Shown here one piece after another: positions 1 to 64,000 of a DNA stretch of 64,000 nt. How positions within the stretch are numbered: the first letter of the stretch is position 1; every line of letters begins with the position of its first letter. The notes under the pieces were generated by a model, which saw only the letters and a program-made list of their open reading frames with translations, had not been told where the DNA came from and made no database searches. Location: assembly GCA_002269645.1 (NCBI GenBank), contig NIVC01000591.1, positions 310,001-374,000 on the forward strand, given 5' to 3'. Position numbers and translations under genes: made by a program. The stretch is from Macrostomum lignano (lineage: Eukaryota).

Positions 1-453
1 CGCTGGCGCCTGCTGCACTGCTACGATGGCGTAGCCACGTCTAGACCGACTGATCATCGGGTCGTTGAAGAAGTGATACTGGTCCAGCGAGGCCGTGCCC
101 TGCTCAGACTGACGCAGGCCACCTCGTCGACCTCTTGGCGCCTCCTGCTGCGACTGCTGCACCTCGGAGCGGTCCGTCTGAATCGGACTAAAATTGTCAT
201 CGTACTCCAAGCTGGGATAGGCGACCTGCGGCGGGTTGAACTCCATCAGCACCGGCCCAGAGTACTCGGTGCTGTTAATCTGGCGCAGGTGCCGGTCGCG
301 AGCCTCTGCTCGACGCCGTCGTTCGAATTTTTCCCACTGGCGACACTTGTGCGGCAGGCCGCCGCTGCGCCAGCCGATGGGAAACGGCGACGGGTGGCGG
401 CCCAGCTGGCAGACGACGCAACGATGCGTCACGGGGTCGCGGATGTGCGGCAT
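1..453 (-). CDS. Partial ORF of unknown protein (MPHIRDPVTHRCVVCQLGRHPSPFPIGW...), runs off the window start
   Basis: Own translation: ATG at 453, open for 151 codons to position 1. GC-rich exon-like composition against AT-rich flank. A possible acceptor (CTGCAG) at 511-512 means it could instead be an internal exon. No family recognised. Confidence 0.5.
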   Translation of the reverse strand, partial: MPHIRDPVTHRCVVCQLGRHPSPFPIGWRSGGLPHKCRQWEKFERRRRAEARDRHLRQINSTEYSGPVLMEFNPPQVAYPSLEYDDNFSPIQTDRSEVQQSQQEAPRGRRGGLRQSEQGTASLDQYHFFNDPMISRSRRGYAIVAVQQAPA

Positions 454-1700
454 GTGGATCTCCGACGATTCTATAGTCAGCGAGCTGAGATTCTGCGTCA
501 GGCAACGAATCTGCAGCTTCTTAAATTTTTAAAGCAACGCTTGGCAAATAAAGTAAAACACTCACTACAACGCTACGCTGTGTTGAGCAAATATTTGAGC
601 AAAACTAATAGGTGAGCCTCGTGTACCTATTAAGTCAATATAGCTATATATCTAAGTAATTAATGCTCATTCTAGCTTAGACATGTATAGATGGCTCATT
701 CCAGTCCAAAGTTGACGAGAATTAATTGATTAAAGGAATATTATACGGTTAATACCTGCTTGCATTTATTTTAATGGATCAAGTTGCGTTATTTGTGCAT
801 GCAGTTTAGCAAGTCACATTATCGATTAAATTAAACGTTGAATTTCGATTTAAATCAGTTGCGCACATTTATAAATTTGTTCTCTTCCATGTACCACAAT
901 CAAGTAGTTTTATTATGTACATGTTTACTGCACATGAGCAACTCTTACAAATATGCTCATAATCTATAACACCTAGCTTACATGTAGATGTACACAAATG
1001 TATATCATGCAACTTTCAAAGCAATGCAAAACTACATGTAAAGTTCTGTTTTTGCTTTTCGACCTTAGACTATAGGCAATATTAGAAATTAGAACTATTT
1101 TTTAATGTACGTGTATAAAAAGACATACCCATGATTTATCCAAACATTTGAAAGTACATTTACGCATATGTATACTTTAGGTCATGTGAACAGCTCGTGT
1201 GAATTTTATGATGGTGTTCCTTCATTAGTTATTCTACGGCCATGGATTTGTCAGCCTACTCGCTACAGTTCTAATGATTAAAGTTCTTCCAGATAAATAA
1301 AACGTGCTCTGTGCGTTAAATATTACGTTTACAAATATTTGGTTCTAAACATGTAACATATCGTCTAATGTGTTGCATACAGCTCGTAGATCAGTTTTAC
1401 GGCGACACTTGTTACATGTGCATGCACATGCAATTGATGAGATGTAGATAGACGCTTGCAAATAAGTAGTTACTTCGCTGTTATTCAGAAATTTTATTGA
1501 GTAGAATGATCTGTATAAATTTTTAATGATTGGTACAACTCATAATTATTATTTTCTCGATAAAACCGGGATTGTAAGTTATAACAAATAATTGTAAGAA
1601 TAGTACCATCTAGAGCATAAATACAAAAATAAATTTCAATTGCGTCTATGTAAAAATTTTATTAAAAAAATATTCTAAAAAATTATTATCATAATTTGCT

Positions 1701-1714
1701 GTCATCATGGTAAC
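1701..1714 (+). promoter_or_regulatory. RFX X-box-like motif upstream of SPAG17
   Basis: GTCATCATGGTAAC matches the X-box consensus GTYNCYATRGNAAC at 13/14 positions, about 120 bp upstream of the ATG of a motile-cilium gene. Confidence 0.5.
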
Positions 1715-1830
1715 AACTACGAGTAGCTACTCTCAATTTTAACTTTCATTAGACACACATTTATTGAATTGCCCTGATTTTTTCATTCCGTTATCCAATA
1801 TACTAATTATTGGGCTAAATTCCATACGGA

Positions 1831-22512
<20,682 letters not shown>

Positions 22513-23389
22513 GCGGTTCTGAACCGAGAATCGAGAAAATTTGTCACTTTTTGTTAATTAATAATTACGAGTATGTTTGACTTTTTATATAGCCTGCATG
22601 TGTACTGCAGCTAGCTCTTCACGTTTTGATAGAAATTTGCGGAAGTTGTTCTTTGATCGTTTAAAGTTTTGCCACTAAATTTGCTGACAATATTGGCTAT
22701 AGAGCTCTTTCGGATTTGTTTTGTTTGAAGAACCTAACGATGGTGGAGAAACTTGATAATATTTTACTCAACAAAGGTGTTTTTGATCCCATGATTGTTT
22801 GTTATTCTCAAACTTTTAGAGCTGATTATTTTGTAATTATAGCGAACCCAATATTCCATACAGTAAAAAAGGACAAAAAATTGAGAAATACACAATAAAT
22901 TTTAAGTGTCGTTGGCTTGTGCTAGCGGTGGTAACTGAAGTAAAAAACCGTAATATTTCTTTTAAAAATACGCCACGGAACATGAAGAAGCAAGTCTTAA
23001 ACTTGTGCTGAATAACTAAATAATTTCTCAATAATTGAGACCAAAAGAGACAAAAATAAAGATGACAGGATAATTAATCCAATGGACACATACTCAGCAA
23101 TATTGAAAAGTGGCCACTCTGTGCTCCAGTGAGCAATTTCTCTGGGACTGTTCGGAATTAAAAGATACGAGAAAACTGATCGGGGTGGCTTTAACCCGTC
23201 CAACCCTCGCACATTGCTCCCCCATTTTGTCAATCAAAATGTCAATCAAAAATGATTTGGTTTCAGTCAAACTGACCAATTTTACCTAAATATAAAGTTT
23301 AGCAGAACCAGAGAGCAAAATCAAAATTGAGCAAAGTCTCTAGCTTAGCTAGGAAACTTTTGGAGGCAGCGGACTGTTTGCACCCTGGA

Positions 23390-23680
23390 GAACTTGAAGC
23401 GACATTGTCACTTAACCGGTGAGAGGCATTACTGCCCATTTCCGCCGACTCCCCTGAGCAGGCGCACACTCACACAGGAGTGTACAGCGGCCCTAACTTT
23501 ATTTCTCGTAACACATACATGTACACCTAAAGGTACGTACACTTTACTATGCCGTCACTTCGTTGCCCTCAAGCTGGGCGTTAAATGCCCGAGCACACCC
23601 AAGGCCGAGACTCCAACTTAGTCCCAAATTAATGTGCGACTGTACTTGAGGTCGAGAATGGGTTGCTGGCAAACAAGGGA
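23390..23680 (-). mobile_element. Dispersed short interspersed repeat (unclassified), copy 2
   Basis: Reverse-complement homologue of 3840-4090. Confidence 0.7.
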
Positions 23681-23840
23681 AGACCGTCGCGTTAAACCAC
23701 TAGACTACGACACCCCTTTTAACAAGACACTACTTTACAATGACAAAATTATTGTTCTGGAATAAAACTGTAGACAGCAGAACAGAAAGTAGGTTAGAGC
23801 AGTTTATTAGTATTCCTACAGAGTTCGCGACAGTCGTTTG

Positions 23841-26800
23841 TTACTTCCCAGAAGCCGTCATGGCCCGCTTGTCGCCCGTTCTGTTCGGAAAATCCGCCGG
23901 ATTCTTGGGAACGCAGCCGCGCTGCTCAAGATCGAAAATGAGATGAGACCAGTTCGGATCGCGTCTCAATAGACTCTTGTTTCCTGAAGTGAGACATTTT
24001 TCAAGTTCAAAAATCCAGTTACACAATGGCTAAGCAATTAGTCATTAGCGGACAATGCACTAGTCTACCTGCGTGCGAACATTATTCCGCAGTTGAATAT
24101 GCTCATAAAGATCCTAAATGCTACCACGTGTTCAATTTTTCACAACCTTCTTCAAAAGAGTCAAAAGACGCACCTACAATGACGAGGCCTCGCTGAGCTC
24201 TCGTCAGCGCTACGTTGGTCTGGTTCTCGTCAGTGATGAAGCCCAGGAACTTCTTCTCCCAGCCGGGCAGCGGGTTCGCCTCGATGTCATAGTCCGGCAT
24301 AGAGCGGACCAGACTCAGCAGCACGTACGCGAACTCGCTGCCCTGACAGGCGATCACCGTGTTCACCGTTGGCATCGCCAGGTTCTCCTCCTTCAAGCGC
24401 CGCGTGATCTCGGACACCTGGTACTTGTACTGGGACATCACCGCGATGCACCTGCGAGGATCCTTCTTGTCGTCTCCGCTGAGCCGATTGTGAATCTCCT
24501 TGTAGACTCGAACCTGAACACCGAACACAGAACTTGTACGGATCAGTCTAAATACTAAAAGAGCTATTGATGTAACCACGCTCTGGTCGTGGGATATAGC
24601 AAGGGAAATTTTTCAAAAGTACCTCCGATCTCCGTGAACCCCCTGAGCAGAGCCGTCGAGACTGGGCCAGCTCTTTGACCAGGCCTGCTGACTCCCGCTC
24701 TGCTGCGCCCCCTGCTGCCTCGCTCCGTCTCCCACCCCACCACACGAGCCTTTCCGGAGCCCCTATCTCTTTCTGCACCTCCCCCGCTACTCTATTTCCC
24801 ATGCGCTCTACCCTATCTATTATGTATTTTTTCCCACTTTCCCTCTTTTTTTTCTTTTTGGACTGTTTTACCTGCGCTTTCCCCTCTCTTCCCGTGCCTA
24901 CTCACAGTACTTTGTGCGCTCAGCGTCGCCCCACCCCTTAGTAAACTCCCAAACGGTGAAGCAAGCCTTGTGACCCCTCTTTCCCCTCGATGACTCATCG
25001 ATGACTCACCACCCCCTCTTGCACTACCTTTTCTCATGCTATTGTTCTCCTTCCCAAATTTCTCATGCGACACCCACCCCACCTCTGCTTCTATTGTTCT
25101 CGTTTTTTATTCTTTCGTTCTTTTCACACCCGATTTTCACATTTTCCCGGATTTTATATTTCTTTTGTTCTCGTTTTCGCACCTAATTAGCACCTTTTCT
25201 CCAATGTTTACTTTTCTATTGTTCTCGATTCTCCCCAATTATCTCCGATTTCCATTTCCTTTTTTCTCGACCCCAGCCCCATTGTTCTCAATGTTTGCTT
25301 GCACAACACTTTCTCGACCTCCCGCTGCGCCAATTAGCCCCCACCCCACCTCTGGATTGCGCCATTCTCATGTTGCTATGCCGTTCTCATGATTCTCATC
25401 ATGACTCATTCTGACGTCATTTCGCCGGCAGCCAATCAGAGAGAGGGAGTCATGGAAACGACCTTGGAGCGGCGGCTGGGAAGGCTATTTAAGGAAGCGG
25501 TTTTCGGCGTGAGAACCTTAACTTCGGCTCTCCTCTTGTCCTTCTTTGGACTTGCTATCAGACGTTGATCTGACCCATTCGTCTATAGGACAAATCTCTG
25601 CCGGTCCGTGGTCTGTTACCGAGAAGTTACCTCAGCTCCCCAAGTGAGCTCACCTGCCGGCCCGCGGTCTGTTACCGCCCAGCATCTTCAGCATCGCCTG
25701 AACTACATCAGCGCCTCGTCGCTTCGGCGTATTACCGCTTCACAGTCTGCCTGTCTGCAGCCAGCAGCCGCCCTCGGTCACTCCATCGCTCTCTCTCTCT
25801 CTGTGCAGCTGCCGGTAAGTTCCTGTTACTAATTTGTGCTCTAATTGCCTTTGCTTATCCGGGGTTTGCTTATTTCCCATTGCTTGATTAGAGAGCTGAG
25901 CCAATTGTGATACCGTATCTTTTGCTGTATTTTATTCAATAGTGAAGCCGCCTAATTGTCTGATTATTTTGCCTAAGGGCGTAATTATTAACTATTAACT
26001 AACTCCATCATTATTCACACTTTCACCATCATTTAATTCATGGCTTCCTAAGACTTTCTCTCTGGGTAGCAAAGCATAAGGAAGTTTGGGTAAGCTAATG
26101 CTCTCCCCGTGCAAAGCCCGCCTGTGAGTGCGTGCTGTGGGTCCGTGTGCGGGCAGTAGAGGGAATTAGTGAGTCTTGGCACAGAATGGCAGTAGGAAGG
26201 TTGCAACTGCAACCTTCGCCCTGAGCGAAGCTGATGCGTCTTTTCGCCCTGAGCAATCTAAACTATAGCTAGTACATGTTCATCTCACACTACTCTTAGT
26301 AATTGAAATCGCAAGTCCGCCTCGCTCACAGCCACAAAGGATCCCCTGCTGAGAAATCCTCTAGATTGAGCCCAGAGTTCCCGATCATGCCCCAAGCAGA
26401 GTCCCTTTACTCGGCTGCATGTGTCTCCCCTGTTAGCCTAAATCCCCTGGTAACCAATCCAGGCGGGGCTCTAGCCTCGAGAGGTTTGGTAGTAAGATCC
26501 ACGTGCGCCAGGTCACATAGAGTGGCGGCAGCCACTCGGTCATGCTATGGCCGAGTGACCAACTATTGCACCTTGGCTACAGGTTGGGTCCATGTGGGTC
26601 CTTGGCCCTCTGGTCACGAAAGCGCTACCAAAGCTATTAATCATGTGGGCGGGACAGTCTGGTGCTGGAGATCCGTCAGGTCATTGCCCGGTCATAGTCA
26701 TTGCCCCTATGGTCATGCGTTCGCTTCTCAACGAAGCGGACGGGCGACAAGGGTGGTTACATCACTATCTAGAGTTCTTCACCATCGCATCAACGAAACT

Positions 26801-29800
26801 CACCACAGTCTTGATCTCCAGCTCGTTCTTGTATGAATCTTCGCGACCGTCCTCGGTGGCCACGAGTGTTCTCTCCTCCTGACCCTGGATATGCAGGAAG
26901 ACGATTCTCTCCTCCTCTCCCATGGGGTGAAAATCCTTAGCTGGAACATCAGGCAATGTGTCAAAAGGCTGATTGCGTCTTACACCAGGCCAACATCCGT
27001 GAAGGACGTTCGCGTTGCGCTGAGTCAAGAGACCGTGCCTTCTGACTCCGTTGGCACCGCGACTGTCGAACAAGTCATGCTTAGCCAGTCGATGCCAGTT
27101 CAGCCCAGTCCAACTAGCGTTGCCTTGAGTTCGGGTCTCGGCATCCAAGACACCCGTCCAGGACTTGGACGGCTGGGTGCGCAGACCTCCGGAGTCTTTC
27201 ACTGTGTAGAAACGCTTCGACGGAAAGTCCGCTAAGCTCGGATGCTAAAAATACATGCATTGGACATGAAGGCAATAAAGGTATTAACTACACTACTTCA
27301 CGCAGAGTTTATGTAATGTGACTGCTTTTTACATGCGACTCACCATTCTGTACTGCTGATTGAGCATGACCGAGTCGAGGCAGTGCATCTCAAGAAACGT
27401 CCTGCTCAGACCCAACTCTGCCGCCGTCTTGTTCTGAATGATTGGAGCGAGCTGCTTGTGGTCGCCGATCAGCACGACTCTCTCCGCATACTGGGATGCG
27501 GGTGTTCCTATGAGATTTGCTTTTTGTACTCCCAGACAGGAAGGCACTTCTTTTTCGACGTTTAGTCGACCAACTATCGGAACGAGCAGCTCAGGCTGAG
27601 TGCACATTCCAGCTTCGTCGATGATGATCTGAACGAATCGACAAGCGCGCTGCAGCACAGAACTGCAGCTGACGGAAGTCGTGCAAAGTACGACGTCGAA
27701 GTTTTGCAGCACCCGCTCTTTCGATTTTTGCACTTTGTCTTTGTAAAGCTTCACGCATCCCTGGACGAGTGCGTCTTCTCCCACCTCCTCCTCGGCGAGC
27801 TCCAACGCGCCTCGACGTCTCGATCGCAGTCGATTGTTTCGAATGAACCTATCGAACCGAGGGTTTCTTCCGGCTGCGGTTTTGATTGCTGCTTCCATGG
27901 TAACCGGAGCCTCAGTCTTGCTTCCAATAAACAGTTTGAACGCGTCATCAAACCCGCCAATGATGTAGGCGTCGTCGCTGTTCTCTCTGCGAATGAGCTC
28001 GTGCAGTGCGAAGCGCCTCATTGCAGGCGACACTTCATCGGCCGTCGAAATCTCTCCGGGCACGGGGTAGTGCATTCGCTCTACCTGCTCGCTGTAAACT
28101 CGAACCATTGAAGGACACTTGTCAGCCAGCAAGTCCCGTGACGCCTCGATGATGACGTCGACCGAGCGATTCGACGGTCCGCAGCACAGCATCTGGCGTC
28201 GACTCTGACGCTTTCGATTCTCGGGTCTCTTGCCTATGTACCTGTCAGAAGATGAAGTTCTGACTGGCATTCGACCGGGAATTTTATGTCCTCTACGATG
28301 TGAGTATTGAACCACCTGAAAGCCGTCGTCCTGACTTTCCTTAGAAGTCTCAGCAGAGTTATCTTCGGTTTCGCTTTCGTTGTCGTCCTCATCCTCGTCT
28401 TCACTGCTGTCCTCGAGATTCATGAAGCCATCGCTTCTGTGATGGTTGATGAATACGAACCAGTAGATCAGCATTACTCCTGTTGTTGTCTTGCCTGTTC
28501 CTGTGTCAGCGTTTTAGATTTTTTGATAAATTGACAAATGATAAATTGAGGAGCTGTAAGAACTTTTTAGGCATTTAGTGTGTTTTCTAACCTGGTGGTC
28601 CCCAGATGAGGGAGACCTGTCTTTGCACTGCTGCATTTAGAGCTTCTGCTTGTTGCTTGTTGCAGGGAACGAGTCTGTCCGAAACTCTAATTTGGAATGG
28701 CTGCGTTTTGCTTTTAGCTAGAGCATTGCGGTACAACATTTCGTCAACTGAAATATAGTTATGATTTTTATGCAAATTTTAAAAATGATGAAAACGTAAT
28801 TTAATTAGCAAGTAGCAAAGTAATTTGTCTTACCACCCCTGATATTCTCGTTCTGATCCCATCGTACAAGTCTTCCTGCGATTCGATGCTCGCTCTGGCC
28901 CCGCAACGTCTGCAACACTAATTCATGCCTTCTGATGGGCAGAAACTTCATTATCAACTCCACGGTAGCATGGCGGAGGGTCTCTTGGGAAGCACTGCCG
29001 ACGGGACTGACTTCGTTCAAATGGAAGACAACAAAGTTGCAAAAGTGCGCAGACTTGTCATTGCACCGGTCTGACCGACAATGGATGCCGTCAAACACGA
29101 GCAGGATGCCACCGTGGCCAACCCACGTGTACTCGTCTTGCACAGCACGAAGGCAAATGTATTCGGCATAGCGTTTAACGCTTTTCGCGGCCTTGAAAAC
29201 AGCATTGGTAACGTCCGGTACGCCTCTCTTTTTACCTTTCTTAGTCTCAGTGCTTTGGTTCAACTTTTTTTGCCAGGATTTATTACTCTCAATCAGTACA
29301 GAGTCTGTAAAGCAGATGTTTCTGCGCTGGCACAGAGACTCGGTTAGATTGAACATTCCCAACCAGCGGTTGTTTTCGTCGTCCCATTTCCACGTAAGCG
29401 GCACGTCACAGAGTACAAAAGTTTCATTATTGCTGATGGATACTGAAGCAGACTCCATCGCTACAATGCCCTGCCAAATGTCGGCATACTCAACCACGTC
29501 ATCGTATGAACGCTTGCTGCGGCGTTGAGCCACCTGCTCGAAATTGTCAGCTGGTCGGCGTCGATGCGCGAGGCAAACTGAAAATGTGTCGCAGATTTCC
29601 AACACCTGAACGGTGGGAATGAGCATTCCGTGATTCCTGACTGCTCCAATTTGCGCTCGCACTTCGTCGCCAAGCAAAAAGTCTCGATAAAAATTCACGA
29701 TGCTCCCGGCCGTGTCAGACAAAGCATAAATCTTAGCAACGCCGCGCCTTTCAGTCAAGTCTGCTTCGATCAAATCCAAACTCGAAACGCCGCACTGTTC

Positions 29801-32548
29801 AAAGTCTCCATTTTTGCTTAAAAGCTCTTTCTTCATAGACAGCAGCTCACGTGACCGGAAAAATGTGTTATTGCTGCTGTTCGCCACTTTGATGTCACTT
29901 CGGTGACTTTTTCGAGACTTTTCCGTATCACTGCTCGTAACGACTTCAGCGGCAGTGTGCCGAAGAATTCTGGCTGTCCAGTTGCAGCGAACTATTTTTT
30001 CCTCCTCAATCACGCTGGGCACTGCGCTGAGACTCAGCGACCGAAACTGGACAGTTCGAGCCACTTTTGGTGACTGATCGAGCATCTTATGCTGCACTGA
30101 AAGACCATCCTTATCAACTGAAGAAATCTGTACAACATCTCTAACGGGCTTTTTTGCTAAATCCTCACCAAAATCTGCACACTCACAGCTGGATTCAAAC
30201 CGCCTAGTCTTCTTCTGAACGGCAGACAAATGTTCACAGACTTTACTGATGTCAGATGTTGGCCCAAGATACTTTTCTCCTTGGTTAAGAACGAATCTTA
30301 CCGCTCTATGGACCATCAGGTCCGCATAGCGACGCATTGGACTCGTGAAGTGAACGTAGTCTTCCTTTTCCAAACTGAAATGAAGCCTGTTCTCTGAAGG
30401 GCTCTCACTGTACTGCGCCAGCTCACACAGTCCGTGCCAGTCCCGAATCGCCAGTTTCAAATGCGGAAACCGTCTCTCGTCGTACAAAAGCGACAATGCA
30501 CCTTTGTTATCGCCTCGTTGACAGAACGCTCTAAGATTTTTTGCGTCCTCGTTGTGCATCTGGAACGGAATGTTCGAGCTCAGGACCTCCTTACCGACGA
30601 GTTTCAATGCGCGACTCAGCTCAGCAGAATGTGTCGCCTTCGGTCCGTGACGCACAATCCAACGGGTCACGTCGATCTCTCGAGGTCGCTGTTGCACTCG
30701 AATTGGGTAAGCTAGAACCGAATCCCCATGCCTGTGCAGGAAGTCTCCGACCGCTGAGTTCGCAGCTAGCATCAGCTCCTCTACAAGTGCGCTCGTCTCG
30801 GGGTACGAATCGTTTTCATGACGAACAAATGCAGCCTGACCGAGTCTTGCCAGTCTCCAATCACGAGTGACCGGCCATAGCCGGAGCAGCATCTGCTCGA
30901 TTCGAGGCTCCAAGGCGCCTGTCTCGCTGTCAAGCACTCGCTGAACATCCTCTTTGTTTAGACGCTTGTCAGATCGGATCACAGTCAGACAGATTCGAGA
31001 ACTCTCTACAAGTCCATTGGCGTTCAAGTTAAACACGACTGACACGCATCGTCTGTCCTGTCCTTCGACAAGACTGATCAGAGACTCGGCAAGTTGTCGT
31101 GGCAGCATGTGGTTTGCAGTTGCTCCTTTTTGCTTGGCACCTTCGCTTGGATAATATGTTACGCCTCGACGTCTGGCCTCTCGATCGATTGGTGTGTCCT
31201 CACCCACAAACTCAGCCAAATCCGTGATGTGCACGCCTACAGTAAGCTTCCCATTTTTGTGCTTCTTAAGACTAATCGCATCATCCATGTCTTTCGTGTC
31301 CGGACCGTCAATAGTCACGGTAATGTGACTTCTGAAGTCATTTCTGCGTTCAGGGACGAAGTCGTTTCCGGCAACTTCGCGTATTCTTTCAACGTCTCGA
31401 AATTTATCATCTTCGCTGTATGGGAGTGGAATCCCATGAATTAGTTGCAGCAGTTCAACGTCTTGACTAAATGAATGTGCCTTGGAAATCACGCAAATCA
31501 CATTACCTTTCGGATAGTAATTCTGTACAGGCCACTCAGTGATGCAGACCACAAAGAGATGCTCACAGTCGTGTTTGATAACTTTGAAAACAGAATCTTC
31601 AACGAATATAAATCGATTTTCAGCCTCATCGAGCACAGGTCGGTAAATGGAGACTAAATTTTTGTTGGCATAATCGTAGGAAATTTCTTTTAATCGTTCT
31701 CTTTCAGTAATCAAACCGAATTTTTTGCGAAGCTGTCTCTGTTCATGCGGCTTTCTTCTCTGTCTCCTTTCGTGTTCTCTTCTAGCAAACGAGTTGTCGT
31801 ACGAGATCTTCGGCACGGTGCCGCACAGAGGTCGCATGCAGGTGCCGAGAGCGTCGAGCATTTCGCAAACCAATAGTTTGTAGCGCAGCTTAACGCGCTG
31901 CTTGTAGACCCCGACAACCCTACCGGATGGCTCCAAGCTGGTTTGACTGCTCTGACCGCCAGGACTATTGTTGGCCTGTAATTCCTCGGCATTCATCAAC
32001 TCAACGATTACCTGATCGTCTTCGCAGGCCCTGCCGCAGTTGCTGCGACCTTTGAGCTGGATCTTAGAAACTTGATCGTCTGGCGAGACCGGACAGGCCC
32101 AACCGAGCTGAGGACCGTCCAAGTGAAGATGGCAGATTTTATATTTGGCTGGCTGTTCAGCCATTCGCTCAAGCAGCTGCGCTCGTGTCTGCATTGCCTC
32201 GTATGGCGGCTTGTCCGTGAGCTTGCCGAAGAATCTCCCGACTGGGAAGGGTCCGCTACTGAAATCGATGACTTTCACAACAAACTGCGAGCCTTGGGTG
32301 AGCGAAATCTCCTCGTCAAGCTGGATTTTCTCTGGGAAAGCCCGATCCACTGGCACCGCGAAGCTACAGCGACTGGCATCACTGCCCAGGACGCAGCGGT
32401 AGAACACATCGGGCTGGTTCCTGAGCAGGTCCTCCAATTTATTTCTCGGTCTCAAAATGCTGGCTTCAAATTCGTCTTCTTGTTGACGGTCTTCAAATAG
32501 CCGGATTATAGAAAGCAATTCCTCTCGGTTGGCAACTCGTTGGGACAT
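23841..32548 (-). CDS. HELZ2-like RNB exoribonuclease-SF1B helicase, copy A (1983 aa). Exons (minus) 32548-28834, 28747-28592, 28500-27344, 27244-26804, 24513-24174, 23983-23841
   Basis: RNB motifs TIDGPDTKDMDD, VEELMLAAN and HFTSPMRRYAD. UPF1-like helicase motifs IWGPPGTGKTT, GPSNRSVD, IIDEAG, LIGDHKQL, QYRMHP, CQGSE and NVALTRAQ. GT-AG introns of phases 1,1,0,0,1. No in-frame stops in the spliced model. Confidence 0.9.
24568..26764 (+). mobile_element. Solo LTR (Gypsy-like, 2197 bp) in intron 4 of copy A
   Basis: TG...CA ends with a 12-bp terminal inverted repeat (TGATGTAACCAC / GTGGTTACATCA) and a 4-bp TSD CTAT (24564-24567, 26765-26768). Internal CCAAT (~25430) and TATTTAA (25486-25492) on the plus strand. 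The orthologous 92-bp intron of copy B shows the empty site. No coding capacity recognised. Confidence 0.85.
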
Positions 32549-33243
32549 TGCTGTTAAGGGGCCAAGAATTTTTTATTAAACACGTTTGCTACAATACCTG
32601 TAGTCTAGCAAACTGTTTCGAAAAAATTTAGATAAGCCTTGTAGTTATCGAAAAAGAAAATTTTTCTGCCTCTGCTCCCAATATTATAGCCGTCTTATGC
32701 TTGCAGTTTGCCTGAAATTTCCTGGAATTTCCACGGTCAGACTTCGGCTGTATACAAGGTATTATGGGTATAATATTTATTATTAGTGTACGCCTCAGAG
32801 CTTACAGACATGCAGACTGTACGCTTAAAATGCAAGTACGCTAGAAAACAAAATTACCCTCCCTTATAGCAGATGGCTTCGTTTTACTGGACAGCGCTGA
32901 AGAAGGAGTAGAGGGGGAGGTGAATTGCTCTTCTCTTCTCTCTCTAGCCCTTGTTACTCCCTGTCTGGCAACCAAACGTCAACCCTATATTTAGCTTCGT
33001 AGATTAACCGTACCATTGCACTTTCCACAACTGTGGTTCCATGAAAAATGCGAAACAAGCGACTGCAACCACGGTCCCGCTAAATCACAATACAAGCCTT
33101 TATCGAGATGGCTGGCATGGGCTGAGCAACTTATCGATGATACTGATAATAATAATATTAATATTATATTATTTGATTACACCTGCTCCAATCAAGGACA
33201 ACTAAAGCAACGTATATACAGGAGGCAACACTCACGCTTCATA

Positions 33244-33857
33244 GAAAAAGTTTTGAAGGCCACTTTTCGCCGAGAAATACACTACGGAGAGAGGAAGCTT
33301 ACAGTTTTTCAGAACAAAAAGTGTTATTGCTTTCGATAGGAGGCAGACCCAATGTTCATCTTTTGCTATGCTGTGCCTTTCTTACAGCTCTATTAATATT
33401 CATAAAGCTTTTCATTTAGAAAATTAGAATTCTATGGTAATTTTGATTCTACAAACGCTTGCATATGTCCTGTGTCTAAAAACCATTAAAATGGCACGGC
33501 TCGGCTCATTGATTTTATGAATCTATTTTGTCATTCTTAGCTGACTATGTAACAACATGTGTAGCAGAAATGATAAAACAGATTCCTAAAGCCAAAGATT
33601 CGAGCCGTGCCTTGCATTTTTATGATGTCTAGGTACAGGAAATGTACGTTGAATCAGAAATTAACGCAGAATCCTGATTTTCTGAACGAAAAGCTTTATG
33701 AATATTAATAGAGCCATAAGAAACGCACAACATATCAAAATATGAACATTGGGTCTGCCTCCTATCGAAAGCAACAACGATTTTTGTGCTGAAAAATGAA
33801 GACTTCCTATCTCCGTAGTGTATGCTTCGGCGAAAAGTAGCCTTCAAAACATTTTCC
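33244..33857. mobile_element. Foldback/MITE-like element with ~230-bp imperfect inverted arms (33244-33478 and 33629-33857)
   Basis: The arms are reverse complements (e.g. TTGCTTTCGATAGGAGGCAGACCCAATGTTCAT vs ATGAACATTGGGTCTGCCTCCTATCGAAAGCAA). A further partial copy lies at ~53035-53200. Confidence 0.75.
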
Positions 33858-33911
33858 AAAGATTTCAAGCGTTGCGTCCTTCTACTTTAGTAGTCCTTGG
33901 CCCCAATTGGG

Positions 33912-34157
33912 ACAGATGTGCAACTGACAGTTTGACCGCAGCTTTTTGCGCGGCACATCTGAAGGCTGCGTACGGCTGTTCACTCCAAGAACTGGAGGTT
34001 CGCCGCGCACACAATCAATTACCCCAGCTAATGCTGGCACCTATTTTACAGCTGGGTGAACTGAAGTAATACAGAGTTAAGTGCCTTGCTCAAAGGCACA
34101 AATTGTTCCAGTGGTGAGTCGTTAGTCCGACGCTCTGACCACTAGGCTACAACCCGA
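33912..34157 (-). mobile_element. Same SINE family, copy 3 (B-box region deleted)
   Basis: Homologous to 14681-14950 with an internal deletion. Confidence 0.75.
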
Positions 34158-34162
34158 TATAT

Positions 34163-34664
<502 letters not shown>

Positions 34665-35606
34665 ATAAAGAGTAAACAGAATAGAAAGCAACCCAGTTGC
34701 TTTTAAGTCTCACACCGCGATGTAATTCGGAAACAAAAAACTGCATTGTCGTTTACTGTGTTGCCGACCTTTTTTGCGCTTATCTTAAAAAAATAGCAGT
34801 ACCATTGCACTGCAAAAAGTCTGGAAAGTGGCAACTTAGCCTGCCAGTTTATACTATCTAATCCTTTTCTCTTTTCGCAAGCGCCCAAATGTAAGGTTGC
34901 GTACATTGTTGCGTACATTGTTGCGTACATTGGCCTGCTTTCTGCATAGCTATCATTGCGGACGGAAATTCCAGGAGAATTAAAACAGTAAGAGCTACGT
35001 GAGCTAGAAGTGTACTGAGGCTGAGGAGAGAAAGTATAAATTTTCAATAATGTACTTCGGAGTGTACTGTGAGCCTTTGTTTCTAGCTGATTCAAGAAAT
35101 TTACTGGAAAAACCGTGAGCTGTTTGGACGTAGCGCTTTATAATTTGCTAGTAGGCAAGGGCCTAGGCAAGCCGTTAATTTGGCAGTGTTGTGAAAACGT
35201 TGACATCTCTGATTTGGCTGCTTTTAAATCACCAAATTTTTAACTCCACTGCATGATCCGATAAGTCAGAGGCATCAGGGTAAGTAATATATATACATAT
35301 ATATATAAATGCATGTAACTCGTAACAAGGCCACAATGTCCTTCTCCAATAACCGATTTTATCTGTGGGTTTTAGTCTGTTTGATTCGTTTCACTGAATT
35401 TAGTGCCAATGCCATCCGTTTGCAGACGTTGTTTCAGCAAAATGCAACCTTAGCAGCTTTTAATTTAATCAGAGATTGAAAACAATCTTGAAAACCATTA
35501 AAAATTTTAGTCTATGGTGAAAACCCGTGCCAATCAAGCCGGCCTGCTTTGTCCTGTAGAACATAATGCTCAAAAATCACTTTTACTTTGTCCATCCGTC
35601 AGAGCC

Positions 35607-38600
35607 ATGGCGGAACCACCTGACCCAGATAGATTCAAAGACCAAAGGATGCTCGAGCTGGTTCGTTTCTTCCAAGACCGTCAACAGTTGGACGACTTCG
35701 AGAGCGGAATTTTGAATCCAGTCAACCGCCTAAAAGACTTAGCAAAGGAAAAGCCACAAATTTTCAAAATCTGCACACTTGGAGTAGATTCCAACTTTGC
35801 TCAAGTTGCAGTGCCAAACGACAGTTCTGACAATGACGCCAGTCCAAAGCACATTTACATGAACAAGAAGATCACGATGGCGTATGGTACTCGCTTTGTG
35901 GTAGAAATCATTGAGTCAAGCAAATTAAGCATCACTAGAGGCATTTTCAGGGGCAGATTGATGGACAAGCCAGCTTATAACATGAAAACTAAAGCGCAAC
36001 TTATGCAGCGACTGCAGAATAAGCCTGACAAGTACAAGGTCTGCCGACTGCACCTGGACGGACCGCAACTCGCCTGGGCCTATCCGCTGTCAGCCGAGGA
36101 TCCGATACAGAAGATTCAGCTGAAAGGGCGCAGCAACAGTGGTAGAGCTTGCGAAGACGACGAGGTAATTGTCAAAGTGCTGGAGGTCGATGAGAACGGA
36201 GTGGAAGCTCATGGCACCGTTGTCGGCATGTGGCGTCAGAATGAGAAGCTAAAGTACAAGCTGTTCGTGTGCGAAGTCATTGAAGACTACGGAACTCTCA
36301 TGAGGCCGCTGTGTGCGAGCGTGCCGAAAATTGGATACGATAACCGATTTGCTATTTGGGAGCATCAGAGAAGAATTCACAAATTCATGACACCCGCCAT
36401 GCTTGAAAGACAGGCTAAAGGAATGCTTTCCTCTTCTCAGATCCTTAGTATGAATCCTCATGAGTTCGCTAATAAAAATTTTGTGTCTGTGTACAGTCCA
36501 GTCGAGGATGACAGCAGCGAGGAAATTGAGTTTGTTGAGGAAAGGTGCGAAAGAATTCTAAAGCATGATTGCGATAAACTGTTCATTGTTTGCTTTGAAG
36601 ATTGGCCAGTCGACCGATGGTACCCGAGAGGCAAAGTCGTGCATGTCGTTTTAAAGGAGCCGTCCTTTTTAAAGACCCTTGATCTGATTCAGGTCAGCCT
36701 CTCGGTGCCACCGCACATCAAACTGACATGCAGTCTGATGACCCGACAGGTAATGGCTATCGAAAGAAGAGTACAGCAAAAGGTGGACCTAAAGTCGGAA
36801 AAAAGAGAAGACTTCAGAAATAATTTGACTGTGACTATTGACGGCCCGGACACGAAGGACATGGATGATGCAATTAGTCTGGCTGTGGCAAAGAACGGCA
36901 AGCTTATTGTCGGTGTACACATTACCGATTTGACCGAGTTTGTAGGTGAGAACACACCAATCGATCGAGAGGCTAGACGTCGAGGCACGACATACTATCC
37001 CAATAAAGGAGCCCAACAAATGGGCGCCCTCACTAATCACATGCTGCCGCGACAGCTCGCTGAAAAATCGATCAGTCTGGTCGAAGGACAGGACAGACGA
37101 TGCATGTCAGTCGTGATTAGCTTGAACGCCAATGGACTTGTAGAGAGTTCCCGAATCTGTCTGACTGTGATCCGATCTGACAAGCGTCTAAACAAAGAGG
37201 ACGTTCAGCGAGTCCTTGACGGCGAGACAGGCGCCTTGGAGCCTCGAATCGAGCAGATGCTGCTCCGGCTATGGTCGGTGACTCGAGATTGGAGACTGGC
37301 AAGACTCGGTCAGGCTGCATTTGTTCGGCAGGAGAACGAGTCGTACCCCGAGACGAGCGCACTTGTAGAGGAGCTGATGCTAGCTGCGAACTCGGCAGTC
37401 GGAGACTTCCTACACAAGCAACGGGATTCTGTTCCAGCTTACCCGATTCGAGTGCAACAGCGACCTCGAGAGATCGACGTGACCCGTTGGATTATGCGGC
37501 ACGGACCGAAGACGACACATTCTGCTGAGCTGAGTCGCGCATTGAAACTCGTCGGTAAGGAGGTCCCGGGCTCGAACATTCCGTTCCAGATGCACAACGA
37601 GGACGCAAAAAATCTTAGGGCGCTCTGTCAACGAGGCGACAACAAAGGTGCATTGTCGCTTTTGTACGACGAGAGACGGTTTCCGCATTTGAAACTGGCG
37701 ATTCGGGACTGGCACGGACTGTGTGAGCTGGCGCAGTACAGTGAGAGCACTTCAGAGAACAGGCTTCATTTCAGTTTGGAAAAGGAAGACTACGTTCACT
37801 TCACAAGTCCGATGCGTCGCTATGCAGATATCATGGTCCACCGAGCACTGCGAGTTTGTCTAAAATCCATTCAATCAGTCGAATGCTCTTATGGATCTGA
37901 TGAAATCTGCAGATTTTTAACTGCCGCTACTATTCGAAATAAACGCTTTAGTCGTCGTAGTAAAGGTTCCGAAACGGCACTTCAGCTTAAAGAGGTGCCG
38001 CAAAGGGTTGTCATCCAAGTGTCGCAACTTGATGAAGACGGGATTGTGTTCAGACACGAGTACCTGGACAGTGAACCAAGACTTGCCAAACTTGTACAGT
38101 ATCGATTCTTAAACCTTTGCGAAAAACCCGAAGAGAAGGAACCAACCATGGCTGTATGCTGCAAATGGAAAGCTCGAATCCTGCTACATACTACTGTAGC
38201 GGCTGAACGGTCTCCGAACGACAGAGTAGGACGCACTGGGGCGCAGACGTGGTGTGATCCAATAAAGGTTGCAAGTTTTTCGTCCGTTACAAGTTTTAGA
38301 CCCACGGAGCTGCTGCGGGCCAAGAATGAGCTTCAGCGTCACAAGTGGGATTATTCAAAGTGCGAATTGTCGAGTAGCAGTCTTCTAGAAGCTGATTTAG
38401 GCGACAGAAGAGGTGTATCGAATGTTTATTCTACACCGGATGGACACGGAAGCGTCGTGAGGTTTTACCGAGACATCCATCTTGGCGACGAAGTAAATGG
38501 TCAGATTGGCGCCATGAGCAATCACGGAATGCTGGTACCGACGCTGAAGCTTATCGAAATTTGCGATACCTTTGCTATCTGCCTTGCGCATCGGCGCCGT

Positions 38601-41600
38601 CCTGTGGACAGTTTTGAGCACGCGTTGCGTCACTACATTAAAGTAGTTTACCAGGATATTGACGAGTACGTTAAAATCTGGCAAAACTTTGTTGCCATGG
38701 AAGCAGCTACAGTGTCAGTCAGCAACAACGAAGCGTTTGTTCTTTGCGAAGTGCCAATTGTGTGGAGACAGGACAAACGGAATAACAGATGGCTGGGAAT
38801 GTTCAACTTGACTTCCAACTTTTGCAGCGCGAACAACTTGAGCTTCACCGACTCGGTTGTTACTGAGGAACTGAAATCATGGAGAAAGAAGCTCGAAAAG
38901 ACAAGGAAAAATTCTGAAAAGCGCGTGAAGGATGTTACAGACGCTGTTTTTACTGCCGCACAACGCATTACTCGATACTCCGAGTACATCTGTCTCCGAG
39001 CCAATATCCGCAACGAGTACACTTGGATTGGCCATGGTGGAGTCCTACTCGTATTTGATGGCCTCCACTGCCGATCTAACCGGTGCAACGACAAGTCCGT
39101 GCACTTCTGCAACTTCGTAGTGTTCCACCTCAACGAGGTCAGCCCAGGTGACAGCGCTCCACAGGAGACTCTGACCAACGCTACCATTGAAATCGTGATG
39201 AAGTTCTTACCAATAAGGCGACACGAGTTGGTGCTGCAGGCGATGCGGCATCAGCGCGGAATCAACGCTGCAGACGCCCTGGTCCGTTGGGACGAGCAGA
39301 AAAATGCCGAAGGAGGTAAGGAAATGAAATGAGATTCGCAGGTTACTTAAGGAATTATTCAAACAACAAATACCAATTGATCTGTGTCCCCTTTCTTCTA
39401 TACATCGGTTCAATTGTTTTACATTTTGATCCCGTATTAATATTTTTTGACAGTTTAAGAAAGGGTCTTCTGAGTGTAATCTATAGAATCACGTTTATAG
39501 TCAGTCATTTTTGCCTTTCAGTCGACTTCTTGATCTACAAAAATACTTTAGTGGAAAACAGCATCAGGTCCTATGATATTCGCGTCGGGAATGAGAACGC
39601 AGGGCAGAATCTTCGATTGGTTCCCTGCAATGATTGCCAAAGACAAGCTCTGGAAACCGCAATCAAAAAGCGTATTTCTCTTATCTGGGGACCTCCTGGT
39701 GAGCATAGAAACAATTCTGAAAATTATTTTGTGAGGTGCGTTTGCTATTATACTCAAGATTCTCGCTGGTTGCACAAATTAAAAAGTACTCAGTAGATGT
39801 ATCACTTTTGTAAATTTTTAAGTGCAACTAAATTTCATATCCAGCTAGCGTGAAATTGCATCGCATACTTGCAGTTGCAGTACGCATTTCAAACGTTCAT
39901 CAAGTAAAAGCCACTTGTAAATAAAACAATTAAATGCCTAGCTAATCACAACAAGCTAATGTACATCAAGGGTAGACACTTTGAGAGACAGATTTTCCGG
40001 CAAACATTTGTTTGTGTACGGAAAACAGAAGCTGTTCTCTCACTGATGGTATACCTTTAAACACTTTTAGGCACTGGGAAAACAACAACAGGTGTAATGC
40101 TCATCTTCTGGTTCGTTTTCATCAATCGTAACCGGAAGGATGCTATGCCTGCCCCAGATATTATTCTCCCGAACGATGACGACGAAGAATATAACGAATT
40201 CGAAGACACACAGTACAGCGATGATGAGGAAGATGAGGAACAAGATGTTCAGGACGTATTTGAAGAAACGGAAGGTCTTCTACCTGAGTTTGAAGATAGG
40301 AAAGATGCCGTTGATGCTGAATTAACCAGAGCTAACAGAGATGGCTTCGAAGAAGTAGTTTATCGCCGGAAAAGTAGGCGTCGATTGTCATGCTCGACTT
40401 CAGCTAAGACTTTATCGGATAGCCGCAGATGGAATCCGCAACCGATCCGCAAATGTCAAAGTCGACGCCAGATCCTGTGCTGCGGACCGTCGAATCGATC
40501 GGTCGACGTCATCATCGAGGCGTCTCGGGACTTGCTGGCCGACAAGTGTCCCTCAATGGTTCGAGTTTACAGCGAGCAGGTAGAGCGAATGCACTACCCC
40601 GTGCCCGGAGAGATTTCGACGGCCGATGAAGTGTCGCCTGCAATGAGGCGCTTCGCACTGCACGAGCTCATTCGCAGCGAGAACAGCGACGACGCCTACA
40701 TCATTGGCGGGTTCGATGACGCGTTCAAACTGTTTATTGGAAGCAAGACTGAGGCTCCGGTTACCATGGAAGCAGCAATCAAAACCGCAGCCGGAAGAAA
40801 CCCTCGGTTCGATAGGTTCATTCGAAACAATCGACTGCGATCGAGACGTCGAGGCGCGTTGGAGCTCGCCGAGGAGGAGGCGGGAGAAGACGCACTCGTC
40901 CAGGGATGCGTGAAGCTTTACAAAGACAAAGTGCAAAAATCGAAAGAGCGGGTGCTGCAAAACTTCGACGTCGTACTTTGCACGACTTCCGTCAGCTGCA
41001 GTTCTGTGCTGCAGCGCGCTTGTCGATTCGTTCAGATCATCATCGACGAAGCTGGAATGTGCACTCAGCCTGAGCTTCTTGTTCCTATTGTTGGTAGATT
41101 ATCTACTGAAATATCCGTTCCATCTAGCTTGGGAGCCAGCAATCAAGCTTTCAGTAGAAAGCCAGCATCCCAGTATGCGGAGAGAGTCGTGCTGATCGGC
41201 GACCACAAGCAGCTCGCTCCAATCATTCAGAACAAGACGGCGGCAGAGTTGGGTCTGAGCAGGACGTTTCTCGAGATGCACTGCCTCGACTCGGTCATGC
41301 TCAATCAGCAGTACAGAATGGTGAGTCGCATGTAAAAAGCAGTCACATTACATAAACTCTGCGTGAAGTAGTGTAGTTAATACCTTTATTGCCTTCATGT
41401 CCAATGCATGTATTTTCAGCATCCGAGCTTAGCGGACTTTCCGTCGAAGCGTTTCTACACAGTGAAAGACTCCGGAGGTCTGCGCACCCAGCCGTCCAAG
41501 TCCTGGACGGGTGTCTTGGATGCCGAGACCCGAACTCAAGGCAACGCTAGTTGGACTGGGCTGAACTGGCATCGACTGGCTAAGCATGACTTGTTCGACA

Positions 41601-42545
41601 GTCGCGGTGCCAACGGAGTCAGAAGGCACGGTCTCTTGACTCAGCGCAACGCGAACGTCCTTCACGGATGTTGGCCTGGTGTAAGACGCAATAAGCCTTT
41701 TGACACATTGCCCGATGTTCCAGCTAAGGATTTTCACCCCATGGGAGAGGAGGAGAGAATCGTCTTCCTGCACATCCAGGGCCACGAGGAGAGAACACTC
41801 GTGGCCACCGAGGACGGTCGCGAAGACTCATACAAGAACGAGCTGGAGATCGACACTGTGGTGAGTTTCGTTGATGACAGACCGAAGAACTCTAGTGATC
41901 GAACTCTTGAATATTTATACTTACCAGTAGAATTTCTGTGTTTGGTGTGTAGGTTCGAGTCTACAAGGAGATTCACAATCGGCTCAGTGGAGACGACAAG
42001 AAGGATCCTCGCAGGTGCATCGCGGTGATGTCCCAGTACAAGTACCAGGTGTCCGAGATCACGCGGCGCTTGAAGGAGGAAAACCTGGCGATGCCAACGG
42101 TGAACACGGTGATCGCCTGTCAGGGCAGCGAGTTCGCGTACGTGCTGCTGAGTCTGGTCCGCTCTATGCCGGACTATGACATCGAGGCGAACCCGCTGCC
42201 CGGCTGGGAGAGGAAGTTCCTGGGCTTCATCACTGACGAGAACCAGACCAACGTAGCGCTGACGAGAGCTCAGCGAGGCCTCGTCATTGTTGGTGAGGAT
42301 CTTAGCCAATGTTTATACATGACACGTGACCGTTCGTGTGTGCATCATAATCTTTCAATATTTTCATGCCCTGAGCAAACCTTTGACGCCGCTGCTCAGG
42401 TAACCGCAAGCTGTTGCGTCGCGATCCAAATTGGTCTTACCTGTTGCACGATCTCAAGGAGCGAGGCTGCATTCCGAAATCTGCCGCTGACTTCCCAAAT
42501 AAGACGGGGGACAAGAGATTCTTGACAAGAACTGGGAAGTGGTGA
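35607..42545 (+). CDS. HELZ2-like RNB exoribonuclease-SF1B helicase, copy B (2020 aa). Exons 35607-39315, 39522-39698, 40071-41320, 41420-41860, 41953-42292, 42400-42545
   Basis: Same RNB and helicase motifs and identical intron phases as copy A. ATG 35607 aligns with the copy A start. An in-frame upstream ATG at 35514 is an alternative. Confidence 0.9.
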
Positions 42546-43419
42546 ACTTAAAAACATTTTGACAAAAGATACAACGTTTATTGTGAGATTTTAAGCAAGT
42601 TAATATAATATTTTGCATTGTTGTGTTGTGGAAATCAATTTTTAAATGCCTACCATTGACATCCCATGTCCCGCTGGAAAATATTTGGCAGCGTCGACAC
42701 GGTGACGTTTCGCGACGACAGGAAGAGAGCGACAGCCTTGTTGTCGATTAAGACTCGATCAAACATCAATCTATATAAATATTGAATTGCTTTTATTGGA
42801 CGAGAATACCTGTAAATGGAAAGTAATCGTAACACTTGAATTTTGTCTAAAAAAGAATTTAAACAGTGAAAAAATTGATTGGTCGAGATGGCAATGGTGA
42901 CGACAGGGTGCTAGATGTTTTCCAGCGGGAATATTTTTTATTGTGTCCTGTTCCTGTTGTGTCAATCTCAAGATGATTAGTTTGTAAATCGTTTTTATTC
43001 TCTGTGCCGTTTTTGTCTTTTAGGTGAATCTTATTAGTCTCTGACGTTTTGAAGTGCTTGGCTTATGCTGGCGTCTTAGGTTGGGTTGAGCTGATCGAGT
43101 TTAAATATTTTCAGTGTATGCCTCATACTCGTAAAGTACGAAATGACTTTACTTACGCGCCCGTAACAGATAATAATTTTGCAAAAAATTAAATTCTGTA
43201 TTCGTATTTAGCCTTCTTTAATCAATTGTATTTCATTTACAATGGATTAATAAACTTTATATAAACCAGCTTTTTGTCACGGTACATAGGGCAAACCTCA
43301 TGATGTAATGTAGCTAGCTCTCAGGAAATTACGAGCGTACGTGCGACATGTATATAGCAACGTTGCAACGCTCATACACGATTGTTTAATACGCCCTTAA
43401 TCCTCCATTAATTAGCTAC

Positions 43420-43784
43420 CAGGGGCGTCGCCACCGGGGGGACAGAGGGGACATGTCCCCCCCCCCCAGTAAAAGTTATGGGGGGACATGCCAATGCTTT
43501 GTCCCCCCACCCCACCTTTGTTGACCTCTTTGTTGTTGACCTGTTCTGGAAAACAAAAATTTTGCTTCAGGGCGACAAAACATGGCGCCTGCGGACCAAA
43601 ATGGTGCCTGCGGCGCTAAAATGAGTGCCTGCGGATCTAAAATGAGTGCCTGCGGATCTAAAATGATCGCTGACAACACTCTGATTCTGAAAATAATGAA
43701 ACATGTAGGAATTTAGTAATGTACATGTAAATGTCGAATTCTTGACTTTGTCCCCCCACCATAAAATCCATGGCGACGCCACTG
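43420..43784. mobile_element. hAT-type MITE (365 bp)
   Basis: TIRs CAGGGGCGTCGCCA / TGGCGACGCCACTG (13/14 match) and a perfect 8-bp TSD TTAGCTAC (43412-43419, 43785-43792). Contains a short internal tandem repeat. Confidence 0.9.
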
Positions 43785-44328
43785 TTAGCTACACTTTATA
43801 GTTGCAGACCAAAGTGGCCTTGACAAAACAATGTGCTACTATGCCTCCTATAGGCCGCAGATCCTAAAACTCTTTTTATAGCACATCACATCTCGGTGTG
43901 GCGCAATTCTTTTTGAGTCGAAGATCTCTGGTTACGTTTTCTCAAAATGCGGATATTCCTGATCATAAATCAACGCGTCTATGTATATTGTATAGCTTTG
44001 ATCGTTTTGCCTCGATTCTTGTTGTTCCACACAATTTCATGGCCGCTAAAATATTACACTTCTTTCGTATTTGTAGCTGATGTTAAGTTCATCACTATTG
44101 TAAATGAATACCGGTTTTTTATTTTTTATTTTATCTTGTGCACATTTATCCGATGACGATGGTAACTTCTATATAACAGCAGCATACAGTGTAACACGAA
44201 GTAAAAAAGCATGCCGACGACTCGATGTCATTGTCTTAACATTACGTATACGCGATTTACCAAAAGTACGTAGTGCTCGTAAAATCAAACAAGAACTTTT
44301 ACTAGTTCTAGTTTCGCCTTCGCTAGTT

Positions 44329-46595
44329 CTAGAGACGCCTGCGCTGCGAAAAATTAAGCAGTGTGGTGCGCATTTCCTCACACTTTTCCGCCGGCACACT
44401 AAGAACTCCACGGACAGTATCAATCTGCACACCGAGATACACCAAGCATTGCGTAGGTTCAACCACTTTGTTCCAATTGACACCAAAACCTAACTGGCGA
44501 ACCAGCTTCATCAGCTCTTTTAGAGCATCCATGCACTCTTCCTCGCTCTCGGCCGCAACCAGAAAATCATCCAGGTAAACCGAAATAGTAGCCACGCCGC
44601 GTCGCACCATCATCCTCTTGACCGCTTGAGTAAGCCGGTAGAAGATCTCGACCGAGGCGCAGCTACCAAAGGGTAGCCGGGTGTCGACAAGCCATGTCAG
44701 ATCACGGTTGCCTTTAAAGCACCAACCAATGCCGGTCGTCTGGTAATCATCCAACATGTTCACGCGAGAGAACTTCACGGGGAGACGCGTTTTCCCGTCG
44801 TGTGTGCACGCATGTCTTCCCATGCGACATGGAGGCACGCGGCGTGTGCCTGCATGTCGCATGGGAAGACACTCGTGGCCATGCCGGGATTCCTGCGTGA
44901 ATCATATGGGAAGGGTGCATAGTGTCCGGATGGATCGCCACACTTCTGTAAGCTTGCGACAAATCAAGCTTCGCCATGAACCAGCCCTTGCCGATAGAGG
45001 CTGCAACCTTCTTGACGGACTCAAACCTGGGGCTCAGCTTCTTCGTATAATTGTCATTTACCTAGTAGCCCGGAGGCGTGCTGCAGTCATGAATAAGTCT
45101 AATCTTCCCGTTATCCTTGGGAATAGCTCCCAGAGGGCTGATCATCGTAGGCTTCTTATGCACAACCAAGTACCTGCCATTCTCAATCTCTTCCTTAATT
45201 TGCAGCTCAACAGCGCGATGAAAAGCAGAAGTAGACATGTAATTGGCATTAAAAGTCTCATAAAGCCCTTTTCCATCAGTAATGCGAAAACCATTTGCGA
45301 TGCCGTCTAGGATAAAATCCCGATCAGGGTCATTTCTCAAGTTCAGAATCCCACGATCAAAGACGCAGGTGACCCCTGCACTGCCAACGACAGGATTGTT
45401 AAAATTTAAAACAGGCTGAGCATTAGGCAAACATTTAGGATTAAAACAGAGCATCGCAGAGTTCAGTTTTTTGTTGAATGGTTGGCCTCAGGGTGGGCCT
45501 CAAAACAGATGCGGCAGACGTGCCGGAATTTGCAGCTCGACCGGAAGCACCCCCGGCGATTAAAGTGCAAGCAGATCTCTTCCCCGTCTGGCGTTCTGAG
45601 GCTCTTGGGGTCTATTGGTTTTTGAAAACGCTGCTGCCGTGGCTGGGGCAATGACTTGCTGACTTCCATGGTTTGCTGGAGTTCCAGTTCTGATTAAGTG
45701 CTTAGCAACGAGTTGGAAAGACTCCTTGCCCCATCGCATGCCAGTTTCAGCTTGCCTAGTGCGGTAGTCCTCGTCAAAACGGTTCACCTGCGCAAGGCCG
45801 AAGCCCGCATTAAACAGCTCGCCACTCTGTATTGAGTAGCGTAGGTAATTCATCAAATCAGTCGTGTCGACGGTTCCATTTCTACTAGTCACCAGGGCAC
45901 CATCCTTGATCATCTGCATCATCAGCCTGCAATTGCCTACCAAATACTGCGCTGCTGTGATGCTATCTGGATTAGGTTTTCTGCTCTTGTAAGTGATTCG
46001 GCCACCAGAACCATTAGCCAGCACCTCTTCCTGCTCAAAGCCGTCGAGGAAATCACGAATCAGGAGAGCCTTACGTCTACGGCTCGTACCAGAACACTCC
46101 ATCCGTTCATTGGCTCTGTTCCATGACAAAAATCTATCGAGCAGCTCATTGCCATTATCTTCCTGGTCTAATCCAGCATCATCGCACCCATCAGGAAAGT
46201 AACTGGGGCCAGCAGGCTTGGCACACTCACCGCGATTCATAGGACGCGTGGATCATGGACACTTGCGCTGCAGATCTCCGATCTTCCTCTTGAGTTGAGC
46301 GGCTTCCTTGCGTAGTTGCAACAGTCTGCATGATCTCCTTTTCTGCCTTCGCGATGTTCTCGTCCAGGCCCGCCGCCGACTCCCGAGCCGCCTCCGTACT
46401 GATGTTGTCTGCATCGGCTTCTTGCTCATATTGCTCCATGTTCTGCAATAGCGAATCTGTCCACGACTGGTCTGGGGCTGCGAGCAAAGCGCTGACTAGG
46501 TCGGCCTTTTTGCCCCGACTGCTTATGTTAGCGTGGGCACACAAGGCTTGCAGAGCCACCTTGCTCAGGTGCATAAGTTTGTCACGGTCAGCCAT
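44329..46595 (-). mobile_element. Degenerate DIRS/Ngaro-type (tyrosine-recombinase class) retrotransposon fragment: SAP-gag, CCCH-type finger, reverse transcriptase
   Basis: 46595-46227 SAP-like N-terminus. 46240-45560 gag-like region. 45669-45463 C-x7-C-x4-C-x3-H finger (ICLHFNRRGCFRSSCKFRH). RT motifs SPLGAIPK..GKIRLIHD, AKLDLSQAYRSV, LPFG, VYLDDFL and YLGVQID. Lesions: in-frame TAG at ~45062, frameshifts in gag, a 172-bp insertion, and truncation before RNase H/YR. Confidence 0.8.
44753..44924. mobile_element. 172-bp hairpin-containing insertion in the RT, flanked by a TCC direct repeat
   Basis: Removing it plus one TCC restores the in-frame RT sequence IHPDDYQTTG. One end reads CACTA (minus strand). 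Confidence 0.7.
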
Positions 46596-47824
46596 TGCAA
46601 AAAATCAATACGCGCTTGGCGGGTCAGCGACAGCCCGCATCGCATTAAATAAATGCCACTCAAGCCGCGGGCACGTGACCAAGGCCCGGCCCACCACCCC
46701 CGCACCAACGCCCAAGAGCCACACCCCACTGGTTTAACACCCAACCAAGCTACGTCCGGTCGGACGACACAACTTGCCAAGCGAAAAAATGCGTTAAGGT
46801 GTCATCGAAATATAAGTAAGAGTCGAGCGAGTTACACGTAGGATTATACCCTCGAATATAGAAAATAGGAAACAAAACAAGGTTAATTCAACGGTAGCAA
46901 CGGTAACTGTACATACACTGTACACATCACTGAAATTAACCTTGCATAAAATTAACTAAAAAACCAGCTGCACTAAACAAAAACAAATAAACAACAAAAT
47001 AAAAATAAAAAATAAAAATTTTTATGGCATTAAAAAACCTATATTAGTAACCGAAAAAACAATTTTATCGCTTTTAAAATCATCGTGCTATGCCTACTTT
47101 TGTTTTAACTAAGTGTCTATTCAATTGTCTAGTTTTCTAAGAACATACGTCTTCAAATGTTACCTGTTACAATGTTGCTCCGTTTCCATGTTGCTCCGTT
47201 TCTCTTCTATTATGATTTAATTTTACTGCTGCACCATGCTATTACAATGGTTACTAAGTAACATTCTTACTACTTATGTATTTTTATTGGTGTTTCATAT
47301 ATATACAGATATTAGGTAGGCCTATTAGTAGTGCATTAATGTAGTACTGGTAATGTATACTTATCTACTGGTAGCATATGTACTATTTCCTGGTCAGAGC
47401 AGTCATTGTCACTGTTTACCCTATTGCTATAGCTCTAATATATTCCTTTAAAGGGATTTATCTTAGACTAGGCATTCCTGGGATCATACTGCTCATATTG
47501 TGTTAAGGCAATTTATACTGCTCTAAGGCAAATTACTTCAGAATACTAAGATATATCTTGTTTTTTTAACTGTTCTTAGTTCTCCCAATGGGTTTCTAAG
47601 GAAATGAACAATCTTTGAAAACTGCAAGTAGTGAATTTGATTAACTTTCCAAAGAACAATAGATATACCATGTTATTTCAAGATATTTATCTTGATTTTT
47701 CAAGATATTTATAATTTTAGCAATAATTCAAATACAGTATTTTCTACAAAATAGCAGGCTATAAATGTGGCACTATAAAAAGAATATAAAACAAGTACCG
47801 TATTACTACTGAGTGCATCAGTTA

Positions 47825-48655
47825 CCAGGGAAAAATATTTAAAATCTATGTAATTAACATACTAAAACAGAAAAACTAAAAGCTAATAAAAAATTCAAAA
47901 TAATCTAAATTTTGCCAGATTTTTTCTGCTTATAGTTCATAAACAACTTCCTATTCACTTGCAATTTAACAATGGAACACAAATGTATTGCTATAGTTGA
48001 ACTTATCAACTGTGGAAACACCAACTCAAATTTCAAAATCTCTTGGAGTCTCTGTTTATGCTACAAAGTGGTTAAAGCTGGCTAGAGTATCAAAGCTGTT
48101 GAGAAAACAAAGTACAGCAATGCAATGGGCTGCAACTTCTTAGTGTGGTTGCCATCGACGGTCAAGTTGCTCCACCAATCTTCCTCGATCAAGGTAAACG
48201 ATTCAATGCTGCTAAGTATGTGGATATTTTGCATTGGCACATCCTTCCATGGGCTCCATCTGGCATCAGGATGGAGCTCCGGCTCACACTGCGTGCGCGA
48301 CCCAAGAGTTCTTAAGAGCTGAGGCACCAGACTTCTGGCCAAAGGATTTGTGGCCACCACACTCACCAGACCTCTTACCACTGGACCATGGCATATGGCT
48401 GCACCTCAAAGCCAGGGCCTATGCTAGACGCCATGAAAATGTTGCGGTTCTGCGATGCTTTGTTCAGCAGAAGTGGCAGGCAATGCCTTGAGACTTTGTC
48501 TAGTGCATATGCTCTGCATTCAGAAGTCGTCTGAACAGTTATTGAAGCTGGTAGTGAAGTATAATAATACAATGAACTATAAGATAATTTAGTTCTAAGT
48601 GACTAACTGTAACACATTCTTAAATACACAACGTTTTGTCATACCAGTTCCCTGG
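47825..48655 (+). mobile_element. Tc1/mariner (DD37D, maT-type) transposase remnant
   Basis: 48140-48491 encodes frameshifted VVAIDG..PPIFLDQG..FNAAKYVDIL and HQDGAPAH...WPPHSPDLLPLD, with 37 residues between the last two catalytic Asp. Ends are tentative (TA|CCAGGGAA ... TTCCCTGG|TA, only an 8-bp match). Confidence 0.75.
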
Positions 48656-48789
48656 TATGTAGCGCACCCGGGTGTTATAGCAAAGGTGCACTACCTCAAG
48701 TATAGAATATATAGCTTTATTAGTTAAATAATTGCATCAAAACTGAAGGATATCATATAATCTTATAATTCCAGCTTTGATTTTGCAAC

Positions 48790-51700
48790 ATGTTGACACC
48801 AAAGGACTTGCAATTCAATAAAGATCTAAGAAAATATGAGCCAAGTCAATACGGCAAAATATTTCTTAGAAACAAGCTACGATCCAGCAGCCATTTATAT
48901 GTCAAATCACTTAGTCAGCACACTGGTTCAGTCAATGCTATCGAGTTTGACAGCAAAAATGAATTTCTTGCTAGTGGTAAGTGCTTATAATATTTTTAAT
49001 GACCCTTCACCCCAACCCTACAGTACAAGCTTTAATTCTTAACTCTTGTCTTAGTCTAGAATTTAATCTTGATCTCGCACAAATACTAAACCTTCATCTT
49101 ACTACACAGTGACTAAGCCTATCCCTACATCCCCACCCTGCACCCTATCCCTACATCCCCACCCTGCACCTCATCCCTACATCCCCACCCTGCACCCTAT
49201 CCCTACATCCCCACCCTGCACCCTATCCCTACATCCCCACCCTGCACCCTATCCCTACATCCCCACCCTGCACCCTATCCCTACATCCCCACCCTGCACC
49301 CTATCCCTACATCCCCACCCTGCACCTCATCCCTACATCCCCACCCTGCACCTCATCCCTACATCCCCACCCTGCACCCTATCCCTACATCCCCACCCTG
49401 CACCTCATCCCTACATCCCCACCCTGCACCCTATCCCTACATCCCCACCCTGCACCCTATCCCTACATCCCCACCCTGCACCCTATCCCTACATCCCCAC
49501 CCTGCACCCTATCCCTACATCCCCACCCTGCACCCTATCCCTACATCCCCACCCTGCACCCTATCCCTACATCCCCACCCTGCACCTCATCCCTACATCC
49601 CCACCCTGCACCTCATCCCTACATCCCCACCCTGCACCCTATCCCTACATCCCCACCCTGCACCCTATCCCTACATCCCCACCCTGCACCCTATCCCTAC
49701 ATCCCCACCCTGCACCTCATCCCTACATCCCCACCCTGCACCTCATTCCTACATCCCCAACTTCCCCCAGGCGGAGATGACACCTCAATCATTCTGTGGA
49801 ACATCGAGCGCGACATTCTGGTGGCCGACAGCAGCAGCAGCAGCCAGTCGTCGCCAACTCGCATGTCGGAGCGACACATGTCGAACATATTCGCTCTGCA
49901 GTTCGACTGCCAATCTCGCTCGCTGATCTCAGCCGGAAATGATGGGATAATTTTCCTGCACGACCTCTGCACTGGCCAGCTGATCAGGGGCATGGTTCGA
50001 ACCCGGTCCGTGCTGGGACTGTCCTCGCATCCCTGCAACCCGGCTGTGCTTGCTGCCGCTTTTAGCGACGGCCGGGTCATTCAGTACGACACCAGAGCTG
50101 CTGAGCGACCTCCGGCTATGCCTATTCTCACCGACTGCCTGATGGCCACCTGTGTAGCCTATCATCCAACTGACGAGCACCTGGTGATGGCGGCAACCGC
50201 CGACACCGGGGTCTGTCTGGTCGATGTCAGACAGCCGATGCAGCTTTGTAAAATTGTGGAAAGAGCCGCTGCTAGGAATGGAGGTTTGTTTGTTTGTTTG
50301 GTATTCCCATCCCAGTAATTCATTGATCGATTAGACATGAATTAGGCACTGATTAGAGATCGATTAGACTTGAATTAGGCACTGATTAGAGATCGATTCG
50401 ACACGAATTAGGCACCAATTATGCGATTCATTAGACACTAATTAAGCAAGTTATAATACCATCTATCATTCTCATCTTCCGCAGACAGCTGCTCATTAAA
50501 CGCCTGCTTTGATTCGACCGGCTCCTCAGCGCTGGTCGTAGGCCGCTGCCGCTGCCCGGCTCTGTACAGCCTGACAACCCCGGACCAGCGGGACTTCGAC
50601 TCTGCCAGCCAGATCGCCTTATTCGACGATGCCAACTATTACAGCTCCTGCACCAGCAAGTCCTGCTGCTTTGCCGGCCCTGACGACGCTTTTGTAGCTA
50701 CGGGCAGCGATTCCTGTCAGGCGTTGCTATGGCAACGGCCTAGCGGATTAGATAATCCGGCCATTAGAGATCATGCGGTGCGCGGTAGAGGAGTGGCTCA
50801 GGTTGACAAGGCCTGTCTGACTCTGACTGGGCATCAGTCTATTGTTAATCAGGTTTGGCTCTATTTAATTTCTAAGTTAATTTCTCTGTATCATTTCATC
50901 CTTTCACCAGTGCCCTCCACCGTTGCTAAGAATTGCTCTCAGCCATCTCAGAATCGCCAGTCACCATCTCAGAATCGCCCTTCAACATCTCAGAATCGCC
51001 CTTCACCATCTCAGAATCGCCCTTCACCATCTCAGATTCACTCTTCATCATTTCAGAATCGCCCTTCACTATCTCAGAATCGCCATTCACCATCTCAGAA
51101 TCGCCCTTCACCATCTCAGAATCGCCCTTCACCATCTCAGAAACGCCCTTTATCATCTCAAAATCGCCATTCACCATCTCAGAATCGCCCTTTATCATCT
51201 CAGAATCGCCATTCACCATCTCAGAATCTCCAGTTACCATCTCAAAATCGCCCTTAACCATCTCAGATTCGTCTTTAACCAACTCAGAATCCCTATTCAC
51301 CATTTCATAATCGCCATTTCATAATCACATGGAACCCACTCCGAACCCCTGCAGGTTCGGTACTGCCCCAGATTCGGTCTGATCGCCAGCTCCGGCGTTG
51401 ACCTCACAGTTCGAGTTTGGTCGCCCTTCTCTCTCGGGCCGGACTTCTCAGGCGGGGTGAATCCGTGCGACGCGCCACCGCAGCGCCAGGTGCACACGCA
51501 CTCCGAGTTTCTGAGCGGTGGGGTTGGCGGCTTCCTCGGCTCGGGCGCCGGCAACGGGCCGGCCTATCGCTCAGCCAAGGAGAAGCTGTTGTCGGCTTAT
51601 TTCGACTCGCTATTACAAAAAGACGTCTGCTCCTCAAACAAGAGTTCGAATTTTTCCGAGTCTTCATCGTCATCATCCGCCTCGTCATCGGATGAGGAGC

Positions 51701-52746
51701 CGGCATTGTCCGGCAGTCAACGAGCTCGGTTGTTGACTAAGCGTAGAAAGTCAAGCCGGCTGGAGCGAATTCGGCCGCATCTTCCCGACTGGTGGATGCA
51801 GAACAGCGAGTCGGATGACTCAGACAGTCACCTGAGTAGCAGTAGCAGCAACAGCGGAGAAGAGCATCCCGGACGACGTCAAAGTCGGTCTTCATCAGCA
51901 GCAGCAGATGATGATGACGGGTGCCTGCATAGTTATTCGAAACGCCGAAGAGGCATTGTCGAACAGCAGCAACAGCGAACACGCCGCCGCGGTCCCTGCG
52001 GCTGTCGGGTCCGGCAGTTTCGCGCCGATGCCCCGGCAGGCGACTGTCTCGATCGGGACGCACAGCTGGCAAGGCTCAGGCAGCTGATCCGCGATGTGCA
52101 CCAGCGAATTGGCGGGGCCGAGGCTGCCGCCGCAACCGCCGGTCCAGTTGTTGCCTCTTCGAGTTCGTTTAACCCGCTGCTCACCCTGCGTCCGGCTTCA
52201 ATGCGTCAGCTGATTTCTGTGGCCAGACTGTTGCACCATCGAGGCGCCATGCCGTCTGCAGCTCCCAACCAGCTGCTCCTGCCCGGCTCCGCCCGGCTGC
52301 TCAACCTTGTAGCCGACGCTCGGACCTATCCCTGCCTCAGCTGGCGATGTCACCGCAGGTTCATTCGCCAGTCTCTGTGCACCTTTGCTTTCGTGCTGTA
52401 CTCAGACTGCAAGTCGGTGGCTGATGTGCTCTGGCCAGGTGCCGCGCTGCCGCCTCCGCCGCCGCCGCCGCTGCCGCCTCCGTCGATGTCTTCTGACTCT
52501 GCATCGTCAGCGTCAGCTTCTTCTGAAACGGCATCGGATGATGAGCATGAGCAACCAGATGTTGACGGTCTCGGCCACGGACAGAGCATGACAGTGGCTC
52601 GCCTGCTGCAGATGCCGCTGGTGTTCTTTAGCGAGGACGACGAGAATGATGGCGATGATGCGGACAGCCGGTCATCTACCGAGTCCTCGTCAGCGAATTC
52701 AGCTGATGGAAACCGTCCACAGGGTCGGGGAGGAGCTGCCTATTGA
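48790..52746 (+). CDS. DCAF5: DDB1- and CUL4-associated factor 5 (WDR22), WD40 protein. Exons 48790-48976, 49771-50283, 50485-50852, 51355-52746
   Basis: DCAF5-type motifs HTGSVNAIEF..LASGGDD, H.SNIFALQF..ISAGND, YYSSCTSKSCCFAG..VATGSD, LTGHQSIVNQVRY..IASSGVD..VRVWSP, then a low-complexity acidic tail. Phase-compatible GT-AG junctions. Confidence 0.88.
49120..49760. repeat. 26-bp minisatellite (CCACCCTGCACCCTATCCCTACATCC) in DCAF5 intron 1
   Basis: Tandem units running up to the acceptor. Confidence 0.96.
50940..51320. repeat. 21-bp minisatellite (TCTCAGAATCGCCCTTCACCA) in DCAF5 intron 3
   Basis: Tandem units. Confidence 0.93.
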
Positions 52747-53034
52747 ATCTTATTATAGTTACATGTAGTAGAGGACACTGCAACACCTTGTTTCTTAGAA
52801 ACAGGTTTTTTTGTTATCGAAAGCCGATCATTTGAGACATAAGTAGCTGACCTTGTCTGTATTTATTTCTTTATTGATATTTCCAATAAATTTTCATTGT
52901 TAGCCAAAAGTCTAGTCCAGACCACACGGGCCACTGACCAGTCTGCCCATTTCGCTGACTACTGACCACACACATACACGCTCACACAGGGTGTACACAA
53001 GGACTACTTAAGTGGAAAAACGAAGAACCTTGCA

Positions 53035-53200
53035 TTTCTTGGAAAAGTTTTAGCAGGCAGGTTTTTTCATTTTTTCAGCACAAAAATTGTTATTGCTTTC
53101 CATAGGACGCAGACCTAATGTTCATATTTTGATATTCATAAAGGTTTAGGAAATTGGGATTCACATTTCCTGTACCTGAAAATCATGAAAATGCAATTTA
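53035..53200 (+). mobile_element. Partial copy of the foldback arm seen at 33244-33857
   Basis: Shared TTTTTCAG.ACAAAAA.TGTTATTGCTTTC.ATAGGA.GCAGACC.AATGTTCAT. Confidence 0.6.
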
Positions 53201-54459
53201 TCAACTCTGTTTCACATATTGCTTCACAGTCAGCCAAGAATGACAAAATAGAGTCATAAAACCGATACGTCTTGGATCATTGGATCATTGGATCTGCTTT
53301 TTAATAAGGCGTTCTCATTAATTTTGTACGTATCTGTTCACCTACCACGTCTGGCATTACCAGATATTCGACGTAGAGAGCCCAGATGAGAGCCCCAAAT
53401 TGGTAATTTTGTATTTGAACGCGCGTTATCATCTTCGATTGACTTTCGGTCTTTCTGCTAGCTTAAATATATGCAAATAAAGCTACATCGACTAATTCAA
53501 AACTTTGTTAGTAAGATATTGCGAATGTGAGAATTATTTGCTTTCATACTTTGTAAGGCTTTTTGTTTTTTTGCCTGTATTTGTGCATTTTCAATACATG
53601 AATTCAATACATTTTCAGTACAATAAATGGTGCACATGCAAATTTAATGCTGCAAAAAAGCTTGATAGTGCATTTACATGTAAATATCGCCCGCGGCAGA
53701 ATTAATGACATGTAGAAAGATTAGCGTAATATTAAGGGTTAGAGTTAAAATTTTACTTAATTAAATATTGCTAGCAATGGCTACTGTAAGTAGCTGCATA
53801 TTAGAATTAAATCAATTTGTTTTTTGCTATCGATCATTGCATTCGCAGCACCAAGTTGTGCAGTTCTCGAAATCATTTTTACACAAAAAACTATTGAATT
53901 TAGAACATTTTCAACAGACTACTATAAGGTTGAAATTCAGTAGAAAGTAGGGCATATTGTGTGTAAAAAGCAGCATGGAAAACAGCGAAATTTCAATATT
54001 GTACTTTTAATTGATAATCGTAGCAGCATAGAGGCATGATAGACTGGAATAAATTTACAAAATAAAACAATTCTGGTAGGTGCTACCACGCCTGGAGATT
54101 GCGAGCCTACCAATTTGCCGGGAATTGTACATCGATTGATCCATCAAAGATTTGAGTGCTGACTTAAAAATCAACATGGATAATGAAAGCGGTACATGTG
54201 GTTTGCAGCAGATACAAGACAACAGCAGCTCGTAGACGACTTTGCTACTACAAAATCAAGTCATAAATTGTGATACTAAGCTCTGTTATTAAATTTACAT
54301 TGCTCTTTATCCTTGGAAAGACTGATTAAATTACACGTGTGAGTTGGTTTAGAAACTGCTGTGTGGAGATCGCATGTAATATTATTAGTTTGATTTATCA
54401 TAGCGGACGCATTATGACTCTGTTTGGGGCAACAAAATCGAATTAATTTTGCTTGTAAA

Positions 54460-54713
54460 TCAAGCGTAGAACTCCCGGCTGGGCGCCTTCTCGTAGGCGA
54501 TCGTGTTAGCTGCGGCTTTCTTAGCCGGGTCCAATGAATAGGAGCCTTCGTCTGCTTTGCGAATTCGATAAACGCAGAATACTATTAGTAGGATAATTAG
54601 CGCCAGGGCGCCGATTCCGCCGCCGACTATGGCGCCAAGAATGGCTGGCGTTGGGGCGAAACCGCCAGAGCCGCTAACTGAACTCTCAGCACTTGGCGTT
54701 GTGTCGGACATGC
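54460..54713 (-). CDS. SDC: Syndecan, terminal exon (juxtamembrane, transmembrane and cytoplasmic domains)
   Basis: TM helix with GxxxG (GAIVGGGIG), C1 RIRKADEGSY and C2 EFYA-stop. Acceptor CTTGCAG at 54714-54720. Upstream exons not identified. Confidence 0.9.
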
Positions 54714-56629
54714 CTGCAAGTAGGGTTGGAGAGAGTGAGGTAGATGTAAAATTTCTTTTTGAGAGGATGGGATATTAGATAGTGTGAGGCAGTAGTAATA
54801 AAGTCATTCTTTTATTGGAATCGACGTTTAGAGTGGTCAGGACAATAAACCAGATTCAGCGGGCTGGCGGTATAGTCTGGGTGTGATAAGAGAATTGACG
54901 ATTTCAGCGGCTGGCTTTGGGGAGTGAGGTGGGTGTTTAATTGATTGTGATAAAAGCTCATTTCAGACAGTGAGCATTCAGGAGGAGTGGGAAAGTTTAG
55001 GGTTGATATTTTGATAACGCTGGAGCGAGGCGATTTAAAGGACTGTTGGGGTTTAACTTTAAAGTGACCGTGAGGGAGTGAGGTGGCTGTTTAATTGGGG
55101 TAAATAGAAGTCTTATTCTTATTGGACAGAAGTTCTGACGGAGCGGGGTGGCTGTTAAGTTGAGTTGAACACAATCACGCGGTTTTAGGACTGGTTTTTT
55201 AAGTGGCAATAGGGAGTGAAGTGGCTGTAAAAGGCGGAGTGAGGTTGTTGTAAATGGGACCGCTGCCGAGAGAAGGCGATTAAGAAAAAATACAAGATTG
55301 TCTCATGCAGCTACATGTACTCTTTTTGAATTAATTTAAAAGCAGTCAAATTAAATTACCTTGTTTTAGATTTTTTGCATCAGACGGCTGAAATGAAAGA
55401 GTGATTTAAAAGAGAATATTAAGTCGCATTTTAGTTTTTATTGGGCGTATAAATAGTCGCACTATATAAGTGCATATTCAATTAGTTTCTCGTTTCCAGA
55501 AATGCAGCTGCTTGCAAGGAAGCGTTTAACCAGCTGCTGCAGTCTAAAAGCTCTTTTTTCGATTAAATGCGTCGTAAATCCTTCAGTTTGCATTCGCATT
55601 CTGCGATCCCCCCTCAGCAAGAGCTCGCATTGATAATTCCATGTTTCCGCGATAGCTATCCCGGAGGAAAAAAAAACTGGTGCATGCAGCTGATCGCTGA
55701 GCCATAAAATCCTGCTCCCAAATCCCTAAAAAGCGGAGGGGGATTATAGAAAAGGCCAGGGCAGGCCCGGTTGGTTGGGAATATATCGGCGAGATGGGGA
55801 TCAACTCTGCAGAGAAGCTTTCTGACGTTCGACATTTATAGCGCTGTGATATTAGCCTAAAACGTTTGCCAGTCGGAATAGCAGTTTTAGGGAGGGCACA
55901 AATTATGCACTTTCTGCTTCCTGCGACTCATTTTTGTTTGCTGAAAAGCCGTCAGTTAGTTTTGACAACTTGCGGTTGCGACTGTAAGACTTGCTAATTC
56001 TATTTTATAACCCAGTATAATGAAGAGATTAAGGGGCTACTCAAGTATATTCTTTTTCAGTAAAACCTGCTTCCTAAAATTTTCCAAGAAACGCAGTTTT
56101 TCGTCCTACTTGAACTTGAGTAGTCTTTGGAAGAGATAAGAACCATTAGCCATTAGCTGGCAGCCAATCAGAAGGAAGCGCATTTCATCACATCTCAAGC
56201 AAGTATTCGCCATTGGACGGGCCAGTTATCACGTGACATTTCTCATCCAATGGCTATTTAATTGCGATTCCATTAACTCTAAGGTCATTCGCGCATACAA
56301 AGAGTAGCTAAAAATAGAAACAGCTTGATTTTCAGGCAAAAAGTGAACCTCCGTCCATCTTCATGTCGATTCCGAATTCTATTTCAAGCCGCCCTATTCG
56401 ATTAGCTTCCAGGTCGGCGAGCATTCCTATTTCCTACCCTCAAATCAGACCTCAGTAGCGAGCAGAGGCGAGGCTAACTAAATATTGCCTAGAGCGACAA
56501 TGATACCTCATGATACAGTGCATCTAGCGATTCTAATTATACTATAGAAAATAGTTCATACTTATATAATTTTCTTTCATAATTCATTTTTCCTATCTTT
56601 AACTGTGTGATACCGACTGAAGCGTCTTT

Positions 56630-57880
56630 GTAACTCATCTCTGTAACTCTCCAGTGTCTCATCTCTGTAACTCTCCAGTGCCTCATCTCTATAACTGTCC
56701 CGTGTCTCATCTCTACAACTGTCCCGTGTCTCATCTCTATAACTGTCACGTGTCTCATCTCTACAACTGTCCCGTGTCTCATCTCTACAACTGTCCCGTG
56801 TCTCATCTCTGTAACTCTCGGACCGTGTCTCATCTCTATAACTCTCCCGTGTCTCATCTCTGTAACTCTCCGGTGTTCACCTCTGCAACTCTCCCGTGTC
56901 TCATCTCTGTAACTCTCGGACCGTGTCTCATCTCTACAACTGTCCCGCGTCTCATCTCTATAACTCTCCCGTGTCTCATGTCTGTAACTCTCCCGTGTCT
57001 CATCTCTGCAACTCTCCCGTGTCTGATCTCTATAACTATCCCGTGTCTCATCTCTGCAACTCTCCCGTGTCTCATCTCTATAACTGTCCCGTGTCTCATC
57101 TCTGTAACTCTCGGACCGTGTCTCATCTCTATAACTCTCCCGTGTCTCATCTCTGTAACTCTCCCGTGTTCACCTCTGCAACTCTCCCGTGTCTCATCTC
57201 TGTAACTCTCGGACCGTGTCTCATCTCTACAACTGTCCCGCGTCTCATCTCTATAACTCTCCCGTGTCTCATGTCTGTAACTCTCCCGTGTCTCATCTCT
57301 GCAACTCTCCCGTGTCTGATCTCTACAACTGTCCCGTGTCTCATCTCTGCAACTCTCCCGTGTCTCATCTCTATAACTGTCCCGTGTCTCATCTCTGTAA
57401 CTCTCCAGTGTCTTATCTCTGTAACTCTCCCGTGTCTCATCTCTGTAACTCTCCCGTGTCTCATCTCTGTAACTCTCCAGTGTCTCATCTCTGTAACTCT
57501 CCAGTCTCTCATCTCTGCAACTCTCCCGTGTCTCATCTCTGTAACTCTCCCGTGTCTCATCTCTGTAACTCTCCAGTGTCTCATCTCTGTAACTCTCCAG
57601 TGTCTCATCTCTGTAACTCTCCAGTGTCTCATCTCTGTAACTCTCCAGTGTCTCATCTCTGTAACTCTCCAGTGTCTCATCTCTGTAACTCTCCAGTGTC
57701 TCATCTCTGTAACTCTCCAGTGTCTCATCTCTGTAACTCTCGGACCGTGTCTCATCTCTACAACTGTCCCGTGTCTCATCTCTGTAACTCTCCAGTGTCT
57801 CATCTCTACAACTGTCCCGTGTCTCATCTCTGTAACTCTCCCGTGTCTCATCTCTGTAATTCTCGGACCGTGTCTCACCT
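56630..57880. repeat. 24-bp minisatellite (GTGTCTCATCTCTGTAACTCTCCC) with block duplication
   Basis: Tandem units. A ~293-bp block is repeated (56896 vs 57189). Confidence 0.96.
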
Positions 57881-58179
57881 CTCTTGTCTATAACTTCAAA
57901 GAGTTTTTCTTTTACTCGCAACCTGTTAGACTATAGTTCACTCGCTAGGATGGAACAGAGATGCATAGGCGCATGCAGTTAAATTTATGACACAATTGTA
58001 GAGCCATGCAAAAGGGTATAACAGTCATATATTAGCCAAAAACAGTAAGTGATAATTAGCTTCTCCCCTAAGTAATTTTCTGTTGCTAACAGCTGTCCAA
58101 AATAGTGCATGCCGGTCTATAACCTTCTACTTATATGACTATACTAATGCGTTCTGCGTGACCTCTCCGTATTTCCAGA

Positions 58180-58755
58180 CCAGAATTCTCAAAGTCTCAA
58201 TTAGGATTCTCAAAGTCTCAATTAGGATTCTCAAAGTCTCAATTAGGATTCTCAAAGTCTCAATTAGGATTCTCAAAGTCTCAATTAGGATTCTCAAAGT
58301 CTCAATTAGGATTCTCAAAGTCTCAATTAGGATTCTCAAAGTCTCAATTAGGATTCTCAAAGTCTCAATTAGGATTCTCAAAGTCTCAATTAGGATTCTC
58401 AAAGTCTCAATTAGGATTCTCAAAGTCTCAATTAGGATTCTCAAAGTCTCAATTAGGATTCTCAAAGTCTCAATTAGGATTCTCAAAGTCTCAATTAGGA
58501 TTCTCAAAGTCTCAAGTAGGATTCTCAAAGTCTCAATTAGGATTCTCAAAGTCTCAATTAGGATTCTCAAAGTCTCAATTAGGATTCTCAAAGTCTCAAT
58601 CAGAACTCTTAGAATCTCAACCAGGATTCTCAAAATATCAACCAGAATTCTCAAAATCTCAACCAGAATTGTCAAAATGTCTACCATAATTCTCAGAATC
58701 TCAATCAGAACTCTCAAAATCTCAACCGAATCTCTCAAAATCTCAACCAGAATTC
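58180..58755. repeat. 21-bp minisatellite (ATTCTCAAAGTCTCAATTAGG)
   Basis: Homogeneous left part, degenerate right part. Confidence 0.96.
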
Positions 58756-59371
58756 TCCATCTAAATCTTAACTCGTATTAAAATCTTTTAAAAAATTTTA
58801 CGTGCAAATCAATCCTCAGCATATTCAACTTTCAGAACATTTAGGCTCCCCATTCGGATGGTAAATTCGCATATCTGTAATTCTTGTTTGCTTTGCTTAT
58901 TCTTCAAACACGTACATTGCTGCCCGGCAAGACTTCATACATTTGCATTCATAGCCTAACAGTAATAAAAGGGCACTGCCCCTATATATCAACGAGCAAA
59001 AAACTTCTGTCTACGAAAAAGAAGGTAAAAATCCAATGCTGAAAAATAGGAAGAAATAGAAGTTAATTTTGCTGTTTGGGCAGCTGGGGAGTTATGAAGC
59101 GAGATAAAGAATGAGGCAGATTTTAGAAGCAGAAATTAAGGAACTGGAAGGGGCTCGCTGATTGACTAGCAACACCTGGCGTGATTGTAGCGATGTAGTG
59201 CGGCTGTTTGATGCAGCGAGTGGCTCGCTGCTGCCGCTGCTACAGACAGCTGGGTTGAGGAGCTGCTGATTTTCTAGGAAAAGTAGCCGAATGTTGAGTG
59301 ATGGGTTGTGTTTGTGTGGCTTCCACGGGCTAATCCCATGTGTAAACAGGTCAGGGAAGAGTTAAAAGATG

Positions 59372-61035
<1,664 letters not shown>

Positions 61036-62371
61036 GATATCCTTTCTATCCTTCCTAATGATATTTTGGTGTGCGAAAAAGGAGATTAGCAAGCTAGATT
61101 AGAATTGAGAACTGCACTCGATGAAGCGGAGGATTAACAACAGCTGAATGTGTTGAATCCTGATTGACTGAGGAAAGGATTCTCAGGCGGCAGCTGCGGT
61201 GCTTCGTCAGACGGTCTAGTGGAAAAATCTAACAAATTTGTACTGAAATCTAGGCCTGCCTGTGGTGCTTATTTGTATAAAAAAAGTTGAATGCATAATT
61301 CCGCACTTACTTAGCCGAATGCAGTTCCTGCAGACACAATTCACAATTGTCTTTACTTCAACTTTTTCTGTCTGCTGCTGGCTTTATAGAAGTTGTTTGA
61401 AGTTCTTTAAAAAAGGCGGGTTGACCTGTCTCCTGTCAGTGGCCTTAGGTTGGTGAGGAGATTAAGTAGAAAATATACAATCGACAGCAGTTCGACAGCT
61501 TGCAGGGCAAACTCGGTTTGGTTGGTTGGTTGCGTTTAACTCTGGCGTGTATATGAATTGATTTAGTTTCGTGGTTTTTTCCTTACTTAGTGGAGCAAAA
61601 CTGGCCTATAGGCTGAGGGGATGACGTTTTGTACAGGGTTGGGGAAGCGACCAGGGGAAGAGAGGGAGCGAGAGAGAGGGTAGATAATTAAGGGAAGAAA
61701 GAAGGAGTGTACAGCACTGTGTGGTGGACAGGGAATTTCAAGTCGGTTGGTCTAGAAGACTGCACACATTCCTGCAGGGGATAAATACTCAGTGAGGGGA
61801 GAACAGGGGTAGAGAGGCTACCGGCCGCGTTCAAGCCTCAAGGCAAGTCTTGGCCAGCTCTCAAAACGGAAAGCTTTGTAGACCGAAGCTATGTTTAATC
61901 GCGTTTTAATATTTAAAGCCGCCAATTAAAGGCGCACTCGTCCCTCTGCCCGTGTCTTTTGTCTGGGACTTACTCGTAATTCTATGTAGAAAAACCTCTA
62001 TGCCCCTCTGTGTATGCAAAACCATTCGGTGTATTACCCGCGGCAACAACTGGTTTTGTCCATTTCCAAATACTCGCTCAGCTATACCAAAACTGTACAA
62101 GCAGCTATATGGCAAGAGGACCAGGTGCTTTGAATAGGGCGCAGTTGCAGCACTTGGCTAGAAGATCACAAGCTGTTTTACGCCTCTAATAATGCATTCA
62201 TTGCTGCTTAATTGCCTTGCAGTCCGCTATGGTTCTCGTGTTAAAATAAATTAATGCTTAAGCAAAGAAACCTTAAACTGCTTTAAGATTCCTAAAATGC
62301 GTTTTAAACTTCATAAACTCCTAAAAGCCTAAACTTCAAACTTTCGTTGAAATTTACGTTCTTATGCTTTT

Positions 62372-62875
62372 AAAGATCCCACAAACTTGATGATTCCCAA
62401 GCCTAAAGACCCACAAACTTGATGATTCCCAAGCTTAAAGACCCAAAAACTTGATGATTCCCAAGTTTAAAAATACCACAATCTTGATGATTCCCAAGCT
62501 TAAAAATACCACAAACTTGATGATTCCCAAGCTTAAAGACCCACAAACTTGATGATTCCCAAGCTTAAAGACCCACAAACTTGATGATTCCCAAGCTTAA
62601 AGACCCAAAAACTTGATGATTCCCAAGCCTAAAGATCCGACAAACTTGATGATTCCCAAGCCTAAAGACCCACAAACTTGATGATTCCCAAGCCTAAAGA
62701 TCCCAAAAACTTGATGATTCCCAAGCTTAAAGATCCCAAAAACTTGATGATTCCCAAGCTTAAAGATCCCAAAAACTTGATGATTCCCAAGCTTAAAGAC
62801 CCACAAACTTGATGATTACCAAGCTTTAAGACCCAAGAACTTGATTCCCAAGCTTAAAGATCCACAAACTTGATG
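62372..62875. repeat. 32/33-bp minisatellite (TTAAAGACCCACAAACTTGATGATTCCCAAGC)
   Basis: About 15 tandem units. Confidence 0.95.
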
Positions 62876-64000
62876 TTCCTATTTAAGCTACTTTAAGTAG
62901 GAAGTAGGCGCACGTAATGACAAAGTAATTGTGAATTGAAACGAGATTTTGAGTTAACAAGACACTGCACGTGACATTTTGCTTAACGTCGATGAAACTT
63001 CCGATTCAATAGCACATATACTCGTGGTCTACTGGTTTAAATTGGTCTCAGTGGATAAGTGAAACTCTGAGGGCTCGTGACTCCTATTTGTGCGATTATA
63101 GTATAGTTTTTACCTCGAGAAAGTTTTGCAGTTAACGTCGAAGAGAGACCCTGGTATAGGGAATTGCGAACCATTTGCATGACTCGCCGAAAGGTACGCC
63201 GTGGTCGCTCCCACTTGCCGGCAAGCCGGACGAAAGTGGTTCGCTCTCGAAGTCAAAATCGGCAATCCTGAACCTAATATACAACCGCTTTATCGTACGT
63301 AATGAGATTCTGACGGTCTGGAAAAAAATCCCTGATCTTTCACCGGCTGAGAGAAAGCTCCACAGGATGACGGAGCGTCTTATCGCCCGAAATTCTTCCT
63401 CCCGCCTCTTCCTATAAGTCTGAAGAAGATCCTTGGTAAGCAGCATCCGGTAACCGACTTTGGCCTGACCGCTTGCAAACTCCCAACCTGTGGCGACTTG
63501 GCTTTCGATCGCACCATTCAACCGCGACAGCTCCCTCTACAACTGGTCGAGTAGATGGTCGGCGCCATCGACCTGCGGATGGCCTTCGAAAATGCTCTCC
63601 GACATTTACCGAGTCCGACTTATCAAACCAAATTAAGACTTTAACCTCGTACATCCTTGGTCCGCGGGATCTACATGTATGGACCAATCCGATTGAGGTA
63701 TAGCCACGTTTATCTCGCTAAGTTTATAACAAAAGTGAGCTCTTAGGTTGAGTACAAGGCACATTGCCTTGAGATAAGCATGAAGAACTTCATGACTGAC
63801 GCATCGCAGCCGGTGAAAATCAGCTTGTTTTTTAGGAACACCTGCAGAATTTCACAGCTCTCAATTGTTCTCTTTTGATGGAAGTTTGTCAATTACGAGC
63901 TATATTAAATATGAGCAGAAAGAATCTGCAGCGACAAAAACCCAGCCGGCGGCTAAATCCAGTGATGTAAATCAGAGCCTCCTTATTAGCCACGCCACCT

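What the first reader, a model, noticed from the sequence alone, without database searches (positions are those of the whole stretch)
23841..42545. Head-to-head pair of intact RNase II/R-SF1B helicase fusion genes: a candidate RNA-defence/decay module
Seen: two divergently oriented paralogues, start codons ~3 kb apart, with the same intron phases. Both keep the RNB metal-binding motif D-x5-D-x-DD (DGPDTKDMDD; A ~31280-31320, B ~36835-36870), HFTSPMRRY, and all UPF1-like motifs (GPPGTGKT, DEAG, GDHKQL, QYRMHP, QGSE, NVALTRA). Established: RNB plus SF1B helicase in one chain is the HELZ2 hallmark; mammalian HELZ2 is interferon-induced; RNB enzymes degrade 3'->5' while UPF1-like helicases move 5'->3'. 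Inference: a lineage-specific, co-regulated pair of single-chain degradosomes, possibly antiviral or anti-transposon, arranged like paired immune receptors on a shared bidirectional promoter.
Basis: partly seen in the sequence, partly recalled or inferred. Interest (0 to 1): 0.85.

Follow-up and report, generated by a model that had tools for sequence, protein, structure and literature searches.

The report
Inverted pair of flatworm HELZ2-like genes
Two intact, back-to-back genes in the flatworm Macrostomum lignano each encode an RNA-degrading enzyme fused to an RNA-unwinding motor, relatives of the vertebrate antiviral protein HELZ2; they are real and tidy but belong to a known protein family, and nothing here shows that they work as a coupled defence module.

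Summary
The window is Macrostomum lignano contig NIVC01000591.1. Two divergent six-exon genes are intact: A on the minus strand (23841-32548, 1983 aa) and B on the plus strand (35514/35607-42545, 2051/2020 aa). Introns sit at the same positions and phases. Both carry OB_HELZ2, CSD2, RNB and one UPF1-like helicase, with every catalytic motif present. Both are already in GenBank as transcript-based "hypothetical proteins" (PAA80283.1, PAA80284.1).

They are not one-to-one HELZ2 orthologues. They lack helicase 1 and the zinc fingers. They sit in a Macrostomum-only clade of at least five paralogues, sister to mollusc "HELZ2-like" proteins, many of which have the same short architecture.

A and B are old duplicates: synonymous divergence is saturated over about 60% of the gene. 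The RNB core and most of the helicase, including intron 3 and the edges of intron 4, are 90-97% identical, which indicates recent gene conversion.

A second copy of the locus keeps the head-to-head pair. Another paralogue pair is tail-to-tail and a third paralogue is single. The 3-kb spacer holds repeat insertions private to this copy.

So "lineage-specific intact pair" is supported. [quoted passage not shown] remains untested and is weakened. Verdict: a new member of a known kind, of modest interest.

The parts
23841..32548 (-). Gene A (GenBank PAA80283.1, BOX15_Mlig018244g2), 1983 aa. Exons 32548-28834, 28747-28592, 28500-27344, 27244-26804, 24513-24174, 23983-23841 (stop TAA at 23843-23841).
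   Evidence: Splice junctions read from the sequence. The translation is 100% identical over 100% of its length to P0001. Pfam domains.
35514..42545 (+). Gene B (GenBank PAA80284.1, BOX15_Mlig031546g2). Exons 35514(or Met at 35607)-39315, 39522-39698, 40071-41320, 41420-41860, 41953-42292, 42400-42545. 2051 aa from 35514, 2020 aa from 35607.
   Evidence: Identical to the UniProt and NCBI products except for the start codon and a 23-aa skip.
30284..31345 (-). RNB catalytic domain of A (aa 402-755), with DGPDTKDMDD at 31309-31280 and HFTSPMRRY at 30352-30326. OB_HELZ2 (aa 121-218) and CSD2 (aa 321-365) lie upstream in the same exon.
   Evidence: Pfam, motif mapping, PDB sequence hits to RNase R, DIS3 and DIS3L2.
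36804..37862 (+). RNB catalytic domain of B (aa 431-783), with DGPDTKDMDD at 36840-36869 and HFTSPMRRY at 37797-37823.
24174..28747 (-). Single UPF1-like SF1B helicase of A (exons 2-5; the 1B barrel starts in exon 1). Motifs: I GPPGTGKT 28601-28487, II DEAG 27619-27608, III GDHKQL 27466-27449, IV QYRMHP 27355-27239, V QGSE 24345-24334, VI NVALTRA 24216-24196.
   Evidence: Pfam AAA_11 and AAA_12, motif map, PDB hits to UPF1/Nam7 and Sen1.
39522..42292 (+). Single UPF1-like SF1B helicase of B (exons 2-5). Motifs: I 39689-40084, II 41045-41056, III 41198-41215, IV 41309-41425, V 42121-42132, VI 42250-42270.
30303..31345 (.). Gene-conversion tract 1, A arm. It pairs with B 36804-37846 over 1044 bp at 90% identity and covers the RNB core.
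   Evidence: Inverted repeat, blastn. Synonymous divergence is 0.05-0.23 here against >1.2 in the flanks.
26769..28209 (.). Gene-conversion tract 2, A arm. It pairs with B 40455-41895 over 1442 bp at 95.8% identity. It covers most of exon 3, all of intron 3, exon 4 and the first 35 nt of intron 4.
   Evidence: synonymous divergence 0.0-0.1. The non-coding intron sequence is equally conserved.
24171..24554 (.). Gene-conversion tract 3, A arm. It pairs with B 41912-42295 over 384 bp at 96.6% identity. It covers the last 41 nt of intron 4 plus exon 5.
32549..35513 (.). Head-to-head spacer of 2965 bp. It contains a 613-bp palindromic MITE-like element (33244-33856), a SINE-like repeat (33913-34114) and (GATA)128 (34156-34667). 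AG acceptor-like sites lie 2-3 nt upstream of each ATG.
   Evidence: The block at roughly 33167-34155 is absent from the sister locus L005.
24555..26768 (-). A 2.2-kb insertion in intron 4 of A. B's intron 4 is only 92 nt. The insertion is also present in the sister copy A' (intron 2306 nt).
   Evidence: No repeat of it elsewhere in the window.
41096..41164 (+). A 69-nt in-frame segment of B exon 3 (RLSTEISVPSSLGASNQAFSRKP) that the GenBank CDS skips. It has no GT-AG boundaries. It includes the 21-nt break (B 41136-41156) between the two inverted-repeat arms that make up the helicase conversion tract, where A and B differ most.
   Evidence: inverted-repeat arms I2 and I3.

Best explanation
The locus holds two old, inverted (head-to-head) paralogues of a flatworm-specific branch of the HELZ2-like family.

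**Architecture.** Each gene encodes one chain built as OB_HELZ2/CSD1, CSD2, RNB 3'-5' exoribonuclease, S1-like linker, 1B barrel, then a single UPF1-like SF1B helicase. This equals the C-terminal two thirds of vertebrate HELZ2, without helicase 1 and without zinc fingers.

**Likely mechanism (inferred from human HELZ2 biochemistry).** The helicase loads on a 5' single-stranded overhang of the strand that base-pairs with the substrate and translocates 5'->3'. This peels the duplex while the RNB domain threads and degrades the freed substrate strand 3'->5'. On an antiparallel duplex both activities move in the same physical direction, so structured or double-stranded RNA is degraded in an ATP-dependent way.

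**Evolution (shown).**
- The A/B duplication is ancient. Synonymous sites are saturated over the N-terminal OB region, the S1/linker/1B region, the start of RecA1 and the C-terminal tail.
- It predates the recent genome duplication of M. lignano, because a second copy of the locus has the same pair.
- Non-allelic gene conversion between the inverted arms has recently and repeatedly overwritten the RNB core and most of the helicase, introns included.
- Both genes are transcribed, intact and under purifying selection.

**Arrangement (inferred).** The head-to-head layout is most simply a by-product of inverted segmental duplication, not evidence of functional coupling. The biological role, whether defence against RNA viruses or retroelements or bulk decay of structured RNA, is not established.
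For: **Gene structure, integrity and motifs:**

**Identity with transcript-based GenBank models:**. The annotation method is described in PMC5730564.

**Architecture and absence of helicase 1**
- Pfam finds only one helicase and no zinc fingers.
- Local domain HMMs give OB-RNB-linker-1B-hel for all Macrostomum proteins and many mollusc proteins. Fish, starfish and acorn-worm proteins also have an N-terminal helicase.
- tblastn with the helicase-1 regions of fish and starfish HELZ2 hits only the known helicase exons in the whole 64-kb window.

**Phylogeny:** NJ tree on 814 non-converted columns. The Macrostomum clade has 100% bootstrap, A+B 100%, and sister position to molluscs 77%.

**Gene conversion**
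- Sliding Nei-Gojobori synonymous divergence is >1.2 or saturated outside the tracts and 0.0-0.23 inside them, apart from one divergent patch (0.57) within the helicase tract.
- DNA identity of 90-97% extends through intron 3 and the intron 4 edges.
- A and A' differ mostly inside the tracts (23 of 34 amino-acid differences). In the RNB tract, 6 of 10 differences are B-like states in A'.

**Second copy of the pair:** head-to-head on NIVC01001754.1.

**Purifying selection since that duplication:** dN/dS is 0.20 for A/A' and 0.38 for B/B'.

**Other paralogues are arranged differently:**

**Mechanism:** the helicases and RNB of human HELZ2 cooperate on duplex RNA that carries a 5' overhang on the complementary strand, and helicase 2 is the more active ATPase (PMC10516660).
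Against: - No enzymology, expression profile or phenotype exists for these genes. I found no mention of Mlig018244, Mlig017669, Mlig003274 or HELZ2 in the supplements held for three Macrostomum papers.
- The mechanism is transferred from a two-helicase human enzyme at only about 23% identity.
- Lineage-specific helicase insertions could change the behaviour. These are an acidic 80-130 aa stretch after Walker A and a conserved 75-90 aa stretch between motifs IV and V.
- A head-to-head layout retained in both copies of the locus is also what shared regulation would predict.
- The trees are NJ only, on a small taxon sample.
Confidence: 0.8

Rival explanations
1. A and B form a functionally coupled, co-regulated antiviral or anti-transposon module driven from one bidirectional promoter, analogous to head-to-head paired immune receptors.
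For: - The head-to-head orientation is retained in both copies of the locus.
- Both genes are intact and under purifying selection.
- The peripheral RNA-binding modules diverge while the catalytic cores are kept alike.
- Human HELZ2 is interferon-induced and restricts LINE-1 (PMC10516660; bioRxiv 10.1101/2022.03.26.485892, listed).
- The family is expanded in the lineage, as is common for defence genes.
Against: - No expression, induction or interaction data were found.
- The spacer is 2.1-3.1 kb rather than <1 kb. It tolerates a block of about 1 kb of MITE and SINE sequence plus a 0.5-kb microsatellite.
- The sister pair P0005/P0006 is tail-to-tail and P0004 is single, so head-to-head is not a family rule.
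- No partner is catalytically degenerate or carries an integrated extra domain.
- 38.8% of M. lignano genes are spliced-leader trans-spliced, so transcription start sites cannot be inferred from ATG positions.
Confidence: 0.15
2. The inverted pair, or its mosaic identity, is an assembly or polishing artefact. Examples would be a palindromic PacBio chimera or paralogue collapse.
For: Mlig_3_7 is a redundant long-read assembly of a neopolyploid genome with 180 Mb of duplicated blocks.
Against: - The arms are not a palindrome. Synonymous sites are saturated over about 60% of the gene, intron 4 is 2290 nt in A and 92 nt in B, and the 3' exons are not alignable at DNA level.
- An independent contig carries the same pair, with 1-3% divergence and its own private differences.
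- Separate UniProt models from another annotation match both genes.
Confidence: 0.02
3. The mosaic similarity reflects strong purifying selection on the catalytic cores rather than gene conversion.
For: The high-identity tracts coincide with the RNB core and the helicase core.
Against: - Synonymous divergence drops from saturation to 0.0-0.1 inside the tracts.
- Intron 3 and both edges of intron 4 are 96-97% identical.
- Tract states differ between A and A', with B-like residues in A'.
- In the P0005/P0006 pair the high-identity blocks fall elsewhere: RNB, linker and 1B are about 90% identical while the helicase is 64-70%.
Confidence: 0.03
4. One member is a decaying or non-functional duplicate.
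For: The GenBank CDS of B skips 69 nt without canonical splice sites. A has a weak GTTAGA donor at intron 2.
Against: - All four genes (A, B, A', B') have uninterrupted reading frames of about 6 kb and complete motifs.
- dN/dS is 0.2-0.4.
- The gene models are derived from transcripts.
Confidence: 0.05

Closest known systems
Vertebrate HELZ2 (human HELZ2; Huntzinger et al. 2023, PMC10516660)
   Same: - The block OB_HELZ2/CSD, CSD2, RNB, S1-like linker, 1B, UPF1-like helicase 2 aligns end to end with fish HELZ2.
- RNB motifs I and IV and helicase motifs I-VI are present.
- The expected activity is ATP-dependent 3'-5' degradation of structured RNA.
   Different: - No N-terminal zinc fingers and no helicase 1.
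- Only 22-23% identity.
- All four RNB motif-I aspartates are kept, whereas human HELZ2 has a substitution of a key catalytic-centre residue.
- Two lineage-specific helicase insertions.
- Multi-copy and lineage-specific rather than a single orthologue.
- I know of no interferon system in flatworms (background knowledge, not tested here).
Mollusc 'HELZ2-like' proteins, for example Mizuhopecten XP_021359819.1, Saccostrea XP_062574957.1, Haliotis XP_067677769.1 and Pinctada KAK3089644.1
   Same: - They are the nearest relatives outside Macrostomum, at 28-35% identity over CSD2-RNB.
- Many have the same short architecture with one helicase and no helicase 1.
- They are multi-copy in bivalve genomes.
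   Different: - They lack the Macrostomum helicase insertions.
- No inverted-pair arrangement was seen at the one mollusc locus examined.
- They are uncharacterised experimentally.
RNase R, DIS3 and DIS3L2 (RNB exoribonucleases)
   Same: CSD-RNB core. These are the best solved-structure matches for aa 317-777.
   Different: They have no fused SF1B helicase and no OB_HELZ2 domain. DIS3 has PIN and CR3 domains and works within the exosome.
UPF1-like SF1B helicases (UPF1/Nam7, Sen1, MOV10, HELZ, ZNFX1)
   Same: 1B barrel plus RecA1 and RecA2 with motifs I-VI. PDB sequence hits to UPF1/Nam7 at E=1e-27 to 1e-29.
   Different: These helicases recruit nucleases in trans. Here the nuclease is in the same chain.
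Head-to-head paired plant NLR immune receptors (for example RGA4/RGA5 and RRS1/RPS4; from background knowledge)
   Same: Divergent orientation of two related genes across a short spacer.
   Different: Those pairs are functionally asymmetric, with a sensor carrying an integrated decoy and a helper. Here both partners have the same complete catalytic set, their cores are homogenised by conversion, and no interaction or co-regulation is known.

Membership tests
HELZ2 (vertebrate-type) | RNB domain with the motif-I aspartates and motif IV | tested here: met
   Pfam RNB at E=2e-61 and 3e-62. DGPDTKDMDD and HFTSPMRRY are present in both.
HELZ2 (vertebrate-type) | HELZ2-specific OB fold (PF25049) and CSD2 upstream of the RNB domain | tested here: met
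   OB_HELZ2 at 92.5 and 90.1 bits against a cut-off of 29.3. OB_Dis3 is at the cut-off in A and below it in B.
HELZ2 (vertebrate-type) | C-terminal UPF1-like helicase (helicase 2) with motifs I-VI | tested here: met
   AAA_11 and AAA_12, motifs, end-to-end alignment with fish helicase 2.
HELZ2 (vertebrate-type) | N-terminal UPF1-like helicase 1 | tested here: not met
   No helicase HMM hit N-terminal to the RNB domain in any Macrostomum paralogue, while fish and starfish proteins have one. tblastn with helicase-1 queries finds nothing else in the window.
HELZ2 (vertebrate-type) | N-terminal zinc fingers | tested here: not met
   No zinc-finger family at E<=0.01 in A, B, P0004 or P0005. Only about 115 aa precede the OB domain in A. 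Pfam sensitivity is the limit of this test.
HELZ2 (vertebrate-type) | One-to-one orthology with vertebrate HELZ2 | tested here: not met
   Five Macrostomum paralogues form their own clade (100% bootstrap), sister to mollusc proteins.
HELZ2 (vertebrate-type) | Induction by interferon or infection | not testable with these tools
   No expression data found.
Short, single-helicase HELZ2-like proteins of Lophotrochozoa | Architecture OB_HELZ2-CSD2-RNB-linker-1B-helicase without helicase 1 | tested here: met
   The domain-HMM map is the same as in Mizuhopecten, Pinctada, Saccostrea, Haliotis and Patella proteins.
Short, single-helicase HELZ2-like proteins of Lophotrochozoa | Phylogenetic grouping with mollusc members | tested here: met
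   In the NJ tree on non-converted columns, Macrostomum plus molluscs has 77% bootstrap with starfish and fish outside. The converted-column tree does not recover this grouping; there the Macrostomum clade pairs with the starfish protein at 61%. Support is moderate and comes from NJ only.
Bidirectional-promoter gene pair | Divergent transcription start sites less than about 1 kb apart, with correlated expression | tested here: inconclusive
   ATG-to-ATG distance is 2965-3058 bp here and 2077 bp in the sister locus, with repeat insertions in the spacer. Transcription start sites and expression cannot be determined with these tools.
Paired (sensor/helper) immune receptors | Functional asymmetry between partners, such as an integrated decoy or a degenerate motif in one of them | tested here: not met
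   Both partners keep the same domains and all catalytic motifs. Their cores are 96% identical.

The most novel reading that the evidence does not exclude
Macrostomum has evolved its own small arsenal of single-helicase HELZ2-like "one-chain degradosomes", arranged as inverted gene pairs. Ongoing gene conversion keeps the nuclease and motor cores interchangeable, while the RNA-recognition periphery (N-terminal OB region, S1/linker/1B, C-terminal tail) diversifies between partners. On this reading the family would be a modular, target-diversifying innate defence against RNA viruses or the abundant LTR retroelements of this genome, working without interferon. The head-to-head A/B pair would be co-induced from its shared spacer.
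Probability: 0.15. Interest if true: 0.6.

Novelty: new member of a known kind. Interest (0 to 1): 0.3.

Why it matters
If the biochemical inference holds, these genes show that the minimal working unit of HELZ2 is the RNB domain plus helicase 2. That unit is widespread in lophotrochozoans, and a genetically tractable flatworm (RNAi by soaking, transgenesis) carries at least five such genes. This would give a convenient system for asking what HELZ2-type enzymes do outside the interferon context, for example against the LTR retrotransposons that make up 21% of this genome.

The locus is also a clean textbook example of mosaic concerted evolution between inverted paralogues: saturated and near-identical segments lie side by side, with introns included in the identical segments. 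It matters for annotation too. Read mapping and expression estimates for A and B will be confounded across the converted tracts and by the second copy of the locus.

Beyond that the finding is ordinary. The family, the fold and the genes themselves are already in public databases.

Tried and rejected
1. **Expression and literature.** A full-text search for Mlig018244 returned 0 papers. "Macrostomum" plus "HELZ2" returned one irrelevant earthworm paper. Supplement searches of PMC5730564, PMC5946080 and PMC12896417 for the gene ids and HELZ2 returned nothing, and PMC12801592 has no supplements held.
2. **Structure.** AlphaFold2 on the helicase region of A with an 11-sequence alignment gave mean pLDDT 51.5 and pTM 0.49. 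The lineage-specific insertions were below 50. This is too poor to interpret, so no fold search was run.
3. **Solved structures.** No HELZ2 structure exists in the PDB copy. Only RNase R, DIS3, DIS3L2 and UPF1 matched, by sequence.
4. **Whole-window repeat scan**. The output was swamped by microsatellites. Targeted blastn replaced it.
5. **Earlier idea, rejected.** I first took P0005 and P0006 for genome-duplication homeologues. They are in fact adjacent tail-to-tail paralogues.
6. **The 69-nt skip in B.** I looked for a cryptic canonical intron to explain it. No GT-AG combination of the right length exists, so it stays unexplained.
7. **The insertion in A's intron 4.** No match elsewhere in the window. 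It was not classified.
8. **Promoter and terminator scanner.** Not used, because it models bacterial sigma-70 signals.


Full report
**1. What is there**

The window is Macrostomum lignano (free-living flatworm), assembly GCA_002269645.1, contig NIVC01000591.1, at about positions 310001-374000.

Two very long ORFs face away from each other: 1247 aa on the minus strand ending at 32548, and 1272 aa on the plus strand starting at 35514. Reading the junctions gave two six-exon genes with GT-AG introns at homologous positions and identical phases 1,1,0,0,1.
- Gene A: 32548-28834, 28747-28592, 28500-27344, 27244-26804, 24513-24174, 23983-23841, giving 1983 aa.
- Gene B: 35514-39315, 39522-39698, 40071-41320, 41420-41860, 41953-42292, 42400-42545, giving 2051 aa, or 2020 aa from the annotated Met at 35607.

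My model of A is 100% identical over its whole length to GenBank PAA80283.1 (BOX15_Mlig018244g2). B corresponds to PAA80284.1 (BOX15_Mlig031546g2). That annotation was built from RNA-seq and de novo transcripts (PMC5730564), so both genes are transcribed and spliced essentially as modelled.

**2. What the proteins are**

Pfam finds OB_HELZ2 (PF25049), the DIS3-type CSD2, RNB, AAA_11 and AAA_12 in each protein. It finds nothing else: no zinc finger and no second helicase. The RNB motif-I aspartates (DGPDTKDMDD), motif IV (HFTSPMRRY) and helicase motifs I, Ia, II, III, IV, V and VI are intact in both. By sequence, solved-structure relatives are RNase R, DIS3 and DIS3L2 for aa 317-777 and UPF1/Nam7 and Sen1 for the helicase. 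No HELZ2 structure exists.

A word-indexed search found only M. lignano paralogues and fish HELZ2 at 22-23% identity. An exhaustive HMMER search with aa 1-816 of A found 244 relatives at E<=1e-30. I built local HMMs for five segments (OB, RNB, S1-like linker, 1B barrel, helicase) and mapped them on all retrieved proteins.
- Every Macrostomum protein and many of the closest hits read OB-RNB-linker-1B-helicase, with nothing helicase-like upstream.
- Fish, starfish and acorn-worm proteins have an extra N-terminal helicase.
- The named closest hits are mollusc proteins that NCBI already calls "HELZ2-like": Pinctada, Mizuhopecten, Argopecten, Saccostrea, Haliotis, Patella, Tegillarca and Nucella.
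- The many hits of about 1200-1400 aa are unnamed ORF calls on ENA and Logan contigs that stop inside the 1B barrel, so they are most likely truncated gene predictions.
- tblastn with the helicase-1 parts of fish and starfish HELZ2 finds only the known helicase exons in the 64-kb window.

These are therefore short, single-helicase HELZ2-like proteins. They equal the C-terminal two thirds of vertebrate HELZ2 as described by Huntzinger et al. 2023 (zinc fingers, helicase 1, CSDs, RNB, helicase 2).

**3. Lineage-specific family**

M. lignano has at least five distinct paralogues: A, B, P0004 (Mlig017669), P0005 (Mlig003274) and P0006 (Mlig019024). In an NJ tree on 814 columns outside the conversion tracts, the five form a clade (100% bootstrap) and A and B are sisters (100%, 56% identity). 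That clade is sister to the mollusc proteins (77%), with starfish and fish outside. The tree built on the converted columns does not recover the mollusc grouping; there the Macrostomum clade pairs with the starfish protein at 61%. They are not one-to-one HELZ2 orthologues.

All five share two insertions in the helicase that no mollusc, starfish or fish protein has.
- An acidic, probably disordered stretch of 80-130 aa between motifs I and Ia.
- A stretch of 75-90 aa between motifs IV and V with the conserved pattern SWTG..W.G.N.H.LA..N.NVL.GCWPGVRR.

**4. Mosaic identity means gene conversion**

A and B are 69% identical overall, but very unevenly. The table gives sliding-window Nei-Gojobori synonymous divergence.

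| Region of A (aa) | Synonymous divergence |
|---|---|
| 1-496 | saturated or >1.2 |
| 497-736 (RNB core) | 0.05-0.23 |
| 737-1401 | saturated or >1.2 |
| 1402-1983 (helicase core) | 0.0-0.1, apart from one patch at 0.57 |

At DNA level there are three tracts.
- A 31345-30303 with B 36804-37846, 90% identity.
- A 28209-26769 with B 40455-41895, 95.8% identity. This spans all of intron 3 and 35 nt of intron 4.
- A 24554-24171 with B 41912-42295, 96.6% identity. This includes the last 41 nt of intron 4.

Near-identity at synonymous sites and in introns excludes purifying selection as the cause. The duplication is old, and conversion between the inverted arms is recent.

**5. A second copy of the locus, and how recent the conversion is**

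GenBank holds a second pair, PAA64396.1 (A') and PAA64395.1 (B'), on contig NIVC01001754.1. It is also head-to-head, with 2077 bp between the ATGs. This fits the known recent genome duplication and assembly redundancy of the species (PMC10733133, listed).
- The B side is 98.8% identical between the two loci and the A side 96.6%.
- All four genes have complete reading frames. dN/dS is 0.20 for A/A' and 0.38 for B/B', based on few substitutions.
- A and A' differ at 34 residues, 23 of them inside the conversion tracts. In the RNB tract, 6 of 10 differences are B-like states in A'.
- Synonymous divergence between A and A' is 0.06-0.07 in the tracts against 0.016-0.03 outside them.

Conversion has therefore continued since the genome duplication.

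**6. Is the head-to-head layout meaningful?**

The spacer (32549-35513) contains a 613-bp palindromic MITE-like element (33244-33856, with related fragments near 53065-53261). It also holds a SINE-like repeat (33913-34114, with copies at 14681-14884 and 19193-19300) and (GATA)128 (34156-34667). The block of about 990 bp carrying the MITE and SINE is missing from the sister locus. The spacer is therefore 2-3 kb and tolerant of insertions, unlike compact bidirectional promoters.

AG acceptor-like sites sit 2-3 nt upstream of both ATGs. Because 38.8% of M. lignano genes are spliced-leader trans-spliced, transcription start sites cannot be inferred.

The other paralogues are arranged differently.
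- P0004 is solitary, flanked by RING, Tctex and RRM genes.
- P0005 and P0006 are adjacent but tail-to-tail.
- P0005 and P0006 are also mosaic, but with a different pattern: RNB, linker and 1B are about 90-94% identical and the helicase 64-70%.

So inverted duplication followed by patchy conversion is the recurring theme, not head-to-head pairing, and conversion does not specifically target catalytic cores. Neither partner is degenerate or carries an extra domain, so the analogy with sensor/helper immune-receptor pairs has no support. I found no expression or functional data for these genes.

**7. How it most likely works**

Shown: domain order, intact catalytic residues, transcription and purifying selection.

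Inferred from human HELZ2 biochemistry: the RNB domain degrades single-stranded RNA 3'->5'. The SF1B helicase loads on a 5' overhang of the complementary strand and moves 5'->3'. On an antiparallel duplex that is the same physical direction, so the two activities cooperate to degrade structured or double-stranded RNA in an ATP-dependent way. In the human enzyme helicase 2, the one retained here, is the more active ATPase.

Unknown: the substrates and the biological role. Defence against RNA viruses or retroelements is plausible by analogy and from the family expansion, but it is untested.

**8. Verdict**

The genes are already in public databases as hypothetical proteins, and the short architecture is common in molluscs under the name "HELZ2-like". 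I file this as a new member of a known kind. The short form is a variant relative to the only characterised HELZ2, and the locus adds a neat case of ongoing gene conversion between inverted paralogues. Interest is modest.

Noticed in passing
window 41096-41164 (B exon 3); homologous patch in A at 27568-27500: The GenBank CDS of B (and of B') omits exactly 69 nt (23 aa, RLSTEISVPSSLGASNQAFSRKP) between helicase motifs II and III. No GT-AG intron of that length exists there. A UniProt model (A0A1I8HZ95) keeps the segment. It includes the 21-nt break between the two inverted-repeat arms of the helicase conversion tract, where A and B differ most, and it lies where mollusc and fish proteins have no sequence at all. 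It could be an exitron-like event, non-canonical splicing or a mapping artefact.
   Followed up: partly
L003 (NIVC01001881.1) 10001-24863 (+) and about 29981-34863 (-): A second inverted pair in the same family. P0005 (Mlig003274) and a gene 97-100% identical to the C-terminal half of P0006 (Mlig019024) lie tail-to-tail about 5 kb apart. Their identity is also mosaic (49-100% by segment), but in a different pattern from A/B.
   Followed up: partly
L005 (NIVC01001754.1) 988-18723: The whole A/B pair exists a second time in the assembly, most likely as the recent genome-duplication copy. All reading frames are intact, the spacer is shorter (2077 bp), and the tract states differ, with A' carrying B-like residues in the RNB tract.
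   Followed up: yes
window: A aa 1308-1395 (exon 3) and aa 1690-1780 (exon 4, 27244-26804); the same in B: All five Macrostomum paralogues share two helicase insertions absent from mollusc, starfish and fish HELZ2-likes. One is an acidic low-complexity stretch after Walker A. The other is a conserved 75-90 aa segment between motifs IV and V (SWTG..W.G.N.H.LA..NVL.GCWPGVRR). AlphaFold gave no confident fold for either (pLDDT <50).
   Followed up: partly
window 24555-26768: Intron 4 of gene A carries a 2.2-kb insertion relative to B's 92-nt intron. It is pyrimidine-rich on the plus strand of the window at its 24.6-25.4 kb end. It is also present in A', so it predates the genome duplication. It was not matched to any other part of the window and was not classified.
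   Followed up: partly
window 33244-33856, 33913-34114, 34156-34667: The spacer holds a 613-bp palindromic MITE-like element (fragments also at 53065-53261). It also holds a SINE-like repeat (copies at 14681-14884 and 19193-19300) followed by (GATA)128. The MITE and SINE block is absent from the sister locus.
   Followed up: partly
window 32550-32552 and 35508-35513: AG acceptor-like sites (ttaacAG, attttAG) lie 2-3 nt upstream of the first ATG of A and of the upstream ATG of B. They are possible spliced-leader trans-splice or 5'-UTR intron acceptors. A GTAAGT...TTGCAG candidate 5'-UTR intron lies at about 35280-35426.
   Followed up: no
window about 13841-22512 (+): The neighbouring gene is convergent with A. 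Its annotated product is 2208 aa with no precomputed Pfam hit, but one exon (20778-21485) matches the flagellar-associated PapD-like domain (E=4e-10). A perfect 15-nt tandem array (21480-22259) lies within the annotated gene span near its 3' end. The same gene flanks A' in the sister locus.
   Followed up: partly
window 44329-44862 (-) and 45560-46240 (-): A reverse-transcriptase fragment (RVT_1, E=4e-12) and an adjacent unannotated ORF lie 2-4 kb downstream of B. This is probably a degraded retroelement.
   Followed up: partly
window 4500-7500, 9600-10500, 12600-12800, 49100-49800, 56600-58800, 59300-60900: Numerous long tandem and microsatellite arrays give spurious ORFs in several reading frames, and often on both strands. 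They include the (CAGA/GTCT)n-type arrays at 12.6 kb and 59-61 kb that pair as inverted repeats. A WD40-repeat exon lies at 49821-50318.
   Followed up: no

Follow-up and report, generated by a model that had tools for sequence, protein, structure and literature searches.

Evidence for interlocus gene conversion in a head-to-head pair of HELZ2-like genes of Macrostomum lignano

The window analyzed here is a stretch of 64,000 nucleotides from contig NIVC01000591.1 of the Macrostomum lignano assembly Mlig_3_7, and it contains two head-to-head HELZ2-like genes, referred to as A and B. Gene models were built from protein P0002 for gene A and from proteins P0001 and P0123 for gene B. The genes and the features associated with them are the following, with coordinates counted from the first letter of the window:

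Gene A: 23841-32548, minus strand; BOX15_Mlig018244g2, 1983 amino acids, with OB_HELZ2, RNB, and UPF1-like helicase
Gene A exons: 32548-28834, 28747-28592, 28500-27344, 27244-26804, 24513-24174, 23983-23841, minus strand; spliced model
Insert in gene A intron 4: 24568-26764, no strand; 2.2 kb, terminal inverted repeats of 12 bp (TGATGTAACCAC), with the direct repeat CTAT on both sides
Spacer between the divergent start codons: 32549-35606, no strand; contains a (GATA)128 microsatellite
Gene B: 35607-42545, plus strand; BOX15_Mlig031546g2, 2020 amino acids with an 88-bp island (see below) retained, 1997 amino acids as annotated
Gene B exons: 35607-39315, 39522-39698, 40071-41320, 41420-41860, 41953-42292, 42400-42545, plus strand; splice junctions

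The spliced gene A model, when translated, matches P0002 exactly. For gene B, the window model shows 0 differences over 1997 amino acids from P0121, its GenBank model, and when the B exons are carried over, column by column, to the second locus (see below), their translation matches P0123 exactly. P0001 was considered as a third B allele and rejected, as all five of its differences lie at the edge of a mis-called intron; no contig is recorded for P0001. Introns 1 to 5 measure 86, 91, 99, 2290, and 190 bp in gene A and 206, 372, 99, 92, and 107 bp in gene B. The models thus reproduce the unequal lengths of introns 1, 2, and 5 (86/206, 91/372, and 190/107 bp) that had been reported in the original prediction from the sequence, together with the finding that these introns cannot be aligned. 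Both genes are constrained, with pN/pS values between the two loci, outside the converted tracts described below, of 0.16 (A) and 0.43 (B).

The difference in length of intron 4 (2290 bp in A vs 92 bp in B) is due to the 2.2-kb insert, which occurs in gene A only, in both copies of the locus. The insert has no Pfam-recognisable ORF and no second copy within the window; it resembles a DNA transposon of the non-autonomous type. In the spacer (32549-35606), no retained A/B homology was found except for an inverted repeat. This central repeat (33244-33856) was considered as a remnant of a palindromic duplication. It is located in a 989-bp segment (33167-34155) that is missing from the second locus and therefore represents a locus-specific insertion.

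According to Pfam, both gene products match PF25049 (OB_HELZ2; E=1e-26) and PF00773 (RNB; E=1e-62), and the RNB motifs DGPDTKDMDDA and HFTSPMRRYAD are intact in both genes. C-terminal to the RNB domain there is a UPF1-like SF1 helicase, which matches AAA_11 and AAA_12, has motifs I-VI, and finds its best solved-structure matches in Upf1/NAM7. No Pfam match was obtained for the linker of about 480 residues between RNB and helicase or for the region upstream of OB_HELZ2 (matches to which begin at about residue 120-160), where neither zinc fingers nor a first helicase domain were found. Human HELZ2 is a 3'-5' exoribonuclease that is induced by interferon and carries two UPF1-like helicase domains, and the family is present in invertebrates such as corals and molluscs (PMC10516660). 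Both flatworm proteins resemble the human protein in having an OB_HELZ2 fold, an RNB domain with an intact Asp motif, and a downstream UPF1-like helicase. They differ in that the N-terminal zinc fingers and the first helicase, which in human HELZ2 lie upstream of the RNB domain (PMC10516660), were not detected; therefore, we call them HELZ2-like proteins rather than full HELZ2 orthologues. In mammals, this nuclease–helicase family has been linked to antiviral and anti-retrotransposon defence.

Comparison of the two genes using a repeat finder and blastn revealed inverted matches between B36804-37846 and A31345-30303 (90% identity), between B40455-41895 and A28209-26769 (95.8% identity), and between B41912-42295 and A24554-24171 (96.6% identity). 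A 3-state hidden Markov model (HMM) applied to the A/B alignment called four tracts, T1-T4, with lengths of 345-746 bp and 95-99% A/B identity. Outside these tracts, A and B differ at 41-51% of aligned bases, save a few selection-conserved patches at 14-24%. The 3' limit of T4 was taken from the blastn match; the HMM segment itself covers B41951-42303 and is 1.1% different. The tracts and their immediate surroundings are the following:

T1 shoulder: 36810-37079 (A 31339-31070), plus strand; RNB motifs I-II, 24% different, dS about 1.1
T1, B arm: 37080-37825, plus strand; RNB motifs III-IV, 4.6% different from the A arm
T1, A arm: 30324-31069, minus strand; called by HMM
T2, B arm: 40460-41076, plus strand; helicase motifs Ia-II, 1.3% different from A
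T2, A arm: 27588-28204, minus strand; called by HMM
Unconverted island: 41077-41164 (A 27587-27500), plus strand; 88 bp, 44% different, separates T2 from T3
T3, B arm: 41165-41876, plus strand; end of exon 3, intron 3 (41321-41419), exon 4, and first 16 bp of intron 4, 1.4% different
T3, A arm: 26788-27499, minus strand; includes a segment probably overwritten by B after the locus split (B coordinates about 41232-41551)
T4, B arm: 41951-42295, plus strand; exon 5, helicase motifs V-VI, about 1.1% different from A
T4, A arm: 24171-24515, minus strand; blastn and HMM

The near nucleotide identity that had been noted over the RNB core, the helicase core, B 41170-41860, and exon 5 was confirmed almost to the base. 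T1 shows a gradient of divergence, which falls from about 9% on its 5' side to about 1% on its 3' side, and its 3' end is sharp (B37826-37846). The HMM places both breakpoints of T1 within exon 1 and the 5' breakpoint of T2 within exon 3, so that three of six outer ends lie inside exons. The flanks of intron 4 are about 78% identical between A and B, which is an intermediate value. Within the island, B41096-41164 is a 69-nt GT..AG intron in the GenBank model of gene B, and the matching 84 nt in gene A (residues 1600-1627) are spliced out in the models of A in the ML2 assembly; the 88-bp island is probably a mini-intron or exitron.

Silent sites were compared at four-fold positions, using only codons that share their first two bases. 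Of these sites, 25/357 (7%) differ in the tracts vs 170/263 (65%) outside (Fisher P=1e-55). Nei-Gojobori dS amounts to 0-0.22 in the tracts and ranges from >1 up to saturation outside. Hence, as anticipated by the idea of gene conversion, dS is not uniform along the genes, being near zero in the tracts and saturated outside. Windows outside the tracts in which the protein is conserved keep a saturated dS (e.g. dN 0.09, dS 2.9), and protein constraint therefore does not lower dS. In the shoulder of T1, 16/32 four-fold sites differ, and this segment is kept mainly by selection, without recent conversion. None of the low-dS tracts includes RNB motif I (with the catalytic Asp cluster, B36840-36872), RNB motif II, or the Walker A motif of the helicase (B39689-40084); the conservation of these motifs is due to purifying selection alone.

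Intron 3 is part of T3, has a length of 99 bp in both genes and, as had been predicted, differs between A and B of this locus at one site (B41417). The silent-site contrast, the inclusion of a whole intron in a tract, and the tract ends within exons together mean that selection on the protein cannot explain the pattern. With intron 3 homogenised and ends of T1 and T2 inside exons, the template for conversion is DNA, not mRNA, and codon selection is not the cause. The four-fold differences are unevenly distributed (17/115 in T1 and 8/242 in T2-T4), showing that the tracts are of different ages, T1 being the oldest (about 5-6% different). GC3 is 0.65-0.67 in the tracts vs 0.51-0.52 outside, in both genes, a pattern that is compatible with GC-biased conversion without being proof of it; the private A sites, at 36 W-to-S vs 28 S-to-W, are not informative on GC bias.

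An identical mosaic with the same boundaries is present on a second contig, NIVC01001754.1 (L002). In what follows, A1 and B1 refer to the copies in the window and A2 and B2 to those at the second locus, which are subgenome copies within one species. Synonymous divergence between A1 and A2 is 6.3% in the tracts vs 2.3% outside (about threefold; P=2e-4), whereas that between B1 and B2 is 1.1% in the tracts vs 1.6% outside (A against B in the tracts, P=6e-6). The A1-A2 excess was retested on synonymous sites only, given a divergence of 4-8% in the non-coding flanks, and it held. Within the tracts, 77 sites are private to one A copy and 6 to one B copy. In T2 and T3, A1 differs from B1 by 1.3% and 2.2%, respectively, vs 3.2% and 5.1% from A2, meaning that the paralogue is closer than the gene's own counterpart.

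A GENECONV-type check had been named in the original prediction, and it yielded a significant A1=B1 fragment: a run of 23 polymorphic sites (B41290-41413) that was reached in 0/5000 permutations. A more conservative version of the test, restricted to the tracts and with a 24-bp patch collapsed, gave a run of 13 (P=0.0016). The corresponding A2-B2 test was not significant within the tracts, and A2-B2 fragments were not robust. In T1, sites private to A1 are mixed with sites private to A2 instead of forming blocks (runs test, P=0.076). Intron 3 of A2 has 20 private differences, including the dense 24-bp patch. A micro-inversion was considered for this patch and discarded, as the best inversion leaves 12/15 mismatches, as in shuffled controls.

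Based on these data, we consider it somewhat probable that B-into-A conversion events took place after the loci split. A1 and A2 also diverge strongly (4-8%) in the non-coding flanks and in the first half of the intron-4 insert, which only A carries. As B is no possible donor there, part of the asymmetry of A may have another cause than conversion from B. Protein searches found no sister-species sequences that could serve as an outgroup for polarising the private A sites; the recent events would have run predominantly from B into A. A third paralogue as donor or outgroup was considered and rejected: P0126 (445 amino acids, 78% identical to the helicase query) is a fragmentary, frame-shifted ML2 model of gene A, and Mlig017669, the only other M. 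lignano relative, is 34% identical and useless at the nucleotide level.

Taken together, the mosaic is very probably the result of interlocus (non-allelic) gene conversion between anciently duplicated head-to-head HELZ2-like genes. The original idea of an old duplication followed by repeated recent conversion agrees well with silent sites that are saturated outside vs near zero inside the tracts, with the homogenised intron, and with the different tract ages, and the repetition includes at least one event after the split of the two locus copies. Mechanistically, repair of double-strand breaks or heteroduplex formation would use the neighbouring inverted paralogue as template, copying genomic DNA, including introns, over stretches of a few hundred bases. 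The inverted arrangement, which the original prediction saw as favouring conversion, may or may not contribute; according to a review, conversion takes place in either orientation, proximity is the factor that has support, and the relative rates for the two orientations are still to be established (PMC3966223). T1 would have been homogenised last long ago, its four-fold sites now being about 15% different, and T2-T4 would have been homogenised at about the time when the subgenome copies of the locus separated (about 3% at four-fold sites vs about 2% silent divergence between loci). At least one further event after the separation would have placed B sequence over part of the A copy in the window. 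Conversion would be limited to stretches still similar enough to pair, and the strongly diverged segments would act as barriers. These segments comprise the N-terminal third, the linker that follows the RNB domain, the acidic insert of the helicase, the 88-bp island, and introns 1, 2, and 5.

An alternative is a single segmental replacement, in which a recent partial duplication or the formation of a chimeric gene pasted the 3' half of B and, separately, an RNB piece into an old paralogue, without ongoing concerted evolution. T2-T4 are contiguous save for the island and intron 4, they are of similar age (1.1-1.4%), and the runs test gives only marginal evidence that sites private to A1 or A2 form blocks, all of which would suit such an event. 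We nevertheless consider it unlikely, as T1 is several-fold older than T2-T4 and internally graded, and as diverged homologous sequence on both sides of T1 would require a double exchange. In addition, the intermediate divergence of the intron 4 flanks and of intron 3 in A2 points to layered events, while the A1/A2 asymmetry and the significant A1=B run point to an event after the locus split.

It could also be argued that the near-identity, or at least the fine differences between A1 and A2, was created by cross-paralogue read correction during assembly or polishing. Mlig_3_7 was generated with Canu 1.4 (errorRate 0.04) and then polished with Pilon using Illumina and RNA-seq reads; the assembly is redundant, comprises three subgenomes, and is chimeric between subgenomes over 36% of its length (PMC10733133). 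Such chimerism could disturb fine-scale comparisons of A1 and A2. As an explanation of the mosaic, an artefact is very improbable, because mis-mapping homogenises only near-identical sequence and cannot turn a divergence of roughly 45-50% into 1-5%, and because two separate contigs show these tracts with the same limits. Tracts that include an intron and have 3/6 outer ends inside exons show that RNA-seq polishing is not the cause, and the 20 A2-private differences in intron 3 are too dense for cross-mapping. Moreover, the ML2 proteins, which come from another assembler, match A1, A2, and B2 without any difference, and B1 with five differing residues at the mis-called intron; ML2 was built from the same PacBio data as Mlig_3_7, so that the two assemblies are not independent data.

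Finally, the tracts span conserved enzyme motifs (RNB III-IV and helicase Ia-VI), which would suit a reading in which only purifying selection, acting on synonymous sites or RNA structure as well, keeps them identical, without any DNA exchange. This reading has practically no probability left, being already contradicted by an intron 3 identical but for one base and by the four-fold contrast of 7% vs 65%. The equally or more critical RNB motif I and Walker A lie outside the tracts with saturated or nearly saturated silent sites, and conserved-protein windows elsewhere have dS above 2.

Returning to interlocus conversion, the proposal that catalytic cores evolve in concert is only partly borne out. 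T1 contains RNB motifs III-IV only and T2-T4 contain helicase motifs Ia-VI, so that these parts of the cores are converted, whereas RNB motifs I-II and Walker A remain outside the tracts. The accompanying proposal that substrate- or partner-binding surfaces have diverged is speculation, dN/dS being unmeasurable in the diverged regions because dS is saturated there. A neutral explanation of the tract boundaries is available as well, as conversion depends on identity that is already there. A more elaborate scenario would be that B serves as a master copy and that, in each subgenome of a recent polyploid independently, it repeatedly overwrites the helicase module and the distal RNB module of A, with selection preserving the differences in the N-terminal OB/CSD region, in the linker after the RNB domain, and in the acidic insert of the helicase. 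We regard this scenario as doubtful. If true, it would imply that members of a nuclease–helicase family are built on the principle of a "shared engine, different targeting module", and the mini-intron would have been kept as a barrier or as a splicing element specific to one paralogue, instead of being a passive remnant.

The locus is a sound but ordinary case of interlocus gene conversion, a well-known process, and involves no new mechanism. It does have practical consequences, since A and B cannot be treated as simple paralogues in annotation or evolutionary work on M. lignano. Duplication ages derived from trees or dS dating of the helicase or distal RNB regions would be misleadingly young, and primers or RNAi and CRISPR reagents designed for these regions would match both genes; the gene-specific parts are the N-terminal third, the linker, and the last exon only. 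Beyond this, the pair offers a clean, small-scale case of conversion that appears to continue independently in neopolyploid subgenomes and an example of a diverged mini-intron bounding conversion tracts.

In the ampliconic palindromes of primate Y chromosomes, intrachromosomal conversion between inverted arms maintains a continuous identity of >99.9%, including intergenic DNA. The flatworm genes share with these palindromes the inverted arrangement and intrachromosomal conversion that keeps copies alike; in contrast, their arms have mostly diverged beyond alignment and only four short tracts are alike. Continuous near-identical arms of the palindrome type were not found, as the upstream regions lack A/B homology and the inverted repeat in the spacer is a locus-specific insertion. 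The flatworm genes also resemble mammalian gene pairs with long-lasting concerted evolution, which are reported to be old duplicates with stretches homogenised by continuing conversion and with paralogues more alike than orthologues (PMC2720389). That study used orthologues from other species, whereas the "orthologues" available here are two subgenome copies in one species. Further parallels are the head-to-head hsp16 and hsp70 pairs of Caenorhabditis elegans (PMC3966223). These, too, are closely spaced paralogues in opposite orientation, with tracts of hundreds of bases that may include short introns and that cover parts of the ORFs only, not the flanks (PMC3966223). Compared with these pairs, the flatworm genes are otherwise saturated at silent sites, which makes the mosaic extreme, and their four tracts, which are separate from one another and date from at least two periods, provide evidence that one direction, B into A, predominates.

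The protein search used a 1272-aa ORF from the plus-strand gene as query and matched Macrostomum lignano proteins, one of which (record P0002) is an exact translation from the window and sits on NIVC01000591.1 of assembly GCA_002269645.1 (Mlig_3_7). Genes A and B lie head-to-head, with 3058 bp from start codon to start codon, in a locus (L001) identical to window 42548–13841 reversed:

23841–32548, minus strand: gene A (BOX15_Mlig018244g2); introns of 86, 91, 99, 2290, and 190 bp
35607–42545, plus strand: gene B (BOX15_Mlig031546g2); introns of 206, 372, 99, 92, and 107 bp

These lengths are taken from the spliced models; those that the original prediction gives (introns 1, 2, 3, and 5) are matched exactly. 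Both proteins contain an OB_HELZ2 fold, an RNB exoribonuclease domain, and a UPF1-like SF1 helicase (Pfam); the closest solved structures are Upf1/NAM7 for the helicase and RNase R, DIS3L, DIS3L2, and Rrp44 for the nuclease. The catalytic motifs DGPDTKDMDDA, HFTSPMRRYAD, GPPGTGKT, DEAG, and VALTRAQRGL are intact in both. Human HELZ2 has zinc fingers at its N-terminus and a first helicase domain (PMC10516660). Since Pfam detected neither in the A or B proteins, we refer to the genes as HELZ2-like.

Public UniProt models based on the older assembly, ML2, are defective and could mislead predictions of domains or activity: A0A1I8HYK8 (P0001) lacks 22 residues, including RNB motif IV, A0A1I8HZU7 (P0003) lacks several exon segments, as does record P0125, and A0A1I8I8U4 (P0126) is a frame-shifted fragment. 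The called gene next to A (2208 residues; window 13841–22512, plus strand; L001 20037–28708) has no Pfam match on record, contains 45 copies of a 15-bp unit at 21508–22181, and also adjoins A in the second locus described later.

Inverted matches between A and B were recovered by a repeat finder and by blastn. Tract limits were set with a three-state HMM on the alignment, except for the 3′ limit of T4, which comes from the blastn match (the HMM segment reaches B42303):

B 37080–37825 (plus) / A 31069–30324 (minus): tract T1, 4.6% difference
B 40460–41076 (plus) / A 28204–27588 (minus): tract T2, 1.3% difference
B 41165–41876 (plus) / A 27499–26788 (minus): tract T3, intron 3 included, 1.4% difference
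B 41951–42295 (plus) / A 24515–24171 (minus): tract T4, 1.1% difference

Outside these tracts, A and B differ at 41–51% of aligned bases. Nei–Gojobori dS in 50-codon windows is 0–0.22 in the tracts and ranges from >1 to incalculable outside, where even windows with conserved protein are saturated (e.g., dN 0.09, dS 2.9). Among codons sharing their first two bases, 25 of 357 four-fold sites differ in the tracts versus 170 of 263 outside (P = 1e-55). Intron 3 shows a single difference in the window locus (B41417), as first read, and both ends of T1 and the 5′ end of T2 fall inside exons (1 and 3, respectively). The homogenized intron and the exon-internal ends show that the copied template was genomic DNA, a pattern explained neither by an mRNA template nor by codon selection. 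GC3 is 0.65–0.67 in the tracts versus 0.51–0.52 outside, a difference consistent with GC-biased conversion, though no proof of it. The original prediction that the catalytic cores are homogenized holds for RNB motifs III–IV and helicase motifs Ia–VI but not for RNB motifs I–II and the helicase Walker A, which sit beyond the low-dS tracts and owe their conservation to selection only.

T2 and T3 are split by an island of 88 bp that is 44% different, the only unconverted patch within the helicase tracts, in frame and without a stop codon. In the GenBank gene B model, 69 nt of it with GT..AG ends (B41096–41164) are spliced out; the matching 84 nt of A (within 27500–27587) are an intron in three ML2 models and are retained in the GenBank A model. 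With the island removed, motifs II and III have the spacing seen in Upf1. Together, these features indicate that the island, never crossed by conversion, is probably a mini-intron or else an exitron with alternative splicing.

Cluster look-up placed another A/B pair, PAA64396 and PAA64395, on contig NIVC01001754.1 (L002), again head-to-head. M. lignano became polyploid recently, and its three subgenomes show SNP differences of about 1.4–2.4% (PMC10733133), from which we infer that the locus copies on the two contigs are homeologous or haplovariant. In an alignment of all four sequences (A1 and B1 from the window, A2 and B2 from L002), the mosaic and its boundaries are alike in both loci. The ML2 proteins equal A1, A2, and B2 exactly, and B1 save for five residues beside a mis-called intron; because ML2 and Mlig_3_7 share PacBio data, this agreement controls for assembler and polishing, not for reads. 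Over 28.7 kb, divergence between the loci is blocky, being about 0–1% over the whole B gene, introns included, and 4–10% in the A–B spacer, part of the intron-4 insert, and the A 3′ flank (window 23217–23954). Either chimerism of the contigs between subgenomes or quicker non-coding turnover may account for this pattern.

The tracts differ in age. Four-fold sites differ at 17 of 115 positions in T1 and 8 of 242 in T2–T4, and divergence is graded along T1, which is older than the other tracts. The short flanks of intron 4, about 78% identical between A and B, are of intermediate age. Synonymous divergence between A1 and A2 is 6.3% in the tracts versus 2.3% outside (P = 2e-4), and between B1 and B2 1.1% versus 1.6%; inside the tracts, A and B differ in this respect with P = 6e-6. 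Sites private to a single copy in the tracts number 77 for A and 6 for B. As caveats, the private sites in T1 are interleaved, and A1 and A2 also diverge strongly in the intron-4 insert, which only A carries, and in non-coding flanks. In T2 and T3, A1 is nearer to B1 than to A2, and A1 equals B1 over a run of 23 polymorphic sites (B41290–41413) that was matched in 0 of 5000 permutations in a GENECONV-style test; a conservative version, using tract sites only and counting a dense 24-bp patch once, gave P = 0.0016. The simplest reading of these four sequences is that B overwrote part of A1 after the loci split, within about B40733–41551, skipping the island. Overwriting of smaller patches of A2 by B is less certain. 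A rough site-pattern partition suggests that A1 has lost about 40% of the earlier A/B tract differences to overwriting, and A2 about 20%.

Gene A intron 4 and the spacer contain further insertions and repeats:

24568–26764: 2.2-kb insert in gene A intron 4; terminal inverted repeats of 12 bp (TGATGTAACCAC), flanked by the 4-bp direct repeat CTAT
33167–34155: 989-bp spacer segment missing from L002
34156–34667: (GATA)128 microsatellite adjoining that segment

A1 and A2 both carry the intron-4 insert, which has no recognizable ORF and is missing from B1 and B2; between loci, its exon-4-side half (about 26900–25700) is 4–8% different and the other half 0–1%. The spacer segment holds a foldback-like inverted repeat (arms 33244–33507 and 33602–33856, about 265 bp each, 81–88% identical), which was ruled out as a palindrome center, being a locus-specific insertion. 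Many long mini- and microsatellite arrays (window 4600–12800, 21508–22181, 49118–51315, and 56634–62879; e.g., 20–26-bp units in 25–80 copies and (GACA)416 at 59372–61033) account for the extreme GC and AT skews of the composition profile and agree with the reported 15% tandem-repeat content of the genome.

The mosaic is best explained by repeated conversion of homologous-repair type between neighboring inverted paralogues. An assembly or polishing artifact is possible only for fine-scale differences: it could not make 95–99% identity from roughly 45–50% divergence, and it conflicts with the agreement of two contigs and of two assemblers and with the intron and exon-internal boundaries. The differing tract ages, together with the event that followed the split of the loci, contradict a single segmental replacement. 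Silent sites and introns rule out pure selection. Under repeated conversion, exchange would be limited to stretches of A and B still similar enough for pairing, so that purifying selection on the enzyme core may indirectly sustain conversion, with diverged segments acting as putative barriers.

In M. lignano, this has practical consequences for annotation, dating, and reagent design. In the literature searched, no paper describes gene conversion for this locus or for any paralogues in Macrostomum. The original prediction suggested that the inverted arrangement may favor conversion; a review describes conversion in either orientation, finds it negatively correlated with distance, and does not settle whether orientation matters (PMC3966223). 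The A/B pair is a clear, well-supported new instance of an already well-documented process.
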